Below, one piece after another: positions 1-64,000 of a stretch of DNA of 64,000 nucleotides. Each line of letters opens with the position of its first letter. Within the stretch, counting starts at the first letter, position 1. The notes below the pieces were generated by a model. It had not been told where the DNA came from. It was given only the letters and a program-made list of their open reading frames with translations, and searched no databases. The translations under genes were made by a program, and so were the position numbers. Origin of the DNA: Eledone cirrhosa (lineage: Eukaryota); NCBI GenBank assembly GCA_964016885.1, contig OZ024740.1, positions 439,580,001-439,644,000 of the forward strand. Direction: 5' to 3'.

Positions 1-3000
1 TTGGTAAGCCAGTTAATACAGCACATTGATTATAAATTTAAAAAAAAAACAGTATACATATATACACATGTGCATATGTAAATACAAGGAGGGATATCAA
101 TCTTACAGAGATAGTGCTCTTCTCAATACGTGTGCAGTACCAGTCAAAACAATTTTTTGCCCCTCGCAAATATTGTTCTGTTCCTTTCTTGATCATACCC
201 AGACCTCCCACAATCACTGGTATTGTAACGGCCTTGAGGTGCCACATTTTCTCAATTTCAATAAGCAGATCTTTATATTTTCGTAGCTTGTCAAATTCTT
301 TTGCCGCGATATTGTGATCACATGGGATGCTCATATCTATCAACAAACAGACCTTGTTATGTTGATCATTTACAATGATGTCAGGTCTATTTGCTTTTAT
401 GGTCCTGTCAGTATGTACAGGAAAGTCCCAGAGAATTGTTACTTTTTCTCCTTCAGTTACACCCTCAGGGTGATGATTGTACCACTTGTCTTCAGCTTTG
501 ATTTTGTAACGCCGACATATTACCCAGTGTAGATAATGGCCAACTCTGTCATGTCTATATTTGTATTCTACTGGTGCTAAAACTTTACATCCAGAGACTA
601 AGTGATCCACTGTTTCAATCCCAGCATTGCAGAATCGGCACTTTGGGTTTATTCCATCACATTGACCTGGTAATTACGAGTCAATAAGCTTTGATCTTGG
701 GCAGCTAAGATGAAGCCTTCACTCGCCGTCTTTAGCCCTGAACTACGTAGCCACTGATGGGTGTGCTTTTGGTCAACATCAGCTTGTTTGCTATGGGCCA
801 CATATTTGCCATGCAGAGGTTTCTGCTCCCAATTTGATGCTAATTGTCCTTGCCCTTTTGCTTTTGCCGGTGATTTTAGGTGCATAGCAGCATCAGTTAC
901 AGCAGTTTCTTTAGTCTGTCCAACCTGGGTATCAAGCATGAGATCAGTAGCATATTTTTTGCTCTCCTTCAAGATAGAATGAAGCTTCTTACTTCTCTCA
1001 TGCTTTTCAACAGTCGTTAGTTGTTTCAAGTTATTTGGCCAGTCCAATGATGGTGGTCTTGTAAGCAAGTTCAAATTGGATCAGGCCACGGCTTCCTTGA
1101 GTTCTAGGAAGGTAAAGACGATCCACATCTGCTTTTGGGTGGTGCATCCTATTACAGGTCAGTAGCTTACGGACTTTGGTGTCGATTCTTTTGATTTCAC
1201 TCATATTCCAGTTCAACACACCGAAGCTATAAGTGACAACTGGGATTGCCAAGGAATTTATGGCTAGCACCTTGTTACGAGCGTTTAGTTCTGATCTCAG
1301 AACTGCACGTACTCTCCTGTAACATTCTTTCCTTATCCTCTCTTTCATATTTGCATGCTGTATGCCAGATCCCACATTAATCCCTAAGTATTTATAGGTT
1401 TGTTCCTGCTGAAGTTCCTTTATGATTGTTTCAGCATCCAATTCAACTGAGTCTGAGTTGACAAGCTTCCCCTTCTTGAAAGTGGCTTTTGCACACTTGT
1501 CAAGTCTAAACTCCATCCTGATGTCATCGCTAAATGTTTTTACTGTCCGCAAAAGACCTCCAATTCGTCATTATCTTTGCAATATAGCTTCAAATCATCC
1601 ATATAAAATAGGTGGCTTATTTTTTTGTTGTCAATTCTATAACCGTACCCTGTTCTATTAAGTTCGGATGTAAGGGGTATTAAAGCTATGCAGAAAAGCT
1701 AGGGTGAAAGTGAGTCACTTTGGAATATTCCACAGTTGATGTTTATATTCCTAGAGCACAGTACCCCAGTGGAATGAGACAATTGGAGATTTGTGTTCCA
1801 TAATGGCATATTGTGTTTCAGGAAATTTGAGATCACAGATGAGATTTTGAAGATGTCTAGTGATTTCAGAATCCATGAGTGTGGTATGCTGTCAAAGGCT
1901 TTTTTATAATCAATCCATGCAGAACTGAGATTTCTGTGTTCATTATGACAGTTCTCAAGGATCATACGATTAATCAAAAGTTGATCTTTGCAAACATATG
2001 AACCTCGTCGGCACCCTTTTTGTTCAATGGGGAAAAGATTGTTCTCCTCCAAAAACACGTATGCTTTTTCCATGAGAATAGAGGTTAATAGTTTATAAGT
2101 GGTGGACAAGCAGGTTATGGGCCGATAGCTTTTTGGATCTTTGGTTTCGTTGTTCTTTGGTAGAAGGTAGGTAATGCCACTTGCTATCCAATTAGGTGTA
2201 TTTTTTTGATCTTTCATAATTCCATTAAACAGCTTGACCAATATATTGTGATTGCACGGGAGTGAGGAAAGCCAGAAATGTGGCACCCTATCTCTACCAG
2301 GAGATTTCCATTTATGAGATTTATTGAGTGCTGTCCTTAAGTCCGCTATAGAGATGTCTTCCCACGCCTGTTCTTCTAAATTTGTGTAGGATTTTTCCAG
2401 GCGACTAATCCAATCTACATTAGTATTATATGTCTTGTCATCACTCCAAATCTTACTCCAGAAGTGTTCAACTTCTTCTATGGACGGGTTCTTCAATAAT
2501 TATTTTTTTCTTCCCTACTTCTCTATAAAATGACTTGGCATTGGATGAGAACAACTTATTTTGCCTGTAGAAGTTGTTTCGCTTCTTGAATCTACGAAGT
2601 CGTGAGGCTTTTACTTGGACTTTTTGTTTCAGAGATTCTTTTGTTGAAACTATTGCTTCTCTAGAAGTCAGTCCATATTTTCTCTTTAGCTTTCTTACCT
2701 TCTTGGATCTTATATCATTTCCAGCGGTTAACTCACTCAATAAAGATATTTCTCCTCTCATTACGTCAATCTCCTTTTCGATTCTACTCCTCCAAATTGG
2801 TTTACCTCGAAGGTTTGACTTTTTTTGTTTTTTGGTGGTAAACAACTTGTTTCAATTACTCTAGCAGGTGCATAAATGATTTCATTTAACTCAGTAAGAT
2901 CAGGTTCTAGTTCTTCTATGATTTCGTTTGTTACAGAATTACTAATCAGTATTTGTTTTATATTTTGGATTGTATTTGGGAATTTTTGAAGTGGTTCTCT

Positions 3001-3830
3001 ATCATTTATACTAGAATGTCTTACTACTGCAAGCTCCTTCAGTATTTTTTGCTTTTATTCCTTCATAGTCTCCCTGTGTTCTTCAGCAGATGTTTGGTTT
3101 TCAATTACTGTTTCTAAGTCCTTCTCGTGGCTATTTTCAGCGGGTTCAATAGGGCTTCTCATTTCTACAAACCTATTTGTGATTTGGTCAGATGGAGGTC
3201 TTTCAGTAAAGACTTGTGACTGGTTACTATCTCCAGGAGATTCTTCAGTTCTTTCATCATTTATATTTATGTCATTCTCCACAGCCTGCTTGATCGCAGT
3301 TAGTTCAGTGTCTGTGAGTCTATTATTTCTGAAGATATACCTCCTTACATTTGCCAACTTATTTCCATCCATATCACGTCTGCTAGCTTGATTCCGAGTT
3401 TTCCAGATTTTGTAGGAGTTTAAAGTGTGTCTGTCTTGTGATGGCTTACCTAATGCATAGTAATATGCATATATTACTTCTTTATACTCTTCTCAGGTCC
3501 ATTTCATCCTTTTAGGTTTTTCTTTTTGAGGTGGTTTGGGTGGTGGATCTGGAGGGTTCGAGTTGGGGTAATCCCCGATCAATTGACCATACAGGTCCAT
3601 AATTGGAGAAGAGTTTGTGCCAGAGGAGGACTTTTCGATCTCAGGTTGGCACCTTGCTAAGGGACGCGCTTCCTGATTAACAATAGGAAAAGCGATTTGG
3701 TATTGTGTATTAATTTTTATTTGTTCATCTCGCAGTACATGCTTGCGTTACGCATGGTATTGGACGTGCATGAAAAGTTGCCCGGGCTTTGGGTAGTGCA
3801 TTTGCTGGCTGACACTGAGATCATTATTAC
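1..3830 (-). mobile_element. R4/Dong-like non-LTR retrotransposon, family Dong-1, decayed (RT + restriction-like endonuclease)
   Basis: ORF fragments 3055-3372, 2468-2845, 1699-2496 ([36 protein letters not shown]), 1031-1552, 649-1074 and 38-610 (RHD, NRPDI..IDMS RLE motif). True stop near 103-105. 5' boundary uncertain. Confidence 0.85.
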
Positions 3831-4546
3831 TATTATAACAGTATAGTTATTGTCATTGCTGTTGTTGATTGAGGTGATATTGTTATGATTGCAGCTGTAA
3901 GAGGTGTACGAGAATTGTGTCAACTGTTCTTGTGGTGTGAGTGGTGTTGGTGGTGGTGGTGTCAGGAAGATTAATGCTGGGGTGGGGGTGCTGAAGTGGT
4001 AGTGGGTAGAGTGACATTGTAGCTTATAGGAGTTGTTTCTCCGATGTTATTTTCTGTCTATTTTGAGTTTGAGGTGTAAATGGGGTGCTAGTATTCTTTT
4101 TTATTCTTCCCCTTTGTTTTGTCCTTTATGTGGACTCCATACACATACATAAATATACATTCACACGTGGATACTTATACACACGTATATATATACCCAC
4201 ACATTAGACACTGAGAAGGGAGGTACGTAGCAGTCAGTGACAGTAATCTAAAAATAGAGGATTTACTGGTGTGAATGTGTGAGGAAGTGGTTGTGAATGT
4301 GGTGGTGGGAGAGAGAAGTGATCTTTCAACTGTCCATTTTACTTTCAAATTCTGAAATTTATCCACAATCGACCAAAATGTAAAAAAAGAAAATTGTATT
4401 GGGGAAATATTTAAAAATATATATGCACCTTTCACATCTTCAGCCTCAGAGTTGATTGCATAGTAATTAGTCGGATTTTTTATTAAACAGATCTTATCCC
4501 TCGAAATAAAAAGTGTTTTCCCATCTATGTCTGTTTCTCTTCTTCA

Positions 4547-4682
4547 AATAATTGTTTCTACTTTTGGCACAAGGCCAGCAAATATCCAGTGCATTACTGG
4601 TACTTTGAACTCATACCATAAAGGGCCGTAAGTCTTTGCTGCAAAGCATGGCGTCTGACCCTCTACCGATACTGCCAATCCA
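4547..4682 (-). mobile_element. tRNA-derived SINE, internally deleted copy
   Basis: Reverse complement matches the head (TGGCAGTATCGGTAGAGGGTCAGACGCC) and tail (GCTGGCCTTGTGCCAAAAGTAGAAAC) of the copies at 50008 and 56014; the middle is missing. Confidence 0.8.
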
Positions 4683-5300
4683 AATAATATGTAAACAGCG
4701 ATTGTAATGAGTAAATATATAAAAATATTTATGCAGTTCTCACAACTAGTGTCAGATTATTTGTAGAGATAAGTGGTGAAATAATTTGTCGAGTTTTCGT
4801 GTTAGGGAATACCAAATTAAACAAAACTTACTCCTCGAAATAACCAACGTGTGTCGTCCGATCTACAACTGTTTCTCTTCTTCAAATAGTTTTTTCTTTA
4901 AGTTCAAAGAGCGAACGTCTGTATACCCGCATGTTTGTTTTGTGTACATTTTTCGTTGTGTTTATAATACATGTATATGTAATATAATCAATAGAGTTTG
5001 TTACTTACATATATCGTTTTTCTTTTTGTTTTGATATACAATGCTGAGTAGAGGTGCGGCTGATATTCAGTTTCTTTATTTACACATGTGGTCCGTTATT
5101 TTAATGAAGAAAATTATGTTATAAGGACGATCCGTGTACAAAATTTATTTTTTGTAGGCTTCTTTGGTATTCGTCTATTATGTATCCACTTCGTTTTCTT
5201 TGTGTTTTTCTCATTGTTTTGTCGATGGTGTACAATTTATTTCAAATCTTGTAGGGAGCATCGTTATGGGCGTCCATGATGTTATTGAGGCCGCTCTTAA

Positions 5301-5349
<49 letters not shown>
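5301..5349. repeat. (ATT)n microsatellite
   Basis: Pure ATT triplet run. Confidence 0.97.
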
Positions 5350-5352
<3 letters not shown>

Positions 5353-5540
5353 GGCTTTCTCCACGAATGTCCCTCGGAAGTCTCCCCCGTATTGGACAAT
5401 TTTTCAGTGTTATTTTTTTTGTTACATCCTCTGTTTTAGTTTTTTACACGCAGAAATGCCCATTTGTACCGTCCTGTATTGTCCTGTACTGTCCTTAATG
5501 TCTACTTTATGTAAAACCTTGTGGTTAATAAAGAAAGCAC
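5349..5540 (+). mobile_element. Tx1-like LINE family A, 3' UTR-only fragment (extreme 5' truncation)
   Basis: Near-identical to 26460-26640; flanked on both sides by (ATT)n. Confidence 0.88.

Positions 5541-5595
<55 letters not shown>
5541..5595. repeat. (ATT)n microsatellite / LINE tail
   Basis: Pure triplet run. Confidence 0.97.
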
Positions 5596-5788
5596 GGGGA
5601 CCTACGTAGTAAATCGTATCATCGTATTTTTAGTTGTTCAAAATTGCCATTCATGGAAAATTTTATTGTTAACTGTATATAAGTGCACATACATTGTTAT
5701 CTGAAAAGGACACCCAAAAAGATTGGGGCCTTGAGCCCAGAATTTAAACTTTTATAATTATCAAACAAAAATTTTTCTTTGAAACATC

Positions 5789-7738
5789 ATGGCTGACTCA
5801 GTGTCACTCCTTTCTCACAAACTAACACCTCACACCGACACCACCATTGTAAATATTACTACGTTTGCCAACACTAAAAAAAATATAAGCAGTAGCAATA
5901 TTTTTAATTTGTCTCAGGCAGACATTCATTTCCCGCCATTACCAATGACTGCAGGTGTTAAAGCCGACACCACAACTACCACCGCGACAACCCCCCCCCC
6001 CCCTCACCACCACCGCGACAGCAGAAACAAAAGAAAAAAATAAATTAACTCGTGATATCGAAATTAATTCAACCAAAATGAACTCTTCCACAGCGACAAC
6101 CACTGACGCCACCACCACCACAACTGAAACTAAAATTAATAATAACAAAAATAACGATAAAAACAACAACAAAAATTACATTAAGAAAACCACCCTGAGT
6201 TTTGCTAGAGTAGCAAAACAGTGCGAAGCATTTCAGGAACTCAGGAGGAATTAGAAGAACCCCCCAAAATGGTAAAGAAAGATGGGTACAGGGTCAGCCT
6301 CACCCCACCCACCACCCACCTAATAAAATGGAGCATCGGCGCCTATGCACCGTGTCTTATCGAACAATTAATATAAAATCGCGCCGAGTGGAACGGGCAT
6401 CCGAGTCCCAAATCCAAAAAGCTTTGGGACATGTGTGGGCAAAAAAAAACCCACATCAGACGTGGGCAGAAGTATGAAACCGTGGACGTGTTCTTTGAAA
6501 CACCACAGGAAGCTAGAGAACACTCCATGGCCCCATTAAGAAGTGACGACTTCACACTCGTCCCAAACTATTGTGACCAGAGACTCGTAAAGATCGGGGT
6601 CACCCACGTTCCACCGGCCATCGAAATTCCCCGGCTAATAGCTGCCGTCCTCGCCGGCATCGAAGCCAACACCAAGATAATCGAAATAGCGAAAGAAAAG
6701 CAGGAGAACTGGTCCGGATCTGGGATGGAGCTCCTGATCCAAGCGGACCAAAAAAGCATTGAGGAGATCCCAGAGGTAATAGACCTCACTGACGGCAGCC
6801 ACCTCACCGTAATTGTCGAGGGCAGAAGGCCTAGGTGTGTCGTTTGTGGTGAAGGAACCCACCTAAGGGCTTTCTGCCCTCAGGCTAAAAGGTTGAGGCC
6901 ACCTCTCCTACCCACCCCAGTGACTCAACCATCAACACCACCAGCAGCAGAGATGGCAGCAACAACAGAAGCAACTGTAACAGCAACAACCCCAGCAACA
7001 GTAGCAAAACCAACACCACCACCACCCAACGCGCCAGAACTAGCACCAGCGCCTACACCATCCACCACGCCACAACCAAAACCAACGCCTGGGGAGTATT
7101 TTCCACTCCCCGGCCTATCACAACTGGAGACAGATTGTGACGACGAGGAGTGGGAAACGGTATCAGGAAAAAAGAAAAAAAGAAAGCAAAAATGAAAAAA
7201 TTCCCTTCCTTCCCCCTCCAAAAACAAAATACAGAGGGAAACAAATAAACTATTAAACAAAAAAGTTAGGACAGACATGCCACCATCTACACCAGCATCA
7301 CCAACCCCATCATCCCAAACACCAACACCATCACCATCATTAACCCCAACACCACCATCACCTACACCACAAAAGTTACCAAAATACGTAACAGAAACAA
7401 ACCCACAACAAACGCAAACAAAACAAAACAACCAAAACGATACCAACTACACAGCATTAAATTTGAACAACAACCAATTATTACACTACATCCAACACAA
7501 CACCAGCATCACAGAAAGAGACTACACAACAACCCAAAAGTTCACACCACCTCCACACATACAAATCACTCGCATCACACAGAAAACGTACATGACACTA
7601 AAACAAAAATTCACCAAAGACATCGGAGACTTCCGACAAGCACTCTCCAGGAGGATTTATAAGGACATCCTTCCTGAAGAGGCCACAAGCAGTGAAAAGG
7701 ATGGAGAAAACGTCCTTCCTCTACGAGAAGTAAGGTAA
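5789..7738 (+). pseudogene. ORF1 (gag-like nucleic-acid-binding protein, CCHC knuckle), frameshifted
   Basis: Fragments 5789-6043, 6431-7195 (CVVCGEGTHLRAFC = CX2CX4HX4C) and 7277-7738. Confidence 0.8.
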
Positions 7739-7772
7739 GTGGTCTTTCCCATCTTTTCCACTCCATTTCAAC

Positions 7773-10610
7773 ATGACCTCACTCAGAATAGGCAGCATAA
7801 ATGCGCGTGGCTTGGGGGTCGTCATGGAAGCAGGGCCACCTTCTCAACGACCTCAGGTCACTAAACATAGATGTAGTGGCCATCAGCGAGACCAGAATCT
7901 CCGAAGTACGGGCCTTCGCACCGATCTTCGGCGGCTACGATGTGTACGCATCTCCCAGCCGTCCGGGATCGGGGGAGGAGTTGCTGTGCTTTTTCGGAGA
8001 GGTTTGGATCTTGCCATACGGGCCATCTTCCTGGACCCAGAAGGTAAGTTGGTGGTGCTGGACGTGACCAGCGGAGACGGGCAAGCTTTCAGGTTAGTGG
8101 CCGTCTATGCCCCGACAGGAGCAGGGCGGCCTGATTTCTTCTGGCGACTGGAGACCTTTTTTGGAACGTCCGACTCTTTAGTGTTAGTGGGCGACTGGAA
8201 CGGGATCTTAGATGCACGTTGGGACTGTGTGAGATTAGCAGATAGGGGAGGAGGGTGCAAGAGTCTCACCAACCTGCTCAAGCGTTTTGAACTGTCTGAC
8301 AGGTACCGATTCGATTTCCCGAATGTGCCAATGTGGACTTGGACAAATCGCATAGGGTCATCCAGATCATATCTAGATAGAGTATTTTGTAGGGAAATAG
8401 ATAGGTCTAGCATAGGCTGTCCACAATTCAAGATGGTCAGCTACACGGACCACAAATTCGTGATCTGTGTGCTTGATTTAGATAGGCTTCATAGACAAGG
8501 ACCCGGCGACTGGAAGCTAAACGCGTCCTTACCAGCGTGCAAGGCCTACAGAGATCGTATTAGCGAACTAGTTAAGCGGGCGTTGATGGGGGCCATCGTC
8601 AACAACAAGTGATGGTTTGCACTGAAAAGAGCAATTAGAGTAGAGTCCATTAGGTTTAGTAAGGCTTTAGCAATAGAGAAAAATAGAGCAGAGGGAGAAT
8701 TAGTTAGAAAATTAGACGAAGCGCTTAGCAAAGGCTTCGCGACCGACGTACTTGCGGCGAAATTGGCCCTTGACCAATTCTTCAATGCAGGGCACGAAGG
8801 CTACGTTGTCAGAGCTAGGGTGCGTGCTCTCAGACACGAAGGGACTAAAGCCGTTCAATGGGCCCGAGTGGCGGAGGCGCGTCGTGGCAACAAAGCCACG
8901 ATCCGGTCTTTGGTGGACCACGACGGGCGCATGCTACTCGATCCCGGGCAAATGTGTGAAGCTTTTCAGCGACACTTCGCTCAGCTGTTCTGGGGAAGCG
9001 GCGAGCCGGATCGAGGGATGGAATTTAGTGTCTACCTCGACGGACTGCCGCGGCTCTCAGCCACTGAGGCGAAGTGTTGCGAAAAGCCGATAATAGCCGC
9101 TGAAGTACGGGAGGCAAAGATTAGCTGCACAAAGGGTAAATCGCCAGGTTTGGATGGTCTGCCCTATGAACTTTACATACAGATGCCAGACTTGTTCGGA
9201 GGCCTCTTGGCGTACGTCTACTCCAACTGGCAACAGACCGGGAGAATTCCCAGCTCTGTGAGCCGAGGAGGTGTGGCGTTGCTGAGAAAGGATCCGAACA
9301 AGAGGATAACATAGATAATTTTAGGCCCATAACTCTGCTAAACACAGAGTTCAAGATTTTGGCCAAGGTGCTAGAAAAGAGGTTGGCGCTTGTCGTTGGT
9401 GGTCTGGTGGGAGAGGCGCAGACATGCGCCATTCCCGACAGATCCATCCACGACAACCTCCAACTCATGCGATACATCGTAGAGAGGGTAGCTAGGGAAC
9501 CTGGCACGGGTGGGACTTTGATCAATTTAGATCAGTCGAAATCTTTCGATAGGGTCGAACATCTTTACCTAGCGGCAGTCCTGAGGGCGGCTGGTTTGGG
9601 CCCGTCTTCAGAGGCTGGATCGCTGCCATGCACAGCGATATCTGCTCGGTGGTGAGAGTGAACGGTCACCTTTCGGAACCGTTCAACATCATGCGCTCGG
9701 TCCGCCAAGGATGTCCTCTTTCGTCCCTCTTGTACGTATTGACTCTCCAGCCGTTACTGCACAAACTGGAGACGTTGAGGGCGGTCCCGCGCGAACTAGG
9801 ATGCGGAAGATCCGTATCAGCATATGCGGACGATGTCACCGTAGTGGTGTCGAACGCCAATCACATGGAGGCGATCGGCACTACACTAAGAGAATACGAA
9901 GCGGTGACAGGAGCAATGATCAAACAGCAAAGGTCAGTGCGCCTGCAGCTCGGCACCTGGAGAGGCAGGTCCATGCCGTCCAACAGCGTCGTCGGGCGCT
10001 TGACGGATGGACCAGTTAAATTGCTCGGGGTCTGGTTCGGTCCGGATCTCCAGACGGACAAAAACTGGGACGAGGTGACGAGCAGGGTGGCTTTTCTCAC
10101 CCAAAAATGGGCCGAGAGGAAGCTATCCTTGAAAGGTCGAGAGGCTAACGCGTATATCGCGTCCGTCATCTACTACCGCCTGACCGTCGTACCTTGTACT
10201 AAGCCCTGCCTGACTGCGCTGGAGCGTTTGCTCTTTCGCTTTTTGTGGAAGGGACGCCCTCCGATGGTCAGGCGTTCCATCTGATGTCAACACCCGCTAC
10301 GTGGAGGTCTGGGAATGCCGTGGCTGATGATGCGCAGACACGCGCTCAGGCTACGACATCTCCACCTCTTCCTCGACAGAGATCAGGTGTGGTCTCCGTT
10401 TGCTAGACGCGTCTTTCCCCAGCTCGTCTCCTTGACGGAGGTGCAGTCCTGGGTCAAGCGAAGACAGAGAGGGAGCGCTTGGAGACTGGAATGTCTTCAG
10501 GCGCTCACAGATAGAAAGTGAAGTGCTCTCTTCCCAGCATTTTGTTGAAAGATGGGTGAGAGACGCAAGAATGGCCCGAGTGAATGGGCCTACTCTGAGT
10601 ATGTCTGTAA
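7773..10610 (+). pseudogene. ORF2 APE endonuclease + reverse transcriptase, disrupted
   Basis: SINARG, GDWN, SYLDRV and TDH (APE); SPGLDG, RQGCPLS and YADD (RT); several frameshifts and stops; C-terminal zinc finger deleted. Confidence 0.9.
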
Positions 10611-10860
10611 ATTATAGGTGGAAAACTGGGAGAGGGCACTTGCCTTGGTGGTCAGGCTCACTGTGGCTTTTTAATGGGCTTTCTCCACAAATGTCCCTCG
10701 GAAGTCTCCCCCCTATTGGAGAATTTTTTCATTGTTCTATTATTACATCCGCTGTTTCTTGTTTTTTACACGCAGAGATGCCCATTTGTACCGACCTGTA
10801 TTGTCCTGCACTGTCCTTAATGTCTACGTTATGTAAACCCTTGTGGTTAATAAAGAAATC

Positions 10861-10879
10861 ATTATTATTATTACTATTA
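10861..10879. repeat. (ATT)n tract shared by a Tx1 3' end and a Dong 3' end
   Basis: Tail-to-tail junction. Confidence 0.9.
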
Positions 10880-13800
10880 CAGCTGCATTTATCTTGCTTT
10901 ATGTTCATACGAGTTATCACCAAGTCACAACCATTGACCTCAAGAGACTACAAGGTCCGCCATGTTCAAGAAAGAACATACATACTCACACATGCATCTT
11001 TAGTGTTTAGACTTGTGATGTACTTATATTGACAGAATCTTCCTTAGTATATGGGCAGTTCCCATTAGTACTATCTTTTGTATTTCTCCTATACGCGGGT
11101 TTCCTGGGATTTGCGATAAGTAATCATTAGACCCCTTAGGTATCATTCCCAGAGCGCCTACAACCACTGGTATTGTTTTAGTTCTCAATTTCCACATTTT
11201 TCCAATTTCTATCTCCAGGCCCTTATACTTGCTCAATTTTTCAAATGTTTTTATAGATACATTCTTGTCTATTGGATCGGACATATCAATTAGCAGGCAT
11301 ACCCTCTTTTTAAAGTCCTTCAATATTATATCAGGTCTATTTGCATCTATTTTTCGGTCTGTTTGGATGCTAAAGTTCCACAAGATTGAGATGTGATCTT
11401 TTTCAAGTATGGGAGGTGGTTTATGCTCCCACCAATTCTTTTGATGGGGCATGTCAAAATGCTTCCACATTATCCAATGTATGTATTGTGCAGCTCTGTC
11501 ATGCCTGTTTAGGTATTCGGTTGGAGCTATAGGACTGCACATTGAAATTATATGGTCAATGGTCTCTGGTTGTTTTTTGCATACACGGCATAATGGGCTG
11601 CATCCATTTTTTATTATGTTGGCTTGGTAATTTTTTGTTGGCAGACACTGTTCTTGTGCTAATATAATCAGTCCTTCAGTCTCCGATTTCAGTCCAGAGG
11701 ATGCCAACCACTGATGGGTTAAAGTTTTGTCAACATCAGCATTGTTAGCTCGTTCTGGATATTTTCCATACAGAGGCTTTTCTTGCCATTTCTTAGCCAG
11801 TTTCTGTAGCAGTTCTTTCTTTGCAGTTACTTTTACCTGCTTTGCTTTTTCTGTGTTTTCGATTTCAGCAGTAAATTGGACTTCTGAAATTTGTAGTCCA
11901 TTACTGTATCTTTGTGCATCTTTTGTAATGGAATATGATCTTTTGATGCTTTCGTGTTTCAAAACGAGTTTGATCATCCAATCATGTGATTCCCTTAGAT
12001 ATGTAGATAATCCAATTGTTGCAGTTTTCAACGCAATGTCTAACTGGATTAACCCACGTCCTCCTTCTTTCCTAGGGAGATATACTTTATCTGTATCTGC
12101 CTTAGGGTGATGCATTCTGTGCATGGTTAACAATTTTCTAATTTTTGTATCGAGCCTACGGATCTCTGTGCTTGACCAGTTGAGGACATTGTAACTGTAG
12201 GTTACTACTGGTATGGCAAGCGTGTTTATGGCATCGATCCTATTCCTTGCATTCAATTCCGTTCTTAAGATTGCTCTTACTCTGAAGTAACATTCCTTCC
12301 TTATCCTTTCCCTCATTGTCGAGTGCTTGATTCCGTCTCCTTCACAAACACCTAGATATTTGTAAGTTTTTTCTTGATCAAGTTCTCTTATCAGGTTCCC
12401 CCGATCAAGATTAATGTCTGAACACTTCAGCAGCTTTCCTCTGGTGAACGTTGCTTTGGCGCATTTATCTAGTCCCAACTCCATTTTAATGTCATCACTG
12501 AACTGCTCCACAGTGGATAATAGCCCTTGCAATTGTTCATCATTTTTTGCAAATAGTTTCAGGTCATCCATGTAGAACAAGTGATTAATGGTTTTGTCAT
12601 AGACTTTATATCCATGTTTGCATCATTGAAAATTTTACTTAATGGATAAGTGCGATGCAGAATAAAAGCGGTGATAAAGAGTCACCCTGAAAAATTCCAC
12701 AATTAATATTAACTTCTCCAGCTTCCAGTGATTTTGTTTCACTATTCAAAAGGAGTGTCGTTTTCCATGTCTTCATACTGAATAACAAAAACCTCCTGAC
12801 AACGGGGGATATTTTGAAAATCTCTAAACATTTTTCAATCCAACTGTGTGGCAAACTATCGAATGCTTTTTTATAATCTATCCAAGCAATTGGTAGACTT
12901 TTGTGTCTATTATGACAATCTCCCAGTATCATTTTGTTAACCAAAAGCTGATCCTTACAGCCATATGAGCCTCGTTTACACCCTTTCTGCTCAATGGGAA
13001 ATAGGTCATTTGTTATCAGGTGGTCATATGTATATTCAGTTAGGACTGATGTTAACATTTTATACATTGTGGTCAAGCAAGTTATCGGTCTGTAATTTTT
13101 GGGATTGTTTGTCTCATCATTCTTCGGAAGCAGGAATGTAATGCCGTTAACTAGCCATGATGGTATCTTTTCTGGCTCCTTAACTATTTCATTGTAAAGT
13201 TGGGCTAACAGCTCATGAAACTCTGTGAAGGCATTTATCCAAACATTTTGTATTTTGTCTTTTCATGGGGATTTCCATTTACTGGTTTTTCTTAGAGCCA
13301 AACGCAATGTTCAACTGTTATATTTTCTCATATTTGTTCCTCAAGGTGAGCTGTATCTTTCATTTGTCTGTCTATCCATGGGGCATGTATATTATGAACT
13401 TTTTCTTCGGCCCAGATATTTTCTTAGAAATCTTGCACTTCCTCCTTGGGTGGTATTGATTTAGCAGTTATTGTTGACTTACCAATTTTTCTGTAGAAGT
13501 TTCTTTTGGTTTGTTTTGAACATATTATTGTCCTTATAGAATCTAGATCGTTTTTCAAAGCGCCTTATACGAGCAGCGTCGGCCGACACTTTTTGCTTGA
13601 TTATTTCTATCAGCATGCCTATGTCACTTGTTGGTTTTATACTGTATTTTCTTTTCAATTTTCTAAAGTTAGTTTGTTTAACATGTTCACTTACTTTATA
13701 GTTTTTTAAAATTTCTATGTCAGATCGGAGAAGGTTTATTTGGCGATTGATGTTCTCTTGCCAAGTAGATTTCTTCTGGGAATTCCTTTGTTTTTTCATC

Positions 13801-14913
13801 TTCACTCCACATAAGTGAGTGGTGACCTTAGCCGATGCATAATAGAGATGATTTAAATCAGTAATGTATAGTTTGTTTGTGATGATAATGTTTTTCATAA
13901 TTATGTTAGTCTTGTGTATTATCTTTTGGTTCTGTTTGGAGTTCTGGATCGTAGGGAGGGTGTCTCGTTCCCCCATGTCAGATTCTTTCATTTTCATCCA
14001 TTCGATCATAATTTCATCCTTCAAGTTCGCAAGTTCATTCTCATTCATTTCTTTATCATTTACGATCCCATTGTTTTCATTTGGAGTTTCATCTTGAGCA
14101 TGCACTCCCTCCACTTTTTCGATCCTTTCTTTAATTTGTTCTGTTGTCAGTGATTCCGCCCCAACCCTGGGATTCGAAGTGTTACAATTTACCTCGTTTT
14201 CACTGACACATGTTTCATTTTCCCTTCGCTGACTTTGTGCTAATACCTTGATCTGATCAATTTCTATATCAGTTAGAAACTTTTTTTTACAATATTTCTT
14301 CGTATATTGGCTAGTTTGTTACTGTCAATATTGCCTCTGTTTTCGTGATGTTTCTTTTTCCAGTTGATATATGTCTGTTCTGTATTCGATGTATTTGATG
14401 GGAAGTACATGGCAGTGTAGAAAGCCTCAAGGACTTCTTCATTATCTTCCCTTGACCATTTTTCTCTCTTTTTCTTTGGATTTCGTGGTGGTGAGCATGG
14501 AGGGCCAACAGTAGGAGTATTCCGGTTATGGGAGATCTCCAGCTCCGAAGTGATGCGAAGGTTTGAACCATTAGCTGATTTTTCGACCCCAGTCTGGTTC
14601 CTCTCTGAGAGACGCGGCCCTATTTTACCCGGGTGACGGCCGATCCTGTATGAGATTTTATCATTAGACATTTACTTTATTTTGTCGCGTTTTATCCTTA
14701 TCCGCCAAGGGGTAATCATTTCGTGTTACCACTTCTAGAACGAGTGTCAACCAAGACTAGAGGGGTCGTTCTCCCCTAGAGACACGGCTATTCCCCGCCG
14801 GCCGCCATCCCGGTATTTCTTGGTCACGGGGTTTTCTTTTTTTGTTGTGTTTTTAAATTGTTATTATCATGAGTGGTTCCTTAATGTGAGCATTGCGCGG
14901 CTTAAGAATGAAA
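10880..14913 (-). mobile_element. R4/Dong-like LINE, family Dong-2, near full length
   Basis: Single disrupted ORF from ATG 14671 to stop 11024; structured 5' leader; (TAA)n tail. Confidence 0.9.
11024..14671 (-). pseudogene. RT-RLE polyprotein, disrupted
   Basis: Fragments 14273-14671, 13479-14114, 12639-13076 ([10 protein letters not shown]) and 11024-12580 (YMDD, CRVC..H..C, RHD, NRPDI..IDMS). Confidence 0.88.
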
Positions 14914-14937
14914 TTATTAATAACTGTCTCCACTCCA

Positions 14938-14970
14938 GGCACAAGGCCAGCAATTACCCAGTGCATTACA
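14938..14970 (-). mobile_element. SINE 3' tail fragment
   Basis: GGCACAAGGCCAGCAATTACCCAGTGCATTAC is the reverse complement of the SINE tail at 50138-50169. Confidence 0.7.
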
Positions 14971-15106
14971 ATAATATAATATAATTTTTGCTGAAGTTGC
15001 CTGTTATTGTTGTTGGATATGTCGGTGGTGGTGCTAGGGCTTTTTATATTGTTGGTGGGGAAGGGGGGAGCCAGCAGTGCCATAGCTGTTGACGTTTGGC
15101 CGGTGG

Positions 15107-15140
15107 CCGGGTCACTAAGTCAACCTATTTATATCTTTTG
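15107..15140 (-). promoter_or_regulatory. Candidate TATA-box motif in a leader module upstream of Dong ORFs
   Basis: Minus-strand TATAAATAG..TGA(C/T)TT..TGACCCGG, also seen at about 36868-36901 and 43632-43664. Confidence 0.4.
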
Positions 15141-15477
15141 CTAGCCTCTCCCTTGTCTAGTGTTACCGCCACCTTCCCCTTTCTTAAGTAAACGAAGGTA
15201 ATGGGGAATATAGGTGGTAGCAATGAAGGAGTGGTGGCGGCGGTGATGGGATAGTGGTAGCAATGATGGATGGAGTGGTGGCTGCGGTGGAGTTGTCGTT
15301 ACTGAATTTTGTTGAATAGACTGTAGTTTTGTTTGATCTGTAGTATCTATGCGTTTGTGTCGCGTATGTTTAATATATGTGTTGACATATTTTTGGAATA
15401 ATATTGGAATTAAACATTTTGTTAAAACTTGAGACAATAATAATACTAATTATTATTATGATGCTGGGATTGGTCTG

Positions 15478-18400
15478 GACATCAAAAGGACAGAGAGAGA
15501 GGACTGGTCTGGAATGGATTTGGAGATTCTTCTCCAAATGAAACCGGAGGATATGAATAACATCCCGGATTTTGCCCGCTTGCAGGACGGGAAAACAATC
15601 CAGCTAATCATTGACAGAAGAAGGCCACGCTGCTTCGTCTGCGGGGAAGCAACGCATCTTCAAGCCTTCTGCCCTCAGCGCAAAAATGCAGGGGGTCGCA
15701 AACCTCCTTTGTTGCCAACGCCAGTGTCAGCACGGAAAGCTGCACCACCACCACCACCAAAATCAACATCAACAAAAGCACGGACACCAACATCAAAAGC
15801 AGCCAGATCACCACCAACACCAAAACCAATCCAAGGAGAAAACGAGGAAAGCTCTCCCACTCCCCCTACCCCCCCCCCCCCCCCAATTATACACAAAGAC
15901 AAAACAATAAACGCACACACAGACACAGAGACACTCACAGACACAGACCCTTTGTCTTCCAGCAGCGAAGATGAAGGAAAACCCAAAAGTGCAAAAAAAC
16001 AGAGAAAACTCACACAAAAAAGCCCCAACAAAACACAAAAAATACAGACACCACTAACGCAAACACTTCCCCAATAACATCATCACCAACAGCAACATCG
16101 ACACCACCTCCACAATCCCTGAAACGCAAACACCTAAACAAACACAAGTACAAATAAACACACAAATACCTGAAACTGCAGACACCACACCTACAACAAA
16201 CACAGACATACCCGAAACAACACCAACAAAACCATCACCACCACAGTCACCAAAACGAAAATAAATAAAACCACACCAACAAAATGTTAAAAACTTCGTG
16301 CTTGTCAGAAGGGCCAACGATAAACTGATGGCTCCCTTAGCACGAAGCGAGGACATTCAAACAGAGGGGGAGATTTTTTAAATGAGCACATTTTGCGTGC
16401 CAGATGATTTGCTTCTGGTCCGAATGTCACTCAATTCCTTCAAAGAAATTCGAGAGAGCTTTCCTCAAGACGTGGGAACCCCGAATGTGAAACCCACATC
16501 AAGACATTTAAAGGGGTTCCCAAAAGAAACCACACCAACCATGGAGGTCGAACCACCAGACCTTCACAAGACCCGGGAGGTAAGTAAACCTTCCCTCTCT
16601 CTCTCTCTTAGCTTACCAATATGGCCATATTAAGGGTAGGAAGTTTAAATGTTCGCGGCCTGGGATCACCCTGGAAGCAGGGTCGCCTGCTCAACGACCT
16701 CCGGTCGCTGGAAATAGATGTAATTGCCGTAAGCGAGACCAGAATTTCCGACACGCGCGCACTAGCCCTCATTTTCGACGACTATCAGATCTTCGCATCT
16801 GTTAGCAGGCCGGGAATGGGGTGTGGGGTGGCATTGCTGTTTAGGAAAGGACTGGATCTCGAGGTAAGGTCGATCTTCCGGGACCCGGACGGTAAGTTGG
16901 TGGTCTTCGATGTGAGCAGTAGCGAAGGAGGTGCCTTTAGACTGCTGGCTGTCTACGCCCCTACAGGGGGAGGACAACCTGACTTCTTTGGGCGCCTGGA
17001 GACCTTTCTGGGTACGTCTCGCCCTTTACTGTTAGCGGGGGACTGGAATGGCATCTTAGACGCACGCTGGGATTGTGTGGGAGTAGCCGATAGGAGCGGG
17101 GGATGCAAAAGCCTCAAGCACCTACTCAGCCAGTTCCAGCTGTCTGACAGGTATCGACTAGATTTCCCCAATGCGCCAGTGTGGACGTGGACTAACCACA
17201 TAGGGTCATCTAGATCGTATATAGACAGGATCTTCAGTAGGTAAATAGATAGAAATAGTGTAGGCTGCCCACTTTTTAAAACGGTCGCCTATTCAGATCA
17301 CAAATGTGTGATCTGTACGGTCGACCTAATTAAAACGCGTAGGTTAGGACCGGGTTACTGGAAGCTGAACATGTCAATTCCGGCACGTAAGGCTTACAGG
17401 GACCGAGTCAACAATTTAGTTAAGCAAAAGTTGACAGGGAGGATCATCAACAACAAATGGTGGGTGGCTCTCAAAAGAGAGATTAGAGTAACTTCGATAG
17501 AGTTCAGCAAAGAAGTAGAATTAGAGGAAAATAGAAAGGAGTGGAGCTGAAAGATAAGTTAGATGAGGCTATTTGTAGTGGCATCGCAACTGACGTGCTG
17601 GCGGCGAGAATGGCTTTAGACCATTTCTTCCATGCCAAACACGAAGGTTGCATTGTCAGAGCTAAGGCGCGTGCGCTGAGAAACGAGGGAACTAAAGCTG
17701 TTCGATGGGCCCGCGTGGCGGGGGCGCAGCGTGGTAATAAAACCACAATTCGGTCTTTAGCGGACCGAGACGGACACGAGATAAGCGATTCCAAGAGGAT
17801 GTGTGAGGCTTTTCGCCAGCACTTTGCTCGGTTGTTCAGAGAGAGTGGCGAGTCAGAGAAAGTAGCGGATTTCAGTCCCTACCTTGACGGCTTGCCGTGT
17901 ATCTCGACGGTCGACGCTGAGCACTGCCAAAGGCCGATTACTTCAGCCGAAATTCAGGACGCCCTCAGGCTGCATGAGGCGCAAGTCACCCGGTTTAGAT
18001 GGCCCGCCCTACGTGCTTTACGTAAATATGCCAGACTTGTTCTCCGAACTCCTCGAAGCACTCAACTGGCAGCAGAATAGGAGTATTCCCAGTTCTGTGA
18101 GCAAGGGAGTGGTGATGCTGATAAGGAAAGACGAGAACAAGAGGGATACATTAGACAACTTCAGGCCCATAACTCTGCTCAACACAGAGTTTAAGATTTT
18201 GGCCAAGGTGTTAGCAAAGAGATTGGCGCTTGTCGTAGAGGATTTGATTGGGGAGGCGCAAACTTGCGCAATCCCAGCCAGGTCCATACACGACAATCTC
18301 CACCTCATGCGATACATCATAGAGAGGGTACGGTGTAAACCTGGCTTCGGTGGGGCACTGATAAATTTAGATCAATCGAAAGCATTCGATAGGGTCGACC

Positions 18401-19904
18401 ATCGGTATCTGGAGATTGTCCTCAAAGCAGCTGGCTTCAGCCCTGTCTTTAGAAGCTGGATCGTTGGTCAAGGTTAATGGCCACCTCTCGGAACCATTTC
18501 GGCTCTCCCAATCGGTCCGTCAAGGGTGCCCTCTCTCTTCCCTTCTGTACGTATTGACTCTCGAGCCTTTACTGCGGAATCTGGAGCTGTTGCAGGGCAA
18601 CCCGCTCGAACCGGGACGTGGAAAGGCGGTATCGGCTTATGCGGACGACATCACCGTGATGGTGTCGAACACCTCAGAAATCGAGGTGGTCGGCACCTTA
18701 TTGAAGGAATATGAAAGGTTGACAGGAGCCAAACTTAACCTGGAAAAATCGGTGGGCTTGCAGCTCAGAACCTGGAGAGGCAAGCCCATGCCGTCTAGCA
18801 GCGTCGTGGGGCACTGGACGGACGGGCCGGTAAAGTTGCTCGGGGTTTGGTTCGGACCAGACCTCCAGGTGGAAAAGAATTGGGACGAGGTAACGAGCAG
18901 AGTAGCTAGTCTCACCCTAAAATGGGCTGGGAGGAAGCTATCACTGAAAGGTCGCGCGGAGGTGGCGAATGCGTACATCGCGTCCGTCATCTACTACGGC
19001 CTGACCGTCGTGCCTTGCCCCCGTCCGCGCCTCGTCAAGCTGGAACGGCTCCTCTTCAAATTCTTGTGGAGGGGACAAGTTCCGTTGGTGAGGCGGTCCA
19101 TCTGCTGCCAGCACCCTCTACGCGGAGGGCTGGGCATGCCGTGGCTAATGATGCGCAGACATGCGTTGAGGCTGCGACATCTCCAGATATTCTGCCTCAA
19201 CGGTGAACAGGTGTGGTCGCCGTTTATCAGACGGGCCTTTCCGCAGCTCATTTCTTTGACTGAGCTGCAGTCCTGGGTCAAGAAGAAACCGAGACTGGGT
19301 GACTGGCACCTGGAATGTTGCCAGGCACTCACTACCCGCTACCATAGTGAAGATTGATTCACCGCCTTCCTTAGGTCAGGAAGAGCAGGAAATTTTCCTC
19401 TGTCTAGTGGCAGTTGCGAAAGAAATTATATGGTGGACCAGGTTGAAAGGACTAAAGACAGTCACTTTTCTCTTCGACCAGTCCCTCATCAACTTCTTCA
19501 AGTTTCACCTGGAAAGGAAGGTGAGGGTGGAGAGAGAAGTGCTGCCCCCCAGTACATTTGCTAAAAGGTGGGTGAATGTGGCTAGAATGGCCTGTGTGAA
19601 TGGGCCTACTCTGACCATGCGCCTATAGGCTGGCTAACTTGAGGAGAGGGGTGCTCTCCCTGGGTGCCCTAGAAGCGCAGGGTGGTTCAGGATTGGTGGG
19701 GTACCTGAAGCACCCAGGGTCGTACACCCCCTATCGGGGAATTTATTTTGTTATATTTATGCATCGCTTATTTTATATTTTTATATTTTCATTGTTAAAT
19801 TAGTCTTGCCATTGTGCACTTTTACTCCACCTTATTGTAAACCCCCACTGGCCCTGTCTTTGTATTGTCCCCTACATCTCGGCCCTGGTGGCTAATAAAT
19901 GAAA

Positions 19905-19906
<2 letters not shown>
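15478..19906 (+). mobile_element. L1/Tx1-like LINE family C copy 1, 5' truncated, internal deletion near 19340
   Basis: ORF1 C-terminal half (CFVCGEATHLQAFC), ORF2 16621-19628 disrupted (YADD); homologous to 44219-49841. Confidence 0.9.
16621..19628 (+). pseudogene. ORF2 APE-RT, disrupted
   Basis: Fragments 16621-17244, 17541-18080, 17884-18477, 18416-19357 and 19299-19628. Confidence 0.88.

Positions 19907-19955
<49 letters not shown>
19907..19955. repeat. (ATT)n tract, tail-to-tail junction
   Basis: Pure triplet run. Confidence 0.97.
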
Positions 19956-19956
<1 letters not shown>

Positions 19957-20399
19957 AGTTGCATACACTTGCTTTATTTTCATACGAGTTATCACCAAGT
20001 CACGACCAGTGACCTCAAGAGACAACAAGATCCGCGATGTTCAAGAAAGAACATACATACTCACACATGCATCTTTAGTGTTTAGACTTGTGATGTACTT
20101 ATATTGACAGAATCTTCCTAAGTATATTGGCAGTTCCCATTAGTACTATCTTTTGTATTTCTCCTATACGCGGGTTTCCTGGGATTTGCGATAAGTAATC
20201 ATTAGACCCCTTAGGTATCATTCCCAGAGCGCCTACAACCACTGGTATTGTTTTAGTTCTCAATTTCCATATTTTTCCAATTTCTATCTCCAGGTCCTTC
20301 TACTTGCTCAATTTTTCAAATGTTTTTATAGATACATTCTTGTCTATTGGAACAGACATATCAATTAGCAGGCATACCCTCTTTTTAAAATCCTTCAAT
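19956..20399 (-). mobile_element. Dong-2 3' fragment (5' truncated)
   Basis: Near-identical to 10880-11325. Confidence 0.9.
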
Positions 20400-20469
20400 A
20401 TTATTATTATTATTATTATTATTATTAAAAATAAAGAAAACATTATTATTATTATTATTATTATTATTA

Positions 20470-20710
20470 CAGTTGCATTTATCTTGCTTTATGTTCATAC
20501 GAGTTATCACCAAGTCACAACCAGTGACCTCAAGAGACAACAAGGTCCGCCATGTTCAAGAAAGAACATACATATTCACACATGCATCTTTAGTGTTTAG
20601 ACTTGTGATGTACTTATATTGACAGAATCTTCCTTACTATATGGGCAGTTCCCATTAGTACTATCTTTTGTATTTCTCCTATACGCGGGTTTCCTGGGAT
20701 TTGCGATAAG
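20470..20710 (-). mobile_element. Dong-2 3' fragment (5' truncated)
   Basis: Near-identical to 10880-11120; bounded by (ATT)n at 20442-20469 and 20711-20739. Confidence 0.9.
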
Positions 20711-20945
20711 TTATTATTATTATTATTATTATTATTATTGGCCACCTACGTAGTAAATCGTATCATTGTGAGCTCCGCAAAGGTTTGTTATTTCCGTTTG
20801 TTAAAAATTGTCATTTATGGAAAATGTTATTGTTAACTGTTTATAAGCGCACATACATTATTTTCCGAAAAGGACACCCAAAAAGATTGGGGCCTTGTGC
20901 CCAAAATTTAAACTTTTATTATTATCAAAATTTATTTGAAAAAAA

Positions 20946-22943
20946 ATGGCTAATTCCCCTCTGCACCAAGCAGCTGAAAGCCTTCCTCACAAAATAACAC
21001 CTCACACCGACACCACCATTGTAAATGTTACTACATTTTCCAACACAAAAAAAAATATAAGCAGTAGCAATATTCTAAATTTGTCTCAGGCAGACATTCA
21101 TTTCCCGCCATTACCAATGACTGCAGGTGTTAAAGCCTCCACCACCACCACCACCGCGACAACCACCACCCCCATCGCCACCGCGACAACAGAAACAAAA
21201 GAAGAAAAAAATAAATTAACTCGTGATGTCGAAATGAAATCAAGCAAAATGGACTCTTCCCCACCAAAGACGACTGACGTCACCACAACCACAACTGAAA
21301 CTAAAATTAATATTCACACAAATAACGATAGCAACAACAACAACAATGACATTATAAAACCGACCCTCAGTTTCGCCAGAGTAGCAAAACAGTTCGAAGC
21401 ATTTACGGTAACTCAGGAGGATTTAGAAAATGCCAAACAAATGGTAAAGAAAGATGGGCACAGGGTCAGCCTCACCCCACCCCCCACCCAATAAAATGGA
21501 GCATCGGCGCCTATGCACCGTGTCGTATAGAACAATAAATGTAAAATCGCGCCGAGTGGAACGGGCATCCGAGTCCCAAATCCAAAAAGCTTTGGGACAT
21601 GTGTGGGCAAGAAAAACCTACATCAGACGTGGGAAAAAGTATGGAACCGTGGACGTGTTCTTTGAAACACCAGAGGAGGCTTGAGAACACTCCATGGCCC
21701 CATTAAGAAGTGACGACTTCACACTCGTCCCAAGCTATTGTGGCCAGAGACTCGTAAAGATCAGGGTGACCCACGTTCCACCGGCCATCGAAATTCCCTG
21801 GCTAATAGCGGCCGTCCTCGCCGTCATCGAAGCCAACACGAAAATAATAGCAATAGCAAAAGAAAAGCAGGAGAACTGGTCCGGATCTGGGATGGAGCTC
21901 CTGATCCAAGCGGACCAAAAAAGCATTGAGGAGATCCCAGAGGTAATAGACCTCACTGACGGCAGCCACCTCACGGTAATTGTCGAGGGCAGAAGACCTA
22001 GGTGTGTCGTTTGTGGTGAAGGAACCCACCTAAGGGCTTTCTGCCCTCAGGCTAAAAGGTTGAGGCCACCTCTCCTACCCACCCCAGTGACACAACCATC
22101 AACACCACCAGTAGCAGAGATGGCAGCAACAACTGTAGCAGCAACAACAGAAGCAACTATAACAGCAACAATCCCAGCAACAGTAGCAAAACCAACACTA
22201 CCACCACCACCAGCAAAACCAACACCACCACCACCCAACGCTTCAGAAGTAGCACCAGCGCCTACACCATACACCACGCCACAACCAAAACTAACGCCTG
22301 TGGAGGATTTTCCACTCCCCGGCCTATCACAACTGGAGACAGATTGTGATGACGAGGAGTGGGAAACGATATCCGGAAAAAAAAAAGAAACCAAAAAAGA
22401 AAAAATTCTCTTCCTTCCCCCTCCAAAAACAAAATACAGAGGGAAACGAATAAACTAAGAAACAAAAAAGTTAGGACAGATATGCCACCATCCACACCAG
22501 CATCACCAACCCCATCAACCCAAACACCAACACCATCACCATCATTAACTCTAACACCACCATCACCTACACCACAAAAGTCACCAAAATGCGAAACAGA
22601 AACAAACCCACAACAAACGCAAACAAAACAAAACTACCAAAACGATACACACTACACAGCATTAAATTTGAACAACAAGCAATTATTACTCTACATCCAA
22701 CACAATACCAGCATCACAGAAAAAGACTACACAACAACCCCAAAATTCACACCACCTCCACACATACAAATCACTCGCATCACACAGAAAACGTACATGA
22801 CACTAAAACAAAAGTTCCCCAAAGACATCGGAGACTTCCGACAAGCACTCTCCAGGAGGATTTATAAGGACATCCTTCCTGAGGAGGCCACAAGCAGTGA
22901 AAAGGATGGAAAAACCGTCCTTCCCCTACGAGAAGTAAGGTAA
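20946..22943 (+). pseudogene. ORF1 (CCHC knuckle), with frameshifts and a stop
   Basis: Fragments 20946-21494, 21454-21684, 21694-22458 and 22359-22943. Confidence 0.82.
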
Positions 22944-22977
22944 GTGGTCTTTCCCATCTTTTCCACTTCTTTTCAAC

Positions 22978-25900
22978 ATGACCTCACTCAGAATAGGCAG
23001 CATAAATGCGCGTGGCTTGGGGTCGTCATGGAAGCAGGGCCACCTGCTCAACGACCTCAGGTCACTAAACATAGATGTAGTGGCCATCAGCGAGACCAGA
23101 ATCTCCGAAGCACAGGCTTTCGCACCGATCTTCGGCGGCTACGATGTGTACGCATCTCCCAGCCGTCCGGGATCGGGGGGAGGAGTTGCTGTGCTTTTTC
23201 GGAGACGTTTGGATCTCGCCATACGGGCCATCTTCCTGGACCCAGAAGGTAAGTTGGTGGTGCTGGACGTGACCAGCGGAGAAGGGCAAGCTTTCAGGTT
23301 AGTGGCCGTCTATGCCCCGACAGGAGCAGGGCGGCCTGATTTCTTCCGGCGTCTGGAGACCTTTCTTGGAACGTCCCGCTCTTTAGTGTTAGTGGGCGAC
23401 TGGAACGGGATCTTAGATGTACGCTGGGATTGTGTGGGATTAGTGGATAGGGAAGGAGGGTGCAAGAGTCTCACCAACTTTCTCAGACGTTTTGAACTGT
23501 CTGACAGGTACCGAATGGATTTCCCGAATGTACCAATGTGGACTTGGACAAATCGCATAGGGTCATCCAGATCATATCTAGATAGAGTATTTTGTAGGGA
23601 AATAGATAGGTCTAGCATAGGCTGTCCACAATTCAAGATAGTCAGCTACACGGACCACAAATTCGTGATCTGTGTGCTTGACTTAGATAGGCTTCATAGG
23701 CGAGGACCCGGCTACTGGAAGCTAAACGCGTCCTTACCAGCGCGCAAGGCCTACAGAGACCGGATTAGCGAACTAGTTAAGCGGGCGTTGACGGGTGCCA
23801 TCGTCAATAACAAGTGGTGGTTTGCTCTGAAAAGAGCAATTAGAATAGAGTCCATTAGGTTTAGTAAGACTTTAGCAATAGAGAAAAATAGAGCAGAGGG
23901 AGAACTAGTTAGAAAATTAGATGAGGCGCTTAGCAAAGGCTTCGCGACCGACGTACTTGCGGCGAAATTGGCCCTTGACCAATTCTTCAATGCAAAGCAC
24001 GAAGGCTGCGTTGTCAGAGCTAGGGTGCGTACTCTCAGACACGAGGGGACGAAAGCCATTCAATGGGCCCGAGTGGCGGAGGCGCGTCGTGGCAACAAAG
24101 CCACGATCCGGTCTTAGGTGGACCACGACGGGCGCATGCTACTCGATCCCGGGCAAATGTGTGAAGCTTTTCAGCGACACTTCGCTCAACTGTTCGGGGG
24201 CAGTGGCGGGCCGGATCGAGGGATGGACTTTAGTGTCTACCTCGACGGACTGCCGCGGCTTTCGGCCACTGAGGCGGAGTGTTGCGAAAAGCCGATAACA
24301 ACCGCTGAAGTACGGGATGCAATGACTAGTTGCACAAGGGGTAAATCGCCTGGTTTGGATGGTCTGCCCTATGAACTTTACGTACAAATGCCAAACTTGT
24401 TCGGAGGCCTCTTGGCGGACGTCTACTGCAACTGGCAACAGAACGGGAGAATTCCCAGCTCTGTGAGCCGAGGAGCGGTGGCGCTGCTGAGAAAGGATCC
24501 GAACAAGGGGGATAACATAGATAATTTTAGGCCCATAACTCTGCTAAACACAGAGTTCAAGATTTTGGCCAAGGTGCTAGCAAAGAGGTTGGCGCTTGTC
24601 GTTGGTGGTCTGGTGGGAGAGGCACAGACATGCGCCATTCCCGACAGATCCATCCACGACAACCTCCACCTCATGCGATACATCGTAGAGAGGGTAGCTA
24701 GGGAACCTGGCACGGGTGGGTCTTTGATCAATTTAGATCAGTCGAAAGCCTTCGATAGGGTCGACCATCGTTACCTAGAGGCAGTCCTGGGGGCGGCTGG
24801 CTTTGGGCCCTTCTTCAGAGGCTGGATCGCTGTCATGCACAGCAACATCTGCTCTGTAGTGAGAGTGAACGGTCACCTTTCGGAACCGTTCAACATCATG
24901 CGCTCGGTCCGCCAAGGATGTCCCCTCTTGTCTCTATTGTACGTATTGACTCTCGAGCCATTACTGCACAAACGGGAGACGTTGAGGGGGATCCCGCGCG
25001 AACTAGGATGCGGAAAATCCGTGTCAGCATATGCGGACGATGTCACCGTAGTGGTGTCGAACGCCAAACACATCGAGGCGATCGGCACTACACTAAGAGA
25101 ATACGAAGCGGTGACAGGAGCAATGATCAAACAGCAAAGGTCAGTGCGCCTGCAGCTCGGCACCTGGAGAGGCAGGTCCATGCCGTCCAACAGCGTCGTC
25201 GGGCGCTGGACAGACGGACCGGTTAAATTGCTAGGGGTCTGGTTCGGTCCAGACCTCCAGACGGACAAAAACTGGGACGAGGTGACGAGCAGGGTGGCTT
25301 CTCTCACCCAGAAATGGGCGGAGAAGAAGCTATCCCTGAAAGGTCGAGCGGAGGTGGCTAACGCGTACATCGCGTCCGTCATCTACTACCGCCTGACCGT
25401 CGTACCTTGTCCTAAGCCCCGCCTGTCTGCGCTGGAGCGTTTGATCTTTCGCTTCTTGTGGAAGGGACGCGCTCCGATGGTCAGGCGGTCCATCTGCTAT
25501 CAACACCCGCTACGTGGAGGGCTGGGCATGCCGTGGCTAATGATGCGCAGACACGCGCTCAGGCTACGACATCTCCACCTCTTCCTCGACGGTGATCAGG
25601 TGTGGTCGCAGTTTGCTAGACACGTTTTTCCCCAGCTCGTCTCCTTGACGGAGCTGCAGTCCTGGGTCAAGCGAAGACCGAGAGGGAGCGCTTGGAGACT
25701 GGAATGTCTTCAGGCGCTCACAGCCCTCGACCAATCGGGCAATGTGATCGGTGGAAACTCCACCTTGGCGTTCTATAGGGGATTAGTGGAGGGGAAGAGC
25801 GACGACGTACTTCGAGAAACTCTAGGCGTCGACGAAAATCAACTAGCCAATCTCTTCGGAATGACTTTCGGGCCGGGGCCTATGGACAACTTCCAGAAAT

Positions 25901-26397
25901 CCCTGGCCTGGCAGTGCTACCGGGGTGCTTTGCCAATTCGGGATAAACTTTACAGGCATGGAGGTGCCGTCAGCCGGGCATGTCCGAAATGCGCACAGGG
26001 CGACGAAACCGTCCTGCACGCACTCGTCCAGTGTCCGAGCATTGCTGACTTGTGGGTTTATGTCGAACACCTGCTGTCACGTGTAGGACGGATCCAGCTA
26101 TCAGCTGAGTCCATCGTGAGGATTGCCCCGCCCACTTCCTTTAGCCGTGAAGGGCAGGCAGTTTTTATCTGTCTGGTGGCCATGGCGAAAGAGATATTAT
26201 GGTGGACACGTTTGAAAGGGCTGAAGACGAGCACTTACCTCTTCGGTGATGCCCTGATTAACTTTTTCAAATTTCATCTGAAAAGGAAAATCAGGGTAGA
26301 GAGGGAAGTGCTCTCTTCCCAACATTTTGTTGAAAGATGGGTGAGAGAAGCAAGTATGGCCCGAATGAATGGGCCTTCTCTGAGTATGTGTCTGTAA
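22978..26397 (+). pseudogene. ORF2 APE-RT-zinc finger, single in-frame TAG at 24115-24117
   Basis: 379 aa + 759 aa in the same frame; paralogues have TTG at this codon; YADD; CPKC..H..QC. Confidence 0.92.
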
Positions 26398-26880
26398 ATT
26401 AAAGGTGGAAAACTGGGAGAGGGCACTTGCCCTGGTGGTCAGGGCCACTGTGGTCTTTTAATGGGCTTTCTCCACAAATGTCCCTCGGAAGTCTCCCCCC
26501 TATTGGGGAATTTTTCTTTGTTATTTTATTTCACCCTCTGTTTTTTTACACGCAGAAATGCCCATTTGTACCGTCCTGTATTGTCCTGTACTGTCCTTAA
26601 TGTCTACTTTATGTAAACCCTTGTAGTTAATAAAGAAAACATTATTATTATTATTATTATTATTGAATGCTATGGTTGACGGAGGCTCGGCTCTGTAAGG
26701 TACTGTCAATTTTGAACGCTTTAACAATTGTAAATTGTTTAAAACTTAGACCAACTTGTAGACAAAAACACCCTCCTCCTCGTGAGAGGGGTCTTTCTGC
26801 CCGTTATTTGGCCCTTTGGGGTTAAATAACTGCTTATTGGGGTTTTGTACCCAATATTTATTTTAAACAAAAAAGTCAAC

Positions 26881-28968
26881 ATGGCTACGAAAAAGAATTT
26901 GCATAGGTCACTCCCATTCATTCCGTCTTCTTCTTCCTCAATCATCACTACAGCAGAGAGAAGATTGTCTCTCTCCCTCCCTTCTTTAAATGTGTCTCTC
27001 TCCCTCCCTTCTCTTTCGCAAGCGACGAAAGAAAAGAAAAGTCTCGTGCAAAGCGTGCAAGGTTTCTCCACGACGACGACGACAGCGACGAAACAGGTGT
27101 GCGGGAAATACGAAAACCCAGTTCATTCGTCTGACGTCAGGAATAATAGCAGTAGCAGCCGTAATAACAACAGCAACAGTGACAATGAAAACAACAGTAG
27201 CAGCCGCAACAGCATCACCAGCAGCATAAACAACAACAGCATTAGCAGCAGCAACACCAACAACAACCACAGCAACAGCGGCGAAGGCAGTAGTCGTAGT
27301 ACCTGCAGCAACAACAAAAGCTCTGACGACAACAACAGCAGCAAAGAAAAACCAATCTCATTTGCAGGTATTGCGAAAAACTTGGAAACAATCCTCATAA
27401 CAAATGAGGAGTTAGAGGAAGCGAAGAAGATGGTGACAAAGAATGGACACCGAGCAATCTGCAAGGCAGCGGAAACATTTTTCGAAACCCAAGAGCACTG
27501 TAAGGTCACGTACCGTACAGTAAGTACAAAATCCCGTAGGGTGGAAAGAGCCACAGAGGCCCAAATACAAAAAGCCTTGGGTTCTGTGTGGCAGCGGAAA
27601 ACGCACATCACCCGAGGCAAAACATATGCCACCGTAGACGTACTTTTTGCCACACCCCAGGAGGCAAAGGCCCAATCCGTAGTGACCCTAAGGAGCGAGG
27701 AAATGGTGTTCGTGCCATCCTACTGCGGGCAAAAAATTGTGAGGGTCAAACTGACCCACGTCCCCCCCGGAATGGCCCCTTCTTGGCTGGCCGCGTCTGT
27801 CCTCGTCGGAATCGAGGACAAAACAACTGTACTGCAAGTACAGAAAAAAGTAAGAGAAGATTGGGTCGGCACCTCCATTGAGATGCTAATCCAAACCAAC
27901 CAGGAGTGCATCGAAGCTATCCCGGATGTGATAGACTTCGATAACGGCACTCAACTGCCCATAAGTGTTGAGGGCAAACGCCCGAAATGCTTTCGCTGTG
28001 GATCGAAGACTCACCTCAGGGCCTTCTGCAACGAGAAGACCCTGAGAAAGGAGAAAACACCCCTCCTTCCGAATCCGGCTCCACGGCTACCAGCAACAGG
28101 ACAAGCGGCAACCAGGAACGATAGGTCCGTGGCACCCATACCAACGCCACGGAAATCAAAAACAGCAGCAGCAGTGGAAATATTAACAACAACAACAGCA
28201 ATACCAAATGCAGCTGCAACAGAGACTCCAGTGCAAACATCACCAACAACAACAAGTGAAAGAGTGGAGCTGGTACCCCTCCCCGACCTCACAGAATCAG
28301 ACATGGAGTGTGAGGTGGGAGAGGGATGGCAAAAGGTCGTAAGAAGGCACAAACGCAGAAGCAGCGCATCGTCGCCTTTGAAAAGGGAGGAAAGAAATGA
28401 GAAAAGGGTAAAGTCTACTGCAAAGAGACCCACAGCAACAACACCACCAACACCATCACCACCCACACTAGCACCACCATCACCACCGGCGACAACCCCA
28501 CCGCCAACAACACCTTCAACACCACCACCACAAGCACCAACATCGCAAACACAACAACAAAACACACACACCCAGCAACAACGACAAGAAAATAGCAGAA
28601 CCACACCCCACCCCCAGAAAAACAAATGCACGGCAATAAATACAAACAACAAGAAACTAATGACTTACATAATTGAACACACAGACATTTCACAACAGGA
28701 CTACATAATACCAGCACCAATCAAAACGCCAACTAACATAAGACTGCTAAAAATAGCACAGAAACAATACACAAACATTAAAACGAAATTCCCCAACGCA
28801 GTTGGTGATTTCAGGGACCTAGGAGGAACCATCAATCGAAGAGTATATTCAGACATTCTGTTAGAAGAGCCGACGACCAGCCGAAGGGACGATTCAACGG
28901 TCCCTTCACCAGACGATCAAGTGAAAAGGGATGTAAAAACCATCCCTCCTCTACCAAAAGTACGGTAA
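26881..28968 (+). CDS. Intact LINE ORF1 protein (about 695 aa): Ser/Asn-rich N-terminus, conserved core, CCHC knuckle, Pro/Thr-rich linker
   Basis: Open frame 26845-28968, first ATG at 26881; CFRCGSKTHLRAFC. Confidence 0.88.
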   Translation: MATKKNLHRSLPFIPSSSSSIITTAERRLSLSLPSLNVSLSLPSLSQATKEKKSLVQSVQGFSTTTTTATKQVCGKYENPVHSSDVRNNSSSSRNNNSNSDNENNSSSRNSITSSINNNSISSSNTNNNHSNSGEGSSRSTCSNNKSSDDNNSSKEKPISFAGIAKNLETILITNEELEEAKKMVTKNGHRAICKAAETFFETQEHCKVTYRTVSTKSRRVERATEAQIQKALGSVWQRKTHITRGKTYATVDVLFATPQEAKAQSVVTLRSEEMVFVPSYCGQKIVRVKLTHVPPGMAPSWLAASVLVGIEDKTTVLQVQKKVREDWVGTSIEMLIQTNQECIEAIPDVIDFDNGTQLPISVEGKRPKCFRCGSKTHLRAFCNEKTLRKEKTPLLPNPAPRLPATGQAATRNDRSVAPIPTPRKSKTAAAVEILTTTTAIPNAAATETPVQTSPTTTSERVELVPLPDLTESDMECEVGEGWQKVVRRHKRRSSASSPLKREERNEKRVKSTAKRPTATTPPTPSPPTLAPPSPPATTPPPTTPSTPPPQAPTSQTQQQNTHTQQQRQENSRTTPHPQKNKCTAINTNNKKLMTYIIEHTDISQQDYIIPAPIKTPTNIRLLKIAQKQYTNIKTKFPNAVGDFRDLGGTINRRVYSDILLEEPTTSRRDDSTVPSPDDQVKRDVKTIPPLPKVR

Positions 28969-29003
28969 GTGGTCTTTCCCATCTTTTCCACTCTATTTTA
29001 AAC

Positions 29004-32000
29004 ATGACCTCACTCAGAATAGGCAGCATAAATGCGCGTGGCTTGGGGTCGTCATGGAAGCAGGGTCACCTGCTCAACGACCTCAGGTCACTAAACATAG
29101 ATGTAGTGGCCATCAGCGAGACCAGAATCTCCGAAGCACGGGCCTTCGCACCGATCTTCGGCGGCTACGATGTGTACGCATCTCCCAGCCGTCCTGGATC
29201 GGGTGGAGGAGTTGCTGTGCTTTTTCGGAGAGGTTTGGATCTCTCCATACGGGCCATCTTCCTGGACCCAGAGGGTAAGCTGGTGGTGCTGGACGTGACC
29301 AGCGGAGACGGGCAAGCTTTCAGGCTAGTAGCCGTCTATGCCCCGACAGGAGCAGGGCGGCCTGATTTCTTCCGGCGTCTGGAGACCTTTCTTGGAACGT
29401 CCCGCTCTTTAGTGTTAGTGGGCGACTGGAACGGGATCTTAGATGCACGCTGGGACTGTGTGGGATTAGCGGATAGGGGTGGAGGGTGCAAGAGCCTCAC
29501 CAACCTGCTCAGGCGTTTTGAACTGTCTGACAGGTACCGATTGGATTTCCCGAATGTGCCAATGTGGACTTGGACAAATCGCATAAGGTCATCTAGATCA
29601 TATCTAGATAGAGTATTTTGTAGGGAAATAGATAGGTCTAGCATAGGCTGTCCACAATTCAAGATAGTCAGCTACACGGACCACAAATTCGTAATCTGTG
29701 TGCTTGACTTAGATAGGCTTCATAGACGAGGACCCGGCTACTGGAAGCTAAACGCGTCCTTACCAGCGCCAAGGCCTACAGAGACCGGATTAGCGAACTA
29801 GTTAAGCGGGCGTTGACGGGGGCCATCGTCAACAACAAGTGGTGGTTTGCTCTGAAAAGAGCGATTAGAATAGAATCGATTAGGTTTAGTAAGGCTTTAG
29901 CAATAGAGAAAAATAGAGCAGAGGGAGAACTAGTTAGAAAATTAGACGAGGCGCTTAGCAAAGGCATTGCGACCGACGTGCTTGCGGCGAAATTGGCCCT
30001 TGACCAATTCTTCAATGCAAAGCACGAAGGCTGCGTTGTCAGAGAAAAGGTGCGTGCTCTCAGACACGAGGGGACGAAAACCGTTCAATGGGCCCGAGTG
30101 GCGGAGGCGCGTCGTGGCAACAAAGCCACGATCCGGTCTTTGGTGGACCACGACGGGCGCATGCTACTCGATCCCGGGCAAATGTGTGAAGCTTTTCAGC
30201 GACACTTCGCTCAGCTGTTCGGGGGCAGCGGTGGGCCGGGTAGAGGTATGGACTTTAGTGTCTACCTCGACGGACTGCCGCGGCTCTCGGCCACTGAGGC
30301 GAGGTGTTGCGACAAGCCGATAACAGCCGCTGAAGTAAGGGAGGCAATGACTGGCTGCACAAGGGGTAAATCGCCTGGTTTGGATGGTCTGCCCTATGAA
30401 CTTTACGTACAGATGCCAGACTTGTTCGGAGTCCTCTTGGCGGACGTCTACTCCAACTGGCAACAGAACGGTAGAATTTCCAGTTCTGTGAGCCGAGGAG
30501 CGGTGGCACTGCTGAGAAAGGATCCGAACAAGGGGGATAACATAGATAATTTCCGGCCCATAACTGTGCTAAACACAGAGTTCAAGATTTTGGCCAAGGT
30601 GCTAGCAAAGAGGTTGGCGCTTGTCGTTGGTGGTCTGGTGGGAGAGGCGCAGACATGCGCCATTCCCGACAGATCCATCCACGACAACCTCCACCTCATG
30701 CGATACATCATAGAGAGGGTAGCTAAGGAACCTGGCACGGGTGGGTCCTTGATCAATTTAGATCAGTCGAAAGCTTTCGATAGGGTCGACCATCGTTACC
30801 TAGCGGCAGTCCTGAGGGCGGCTGGCTTTGGGCCCGTATTCAGAGGCTGGATCGCTGCCATGCACAGCGACATCTGCTCTGTGGTGAGAGTGAACGGTCA
30901 CCTGTCGGAACCGTTCAACATCATGCGCTCGGTCCGCCAAGGATGTCCCCTCTCGTCCCTCCTGTACGTATTGACTCTCGAGCCATCACTGCACAAACTG
31001 GAGACGTTGAGGGGAGTCCTGCGCGAACTAGGATGCGGAAAATCCGTGTCAGCATATGCGGACGATGTCACCGTAGTGGTGTCGAACGCCAAACACATCG
31101 AGGCGATCGGCACTACACTAAGAGAATACGAAGCGGTGACAGGAGCAATGATCAACCAGGAAAAGTCAGTGGGCCTGCAGCTCGGCACCTGGAGAGGCAG
31201 GTCCATGCCGTCCAACAGCGTCGTCGGACGCTGGACGGACGGACCGGTTAAATTGCTAGGGGTCTGGTTCGGTCCGGACCTCCAGACGGACAAAAACTGG
31301 GACGAGGTGACGAGCAGGGTGGCTTCTCTCACCCAGAAATGGGCGGAGAAGAAGCTATCCCTGAAAGGTCGAGCGGAGGTGGCTAACGCGTACATCGCGT
31401 CTGTCATCTGCTACCGCCTGACCGTCGTACCTTGTTCTAAGCCTCGCCTGACTGCGCTGGAGCGTTTGATCTTTCGCTTTTTGTGGAAGGGACGTGCTCC
31501 GATGGTCAGGCGGTCCATCTGTTGTCAACACCCGCTACGTGGAGGGCTGGGCATGCCGTGGCTGATGATGCGCAGGCACGCGCTCAGGCTACGACATCTC
31601 CACCTCTTCCTCGACGGTGATCAGGTGTGGTCGCAGTTTGCTCGACACGTATTTCCCCAGCTCGTTTCCTTGACGGAGCTGCAGTCCTGGGTCAAGCGAA
31701 GACCGAGAGGGAGCGCCTGGAGAATGGAATGTCTTCAGGCGCTCACAGCCCTCGACCAATCGGGCAATGTGATCGGTGGAAACTCCACCTCGGCGTTCTA
31801 TAGAGGATTAGTGGAGGGGAAGAGCGACGACGTACTTGGGGAAACTCTAGGCGTCGACGAAAATCAACTAGCCAATCTCTTCGGAAGAACTTTCGGGCCA
31901 GGGCCTATGGACAACTTCCAGAAATCTCTGGCCTGGCAGTGCTACCGAGGAGCCTTGCCAGTTCGGGATAAACTCTACAGGCATGGAGGTGCCGTTAGCC

Positions 32001-32422
32001 GGGCATGTCCGAGATGCGCGCAGGGCGACGAAACCGTCCTGCACGCACTCGTCCAGTGTCCGAAAATTGCTGACTTGTGGGTTTATGTCGAACACCTGCT
32101 GTCGCGTTTAGGACGGATCCGGCTATCATCTGAGTCAATCGTGAGGATTGCCCCGCCCTCCTCCTTTAGCCGGGAAGGGCAGGCAGTTTTTATCTGTCTG
32201 GTGGCCATGGCGAAAGAGATAGTATGGTGGACACGTTTGAAAGGGCTGAAGACGAGCACTTACCTCTTCGGTGATGCTCTGATTGACTTTTTCAAATTTC
32301 ATTTGAAAAGGAAAATCAGAGTAGAGAGGGAAGTGCTCTCTTCCCAGCATTTTGTTGAAAGATGGGTGAGAGAAGCAAGAATGGCCCGAGTGAATGGGCC
32401 TACTCTGAGCATATATCTGTAA
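29004..32422 (+). pseudogene. ORF2 APE-RT-zinc finger, single 1-nt frameshift near 29770
   Basis: 265 aa + 869 aa; GCGCCAAGG here versus GCGCGCAAGG in the paralogue. Confidence 0.92.
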
Positions 32423-32672
32423 ATTAAAGGTGGAAAACTGGGAGAGGGCACTTGCCTTGGTGGTCAGGGTCATTGTGGCTTTTTACTGGGCTTTCTCCAC
32501 AAATGTCCCTCCGAAGTCTCCCCCGTATTGGGGAATTTTTCATTGTTATTTTTTGTTACATCCTCTGTTTTTGTTTTTTACATGCAGAAATTCCCATTTG
32601 TACCGTCCTGCATTGTCCTGCACTGTCCTTAATGTCTACTTTATGTAAACCCTTGTGGTTAATAAAGAAATC

Positions 32673-32699
32673 ATCATTATTATTATTATTATTATTATT
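32673..32699. repeat. (ATT)n tract, tail-to-tail junction
   Basis: Triplet run. Confidence 0.93.
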
Positions 32700-35600
32700 G
32701 TTCTTGGAGTCTCAGTCATTGATGTTATTTAACTGGAAAGTTTGTTGAAATGAATATCAAGCCGCTACCTGCAGCCTCAGATATTCAGGACATATCGGAG
32801 GGTTCTTGCTGTTCCCAGCAAGCATGCCTTTCGAAGTGTTCCAAAAAGAGGGGCTGGACTAATTTTCTTTAACCATCCTTAGAGACTCTTTGAAATAGTA
32901 CCTAGTGCGCCTATGACAATCGGGACCACTTGACTTCATAGCAGTTCCAAATCCTTTGTACCTCCCACTTTAAGTCCTGGTATGAGTTAATTTTCTCCCT
33001 CTCCCTTTCTTGCACTCTCGTGTCAAATGGGCAGGCTACATCTACAATCAGGCACGATCTTTTTTCCTTGTTGTCCAAAACCACCAGGTCAGGCCTATTG
33101 TGTTCCAGTTTCTTATCCGTCTGTATCCTAAAATCCCATAGCACCTTCACCTTATCGTTTTCTATCACCGCCTCTGGCTTATGCTCACACCACTTCTCAG
33201 AATGTGGTAAATTGTTTACTTTGCATAGGTGCCAGTGGATCACCCTGCCCATCACATCATGTCTCAAGCCTTTATAGTGAGTCTGGGCTAGGCTTTTACA
33301 CTCGGATACAATGTGAGCCACAGTATCCTCTCTCTCTCCACAGATCCTACACAGTGGGCTAGCCTCCTCCTTGTAAATATGGTGTTTCACCCACTTCGTT
33401 TTGAGTGCCTGCTCTTGCGCAGCCATTATCATTCCTTCTGTAGTCTTTTTAAGGTCTCCTCTTTTTAACCAGTTCCATGTCTGTGGATCACTAAATTCAA
33501 TTTTCTCAAAGAAGGTACTATGAAGGGATTTTTCATGAAGGTTGCTTTTCTCCATGTGAACACAGTCCTCTATGCTGATAAGACCTCTTCCACCTTCACA
33601 TCTCCTTAAGTAGAGTCTATCGACATCGCTCCTCTTGTGGAACATGTTGTAGATAGTCAATAGCTTCCTAGTCTTCCTATCCATTTCTTTTTGTTCAGCA
33701 ACATTCCATTTCAGAATTTCCGCACTGTACCTAATAATAGACACAGCTCGGGAATTCACTGCACTTATGACATTCCTACTATTTAGATGTGATTTTAATA
33801 CGCTCCTTACTCTCCTAATGTACTCAGATCTTATCAATTCCTTCATTTTTTTTTGTTCTTGATCTGCCTCCAGAACACCTAAATATTTGTATCCTTCAGT
33901 GTCAATTTCCTTTATCATCTCACCTGTTGGTACCTGGATTCCGTTGCTTCTGCTCAATTTACTCCTCTTTATCACTAGGACCCCACACTTATTAATACCA
34001 AATTGCATACATATATCATTGCTGAAAATACGGACAGTGTCAACAAGCACATCCAACTCCTTCTCACTCTTCCCAAAGAGTTTAAGATCGTCAATGTAGA
34101 AGAGGTGGTTGATAATAAGCTCTCTCTTTCCCAACTTGTATCCTGCTCTCACTTTTCGCAGTATAATGGTCAGGGATATCAGGGCAAGGACAAACAACAG
34201 AGGGGACAAACTATCTCCCTGGAATATACCTCTCTTGATCTTCACGCCTCCCAATGATGTCCACCCGATGTTAACTCTGTTTCCCAGGACTTCATACTTT
34301 TGCTCAACAACTGTCTGATGTTATCTGCCACCCTGAAGATCTCTAGGGTTTTGGTTATCCAAGAATGAGGTACCATGTCGAATGCCATTTTGTATTCTAT
34401 CCATCCCATGGCAAGAACTGTGTGTTTCCTCTTGCAATTCCTCATTACCATCTTATCAATAAGTAACTGGTCCTTTGTACCACGGGACTTCTTTCGGCAT
34501 CCTTTCTGTTCGTCCGGTAACAAGTTCTTTATGTGGAGGTGATGGTAGATTTCCTCAGACACAATGCTTGTTAATAGTTTCCACATTACGGACAGACATG
34601 TGATAGGTCTATAGTTGGTAATATCATTACCCTTGATTTGGTCTTTCATTACCAGAACTGTGGTACCTTTTGTCAACCACTCTGGTACCTCACCTGACAT
34701 CAAGCAGTCATTGAACATGGTTGTCAGTTTCGGGTGGAGGGATGTTGTATTTTTAATCCAATACCCCTGCACACTCTCTGGGCCTGGTGATTTCCAGTTG
34801 GTTAGTGTTTTGGCCTGCCCTTTAAGAGTTTCAACAGTGATACTCAAATCAGTTTGTTGGTGTGCTTGTTCACTAATCTCCTTTTGTACTGTCTCAATCC
34901 ACACTGCCTGATCATTATGTTCAACATCATGCTCCCATATACCTTTGCAGAATGTCTTAGTCTGTTCCGCCTCAGGGATCAAGTCATTGCCTCTATCTTT
35001 CCCTTCAAGCTGTCCGAGCAACATCTTCTGGTTGTTGTCAAACATGCGGTTCTGTCTATACTGACTGACTCTGCTCTCATACCACCTAATCTTTGCATAG
35101 TTTGCTATAATGCGTTGCTTCAGTTCCTCTATGATGATATTTAGCTTTTTCCTCTTAGTTTTGTACTTTATTTCCAGTCTATTTTTAGTGTCTATGTTTT
35201 GTAGTGTCCCATTGAGTAGGGACTCAAGCTTTCCAATGTCATTTCTCATTTCCTTGATTTGACCATTCAGTCGTTTCTTCCACCAAGGGTCTGATCTTTC
35301 TTGTTTGCTGTTTCCTCTCGATTTTATGCCAAGTAATTTGCTCACCGCGTTTGCTGTTGCTTTGAGGATATTGTTGCATTGGTGAAGGTTCCTCGCCTCA
35401 AGGTATGGGGTGACTTTGTTTACTTTAGCTGTTGTTTCTTTTAACTTTTTCCTGTCTACAAATCTTAGGTTCATAGGTTTCCCACTATCATTGTTCATTT
35501 CATCTACCACTAAGTTTAATATATCAACCAAATCTTGTTCTAGCCCGTCAGCATTCATTTCCTCTCAATGGCTGTATCTTTGTTCCAGATGTTATTTATT

Positions 35601-37183
35601 TCAGCATTCAGATCATTACCTGCTTCGGATGCTTCCTCCGTTCTCTCAATCTCTTCACCTTCATTTCCCACTGGCATACTTCACTCTCCATTTCTACCTT
35701 AATCTCTCTGCTCAGTTCCTCCAGTTCCAACTCGCTTATCCATCCATTAGTTCTTATTACCCGAGCCTGCCCGGCCAATTTTGTTCATCTAATTTAAATA
35801 GACCAATCTCGTTCCAGATGTTATGCATCCGTTTCCTATAGTCTTTTTCCTTGGGGTTACTCTTCAGGTAACATTCCATGACAGTTCTATTCAATTCTTT
35901 CGTCCAGTTGGTTCTTGTTACTTTCCTTCTTCTACTTCCTCCAACACCAGCAGTATTTGGATGACAGCCAGGTCCCTGCTGCTGGGACAAGGGGCACTTG
36001 CTAGGTGAGAGTCTGTCACATGACGTTCCAGTCTCCTCTTCACCGTTATTCGAACTGTTTAGGTTCGACATTTAAACACTCATATCGGGGATTGGTGAAT
36101 GTATTGTTACATAACCACCGGTGATTTCATCACCCCCAGTGATTTCATCACCCCGGTGATTTTAGCGTGGCACCATCACGCTGTAGACGAACATAAATAA
36201 ATAAAGAAATAAATAGATAAAAACTTAAAAATATAAACATAAGTTTCATTGTAATGTTTGAATGTCTGACTTAGTTTTATTTTGTTTGTTTGTTGTTTTT
36301 TCTTTACGTTTTTCGTTTTTCAAGGTCAGTAACGTCGGTTACTAGTATTGTTGTTGCTGCTGTTGCTCTTTTTGATTTTAGCTACGAGGGAAGTGAGGTT
36401 GTTGCGTTCAAAATTTGATTTTGTTGTTGGATTTGTTTTTGTCTGTGTTCTGTTCTATAATATTTCGACTTGTTGCTTATTATTATTATTATATAATAAT
36501 AATTATAATTATTATTATATAATATAATAATAATAATTGTTTCTACGTTAGGCACAAGGCCAGCAAATTATCCAGTGTATTACTGGTACTTTATTTTATC
36601 GACCCCGTAAGGATGAAAGGCAAAGTTAACCTCGGAGTTCAAATCCCGCCGAAGTTAACTTTGCCTTTCATCCTTACGGCGTCGATAAAATAAAGTACCA
36701 GTAATACACTGGGTAATTGCTGGTCTTGTGCCTAACGTAGAAACAATTATTATTATTATATTATAGTTTAGATTTGACATCGTTTAAACTAAACATTTTC
36801 AGAGTTTAGAGATACAACAACAATAATTATTTTGGTGTTGTTGTTGTTGTTGTTATTAGATGTTTGACCGGGTCACTAAATCAGTCTATTTATATCTTTT
36901 GATGCCTTCCTCGCTTCTATTCATGTGTAGTGGCACGACTACCGTCCCTCTCTTGACAGGAGGTAGTGAGGGAATATTGGCGGTAGCGATGAAGCAGTGG
37001 TGGCGGTGGTGATGGGATAGTAGTACTATAGTGATGGGGTTGCTGTAGCCGTTGGTTTGTATTTGGTTAGATTTTTTGTGATAGTGGTGATGGTGGCGGC
37101 GGTGGTGGTGTTGGTGGTGAAATTATTTGGCTGTTGTTTGTAACCATTTTTTTTTTACCATAAAATTTCTGATACAAATATTA
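32700..37183 (-). mobile_element. R4/Dong-like LINE family Dong-3 copy a, with a long 5' leader interrupted by SINEs
   Basis: Disrupted ORF from 36071 to 32777 (fragments 35757-36071, 34242-35558, 32911-34254: [28 protein letters not shown]); leader homologous to 43320-44065. Confidence 0.88.
36531..36758. mobile_element. Inverted pair of 5'-truncated SINEs forming a palindrome with arms of about 100 bp
   Basis: 36531-36635 is the reverse complement of 36649-36755 with few mismatches. Confidence 0.88.
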
Positions 37184-38717
37184 TGAAGGATTTTTCATGA
37201 AGGCTGCTCTTCCTCCTTGTTATTTCCTCCTTGGACATCCCCTGGTCTATTGTCCTCTGCTTCAGTACAATTCTGAGCATTGGCTCCCTACTGTCAGTCA
37301 CGTATTTGTGCAGGTTGTTTTTCTCCATCTGAACACAGTCCTCTATGCTGATAAGACTTCTTCCACCTTCAGATCTCTTTAAGTAGAGTCTATCGACATC
37401 ACTCCTCTTGTGGAACATGTTGTAGATAGTCAATAGCTTCCTAGTATTCTTATCCATTTCATTTTGTTCAGCAACATTCCATTTCAGAATTCCAGCACTG
37501 TACCTAATAATAGACACAGCTCGGGAATTCACTGCACTTATGACATTCCTACTATTTAGATGTGATTTTAGTACACTCCTTACTCTCCTAATGTACTCAG
37601 AGATTATCAATTCCTTCATTTTTTTGTTCTTGATGTCATCTGCCTCCAGAACACCTAAATACTTGCATACTTCTTCAGTGTCAATGTCCTTTATCATCCC
37701 ACTTGTTGGCACCTGGATTCCGTTGCTTCCGCTCAATTTACCACTCTTTATCTCTAGCACTCCACACTTATTAATACCAAATTGCATACATATATTATTG
37801 CTGATAATACGGACAGTGTCAACAAGTACATCCAACTCCTTCTCACTCTTCCCAAAGAGTTTAAGATCGTCCATGAAGAGGAGTTGGTGATGGTAAGCTC
37901 TCCTTTTCCCAACTTGTATCCTGCTCTCATTTTCGCAGTATAATGGCCAGGGGTATCAGGGCAAGGACAAACAACAGAGGGGACAAACTATCTCCCTGAA
38001 AGATACCTCTCTTGATCTTCACGTCTCCCAAGGATTTTCCACCCGATGTTAACTCTGTTTCCCAGGACTTCATACTTTTGCTCAACAACTGTCTGATGTT
38101 ATCTGCCACCTTGAAGATCTCTAGGCTTTTGGTTATCCAAGAATGAGGTACCATGTCGAAGTTCAGGATATCAACCAAATCTTGTCCTAGCCCGTCAGCA
38201 TTCAATTCCTCAATGTTCCAGATGTTATTTATTTCAGTATTCAGATCATTGTCTACTTCGGATGCTTCCTCCGTTCTCTCAACCTCTTCACCTTCATTTC
38301 CCAATGGCTCGTTTGCCTGACATACTCCACTCTCCATTTCCAACCTAATCTCTCTGCTCAGTTCCTCCAGTTCCAACTCGCTTATCCATCCATTAGTTCT
38401 TATTACCCGAGCCTGCCCGGCCAATTTGTGTTCATCTAATTTAAATAGACCAATCTCGTTCCAGATGTTATGCATGCGTTTCCTATAGCCTTTTTCCTTG
38501 GGGTTACTCTTCAGGTAACATTCCATGACAGTTCTATTCAATTCTTTCGTCCAGTTGGTTCTTGTCCCTTTCCTTCTTCTTCATCTTCCCCCAACACCGG
38601 AAGTATTTGGATGATAGCCAGGTCCCTACTGCTGGGCCAGGAGGCACTTTCTGGGTGAGAGTCTGTCACATGACGTTCCAGTCTCCTCTTCACCATTATT
38701 CGAACTGTTTAGATTCG
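37183..38717 (-). mobile_element. Dong-3 copy b, internally deleted and 3' truncated
   Basis: ORFs 37927-38541 (N-terminus joined directly to the RT at ...VDILN|FDMVPH) and 37155-37874. Confidence 0.85.
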
Positions 38718-38741
38718 GAATGTCTTATTTATTATTATTTT

Positions 38742-40043
38742 CCGCCTCACCGTCGTCCCTTGCTCCAGCCCAACTCTCACCAAAATGGAACGCCTCCGCT
38801 TCCGCTTTTTGTGGAAGGGACGCGCTCCCATGGTCAGACGATCCATCTGCTGTCAACACCCGTTGCGTGGAGGACTGGGGATGCCATGGCTGATGATGCG
38901 CAAACATGCGCTGAGGCTGCGACATCTCTGGTGCTGCATTGATGGTGAACAGGTGTGGTCGTCGTTCGCTAGGCACCTTTTCCCACAGCTCGTCTCCTTG
39001 GCGGAGCAGCAGTCCTGGGTCAGAAAAAGACCGAGGGATAGCGCTTGGAAACTGGAATGTCTCCAGGCGATCACTGCCCTCTGCCAGCTGGGCACCAGTA
39101 TCGGTGCAGCATCCACCTCGGCGTTCTATAGAGGACTAGTGGATGGGAAAAGCGACGACATTCTCGGAGAGATCCTGGGCGTCGAAGGAGATCAGCTGTT
39201 TGCTCTCTTCCGGAGAACTTTCAGCCCGGGGCCTATGGATAACTTCAAAAAATCCCTGGCCTCGCAGTGCTACCGGGGAGCGCTACCGGTTCGAGATAAG
39301 CTCTACAGGCAAGGAAGTGCCGTTAGCCGAGCCTGTCCGAGATGCGCACAGAGCGAAGAAACCGTCGTGCACGCACTCGTTCAGTGCCCGAGCATTGCTG
39401 ACTTGTGGAGCTATGTCGAACAGTTGCTGTCACGTGTAGGACTGATCCGGTTGTCGACTGAGGCCATTGTGCAAATGGTATCACCGTCTTCCTTCGAGGA
39501 GGAAGGGCAGGCGGTTTTCATCTGCCTGGTGGCCATGGCGAAAGAGATTGTGTGGTGGACAAGGTTAAAAGGGTTAAAGACAGACACTTTGCTCTTCGGC
39601 GAATCCCTAATTAACTTTTTCAAGTTTCACTTGAAGAGGAAAATCAGGGTGGAGAGGCAAGTGCTACTTTCTAGCAAGTTTGTTTAAAGGTGGGTGAATG
39701 TAGCGATAATGGTCCGAGTGAACGGGACCACTCTGAATATACGTCTGTAGTTTGAGAGATGGAAAAATTGAGAGAGGGCGCTTGCGCTGGTTGTCAGGTT
39801 GGCCGTGGTCTTTTGTGTGGTTTTCGCCACGACTAACCCTCGGAGGTTTTCTCCTAATGGGGAATTTTTCATTGTTTCAATTTTCATTTTTATTGTTTAT
39901 AAATATATATGTTTCTATGTCCTTTTTTTTCTTTTCTTCTATAAATAACAAAAATATTTACACGCACAAAACCCACATCGTACCGTCCTGTACCGTCTGT
40001 AATGTTTTTCTTGATGTCAGCCCTTGTGGCCAATAAAGAAATC
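38742..40043 (+). mobile_element. L1/Tx1-like LINE family D, 3' fragment
   Basis: ORF 38785-39687 is the ORF2 C-terminus (CPRC..H..QC); near-identical to 60450-61706; tail at 40044-40058. Confidence 0.9.
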
Positions 40044-40058
40044 ATTATTATTATTATT

Positions 40059-43000
40059 GTTCTTTGAGTCTCAGTCATTGATGTTAGTTAACTGGAATGT
40101 TTGTTGAAATGAATATCAAGCCACTACCTGCAGCCTCAGATATTCAGGACGTATCGGAGGGTTCTTGCTGTTCTCAGCAAGCATGCCTTTTGAAGCGTTC
40201 CAAAAAGCGTGGCGGGGCCAATTTTCTTTAACCATCCCTGGAAACTTTTTGAGATAGTACCTAATGCGCCTATGACAATCGGGACCACTTTGACTTCATG
40301 GCAGTTCCAAATCCTTTTTACCTCCCACTTTAAGTCCTGGTATCGGTTAATTTTCTCCCTCTCCTTCTCTTGTACTCTCGTGTCGAATGGGCAGGCCACA
40401 TCCACAATCAGGCACGATCTTTTTTCCTTGTCCAAAACCACCAGGTCAGGTCTATTGTGTTCCAGTTTCTTGCCCGTCTGTATCCTAAAATCCCACAGCA
40501 CCTTCACCTGGTCGTTTTCTATCACCGACTCTGGCTTATGCTCATACCACTTGTCAGAATGTGGTAAATTGTTTACTTTGCATAAGTGCCAGTGGATCAC
40601 CCTGCCCATCACATCACGTCTCCAGCCTTTATAGTGAGTCTGGGCTAGGTGTTTACACTCGGATACAATGTGAGCCACAGTCTCCTCTCTCTCTCCACAG
40701 ATCCTGCACAGTGGGCTAGCCTCCTCCTTGTAAATATGTTGTTTCAACCACTTCGTTTTGAGTGCCTGCTCTTGCGCAGCCATTAGCATTCCTTCTGTAG
40801 TCTTTTTAAGGTCTCCTCTTTTCAACCAGTTCCATGTCTGTGGATCTCTGAATTCAGTTTTCTCAAAGAAGGTACTATGAAGGGATTTTTCATGAAGGCT
40901 GCTCTTACTCCTTGTTGTTATTTCCTCTTTGGACATCCCCTGGTCTATTGTCCTCTCCTTCAGTACAATTCTGAGCATTGGCTCCTTACTATCAGTCACG
41001 TATTTGTGTAGGTTGTTTTTCTCCATCTGAACACAGTCCTCCATGCTGATAAGGCCTCTTCCACCTTCAGATCTCCTTAAGTAGAGTCTATCGACATCAC
41101 TTCTCTGTGGAACATGTAGTATATAGTCAATAGCTTCCTAGTCTTCCTATCCATTTCTTTTTGTTCAGCAACATTCCATCTCAGAATTCCAGCACTGTAC
41201 CTAATAATAGACACAGCTCGGGAATTCACTGCACTTATGGCATTCCTACTGTTCAGATGTGACTTCAATACGCTCCTTATTCTCCGAATGTTTTCAGATC
41301 TTATCTATTCTTTCATTTTTTTGTTCTTGATGTCATCAGCCTCCAGAACACCCAAATACTTTTATCCTTCTTCAGCGTCAATTTCCTTTATCATCTCACC
41401 TGTTGGTACCTGGATTCCATTGCTTCTGCTCAATTTACCCCTCTTCATCACAAGGACTCCACACTTACTAATACCAAATTGCATACATATATCATTGCTG
41501 AAAATACGGACAGTGTCAACAAGCACATCCAACTCCTTCTCACTCTTCCCGAAGAGCTTAAGATCGTCCATGAAGAGGAGGTGATTGATGGTAAGCTCTC
41601 CCTTTCCCAACTTGTATCCTGCTCTCACTTTTCGCAGTATAATGGCCAGGGGTATCAGGGCAAGGACAAACAACAGAGGGGACAAACTATCTCCCTGGAA
41701 GATACCTCTCTTGATCTTCACGCCTCCCAAGGATTCTCCAGCTGATGTTAACTCGGTTTTCCAGGACTTCATACTTTTGCCCAACAACTGTCTGATGTTA
41801 TCTGCCACCTTGAAGATCTCTAGGCTTTTGGTGATCCAAGAATGAGGCACCATGTCAAATGCCTTTTTGTAGTCTATCCATCCCATGGCAAGACCAGTGT
41901 GTCTCCTCTTGCAATTCATCATTACCATCTTATCGATAAGTAACTGGTCCTTTGTACCACGGGACTTCTTTCGGCATCCTTTCTGTTCGTCCGGTAACAA
42001 GCTGTTTGTGTGGAGGTGATGGTAGATTTCCTTAGACATAATGCTTGTCAGACAGTTTCCACATTACGGACAGACATGTGATAGGTCTATAGTTGGTAAC
42101 ATTATTATCCTTGATTCGGTCTTTCATTACCAGAACTGTGGTACCTTTTGTCAACCACTCTGGTACCTCACCTGACCTCAAGCAGGCATTTGACATGGTT
42201 GTCTGTTTCGGGTGGAGGTATGTTATATTTTTAATCTAATACCCCTGCACACCATCTGGGCCTGGTGATTTCCAGTTGGTTAGTCTTTTGGCCTGCCCCT
42301 TAAGAGTTTCAACTGTGATACTCAAATCAGTTTGTTGGTGTGCTTGTTCACTAATCTCCTTTTGTACTGTCTCAATCCACACTGCCTGATCATTATGTTT
42401 AACATCCTGCTCCCATATTCCTCTCCAGAATGTCTTAGTTTGTTCCGCCTCAGGGATCAAGTCGCTTCCTCTTTCTTTCCCTTCAAGCTCTCCAAACAGC
42501 ATCTTCTGGTTGTTGTCAAACATGCGGTTCTGATCTTTCTTGTTTGTTGTTTCCTCTCGCTTTTATGCCAAGTAATTTCCTCACCGCATTTGCTGTTGCT
42601 TTGAGGATATTGTTGCATTGGTGAAGGTTCCTCGCCTCAAGGTATGGGATGACTTTGTTTACCTTAGCTGTTGTTTCTTTTAACTTTTTCCTGTCTACAA
42701 ATCTTAGGTTCATAGGTTTCTCACTATCATTGTTCAATTCATCTACCACTAAGTTTAGGATATCAACCAAATATTGTCCTAGCCCGTCAGCATTCATCTC
42801 CTCAATGGCTGTATCTTTGTTCCAGGTATTATTTATTTCAGCATTCAGATCATTGTCTGCTTCGGATGGTTCCTCCATTCTCTCAACCTCTTCACCTTCA
42901 TTTCCCATTGGTTCGTTTGCCTGGCATACTCCACTCTCCATTTCCAACCTAATCTCTCTGCTCAGTTCCTCGAGTTCTAGCTCGCTTATCCACCCATTAG

Positions 43001-44187
43001 TTCTTATTACTCGAGCCTGCCCGGCCAATTTGTGTTCATCTAATTTAAATAGACCAATCTCGTTCCAATGTTATGCATCCGTTTCCTATAGCCTTTCTCC
43101 TTGGGGTTACTCTTCAGGTAACTTTGCATAACAGTTCTATTCAATTATTTCGTCCAGTTGGTTCTGTCCCTTTCCTTCTTCTTCTTCCTCCGACACCAGC
43201 AGTATTTGGTTGACAGCCAGGTCCTTGCTGCTGAGCCAGGGAGCACCTGCTGGGTGAGAGTATGTCACATGACATTCCAGTCTCCACTTCACCGTTATTC
43301 GAACTGTTTAGGTTCGACATTTAAACACTCTTATCGAGGATTGGTGAAAGTATGGTTACATAGCCACGGGTGATTTCATCACCTCCGGTGATTTTAGTGT
43401 GGCATTATCCCGCTGTAGACGAACATAAATAAACAAACAAATAAACAGGTAAAAACCCCCCCAAAAAAGAATAAGCATAAGTTCCATTGTAATGTAATGT
43501 TTGAATGTCTGACTTTTTTTTTTTTCCTTCTCTGTCTGTCTGTCTGTTTTTCTTTTCATTTTTCTTTTCTTTACGATTTTCGTTGTTGCTGTGCTGTTTT
43601 GATTTTGATTTTTGGTTTTTTGATTTTTTGACCGGGTCATCAAATCAGTCTATTTATATTTCTGTTGATACCTTCCTGTTTTAGTGGGGACACTAAGATG
43701 CATGTCTTAGCAGGAGGTAGTGGGAGAGAATAGCGGCGGTAGCGATAATGAGGCAGTGCTGGTGGTGGTGATGGTGGTGCTGTGCTAGTAGTACTTAGCG
43801 GGAGGTAGTGGGAGAGAATAGCGGCGGTAGCGATAATGAGGCAGTGGTGGTGGTGATGTGATCATAGTACTGTAGTGATGGTGTTGAAGTTGAAGTAGAA
43901 ATAGAAGTTGAGGTAACTTGACTAGAGTTTTTGGCATGGTAGTGGTGATGGTAGCGGTGGTGGTGTTGGTGGTGAAATTATTTGCCTGTCTGTCCACTTA
44001 GCCATTTTGCCATTTTTCTCTTTTTTGACTATAACAATTTTGATCCAAAATTAAATATCAAATATTGGGGCCCTATGCCGTAAACAGATGTGTTGTGGCT
44101 TGCTGAGCGTTAAATCTGTAATCTTATACTTCATTTGTAATAAGAATTATTCTATCACAGTTGTTTTAAATAGGTAAGTTTTTTTAC
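40059..44187 (-). mobile_element. Dong-3 copy c, 5' end reaching the (TTA)n tract
   Basis: Disrupted ORF from 43320 to 40136 (FMDD, CRIC, NRPDL); leader of about 870 nt. Confidence 0.88.
43706..43858. repeat. Direct duplication of about 60 bp (period 88) in the Dong-3 leader
   Basis: CTTAGC(A/G)GGAGGTAGTGGGAGAGAATAGCGGCGGTAGCGATAATGAGGCAGTG at 43706 and 43794. Confidence 0.8.

Positions 44188-44218
<31 letters not shown>
44188..44218. repeat. (TTA)n tract, head-to-head junction
   Basis: Separates the Dong-3 5' end (-) from the Tx1-C 5' end (+). Confidence 0.93.
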
Positions 44219-47200
44219 GGCCGCACATGTGTGAAGACAAATCTGCGGGGGAAAAGGTTCGTAACTTTAAGCTGTTTTAAAGTGTCATTTTTTGTATTTT
44301 CTTGTCGTTAACGAAACTTAAGGTACACATCTTGATTTAAAGAGAGGGATACCTCTCAATATTCGGGCTTTAAACGGTAAACAACGTTCAGGTCAAAAGT
44401 TTAAAGGCAGCCACTATAGATGTCACCACGACTACAACGGCTACAGTCATGCCTGTCATCCACTCTACTGAACGTGAAGGCAAAACTCAACGTCTGTGAT
44501 AGCAGCAGTATCATCTGAAAACGACATCTCCACCACCGCCACCACCACCACAACAACAACAACAACTCAGAGCAATAACGTCAATAACACCGATAGCTTC
44601 AATGTAAACACGGATGGCGGTGGCAACAACATAAACAAACAAAACAACAACAACAACACAAATAACAACAGCAAGAATGACAACACCAACAATAAAAGCA
44701 TCAGAAGCACCACATTTGCTGCAGCAGCAGCAAAAACAAAGCGCTTATTGAATATTGATATTGATATTAGCAATAAAGATGAACAGTTGGCCAAAGCGAG
44801 GAGGCTAATTAAACGGGAGAAGTCCTGGGCAAACCTGACCATCCCGGACGAGGCAATAGCGGCCATACAAAGGAGGACGGTGTTCTTTCGATGCATTTCG
44901 GTGCAGACACGAAAAGTGGAACTTGCCAGCCAAGCAGAGGTCGAGGCTGCTTTGGAGTACATCGGAAGTAACATAGAGTATAACGCAAGAGGCAAACAGT
45001 TCGGTACCATCTCGGTACAGTTCAAAACCGAGGCCCTCGCTATTAAGCACTCGGTGACCCCCTGCAGAACGGAGCGCATTATCATGCATCTGTCCTACAT
45101 GGGTAAAAGGACAGTAAAGGTACGCATCCCAAGCATCCCACCAGGAATGAACATATGGTGGCTGCTGAGGTGCGTAATCGAGGAGGGGACAGACACTACC
45201 CTCCTGGATATCAAAAGGACAGAGAGAGAGGACTGGTCCGGAATGGATTTGGAGATTCTTCTCCAAATGAAACCGGAGGACATAAACAACATCCCGGATT
45301 TTGCCCGCCTGCAGGACGGGACAACAATCCAACTAATCATTGGCGGAAGAAGGCCACGCTGCTTCGTCTGCGGGGAAGCAACGCATCTGCAAGCCTTCTG
45401 CCCTCAGCGCAAGAACGAGGGAGTCGCAAACCTCCTTTGTTGCCAACGCCAGTGTCAGCACGGAAATCTGCACCACTACCACCACCAAAAACAACACCAA
45501 CAAAAACACGGACACCAACATCAAAAACAGCCGGATCACCACCAACACCAAAACCAATCCAAGGGGAAAACGAGGAAAGCTCTCCCACTCCCCCGCCACC
45601 AATTATAACATAGACAAAACAATAAAAGCACATACAAACACAGAGACACTCACAGCCACAGACCCTTTGTCTTCCAGCAGCGAAGATGAAGGAAAACCCA
45701 AAAGTGCAAAAAAACAGAGAAAACTCACAAAAAAAAGCCCCAACAAAACACACAAAAATACAGACACCACTAACGCAAACACTTCCCCAATAACATCATC
45801 ACCAACAGCAACATCGACACCACCTCCACAATCCCCGAAACGCAAACAACCTAAACAAACACAAGTACAAATAAACACACAAATACCTGAAATTGCAGAC
45901 ACCACACCAACAAAATGTTAAAAACTTCGTGCTTGTCAGAAGCGCCAACAATAAACTGATGGCCCTCTTAGCACGAAGCGAGGACATTCAAACAGACGGG
46001 GAGATTTTTGAAATGAGCACATATTTCGTGCCAGAAGATTTGCTTCTGGTCCGAATGTTACTCAATTCCTTCAAAGAAATACGAGAGAGCTTTCTTCAAG
46101 ACGTGGGAACCACGAATGTGAAACCCACATCAAGACTTTTAAAGGGGTTCCCAAAAGAAACCCCACCAACCATGGAGGTCGAACCACCAGACCTTCACAA
46201 ACCCCGGGGGTAAGTAAACCTTCCCTCTCTCTCTCTCTTAGCTTACCAATATGGCCATATTAAGAGTAGGAAGTTTAAATGTTCGCGGCCTGGGGTCACC
46301 CTGGAAGCAGGGTCGCTAATCAACGACCTCAGGTCGCTGGAAATGAATGTGATTGCGTCAGCGAGACCAGAATTTCCGACACGCGCGCACTAGCCCCCAT
46401 TTTCGACGAATATCAGATCTTCGCATCTGTTAGCAGGCCGGAAATGGGGGGGGGGGTCAGTGCTGTTTAGGAAAGGACTGGATCACGAGGTAAGGTCGAT
46501 CTTCCGGGACCCGGACGGTAAGTTGGTCGTCTTGGATGTGAGCAGTAGCGAAGATGGTGCCTTTAGGTAGCCGGCCGTCTACGCCCCTACACGGGCCGAA
46601 CGACCGGACTTCTTTAGGCGCCTGGAGACCTTTCTGGGTACGTCTCGCCCTTTACTGTTAGCGGGGGACTGGAATGGCATCTTAGAAGCACGCTGGGATT
46701 GTGTGGGAGTAGCCGATAGGAGCGGGGGGTGCAAAAGTCTCAAGCACATACTCAGCCAGTAACAACTGTCTGACAGGTATCGACTAGATTTCCCCAATGG
46801 GGAAACGGTCGCCTATTCAGATCACAAATTTTTTATCTGTACGGTCGATCTAGATAAATCGCGTAGGTTAGGACCGGGTTACTGGAAGCTGAACATGTCA
46901 TTTCCGGTACGTAAGGCTTACAGGGACCGAGTCAACAATTTAGTTAAGCAAAACTTGACAGGGGGATCATCAACAACAGATGGTAGGGGGCTCTCAAAAG
47001 AGAGATTAGAGTAACTTCGATAGAGTTCAGCAAAGAACTAGCGTTAGAGAAAAATAGAAAGGAGGGGGAGCTTGTAGATAAGTTAGACGAGGCTATTTGT
47101 AGTGGCATTGCAACTGACGTTCTAGCGGCGAGAATGGCATTAGACCATTTCTTCAATTCCAAACGCGAAGTTTGCATTGTCAGAGCTAAGGCGCGTGCGC

Positions 47201-49841
47201 TGAGAAACGAGGGAACGAAAGCTGTCAGATGGGCCCGCGTGGCGGAGGCGCAGCGTGGTAATAAAACCACAATTCGGTCTTTAGCGGACCGAGACGGACA
47301 CGAGATAAGCGATTCCAAGCGGATGTGTGAGGCCTTTCGCCAGCACTTTGCTCGGTTGTTCGGGGAGAGTGGCGAGTCAGAGAGAGTAGCGAATTTCAGT
47401 CCCTACCTTGACGGCTTGCCGCGCATCTCGACGGTCGACGCTGAGCGCTGCGAAAGGCCGATTACTTCAGCCGAAATTCAGGATGCCCTTCTCGACTGCA
47501 TGAGGCGGAAGTCACCCGGTTTGGATGGCCTGCCCTACGAGCTTTACGTAAATATGCCAGACTTATTCTCCGAACTCCTCGAAGCACTCTACTGCAACTG
47601 GCAGCAGAATGGGAGTATTCCCAGTACTTTGAGCAGGGGAGTGGTGACGCTGATAAGGAAAGACGAGAACAAGAGGGATACATTAGACAACTTCAAGCCC
47701 ATAACTCTGCTCAACACAGAGTTTAAGATTTTGGCCAAGGTGTTAGCAAAGAGATTGGCGCTTGTCGTCGAGGATTTGGTTGGGGAGGCGCAAACTTGCG
47801 CAATCCCAGCCAGGTCCATACACGACAATCTCCCCCTCATGCGATACATCATAGAGAGGGTAGAGTGTAAACCTGGCTTCGGTGGGGCACTGATCAATTT
47901 AGATCAATCGAAAGCATCGATAGGGTCGACCATCGGTATCTGGAGTTTGTCCTCAAAGCAGCTGGCTTCGGCCCTGTCTTTAGAAGCTGGATCGCTGCAA
48001 TGCACAGTGCCACACGCTCGGTGGTCAAGGTTAATGGCCACCTCTCGGAACCATTTCGGCTCTCCCGATCGGTCCGTCAAGGGTGCCCGCTCTCTTCCCT
48101 TCTGTACGTATTGACTCTCGAGCCTTTACTGCGGAAGCTGGAGCTGTTGCAGGGCATTCCGCTTGAACCGGGACGTGTAAAGGCGGTGTCGGCTTATGCG
48201 GACGACATCACCGTGATGGTGTGGAACACCTCAGAAATCGAGGTGGTCGGCACCTTATTGAAGGAATATGAAAGGTTGACAGGAGCCAAACTTAACCCGG
48301 AAAAATCGGTGGGCTTGCAGCTCGGAACCTGGAGAGGCAAGCCCATGCCGTCCAACAGCGTCGTGTGGCGCTGGACGGACGGACTGGTAAAGTTGCTCGG
48401 GGTTTGGTTCGGACCAGACCTCCAGGTGGAAAAGAATTGGGACGAGGTAACGAGCAGAGTAGCCAGTCTCACCCCAAAAATGGGCTGGGAGGAAGCTGTC
48501 ACTGAAAGGTCGCGCGGAGGTGGCGAATGCGTACATCGCGTCCGTCATCTACTACCGCCTGACCGTCGTGCCTGCCCCCGTCCGCGCCTCGTCAAGTTGG
48601 AACGGATCCTCTTCAAATTCTTGTGGAGGGGACAAGTTCCGCTGGTGAGGCGGTCCATCGGCTGCCAGCACCCTCTACGCGGAGGGCTGGGCATGCCGTG
48701 GCTAATGATGCGCAGACATGCGTTGAGGCTGCGACATCTCCCGATATTCTGCCTCAACGGTGAACATGTGTAGTCGCCGTTTATCAGACGGGCCTTTCCG
48801 CAGCTCATTTCTGTGACTGAGCTGCAGTCCTGGGTCAAGAAGAGACCGAGACTGGGTGACTGGCAACTGGAATGTTGCCAGGCACTCCACTGCCCTCTAC
48901 CAAGCGGGTAATGCGATCAGTGGAACTTCCACTCTCGAGTTCTATAGACGATTAGTGGTGGGCAAGTGCGATGACGCAATCGGAGAAGCTTTGGGCCTCG
49001 ACGAAGTCGAACTGACCAGTCTGTACCGGAGGACCTTTGAACCGGGGACGATGGACTATTTCCAGAAATCCCTCGCTTGGCAGTGCAACCGGGGGGCACT
49101 TCCGGTTTGGGATAAACTCTACAGGCACGGAAGTGCTGTCAGACGGATCTGCCCAAGTTGCGCACAGAACGACGAAACCGTTCTGCACGCACTTGTCCAA
49201 TGTCCGTTCATTACTGACTTGTGGAGTTATGTCTAACAGCTACTGTCGCGTGTGGAACGAATCCGGCTATCGGCCGAGTCCATAGTGAGGATCGATCCAT
49301 CGCCTTCCTAAGGTCAGGAAGAGCAGGAAATTTTCCTCTGTCTGGTGGCAGTTGCGAAAGAGGTTATATGGTGGACCAGGTTAAAAGGATTGAAGACAGA
49401 CACTTTTCTCTTCGGCCAATCCCTCATCAACTTCTTCAAATTTCACCTGGAAAGGAAGGTGAGGGTGGAGAGAGAAGTGCTGCCCCCCAGTACATTTGCT
49501 AAAAGGTGGGTGAATGTGGCGAGAATGGCTCGTGTGAATGGGCCTACTCTGACCATGCGCCTATAGGCTAGCTAACTTGAGGAGAGGGGTGCTCTCCCTG
49601 GGTGCCCTAGAAGCGCAGGGTAATTCAGGATTGGTGGGGTACCCGAGTTACCCCAGGGTCGTCTACCCCCTATCGGGGAATTTATTTTGTTATATTTATG
49701 CATCGATTATTTTATATTTTTATATTTTCATTGTTAAATTAGTCTTGCCATTGTGCAATTTTACTCGACCTTATTGTAAACCCCACTGTCCCTGTCTTTG
49801 TATTGTCCCCTACATGCCGGCCCTTGTGGCTAATAAATGAA
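44219..49841 (+). mobile_element. L1/Tx1-like LINE family C copy 2, full length, decayed
   Basis: ORF1 about 44420-46213 (CFVCGEATHLQAFC); ORF2 46251-49566 in fragments (YADD). Confidence 0.9.
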
Positions 49842-49990
49842 GCCATGCTTTGCAGCACAGTTACGTCCCTTTACAGACTGAGTTCAAAACCCGCCGAGGT
49901 TAACTTTGCCTTTCATCCTTAAGGGGTCGATAAAATAAAGTACCAGTAATACACTGGATATTTGCTGGCCTTGTGCCAAAAGTAGAAACA
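49842..49990 (+). mobile_element. tRNA-derived SINE, 5' truncated
   Basis: B-box GAGTTCAAAAC, body, (ATT)n tail at 49991-50006. Confidence 0.85.
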
Positions 49991-50007
49991 ATTATTATTA
50001 TTATTAC

Positions 50008-50182
50008 TTGGCAGTATCGGTAGAGGGTCAGACGCCATGCTTTCCAGCATAGTTACCTCCCTTTACGATCTGAGTTCAAATCGCGCCGAGGTTGACTTTG
50101 CCTTTCATCCTTACGGGGTCGATAAAATAAAGTACCAGTAATGCACTGGGTAATTGCTGGCCTTGTGCCTAAAGTAGAAACA
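50008..50182 (+). mobile_element. tRNA-derived SINE
   Basis: A-box TGGCAGTATCGG, B-box GAGTTCAAATC, (ATT)n tail at 50183-50206; resembles the Octopus SINE by recall. Confidence 0.87.
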
Positions 50183-50206
50183 ATTATTATTATTATTATT
50201 ATTATT

Positions 50207-53200
50207 GAGTCTGACGGACCTCTTTTTGCTCGCTCCCGTAAGTTTATTTATTTACCTGTCAAAATTTATTTATTGAATTTTTTTGTTGTTGTGTAAGTCA
50301 TACAAGTCATTGGACTTTGCCCTGTGAAGGGGAAAGAATAATATTTGGGCCTTTTGGTCCAAATATTTGAACTCTTTTACATTTTTTAAAATATATCGAA
50401 AAAAAAAAAAAAAAACATGGCTGAAACACGATCCCCAGCGTTATGTCTGCTGTCGTGCGACAACGACGTAGAAGTTGAGAGGAGCGCTACGGCGAAATTA
50501 ACAGAAATTGATACAACAAACACCACCACAAACAATGTAAACAAAGACACCAATGATACCAATGAGAACTCTAATTTTGAAAAAAATGACAGTAACAGCG
50601 ACAACGAAAATACAGATAACCAATAAAAAAATAAAACATGCAACAACAATATCAACACCACTAACATGAAAACAAATAGCGACAACACCAACACCAACAA
50701 TACCAACTGCACCGAGAACAACGGTGGCAACAAAGACAACAATGATAACAGCGACAGTGCTAACAACACCAACAAGAACAACGACAACAACACCCCCAAC
50801 GAAAACAAGAACACTTTCGCTGCGGCAGCAGCAAAAAAGAGGCCATGCTTCAACATGGTCCTCTCAAACAAAGATGAAAAGTTGGCCCAGGCATGGAAGC
50901 TCATCAAGCAAGAGCAAACATGGGCCAACTTAACTGTCCCGGTAGAAGCTATTGAGGCAGTGGAGCGCAGAACGGTGCATTATAGATGCACCTCAGCACA
51001 AACCAAAAGGGCAGCTTTAATCCCACAAGCAGAAGTCGAAGTCGCGCTGAGGTGCATCAGAGAAGACACCGAATACATAGCGAGGGGCAGACAGTACGGC
51101 ACCATTTCGGTGCTGTTTAAGTCAGAAGCCCTCACTATGAAACACGCTATGACTCCTTGCAAAACAAGCAAGGTCATAATGTAGCCCTCCCACATGGGAA
51201 AAAGAATGGCCCGTCTCCGCATTCCCAGAATCCCACCAGGACTTGACATGTGGTGGCTTCTGGGATGTGTGATTGTGGAGGGGGCGGATACCATCCCGAT
51301 AGAAGTGACCAGAACGGCCAGAGAGGACTGGTCCGGGGTTGACCTGGAGATCCTTCTCCAGATCAGGCCCGAGACAATCACAGACCACATCCTTCTTCAG
51401 AATGGGACGGTCATTCATATTATGACCGAAGGCAAAAGGCCGCAGTGTTTTGTTTGTGGGGAAAAAACACATTTGCGAGCCTTCTGCCCTCAAATGCTGA
51501 ACGATGCAAGGGGTCGAAAGGCTCCACTGCTGACGACGCCGGGACGAGGACCACAACCAACACCAGCACCAGCAAAACCACCAACAACAAAACCAATAGA
51601 AAGACCACCACCAACATTGACCACCCAGGGGGGAAACGAGGACAGTTGTCAAATTCGCACTCCCCTCAAAAATACACACAACAATAAAAACATAAACGCA
51701 CACACAGACATATTTACAGACACAGACCCCTCATCTACAAGTAGTGAAGATGAGGGAAAACCAAAGTCCCCCAAAATACAAAAAAGGAAACACAAAAAGG
51801 AAAAAAAAATCAACAAAGCACAAAATCACCCTCAATAAAAAATGCAGACACCACCCACGCAAACATCTCTCCAATAACACCAACATCAACACCACCGTCA
51901 CCATCACCAGAATCCCCCAAAAGCAAACAACCTAAACAGACGCAAGAACAAATATACACACAAACATCTGAAAACACAGACACCGCACTCACAACAAACA
52001 CAGACACAACCGAAACAACACCACCAAAACCATCACCACCACAACCACGCAAACAAATAAAATCACACCAACAAAACATACAAAACTTCGTGCTGGTCAG
52101 GAGGGCCAACAAGGAACTGATGGCCCTCGTAGCACGAAGTGAAAATATACAAAAAGAGGGGGAAATGTTTAAATCGAGCACATTTCGCGTGCCGGAAGTT
52201 TTGGTTCTGGTGCGAATGTCGATCGAATTATACAAAGAAATACGAGACAGCTTTCTTCGGGACGTGGGAACCCCGAACGTAAAACCAACTTCAAGACTTT
52301 TAAAGGGGTTCCTAAAAGAAACCCCACCAACTATGGAGGTCGAACAACCCGACCTTCACAAGAGCCCGGAAGGTAAGTAAACCATTCCTCTCTCTCTTTT
52401 TAACCTGCCAACATGGCCGTATTAAGAGTAGGAAGTTTAAATGTTCGAGGTCTGGGATCGTCCTAGAAGCAGGGTCACCTGCTCAATGACCCCAGGTCTC
52501 TAGAAATGGATGTAATTGCCGTCAGCGAGACCAGTATTTCCAACACGCGCGCACTAGCCCCCATTTTCGACGACTATCAGATCTTTGCATCTATTAGTCG
52601 GCCGGGAATGGGAGGTAGGGTGGCAGTGCTGTTTAGGAAAGGCCTGGATCTCGAGGTAAGGTCGATCTTCCGGGACCCGGACGGGAAGCTGATGGTCCTG
52701 GACGTGAACAATAACGAAGGTGGTGCCTTTAGACTGGTGGCCGTCTATGCTCCTACTGGGGCGCCTGGAAGACTTTCTGTGCACGTCTCGCCTTTTACTG
52801 TTAGCGGGGGACTGGAACGGCATCTTAGACGCACGCTGGGACTGTGTGGGAGTATCCGATAGGAGCGGGGGGTGCAAAAGCCTCAAGAACCTGATCAGCC
52901 AGTTCCAACTGTCTGACAGGTACCGACTAGATTTCCCTAATGCGTCAGTGTGGACCTGAGCTAACCGCATAGGGTCGTCTAGATCGTATATAGACAGGAT
53001 ATTCATTAGAAAAATAGACAGAAATAGTGTAAGCTGTCTACATTTTGAAACGGTCGCCTATTCAGATCACAAGTTTGTGATCTGTATGGTCGACCTAGAT
53101 AAGTCGCGTAGGTTAGGACCTGGTTACTGGAAGCTGAACATGTCATTTCCGGCACGTAAGGCTTACAGGGACCAGGTCAACAATTTAGTTAAGAAAAAGT

Positions 53201-55995
53201 TGACAGGGGGAGTCGATAGAGTTTAGCAAAGAAGTAGCGTTAGAGAAAAATAGAAAGGAGGGGGAGTTGGTAGATAAGTTAGACGAGGCTATTGGTAGTG
53301 GCATTGCAGCTGACGTGCTAGCGGCGAGAATGGCATTAGAACATTTCTTCAATGCGAAACACGAAGGTTGCATTGTCAGAGCTAAGTCGCGTGCTCTGGG
53401 AAACGAGGGAACCAAAGCTGTTCGATGGGCCCGCCTTGCAGAGGCGCAGCGTGGTAATAAAACCGCGATTCGGTCTTTGACGGACTGAGACGGACACTAG
53501 CTGAGCGATTCCAAGCGGATGTGTGAGGCCTTTCACCAACTTTTTGCTCGGTTGTTCGGGGGGAGTGGCGGGTCAGAGATGGTGGCGGACTTCAGTCCCT
53601 ACCTCGAAGGCTTGCCGCAACTCTCGAGGGCTGAAGCTGGGCGCTGCGAAAGGCCAATTACTTCAGCCGATATTCAGGATGCCCTTGTCGGCTGCATAAG
53701 GCGCAAGTCACCCGGTTTGGATGGCCTGCCCTATGAGCTTTACGTAAATATGCCAGACTTGTTCTCCGATCTCCTCGAAGCCCTCTACTGCAACTGGCAG
53801 CAAAACGGGAGTATTCCCAGTTCTGTGAGCCGGGGCGTAGCGACGCTGATAAGGAAAGACGAGAACAAGAGGGATACATTAGACAACTTCAGGCCCATAA
53901 CTCTGCTCAACACAGAGTTTAAGATTTTGGCCAGGGTGTTAGCGAAGAGGTTGGCGCTTGTCGTCGAGGATTTGGTTGGGGAGGCGCAAATTTGCGCAAT
54001 CCTAACCAGGTCTATACACGACAACCTCCACCTAATGCGATACATCATAGAGAGGGTTGGGTGTAAACCTGGCTTCGGTGGGCATCTGATCAATTTAGAT
54101 CAATCGAAAGCATTCGATAGGGTCGACCATCGGTACCTGGAGGGTGTCCTCAAGGCGGCTGGCTTTGGCCCCGTCTTCAAAAGCTGGATCACTGCAATGC
54201 ACAGCGGCACCTGCTTGATGGTCAAAATTAATGGCCACCTCTCGGAACCGCCCAATCGGTCCGTCAAGGGTGTCCGCTCTCCTCTCTTCTGTACGTATTG
54301 ACTCTCGAGCCTTTACTGCGGAAGCTGGAGCTGTTGCAGGGCATCCCGCTCGAACCGGGACGCGGAAAGGCTGGGTCGGCTTATGCGGACGACATCACCG
54401 GGATGGTGTCAGACACCTCAGAAATCGAGGTGGTCGGCAACTTATTGAAGGAATATGAAAGGTTGACGGTAGCAAAACTTAACCCGGAAAAGTCGGTGGG
54501 CTTGCAACTCGGCACTTGGAGATGCAAGTCCATGCCGTCCAACAGCGTCGTTAGGCACTGGGCGGACGGACCGGTAAAGTTGCTAGGGGTTTGGTTCGGG
54601 CCAGACCTCCAGGTGGATAAGAATTGGGACGAGGTGACGGACAGTGTAGCCAGTCTCACTCAGAAATGGGCTGGGATGAAGCTATCAGTGAAAGGTCGGG
54701 CGGAGGTGGCGAACGCGTACATCACGTCCGTCATCTACTACCGTCTGACCGTCGTCCCTTGACCCCGTTCGCGCCTCGCCATCTTGGAGCGGCTCCTCTT
54801 CAAATTCTTGTGTAGGGGTCAGGTTAGCTGGTGAGGCGGTCCATGTGCTGCCAGAACCCTCTACATGGAGGGCTGCGCAGCCACGCGCTGAGGCTGCGGC
54901 ATAATCCAGATAGTCTGCCTAAACGGTGAACAGGTGTGGTCGCCGTTTGTCAGACGGGCCTTTCCGCAGCTCGTTTCTTTGACTGAGCTGCAATCCTGGG
55001 TCAAGAAAAGACCGAGAATGGGTGACTGGCATCTGGAATGTTGCCAGGCACACACTGCCCTCTACCAGGCGGGCAATGCGGTCAGTGGAACTTCCACTCT
55101 CGAGTTCTATAGAGAATTAGTGGTGGGCAATGCGCCGGCGCACTCGGTGAGGCTCTGGGAGTCAACGGAGTCGAACTAACCAGACTGTACCGGAGAACTT
55201 TCGAGCCGGGGACGATGGATAATTTCCAAACATCCATCGCTTGGCAGTGCTACCGGGGGGCACTGCCGGTTCGAGATAAACTCTACAGGCACTGAAGGGC
55301 TGCCAGACGGACCTTCCCGAGATGCGCGCAGAGCGACGAAACCGTTCTGCACGCACTCGTTCAGTGTCCGTGCATTACTGACTTGTGGAGTTATGTTGAA
55401 CAGCTGTTGTCGCGTGTAGAACGGATCCGGCTATCGGCCGAGTCCATAGTGAAGATCGATCCGCCGCCTTCTTTTGGCCAGGAAGGGCAGGCAATGTTCC
55501 TCTGTCTGGTGGCAGTAGCGAAAGAGGTTGTATGGTGGACGAGGTTGAAAGGACTGAAGACAGACACGTTTCTCTTCGGCCAATCCCTCATCAACTTTTT
55601 CAGGTTTCACTTGGAAAGGAAGGTGAGGGTGGAGAGAGAAGTGCTGCTCCCCAGTACATTTGCTAGAGGTGGGTGAATGTGGCGAGAATGGCCCATGTGA
55701 GTGGGCCTACTCTGGTCATGCGGCTGTAGGTAGGTAAATTTGAGGAGGAGAGGGGTGCTCTTCCAGGGTGCTCTCGAAGTGTCGGGTCGTTCAGGATTGT
55801 TGGGGTACCTTAGCGAACACTAGGTGGTCATCCCCCCTTTTGGGGAATTGTTTCTTGTTGTAATTTTATTGTTACTTTATTGTTACTTTGTTATTGTTAT
55901 TCATATTGTTTACTCGATTTTTCTGTAAAACCCCACTGTCCCAGTCTTTTGTATTGTCCCCTATATGTCGGCCCTTGTGGCCAATAAATGAAATC
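50207..55995 (+). mobile_element. L1/Tx1-like LINE variant E (related to C), full length, decayed
   Basis: ORF1 50417-52380 in fragments (CFVCGEKTHLRAFC), ORF2 52413-55729 in fragments (YADD), tail at 55996-56013. Confidence 0.9.
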
Positions 55996-56013
55996 ATTAT
56001 TATTATTATTATT

Positions 56014-56195
56014 GGTGGATTGGCAGTATCGGTAGAGGGTCGGACGCCATGCTTTGCAGCAGAGTTACGGCCCTTTATGGTCTGTGTTCAAATCCTGCCG
56101 AGTTTACCTTTGCCTTTCATCCTTACGAGGTCGATAAAATAAAGTACCAGTAATGCACTGGGATAATTGCTGGCCTTGTGCCAAAAGTAGAAACA
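56014..56195 (+). mobile_element. tRNA-derived SINE, apparently full length
   Basis: Starts GGTGGATTGGCAGTATCGG, B-box GTTCAAATCC, (ATT)n on both sides. Confidence 0.88.
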
Positions 56196-56219
56196 ATTAT
56201 TATTATTATTAATATTATT

Positions 56220-56577
56220 GTTCTTTGAGTTTCAGTCATTGATGTTATTTAACTGGAAAGTTTGTTGAAATGAATATCAAGCCACTACCTTCAGCCTCAG
56301 ATATTCAGGACGTATCGGAGGGTTCTTGCTGTTCCCAGCAAGCATGCCTTTTGAAGTGTTCAAAAAGCGGGGCGGGGCCAATTTTCTTTAACCATCCCCC
56401 ATCCCTGGAAAGTTTTTGAGATAGTACCTAGTGCGCCTATGACAATCGGGACCACTTTGACTTCATGGCAGTTCCAAATCCTTTTTACCTCCCACTTTAA
56501 GTCCTGGTATCGGTTAATTTTCTCTCTCTCCTTCTCTTGCACTCTCGTGTCGAATGGGCAGGCCACATCCACAATCA
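56220..56577 (-). mobile_element. Dong-3 3' fragment
   Basis: Matches 40059-40410; ORF 56360-56629 is the RLE C-terminus. Confidence 0.88.
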
Positions 56578-56589
56578 TCACAATCCTTT

Positions 56590-59500
56590 TGACAAGATCG
56601 CGCAAATAGAGTTTCCCTGAAACCTCCACCCGATTTTTTCAAGGACAGCAGCTACGGACGGTGACCTACCGCACCGTAAGCAAAATCTCACATCGAGTGG
56701 AGGGAGCCACGGAGACTCAAATCCAAAAGGCCTTGGGATGCGTCTGGGCACGCACAACCCACATCACCCGAGGCAGAAAGTACGCCACAGTAGATGTACT
56801 TTTAGCCACCCCCCAGGAAGCAAAGTCTCACTCTTTGGAAACTCTAAAGATTGAGGAGATAGTCTTGGTGCCCTCCTACTGCGGGCAGAAAATTGTGAGG
56901 GTCAAAGTGACCCAGGTCCCACTCGATGTGCCCATACTTTGGCTGGCCGCGTCTGTCCTTGCTGGAATCGAGAACAGGACGACCATGCTGCAAGTAGAAA
57001 AAAATAGGGAGAGAGAACTGGTCAGGTATAGGCATGCAAATGTTTATACAAACTGACCAGGAATGTATCGACGCTATCCCCGATATCATAGACATCGAGG
57101 AAGGACTCCAACTCCCTATAAGTGTAGAAGGAAGACGGCCAAAATGTTATCTCTGTGGGTCGAAGGGTCACCTCAAGGCCTTTTGCCCGCAGTAGACAGC
57201 GAAGAAGGTCCCTCTCCTTCCAATACCTGGTCCGCTGCTACCAAGAGCAGGGCAGGCAACAAACGAAAAAGCCCCTTCCACGGTGATTAGGAGGGCAACG
57301 TCCGTAGCACCCGTACCAAGTCCACGGACAACTAAAGCAGCATCATCAGTGGCGGCAACACCAATAGCTACATTTGAAGTAGCTACACCAGCAACACAAT
57401 TGCCGAAGAGGGCTCCACTACCACCAACAGCCGTGGAGCACATACCACTCCCAGACGCCACAGAATCCGACATGGAGTTTGAGGCAGGAGTGAAGTGGCA
57501 AACGGTCTGCCACAAAACAACAAAAAAGAAAAAAAACCCTTAGATTCACCCTCCAAAAGCGAAGGCATACAAAGAAGGGTAAAGGCAGCAAGGAAACTTG
57601 CAGCAACACCACCACCATCACCACCAAAAACACCAACAACGCAAACACAACAAGACACACACACCAAACAGCAACAAGAAGAAAACAGCAACAAATCACC
57701 CCTCCCCCAAAAAGTACACAGCCATAAACATGGTAAAAAAAGAACTCATACAATATATAAAGCAGCACACAGACATCACAGAAAAAAACTACTACACCCC
57801 ACCAACACCAAGAACTCTACCGACAAATATAAGCATCATCGAAATGTCAATAGAACAGTACAAACCTTTAAAACAAAAATTCCCCAATGTAGTTGGAGAC
57901 TTCAGAGGGTCGGTTACCAAGAGGATATACACTGACATCCTCTTGGAAACACCCATGACCAGCGAAAGGGACGGTTCTACTGTCCCTTCACCGCACGAAC
58001 AAGGTAAGTGACCCTTTCTCACTTGCTCCGTTTCTCATCCAACATGGCCGTACTCAGAATAGGCAGTATAAATGCACGTGGCCTGGGGTCATCTTGGAAG
58101 CAGGGTCACCTGCTCAACGACCTCAGGTCACTAAACATAGATGTGGTGGCCATCAGTGAAACCAGAATCTCCGAAGCACAAGCCTTAGCACCGATCTTCG
58201 GCGGCTACGATGTATACGAATCTCCCAGCTGTCCAGGATCGGGGGGAGGCGTCGCCGCCCTTTTTCGGAGAGGCTTGGATCTCGCGATACGGCCATCTTC
58301 CTAGACCCAGAAGGTAAGTCGGTGGTACTGGACGTGACTGGTAGCGAAGGCAATGTTTTCAGGCTAGTAGCCGTCTACGCCCCAACAGGGGCAGAACGGC
58401 CAGATTTCTTCAGACATCTAGAGACCTTTCTTGAAACGTCCCGCTCTTTAGTGTTAGTGGGCGACTGGAACGGTATCTTGGATGCACGCTGGGATCGTCT
58501 GGGGCTAGTGGATAGGGGAGGAGGGTGCAATAGCTCACCAACCTGATCAGATGTTTTGAATTGTCTGACAGGTATCGACTGGATCACCCGAATGTGCCAA
58601 TGTGGACATGGACAGACCGCATCGGGTCATCCAGATCGTATCTCGATAGGGTATTCTGCAGAGAACTAGATAAGGCTAGTATAAGTTGTCCACAATTTAA
58701 AATAGTTGATACACAGACCACAAATTTGTGATCTGTGAGATCGACATAGACAGACTTCATAGACAAGGGCCTGGTTACAGGAAGCTGAACGCGACTTTCC
58801 CGGTGCGCAAAGCCTAGAGAGACCGGATTAGCGTATTAGTTAAGCGGGCGTTGACGGGAGCGATCTTCAACAACAGGTGGTGGTTCGCCCTGAAAAGGGC
58901 AATTAACGTAGAGTCAATTAGGTTTAGCAAAGGAGTAGTGATAGAGGAAAATAGAGTAGAGGGAGAGCTAGTCAGAAAGCTAGAAGAGGCATTTAGGACA
59001 GGCATCGCAACCGACGTGCTTGCGGCGAGATTGGCACTCGACCAATTCTTCAACGCAAAACACGAAGGCTGAGTTGTCAGAGCTAGAGCGCGTGCTCTGA
59101 AACACGAGGTGACAAAAGCCGTCCAATAGGCCCGGGTGGCAGAGGCGCGACGTGGCAACAAAGCCACAATTCGGTCTTTGTCTGACCAAAACGGGTGCGT
59201 GATGCTCGAACCCGAGCGTATGTGTGAAGCGTTTCAGCAGAACTTTGCTGAACTGTTCGGGAGCGGCGGCGGCCCGGATCGGAGCATGGACTTCAGTGCA
59301 TACTTCGACGGACTGTCTCGGCTCTCGACGACCGCAGCACAGTGTTGCGAAAAGCCAATAACAGCCGGTGAAATACGGGAAGCGATGGGTAACTGCACAA
59401 GGAGTAAATCGCCAGGTTTGGATGGTCTGCCCTACGAGCTTTATGCATTTATGCCAGACTTGTTAGGTGGCCTCTTGGCAGACGTCTACTGCAACTGGCA

Positions 59501-61706
59501 GCAGAACGGGAGAATCCCCAGTTTTGTGAGCCGGGGATAAGTGGCGCTGCTGAGAAAAGACCCGAACAAAGGGGATGTTATCGATAATTTCAGGCCCATA
59601 ACCCTGCTAAACGTAGAGTTCAAGATTTTGCCAAAGGTGTTAGCAAAGAGGTTGGCGCTTGTCGTCAAGGGTCTGGTAGGAGAGGCGCAGACATGCGCCA
59701 TTCCGGACAGATCCATACACGACAACCTCCACCTCATGCGATACATCATAGAGAGGGTGGGTAAGGAACCTGGCAAGGGTGGGGCCCTGATAAAGTTGGG
59801 TCAATCCAAAGCATTCGATGGGGTCGACCATCGGTACCTGGTGGCAGTCCTCGATGCAGCCGGTTTCGGGCCCGTTTTCAGGGGTTGAATCGCAGCAATG
59901 TACAGCGACATCTGCTCAGTTGTGAGGGTGAACGGTCACCTGTCGCAGCCGTTCAGCATCATGCGCTCAGTCCGCCAGCTTTGTCCCCTCTCGTCCCTCT
60001 TGTACGTATTGGCTCTCGAGCCGTTACTGCACAAACTGGCGGCGATGAGGGGCGTCCCACGCGAACTAGGATGCGGGAAATCCGAGTCGGCTTACGCTGA
60101 CGACGTCACCGTGGTGGTGTCGAGTACCAGACACATCCAGATGCTCGGCACCGCTCTCAAGGAATACGAAGCGGTGACAGGACAAAGATAAACCAGGAAA
60201 AGTCGGTGGACTTGCAGCTCGGCACCTGGAGAGGCAAGTCCATGCCGTCCGACAGCCTCGTGGGGCGTTGGACGGACGGACCGGTTAAATTGCTCGTGGT
60301 CTGGTTCGGACCAGACCTCCAGATGAAGACAAACTGGAACGAGGTGACAAGCAGGGTGGCCTCCCTCATCCAGAAATGGGCTGAGAGGAAGCTGTCCCTG
60401 AAAGGCCGGGCGGAGGTGGCGAATGCGTACATCGCATCCGTCATCTGCTACCGCCTCACCGTCGTCCCTTGCTCCAGCCCAACTCTCACCAAAACGGAGC
60501 GCCTCCTCTTCAGCTTTTTGTGGAAGGGACGCGCTCCCATGATCAGACGATCCATCTGCTGTCAACACCCGTTGCGTGGAGGACTGGGCATGCACAGCTA
60601 GTGATGTGCAAACATGCGCTGAGGCTGCGACATCTCTGGTGCTTCCTTGATGGTGAATAGGTGTGGTCGCGGTTCGCTAGGCACCTTTTCCCACAGCTCG
60701 TCACCTTGACGGAGCAGCAGTCCTGGGTCAGAAAAAGACCGTGGGATCGCGCTTGGAAACTGGAATGTCTCCAGGCGCTCACTGCTCTCTCCCAGCTGGG
60801 CACCACTATCGGTGGAACATCCACCTCGGCGTTCTATAGAGGACTAGTGGATGGGAAAAGCGACGACATTCTCGGAGAGATCCTGGGCGTCGAAGGATAT
60901 CAGCTGTTTGCTCTCTTCCGGAGAACTTTCAGCCCGGGGCCTATGGATAACTTTCAAAAATCCCTGGCCTGGCAGTGCTACCGGGGATCGCTGCCGGTTC
61001 GAGATGAGCTCTACAGGCAAGGAAGTGCCGTCAGCCGAACCTGTCCGAGATGCGCGCAAAGCGACGAAACCGTCGTGCACGCATTCGTTCAGTGCCCGAG
61101 TATTGCTGACTTGTGGAGCTATGTCGAACAGTTGCTGTCGCGTGTGGGACTGATCCGGTTGTCGACTGAGTCCATTGTGCAGATGGTCTCGCCGTCTTCC
61201 TTCGAGGAGGAAGGGCAGGCGGTTTTCATCTGCCTGGTGGCCATGGCGAAAGAGATTGTGTGGTGGACAAGGTTAAAAGGGTTAAAGACAGACACTTTGC
61301 TCTTCGGCGAATCCCTAATTAACTTTTTCAAGTTTCACTTGAAGAGGAAAATCAGGGTGGAGAGGCAAGTGCTACTTTCTAGCAAGTTTGTTGAAAGGTG
61401 GGTGAATGTAGCGAGAATGGTCCGAGTGAACGGGACCACTCTGAATATACGTCTGTAGTTTGAGAGATGGAAAAATTGTGAGAGGGCACTTGCCCTGGTG
61501 GTCAGGTTGGCCGTGGTCTTTTGTGTGGTTTTCGCCACGACTAACCCTCGGAGGTTTCCCACCTATTGGGGAATTTTTCATTGTTTCAACTTTCATGTTT
61601 ATAATAAAAATATTTACACGTACAAAACCCACATCGTACTGTCCTGTACCGTCCTGTGCTGTCTGTAATGTTTTTCTTGATATCAGCCCTTGTGGCCTAT
61701 AAAGAA
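56590..61706 (+). mobile_element. L1/Tx1-like LINE family D, 5' truncated, decayed
   Basis: ORF1 remnants up to 58011 (similar to the ORF1 at 26881), ORF2 58044-61458 in fragments (YADD), tail at 61707-61731. Confidence 0.9.
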
Positions 61707-61731
61707 ATTATTATTATTATTATTATTATTA

Positions 61732-64000
61732 CAGCTGCATTTATCTTGCTTTATGTTCATACGAGTTATCACCAGGTCACAACCAGTGACCTCAAGAGAC
61801 AACAAGGTCCGCCATGTTCAAGAATGAACATACATACTCACACATGCATCTTTAGGTGTTTAGACTTGTGATGTAATTATATTGACAGAATATTCCTTAG
61901 TATATTGGCAGTTCCCATTAGTACTATCTTTTGTATTTCTCCTATACGCGGGTTTCCTGGGATTTGCGATAAGTAATCATTAGACCCCTTAGGTATCATT
62001 TCTAGAGCGCCCACAACCACTGGTATTGTTTTAGTTCTCAATTTCCACATTTTTCCAATTTCTATCTCCAGGTCCTTATACTTGCTCAATTTTTCAAATG
62101 GTTTTTATAGATACATTCTTGTCTATTGGAACGGACATATCAATTAGCAGGCATACCCTCTTTTTAAAGTCCTTCAATATTATATCAGGTCTATTTGCAT
62201 ATATTTTTCGGTCTGTATGGATGCTAAAGTTCGACAAGATTGCGATGTGATCTTTTTCAAGTATGGGAGGTGGTTGATGCTCCCACTAATTCTTTTGATG
62301 GGGCAGGTCAAAATGCTTACACATTATCCAATGTATGTATTGTGCAGCTCTGTCATGCCTGTTTAGGTATTCGGTTGGAGCTATAGGACTGCACATTGAA
62401 ATTATATGGTCAATGGTCTCTGGTTGTTTTTTACATACACGGCATAATGGGCTGCATCCATTTTTTATTATGTTAGCTTGGTAATTTTTTGTTGGCAGAC
62501 ACTGATCTTGTGCTGATATAATCAGTCCTTCAGTCTCCGATTTCAGTCCAGAGGATGCCAACCACTGATGGGTTAAAGTTTTGTCAACATCAGGATTGCT
62601 AGCTTGTTCTGGGTATTTTCCATACAGAGGCTTTTCTTGCCATTTCTTAGCCAGTTTCTGTAGCAGTTCTTTCTTTGCAGTTACTTTTACCTGCTTTGCT
62701 TTTTCTGTGTTTTCGATTTCAGCAGTAAATGGGACTTCTGAAATTTGTAGTCCATTACTGTATCATTGTGCATCTTTTGTAATGGAGTATGATCTTTTGA
62801 CGCTTTCGTGTTTCAAAACAAGTTTGATCATCCAATCATGTGATTCCCTTAGATATGTAGATAATCCAATTGTTTCAGTTTTCAACGCAATGTCTAACTG
62901 GATTAACCCACGTCCTCCTTCTTTCCTAGGGAGATATATTCTATCTGTATCTGCCTTAGAGTGATGCATTCTGTGCATGGTTAAGAATTTTCGAATTTTT
63001 GTATCGAGCCTACGGATCTCTGTGCTTGACCAGTTGAGACATTGTAACAGTAGGGTACTACTGGTATGGCAAGCGTGTTTCGATCCTATTCCTTGCATTC
63101 AATTCCGTTATTAAGATTGCTCTTACTCTGCGGTAACATTCCTTACTTATTCTTTCCCTCATTGTCGAGTTTTTGATTCCGTCTCCCTCACAAACACCTA
63201 GATATTTGTAAGTTTCCCTTTGATCAAATTCTCTTATCACATTCCCCCGATCAAGATTAATGTCTGAACTTTTCAGCAGCTTTCCTCTGGTGAACGTTGC
63301 TTTGGCGCATTTATCTAGTCCAAACTCCATTTTAATGTCATCACTGAACTGCTCCACAGTGGATAATAGCCCTTGCAATTGTTCATCATTTTTTGCAAAT
63401 AGTTTCAGGTCATCCATGTAGAACAAGTGATTAATGGTTTTGTCATAGACTTTATATCCATGTTTTGTTTTATTGAGCATTTTACTTAATGGTATAAGTG
63501 CGATGCAGAATAAAAGCGGTGATAAAGAGTCACCCTGAAAAATTCCACAATTAATATTAACTTCTCCAGCTTCCAGTGATTTTGTTTCACTATTCAAAAG
63601 GAGTGTCGTTTTCCATGTCTTCATACTGAATGACAAAAAACCCTGACAACGGGAGATATTTTGAAAATCTCTAAACATTTTTCAATTCAACTGCGTGGCA
63701 AACTATCGAATGCTTTTTTATAATCTATCCAAGCAATTGGTAGATTTTTGTGTCTATTATGACAATCTTCCAGTATCATTTTGTTAACCAGAAGCTGATC
63801 CTTACAGCCATATGAGCCTCGTTTACACCCTTTCTGCTCAATGGGAAATAGGTCATTTGTTATCAGGTGGTCATATGTATATTCAGTTAGGACTGATGTT
63901 GAAATTTTATACATTGTGGTCAAGCAAGTTATCGGTCTGTAATTTTTGGGATTGTTTGTCTCATCATTCTTTGGAAGCAGAAATGTAATGCCGTTAACTA
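61732..64000 (-). mobile_element. Dong-2 copy (3' part; continues beyond the window)
   Basis: Near-identical to 10880-13150; ORF fragments with YMDD and RHD. Confidence 0.92.

Follow-up and report, generated by a model that had tools for sequence, protein, structure and literature searches.

The window considered here, a 64-kb stretch of Eledone cirrhosa DNA analysed over its full length, raises the question of why the sequence of a splice donor should stand at the boundary between the two genes of a retrotransposon. Control of the ORF1:ORF2 ratio and avoidance of early termination are understood in few two-ORF LINEs. All seven ORF1/ORF2 junctions of the window carry G|GTAAGT at the ORF1 end, with the GT at positions 7735, 16580, 22940, 28965, 46210, 52373 and 58004 and a pyrimidine tract on the 3' side of each, exactly as a first-pass annotation had listed them. 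By chance, only about 0.005 GGTAAGT would be expected per 80 nt, although the seven copies are related and represent just two deep lineages.

The elements that carry the motif are non-LTR retrotransposons of the L1 group. ORF2 of the intact B and F elements matches PF03372, PF00078 and PF13966, i.e., an N-terminal APE endonuclease (EN), a reverse transcriptase (RT) and a C-terminal zinc-binding domain, and its best match in PDB is human L1 ORF2p (E 2e-52), with R2 scoring only 9e-22. The separate upstream ORF1 is represented by open frames of 640-710 amino acids with a CCHC-like motif and gives no significant Pfam match; the 3'UTR contains AATAAA followed by an (ATT)n simple-repeat tail, and there is no LTR. 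The full-length copies that we inspected form tandem arrays and start and end in (ATT)n tracts, a target preference of the kind seen in the Tx1 clade, to which we presume them to belong by resemblance. The Tx1-clade Kibi and Koshi are likewise animal two-ORF EN/RT elements that reside in microsatellites, their targets being (TC)n or (TTC)n instead of (ATT)n (PMC4494074). Nothing in the window matches Rfam.

The leftmost junction belongs to a decayed L1-clade/Tx1-like copy of family A on the forward strand (5596..10870, ends approximate), which lies between (ATT)n tracts and has an interrupted ORF1 and a frameshifted, internally deleted ORF2. Its motif (7734..7740) contains the ORF1 stop codon TAA (7736-7738) and is predicted to pair with the 5' end of host U1; a pyrimidine-rich spacer without AG (7741..7772) separates it from the ORF2 start ATG (7773..7775). 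The other six motifs, all on the same strand, are found in subfamily C0 (16579..16585, crossed by ORF1 in phase 0, with the stop TAG at 16609-16611 and the ORF2 ATG at 16621), a second family A element (22939..22945, ATG at 22978), family B (28964..28970, ORF1 frame 26830-28968 open, ATG at 29004), a decayed family C copy (46209..46215, ATG at 46251), family D (52372..52378, Gly-Lys-TAA, ATG at 52413) and family E (58003..58009, Gly-Lys-TGA, ATG at 58044). Both C copies had been described as decayed, which is true of the one at 46210; the one at 16580 is a member of the amplified subfamily C0. In all families ORF2 starts with an ATG of its own, 35-41 nt past the GT (38-41 nt in the window), and this ATG, the A at its -3 position and several first-codon positions are invariant across families.

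ORF1 crosses the donor in three phases. The readings AGG-TAA in A, CGG-TAA in B and GGT-AAG-stop in D and E were correctly given in the first-pass annotation; its conclusion that protein constraint does not explain the motif holds only in part: five of the eight families read the motif as Gly-Lys-stop (GGT-AAG-TRA). The remaining frames go back to a 43-nt duplication in A/B and to the loss of 1 nt in C0; in the latter, the motif is read in ORF1 as Val-Ser, the frame staying open for about 30 nt more up to a TAG, and the position of the ORF1 stop shifts by about 30 nt between families.

Conservation at the nucleotide level extends beyond the window. Among eight family representatives taken genome-wide, all seven columns of the motif are invariant, compared to 12 of 73 flanking columns in the neighbouring tail and spacer (16%) and 26 of 81 four-fold sites of ORF2; the Fisher p values, 2e-5 against the flanks and 7e-4 against the four-fold sites, are post hoc and come from related sequences, with gap columns scored as variable. 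Of 90 junctions retrieved through protein searches, 88 have the motif. In the duplicated ORF1 tail that adjoins it, only 22 of 43 columns still match the source copy, and the motif is unchanged. As an internal control, the Gly-Lys of the endonuclease PEGKL is encoded by GGTAAG in six of eight families and has drifted in D and F. The families fall into two deep lineages only, with about 0.5 identity at four-fold sites: searches of the genome with distant proteins gave family F or RTE-like elements, and a decayed fragment used as query led mostly to family D, so that the comparison covers these two lineages. Among distant L1/Tx1 relatives from metagenomes (75 of 80 loci used, the five in which the match started past residue 8 being left out), GTAAGT or GGTAAG occurs within 70 nt upstream of ORF2 in none of the 44 distinct loci; the motif is thus not required by the clade at large. 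In an uncontrolled count, a GTRAG lies no more than 10 nt from the ORF1 stop in four of 38 loci with a long ORF1. The literature that we searched, Repbase reports and paper supplements being outside its scope, does not report such a motif at an L1/Tx1 junction.

The first-pass annotation had proposed that splicing of a 52-59 nt intron joins ORF1 to ORF2, which would thus be expressed as a fusion. The arithmetic of the proposed cuts is right: the two A copies and B would lose 52, 52 and 53 nt, up to a phase 2 CAG (in the leftmost copy, the putative acceptor at 7784..7786, whose AG opens the Arg5 codon of ORF2), and the copies at 52373 and 58004 would lose 59 nt, up to a phase 1 TAG. A competing upstream out-of-frame CAG, assigned to family D, does exist, but at 58004 (54 nt); the D copy at 52373 has AAG/GAG there. 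In A/B (52-53 nt) and in C0 (about 30 nt), the AG that follows the donor most closely is in frame, an in-frame TAG is found at 53-59 nt in D, E, F and C1, and animal introns of 50-90 nt exist (PMC13644364). With three to five AGs within reach, however, an in-frame one is expected by chance, and each phase class would need an acceptor of its own; a 3' splice site conserved across families and giving the same product, as a U2-type intron would have, was not found. The first AG of F and C1 is out of frame. In family G, an in-frame AG is absent before 122 nt in 11 of 12 copies, the twelfth having lost its ATG and being unscorable, and a cut at 122-137 nt would delete the invariant endonuclease residues N10 and G13. 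Family C was amplified in two phases with identical acceptors (phase 0 in 26 and phase 1 in 33 copies, counted by hand in the first 100 rows), and the ORF2 ATG, with its conserved context, lies inside the would-be intron.

Genomic copies bear on the same question, because L1 proteins show cis preference and copies of spliced L1 RNAs make up about 2% of full-length human L1 (PMC5860796). A fusion mRNA should itself be the RNA that is copied, so that spliced copies would be expected; yet a genome-wide search for such intron-less copies with exact patterns found none among 96 variant matches, against 5,669 copies that retain the GT. These patterns left out B and A followed by G and a non-T, as well as D and E/G followed by a non-G, and miss copies mutated in the anchor. 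Four of seven contig runs, of kind unrecorded or guessed (X1, X2, X5 and X7), were compared with an intact B copy and are uninformative on splicing: none of the 15 joints listed, with 2,082 more unlisted, starts at the donor; one X5 contig spans the junction unspliced, and X1 has no coverage there. If cis preference holds, the fusion is already largely refuted, and we consider it very improbable.

A different use of the donor, for which the first-pass annotation had offered U1 protection of the RNA as its second option, seems possible, and we propose it tentatively: the motif is a candidate docking site for U1 snRNP on unspliced bicistronic RNA, where it would favour full-length transcription. 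U1 snRNP would bind at the ORF1 end without splicing, and bound U1 would suppress premature cleavage or termination, allowing the A-rich, intronless 6-kb RNA to be transcribed to full length; this two-gene RNA would stay unspliced, and translation of ORF2 would start at its own AUG. In 8/8 loci host U1 starts with ATACTTACCTG, and it is predicted to pair with all seven sites of the window, the complementarity being that of the 5' splice site of a U2-type intron. By a crude U1-pairing score, the motif is the top-scoring sense GT site in three of five elements and ranks third in A and seventh in B. In the last 500 nt before the motif, ten A[AT]TAAA hexamers are observed against 3.6 expected (five related elements); ORF2, on the 3' side, has few of them (0-2), so the target of any suppression is not apparent. 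The hexamers before the motif are located in coding sequence with little T (13-16%); they may be by-products of codon use, and those of different families are not independent. In most families, folding predictions place some or all of the motif in base pairs, which would hinder U1, and the unconserved endonuclease site pairs with U1 nearly as well (-10.6, compared to -10.4 to -12.3 for the motif). The two deep lineages, and the Gly-Lys-stop reading in five of eight families, also leave a small number of independent tests.

Several explanations dispense with U1 in this role or give the donor another partner. The motif might have no function of its own: it would descend from an ancestral Gly-Lys-stop end of ORF1, or from stop-codon context, and A/B and C0 would have changed frame too recently for it to erode. 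The majority reading GGT-AAG-TRA, the presence of only two deep lineages and the absence of the motif in the 44 distant relatives all fit such inheritance, and if Gly-Lys-stop were constrained, just two wobble positions would be free to vary. Gly-Lys-stop is not required, however, since A/B and C0, in which ORF1 has another ending, reached thousands of copies; moreover, the adjoining tail and spacer columns have largely diverged and the control Gly-Lys site in the endonuclease did drift, and we regard inheritance as rather unlikely. Alternatively, the motif may be part of a small RNA hairpin or spacer element that tunes termination-reinitiation at the ORF1 stop, with an incidental match to U1. 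ORF2 translation depends on ORF1 translation in SART1 and human L1 (PMC2881922) and is affected by RNA structure in SART1 (PMC3894237); the distance to the ORF2 AUG is fixed in all families, and stems can be drawn over the motif, of 7 bp over (G)GAAGGU...ACCUU in C0, D and F and of 9 bp with the downstream UCACUUGC in E and G. Yet these stems vary from family to family, the consensus fold is a weak one of -2.8 kcal/mol, the stem that covers the motif shows no two-sided change, fold z-scores range from +0.04 to -2.0, and the ORF1 stop itself moves. A single conserved hairpin is not supported by the weak consensus fold and family-specific stems, and the broader idea is, in our opinion, unlikely.

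Splicing to a distant acceptor, or coupling of the donor to early termination, could also give an ORF1-only mRNA, as in the Copia-type switch of Arabidopsis EVD (PMC5580714), with which these elements share a conserved donor where the structural ORF ends. Such an mRNA makes no ORF2 in cis and so would leave no genomic copies; the switch would account for both the frame indifference and the absence of spliced copies, and a polypyrimidine-CAG is found in A/B, about 70 nt before the terminal AATAAA. This 3'UTR AG is, however, absent in C, D, E, F and G, and a conserved 3'UTR acceptor was accordingly rejected as a general feature; the four elements scanned have no strong acceptor in common. Furthermore, even short trans-mobilised copies would retain a junction so near the 3' end (about 95 nt), and it is seen in none of 56 A/B variant matches, against 3,813 retained. 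We judge this switch quite unlikely.

U1 docking on unspliced RNA, the reading that we favour, has partial parallels elsewhere. Ty1/Copia elements conserve a donor where gag ends, and in EVD premature termination is repressed by the binding of U1 to it. EVD, an LTR element, has a single gag-pol ORF and a genuine intron, and its spliced gag mRNA has been demonstrated (PMC5580714), whereas the elements described here are non-LTR, have two ORFs with separate AUGs and no common acceptor, and carry a U1 site predicted from sequence. In HIV-1 and foamy virus, U1 on the major donor suppresses a poly(A) site, which resembles the proposed arrangement in that a donor acts through U1 near poly(A)-like hexamers; the viral donor is also spliced and guards one defined LTR poly(A) site, in contrast to the hexamers alone seen here (PMC12789967). 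Human L1, too, is an L1-clade RNA with conserved donor motifs (splice donors, SpORF2, SpIREs); these are 5'UTR donors that are in use and have given rise to spliced copies in the genome, in contrast to the donor at the ORF1 stop, for which none was found, and one of them is kept through overlap with a RUNX3 site (PMC2896524, PMC5860796), so conservation of a donor need not mean a splicing function. It is conceivable, if rather doubtful, that a LINE lineage converged on the Copia/retrovirus trick, with hairpin-gated U1 at the ORF1 stop choosing between full-length and short ORF1-only RNA and setting the ORF1:ORF2 ratio co-transcriptionally, beyond translational reinitiation. If true, the conserved U1 site would be the non-LTR counterpart of Copia/retrovirus control.

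Donor-like sites were also seen 30-45 nt from the 5' end in five families; they are not significant, as 6-64% of other windows score as high by the crude score, and a search for spliced copies at the family F 5' site gave three matches, all point mutants. The thousands of genomic copies are a record of which RNA is copied, namely the unspliced one. Several of the families are young and intact, with hundreds to thousands of copies each.

Seven ORF1/ORF2 junctions, all on the plus strand, occur in the window; they belong to non-LTR retrotransposons with two ORFs that are flanked by (ATT)n tracts, and the U1-complementary motif G|GTAAGT was found at all seven positions where the first-pass annotation had placed it (GT at 7735, 16580, 22940, 28965, 46210, 52373 and 58004). 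The motif is real and lineage-specific, and probably selected as a U1-type site, in otherwise ordinary L1-group elements. ORF2 encodes an APE-type endonuclease (EN), a reverse transcriptase (RT) and a zf-RVT domain; its best relative of solved structure is human L1 ORF2p (E 2e-52, against 9e-22 for R2). The label Tx1 denotes a resemblance; microsatellite targeting is among the properties described for Tx1 members (PMC4494074).

The families form two lineages, I (A, B, E and G) and II (C0, C1, D and F), and the ORF2s of B and F share 77% DNA identity. Many copies of the young families B and F are intact, whereas family A is represented at 7735 by a dead copy. A first look at the 3.0-Gb host genome gives about 26,000 candidates for the ORF2 N-terminus, and the mix of host elements (L1-Tx1, R4-like, RTE) appears, by informal comparison, to be like that in a listing for Octopus vulgaris (PMC13282606). 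Young, near-identical copies of F and B also occur in head-to-tail arrays of up to about 10, with 5.8-6.1 kb spacing, each copy sitting inside its predecessor's (ATT)n tail (host-genome coordinates G000:C1:423365215-423418069, C4:157083597-157101460 and C1:55433115-55453278).

The motif is present in 88 of 90 junctions retrieved by protein search. In an alignment of eight family representatives all seven bases are invariant, whereas only 12 of the 73 columns next to the motif and 26 of the 81 four-fold sites of ORF2 are; the nominal p-values (2e-5 and 7e-4, respectively) overstate the case because the motif was picked post hoc, columns with gaps were scored as variable and the families represent no more than two deep lineages. 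Selection on the motif at the nucleotide level is nevertheless favoured by two controls. Directly upstream of the motif in family B, the duplicated ORF1 tail has kept just 22 of 43 columns identical to the copy from which it arose. Some 310 nt into ORF2 there is another GGTAAGT (the Gly-Lys of PEGKL in EN; window 8043-8049, 16891-16897, 23248-23254, 46517-46523 and 58313-58319), which has drifted in D and F and was therefore used as the other control. All 8 host U1 loci have the canonical 5' end, which can pair with each of the motif sites. U1 snRNA genes form a tandem array of 2.67-kb period (G000:C2:180973544-180995099; C1128).

Outside these families, 75 of 80 distant L1/Tx1 loci were used, 44 of them distinct, and none of the 44 has the motif in the 70 nt around the start of ORF2; on this comparison the motif is lineage-specific. 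In 4 of 38 distant loci a GTRAG sits no more than 10 nt from an ORF1 stop that itself lies farther off, an uncontrolled count. Literature searches, limited to the text of openly available papers, turned up no account of the motif at an L1/Tx1 junction. In several distant relatives on metagenome contigs (L167, L184, L200, L206, L209 and L210) no Met codon separates the last in-frame stop from the beginning of the EN domain, and these elements possibly use non-AUG or spliced starts.

Five families (E, G, C1, D and F) read the motif as Gly-Lys-stop, probably the ancestral reading. A and B shifted to phase 2 via a 43-nt duplication, demonstrated for B, whose ORF1 tail is a diverged tandem duplication of an E/G-type tail that changes the frame at the motif (window 28880-28964); C0 moved to phase 0 by loss of one nucleotide, after which ORF1 runs about 10 codons further. 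Such shifts show that the ORF1 tail can change frame freely. The earlier argument that different frames set protein constraint aside is real, but weaker than three independent frames would make it, since they probably derive from one ancestral reading, a duplication and a 1-nt loss. Plain inheritance of Gly-Lys-stop, present in five families and absent from A, B and C0, would be a rather doubtful account of the motif.

The first-pass annotation proposed that a 52-59 nt intron fuses ORF1 to ORF2, and its intron arithmetic is correct; such a fusion is nevertheless very unlikely. In all families an ATG belonging to ORF2 itself follows the GT at a distance of 35-41 nt, and this ATG, the A at -3 and several bases of the opening codons are invariant, though inside the would-be intron. 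The families share no acceptor: only A/B (52-53 nt) and C0 (about 30 nt) have a first AG that keeps the reading frame, while that of E, F, G, D and C1 does not. In family G, 11 of 12 copies have no in-frame AG before 122 nt (the twelfth is not scorable), and a cut at 122 nt or beyond would delete invariant endonuclease residues. C copies have been amplified in two phases while their acceptors are identical: a hand count of the first 100 matches listed gives 26 C copies in phase 0 and 33 in phase 1, the remaining 41 matches being F-type.

Spliced RNAs of human L1 are reported to leave genomic copies, about 2% of full-length insertions, and L1 proteins to act on their own encoding RNA (PMC5860796). 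Assuming such cis preference, as taken from human L1, we scanned the genome for copies in which the exon-end anchor is not followed by GT, with patterns that cover each junction proposed, though not every conceivable one. Variant matches number 50 in family A (2,334 copies retain GT), 6 in B (1,479), 14 in C/F (747), 18 in E/G (649; nine of the 18 are B-type duplications) and 8 in D (460). All 96 were inspected and none is the retroposed intron-less copy that the fusion predicted; each is explained by a substitution, a small indel or the duplication.

A Copia-like splice yielding an ORF1-only mRNA is quite improbable. A/B would offer it an acceptor, a CAG that closes a long pyrimidine tract some 70 nt before the terminal AATAAA (locus L118:8080-8112; window ~32560-32590); the other families keep the U-rich tract without the AG. 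Human SpORF2 arises by a splice from the 5'UTR to ORF2 (PMC2896524) and the F spacer ends in a good CAG, so spliced copies were sought at the donor-like site near the F 5' end; the genome has three variant matches, none spliced. Such sites lie 30-45 nt from the 5' end in A, B, C, D and F (window 26664-26720, 20740-20790, 44219-44265 and 50207-50245; L117:4283-4325), in mutually unrelated 5'UTRs, and are not significant by a crude score.

A donor-type motif that lacks a partner acceptor and is kept whatever the frame fits docking of U1 on unspliced RNA, which is, tentatively, its most likely role. U1 would bind there without splicing and, by analogy with the Arabidopsis Ty1/Copia element EVD, would repress premature termination; translation of ORF2 would in that case begin at the AUG of ORF2 itself, as in SART1 and human L1, where it is reported to depend on that of ORF1 (PMC2881922, PMC3894237). 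The gag-end donor of EVD is the closest precedent: its mutation gives unspliced RNAs that partly end at a cryptic poly(A) site, which its authors interpret as repression of premature termination by U1 (PMC5580714). Suppression of a poly(A) site by U1 is likewise described for retroviral major donors (PMC12789967). The A content of ORF1 is 36-44%, and 10 poly(A)-like hexamers, versus 3.6 expected, fall in the 500 nt that precede the motif, summed over five related elements, with 0-2 in ORF2; the support is weak because the coding sequence around these hexamers is poor in T and they may be a by-product of it. Against docking, relatives do without the motif, and in most families it is predicted to fold into a stem. 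These stems are weak and differ between families. A hairpin or reinitiation element around the motif seems unlikely. A regulatory role of U1 is plausible.

Interleaved with the plus-strand elements are minus-strand fragments of another type of RT element (window 38-2499, 11024-14318, 32911-43070 and 63058-63681), which carry a zinc motif at the C-terminus and a nuclease region of PD..D type and which we take to be R4/Dong-like. Repeated pieces of 200-400 nt between elements (window 10858-11329, 19904-20719 and 61707-62183) match the 3' end of a minus-strand RT element.

Follow-up and report, generated by a model that had tools for sequence, protein, structure and literature searches.

The window (the whole 64-kb stretch of DNA that was analysed, G000:C1:439,580,001-439,644,000, from a genome of 3.0 Gb) contains seven ORF1/ORF2 boundaries of LINEs, all co-oriented, which belong to families A (two), B (one), C (three) and D (one). 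The LINE copies carry AATAAA and (ATT)n at the 3′ end, and at the 5′ end they mostly start right after (ATT)n. From 5300 to 62000 the LINEs lie head to tail within (ATT)n runs, an arrangement that was also seen in clusters elsewhere, for example at G000:C1:55.43-55.45 Mb; young copies of family B form arrays with a spacing of ~6 kb. Truncated LINE copies are found at 5344, 15460 and 38742, and the flanking 400 kb around the window holds just two additional ORF2 starts. Between 32700 and 43600, the minus strand carries several fragments of another LINE, which is unrelated and has a different reverse transcriptase (RT; ORFs 32911-35564), and pieces similar to it lie at 1031-2499, 11024-14318 and 63058-63681. 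A short repeat, possibly SINE-like, stands behind C-family 3′ ends at 49839-50207 and 55973-56220.

The single B copy of the window is a full-length element of a young subfamily (Table 1). Its ORF1 is intact and encodes a zinc knuckle (CX2CX4HX4C, 27988-28029), with zero Pfam families over the cut-off. Its ORF2, which has a frameshift near 29770 in this copy, matches PF03372, PF00078 and PF13966, and the Pfam search gave no match to RNase H. B shows an APE-RT-zinc finger ORF2, a separate ORF1 with a knuckle, a simple-repeat tail and 5′-truncated copies. We conclude that B is L1/Tx1-type by anatomy. The closest named match to the B ORF2 is an Argonauta hians protein (68%), which makes an octopod the likely host, and metagenome scans returned no relatives outside this genome. 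A further donor-like AAG/GTA occurs at 26698-26704, 33 nt into the 5′ UTR that B shares with family P, described below.

Table 1 Features of the B element and of related elements in the window
Feature	Position	Strand	Remark
Full-length family-B LINE, young subfamily	26666..32670	+	(ATT)n on both flanks
P-derived 5′ UTR and ORF1, to the last base before the putative P splice donor	26666..28921	+	
Intact hybrid ORF1	26881..28968	+	terminus ..DDQ/VKRDVKTIPPLPKVR-stop
Chimeric junction AG/TG, P exon end to A sequence	28920..28923	+	2-nt AG in both parents
A-derived 43-nt ORF1 tail	28922..28964	+	42 nt of A plus one base at 28924-28930
Second splice-donor motif AG/GTAAGT, A's own	28963..28970	+	ORF1 stop TAA inside
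B ORF1-ORF2 spacer, pyrimidine-rich	28965..29003	+	without AG up to the ORF2 ATG
A-derived ORF2 of B	29004..32422	+	AP endonuclease, reverse transcriptase, zf-RVT
AATAAA signal and (ATT)n tail of B	32661..32699	+	
Family-A element immediately upstream of B	20740..26645	+	3′ parent family
CAG of A (weak candidate cryptic acceptor) and 42-nt tail to the A donor	22895..22939	+	
Family-D ORF1 end and donor motif AAG/GTAAGT	57961..58009	+	relative of P, not the parent of B

A splice-donor motif is kept at the end of ORF1

In nine divergent families, whose ORF2 starts are 59-89% identical, an AG/GTRAGT motif lies 28-46 nt before the ORF2 ATG. Within the window it stands at 7734, 16579, 22939, 46209, 52372 and 58003, and it was also found at other loci (L129, L185, L194, L195 and L234-L263). 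AG/GTRAGT matches the established U1-binding consensus of 5′ splice sites, and the chance expectation for GGTRAGT is ~0.0035 per 30 positions. We compiled a tblastn catalogue of ORF2 starts, at least 20 loci of which had been chosen beforehand for having the donor, and GGTAAG was present at most 70 nt upstream at 61 of its 67 sites; the six misses are two point mutants, one truncation, one edge artefact, one weak match and one family with GTGAGT. A pattern search that itself required the motif located 1,166 more places in families other than A and B, with AGGTAAGT 18-42 nt before ACCAACATGGC.

In families A, B, C2, G, H and I, ORF1 terminates within the motif itself, whereas D and C3 read it in a different frame and have ..GK-stop as their ORF1 terminus. 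Retention of the motif across frames, together with the A/G change at +3, fits selection on a U1-binding site rather than on the protein. Given its presence in nine divergent families and in two reading frames, we conclude that the AG/GTRAGT with which ORF1 closes probably is a genuine 5′ splice site, and we refer to it as the donor. The spacer between ORF1 and ORF2 is not itself an intron, since, although pyrimidine-rich, it has no AG common to the families. Candidate roles for a donor at this place are the production of an ORF1-only mRNA, protection by U1 from early polyadenylation, and control of ORF2 output.

The B junction is genuine and repeats the end of ORF1

The B junction reads CAAG/TGAA at 28921/28922. 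The counterpart site in A is CAG/TGA at 22897/22898, and in D the last exon base is 58003, with the cut at 58003/58004. From the junction, B runs for 43 nt, compared with 42 nt in A, to the second donor at 28964/28965, where ORF1 terminates in ..LPKVR-stop; the extra base lies within an AAAAGGG run. These sequences and positions are all as they had been quoted in a first-pass annotation of this DNA. The 42-nt tail of A shares homology with the final 43 nt of the P/D ORF1 (..SEKDGKTVLP.. in A, ..SERDGSTVPS.. in D), so that B has this segment twice, 43 nt out of register. The first-pass annotation had also proposed that the extra base restores the A reading frame. ORF1 does end on the second donor as that proposal states, but the base is dispensable for closing the frame: without it, 14 more codons lead to a TAA stop just before the second donor (read from L051).

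A search for the ORF1 end of B followed by a base other than G gave 2,419 genomic matches, and all 100 among the matches listed are B. In a search with sequence across the junction, all 40 matches listed are ~100% identical, and contigs that span it were also present in two further runs, records 17 and 26. We conclude that the B junction is genuine and no assembly error, on the grounds of its copy number, the many contigs on which it is found, and halves that match two different existing families. The same junction thus recurs in multiple copies, a point on which the earlier proposal of a chimeric LINE depended, and B is not a single-copy assembly chimera.

The two halves of B derive from families P and A

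The break in B had been assigned to the donor of family D. Because the ORF1s of B and D are just ~70% identical (835 nt aligned), we searched for the ORF1 end of B followed by a donor. This search gave family P, in which the ORF1 end of B continues into P's own GTAAG donor, in 72 exact copies, none of them in the window. All 20 P copies fetched first run from GTAAG into a D-like spacer, and most of them into a D-like ORF2. The GTAAGT donor at the P ORF1 end stands at the exact base of the B junction. The break is therefore exactly at the donor of the 5′ parent, as had been claimed, but that parent is P and not D.

With one A copy and two P copies as references, B is 76-95% (mostly 86-95%) identical to the P copies and 41-64% identical to A over the 2.25 kb 5′ of the junction, whereas over the 3.75 kb 3′ of the junction it is 93-97% identical to A and 72-89% identical to P. 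Informative sites along B show one single switch from P-like to A-like, and are overwhelmingly P-like before the junction. Separate ORF1 and ORF2 trees, which the first-pass annotation had called for, place B incongruently. In the ORF2 tree B lies among A, and a P+B clade is rejected by an AU test on 23 rows (p 4e-130; six long or truncated rows dropped, A and B thinned); in the ORF1 tree B stands with P. The ORF1-side AU test, which does not reject an A+B clade (p 0.385), is uninformative because the long branch of A can attach anywhere on the P/B star. The claim that the halves of B have different parents is thus borne out.

All 16 old B copies have two common alleles that are rare in P. In the first P sample, one of these alleles was absent and the other was present in one P copy; later P copies have one or both. 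A full-length P copy with an intact donor, L323 (G000:C28:5953036-5962535), has 20 of the 21 diagnostic alleles of old B. Among the P copies examined it is the closest relative of the 5′ founder of B, and a C element follows it. Given the alleles common to old B and the nested similarity of L323, the 5′ half of B came from inside P, one time. We conclude that B had a single origin and was then amplified. At L325 (585-6103) we observed a D/P/B triple mosaic, with an intact P donor and, close to it, the two B-type alleles.

Exact motifs number 2,419 in B, 2,015 in A and 72 in P. In samples picked by motif rather than at random, the median divergence from the group majority is 3.2% both in P (minimum 1.9) and in A; in B it is 3.4-3.5% among old copies, 2.3-2.8% among middle copies and 0.5-0.8% among young copies. 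As the low divergence of the young copies shows, B kept amplifying. Nearly all B copies have the extra base. The five without it are scattered over old and young haplotypes, and look like later deletions rather than a clear primary product. Conversely, the extra base is present in four of about 2,019 A copies; their haplotypes differ, and they look like independent slips.

B most likely arose from a read-through RNA, spliced from P into A

Starting from these parents, the single crossover and its position, the one origin and the later amplification, we propose that B arose by one splicing event of a P-to-A read-through RNA, followed by retrotransposition. We put the probability of this reading, which rests on sequence comparison, at roughly 0.68. 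LINEs ending in (ATT)n would insert in (ATT)n and so pile up head to tail, and a P transcript could then run past its own 3′ end into a downstream A. U1 would bind at the donor at the end of the P ORF1, and the spliceosome would take a cryptic acceptor, the CAG 42 nt before the A donor, which would remove the P ORF2 and most of the A ORF1. The spliced RNA would consist of the P promoter, a complete ORF1, and the ORF2 and 3′ UTR of A, and would thus be autonomous. A one-base slip at or soon after founding would have put the tail in the A frame, and the hybrid would then have outgrown its 5′ parent. P and A could have been joined either by cis read-through or by trans-splicing; both would fit B equally.

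The co-oriented tandem substrate that the first-pass annotation had postulated does exist, in the form of P followed by A. At eight of 40 P loci (10 kb each), namely L032, L033, L035, L040, L283, L288, L294 and L301, an A element that starts at or near its 5′ end lies within about 400 nt downstream. In B the break coincides with the only strong donor, and on the A side it immediately follows an AG. By comparison, none of 74 ordinary out-of-register LINE junctions lies on a donor, and one of 52 clean ones is GT-AG compatible. Homologous exchange is disfavoured, since the join is 43 nt out of register despite the adjacent homology and despite P and A ORF2s that are ~80% alike.

The founder locus of B was not present among 63 of the 72 exact P sites, which were fetched over 10 kb (40), within cluster stretches (3) or as 1.1-kb pieces (20, three of them extended to 9.5 kb in a second fetch). 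The A copy immediately upstream of B in the window is not the founder. A P-then-A tandem at C2:46.72 Mb, in which A has the extra base, was rejected because its P has 0 of 28 B alleles. The composite L185/L186 was rejected as well: it has 3/5 and 5/11 rare alleles, is without the P 5′ end, and its join is single-copy. In this composite (L185:8937-10000 with L186:1-6053), a 5′-truncated P is joined inside ORF2 to a 5′-truncated old A.

The main rival is a join without splicing, made on the 2-nt AG microhomology, with the break falling on the donor by chance. A cDNA of A, with its priming site in the (ATT)n tail of a P already in place, might have been joined back by its 5′ end into that P, or a deletion or RT jump might have occurred between P and A in tandem. 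We consider this unlikely, yet it stays a real rival to splicing, given that the acceptor is weak, that 2-nt overlaps are ordinary and that the founder locus was not found. The CAG of A has 8/18 pyrimidines, ranks 28 of 59 YAG sites in the A 5′ part, and is preceded by four other AGs within 16 nt. At ordinary junctions, a microhomology of 2 nt is the commonest value (13/52), and 34 of the 52 have at least 2 nt. L039 and L186 each contain a join of P to A/B-type sequence at an unrelated place, the L186 join being single-copy among 40 scored of 1,780 candidates, and a donor-exact AG join to satellite DNA exists in family G (see below). The need for an intact ORF1 and ORF2 would restrict viable breaks to the neighbourhood of the junction, and heteroduplex and strand-switch routes are among those proposed for mouse L1 mosaics in the available text of PMC3600994. 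However, a coincidence is required. We roughly estimate that ~3 of ~100 viable positions, multiplied by the share of AG overlaps, would give ~1-2%, and no ordinary junction was on a donor. Because a chance join on the donor with an AG overlap would have a probability of only ~1-2%, splicing is strongly favoured if the donor is used. The prior for spliced inter-element retrocopies is low, as none was seen except B, whereas joins at the DNA level are common. The splicing origin suggested by the first-pass annotation accordingly stands as the most likely one, with the microhomology join beside it.

A two-step route is far less probable still. A template switch on the 5-nt AGTGA (GTA-AGTGA in P, AGC-AGTGA in A) would have produced two donors, and a 5-nt slippage would then have deleted the first GTAAG. 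This longer microhomology is present in P and A sequence, and exact 5-nt GTAAG deletions are known at the A-type donor (2/48). Nevertheless, the two-donor intermediate has 0 exact copies in the genome, three events would be needed as opposed to two, and P is without the perfect 5-nt tandem repeat that eases the deletion in A. Finally, an assembly chimera or a local tandem duplication inside one lineage would agree with the homology of the duplicated 43-nt segments, but its probability is negligible given 2,419 matches on many contigs, ~100% identity in the 40 listed matches across the junction, and halves that each match a different existing family.

Splicing-driven shuffling is not seen to recur

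The first-pass annotation had gone further, in proposing that the polarised array keeps generating new ORF1/ORF2 combinations by splicing. This part is not supported: B had a single origin, and at six donors, searched with patterns that call for an exact exon end and overlook some junctions, a second spliced retrocopy was not encountered. The second donor of young B was joined to other sequence in 0/7, the donor of A and old B in 0/48 and, separately, in 0/9 after follow-up, and the C donor in 0/4. Three apparent joins of the A/old-B donor were rejected: one matched sequence that is not a LINE, one was a 24-nt fragment within a different repeat, and one was a micro-inversion. A micro-inversion ending at an A donor is present at L279:4680-4890. 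At the first donor of P/B, the 48 matches comprise 45 B variants and 3 local deletions, and the D donor pattern, which had no positive control, gave 0 matches. Joins of the donors of other families to the A acceptor were absent among 11 and 50 matches. We saw no ORF1-only spliced retrocopies, with the donor joined to the 3′ UTR, and no 3′-UTR acceptor common to all families. L247, a candidate ORF1 swap of family G, was rejected as an internal deletion.

The G donor was joined to other sequence in 1/12. At position 3853 of L274/L278 (G000:C5:21848335), a G-family ORF1 runs at its exact donor, with an AG overlap as in B, into a satellite array of over 16 kb, whose 21-nt unit ends in a pyrimidine-rich TAG. 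This join does not resemble a retrocopy, and suggests that a donor-exact AG join need not involve a spliced RNA that was retrotransposed.

Family D (window 56600-61710, L173) is also a mosaic. Its ORF1 is 57-80% identical to P, the first few hundred nt of its ORF2 are closer to A, and from about 450 nt after the donor the remainder of its ORF2 is 91-98% identical to P. The switch is in register, inside ORF2 and away from the donor, which is a result that the first-pass annotation had itself named as speaking against its proposal. We conclude that recurrent splicing-driven shuffling is not supported. The broader reading is that in these LINEs a functional 5′ splice site is maintained where ORF1 ends, as part of the life cycle, that where they stand head to tail in (ATT)n the spliceosome can graft a promoter and ORF1 onto the next ORF2, and that B was founded in this way and displaced P; we regard the chances for and against this combined reading as evenly balanced.

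Discussion

B is among the commonest mobile elements of this genome, with ~2,400 copies, and is a hybrid of two older LINE families. If the splicing origin is correct, B would be a new autonomous LINE, built by the spliceosome from two LINEs, which became very abundant and stayed active, and splicing would be a route by which ORF1 is exchanged between LINE families. The event is directly testable, because the genome still contains P, A and a nearly ancestral copy of P.

L1-clade and Tx1-type non-LTR retrotransposons include ones that target microsatellites. B is like the L1/Tx1 type in having two ORFs, a zinc-knuckle ORF1, an APE-RT-zf-RVT ORF2, a simple-repeat tail, and insertion in simple repeats. 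In the mostly open-access full texts searched, we came across neither a LINE with a 5′ splice site conserved where its ORF1 ends nor a LINE-LINE chimera made by splicing, and PMC5381506 has no passage on splicing or chimeras.

That LINE lineages exchange ORF1 and promoter is well documented. In the recombinant mouse L1 families Tf and Gf, a new active family combines the ORF1 of one lineage with the ORF2 of a second (PMC3600994). The routes proposed there are recombination of DNA, a heteroduplex formed where the element inserts, and strand switching by the RT, and splicing is unmentioned in the available text (PMC3600994). The outcome in B is similar, but its break is out of register, with a 43-nt offset and a duplicated segment, and lies on a donor. 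Family D, with its in-register crossover, resembles an ordinary recombinant of the Tf/Gf type.

SpIREs, as described in the accessible part of PMC5860796, are L1 copies spliced within one element, in which promoter or ORF1 function is lost and which are dead ends. B would share with them the retrotransposition of a spliced LINE RNA. However, B is not a SpIRE, since it is an inter-family join, has ~2,400 copies and kept amplifying.

In 5′ chimeras of mRNA and LINE-1, including RAP1GDS1-L1PA2, an exon is spliced in cis or in trans onto a LINE and brings a new promoter. According to the sections available, the junctions of these chimeras coincide precisely with donors, and an acceptor cannot always be recognised (10.1101/2025.02.02.635956). 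As far as these sections go, and unlike B, such chimeras contain host-gene exons, number one or two insertions each, and do not have ORF1 replaced.

The closest parallels are SVA_F1 (MAST2 exon 1) and pt_SVA_D6 (STK40 exon 1), non-autonomous elements of 84 and 94 copies that captured a host exon. In the available account, the exon was joined at its own donor to an acceptor in the retroelement, which gave a new 5′ end and promoter to a subfamily that was then amplified, and splicing was inferred from the position of the junction (PMC6139936). As in SVA_F1, the 5′ part of B ends exactly at the donor of the source exon, and a single origin was followed by amplification. In B, by contrast with the SVA_F1 described there, both partners are LINEs, a whole ORF1 was captured, both ORFs are encoded, and there are ~2,400 copies. 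Under the splicing origin that we favour, B would work like SVA_F1 and pt_SVA_D6 and like the exon/LINE-1 chimeras, as these are described in the available texts, while being a member of neither group.
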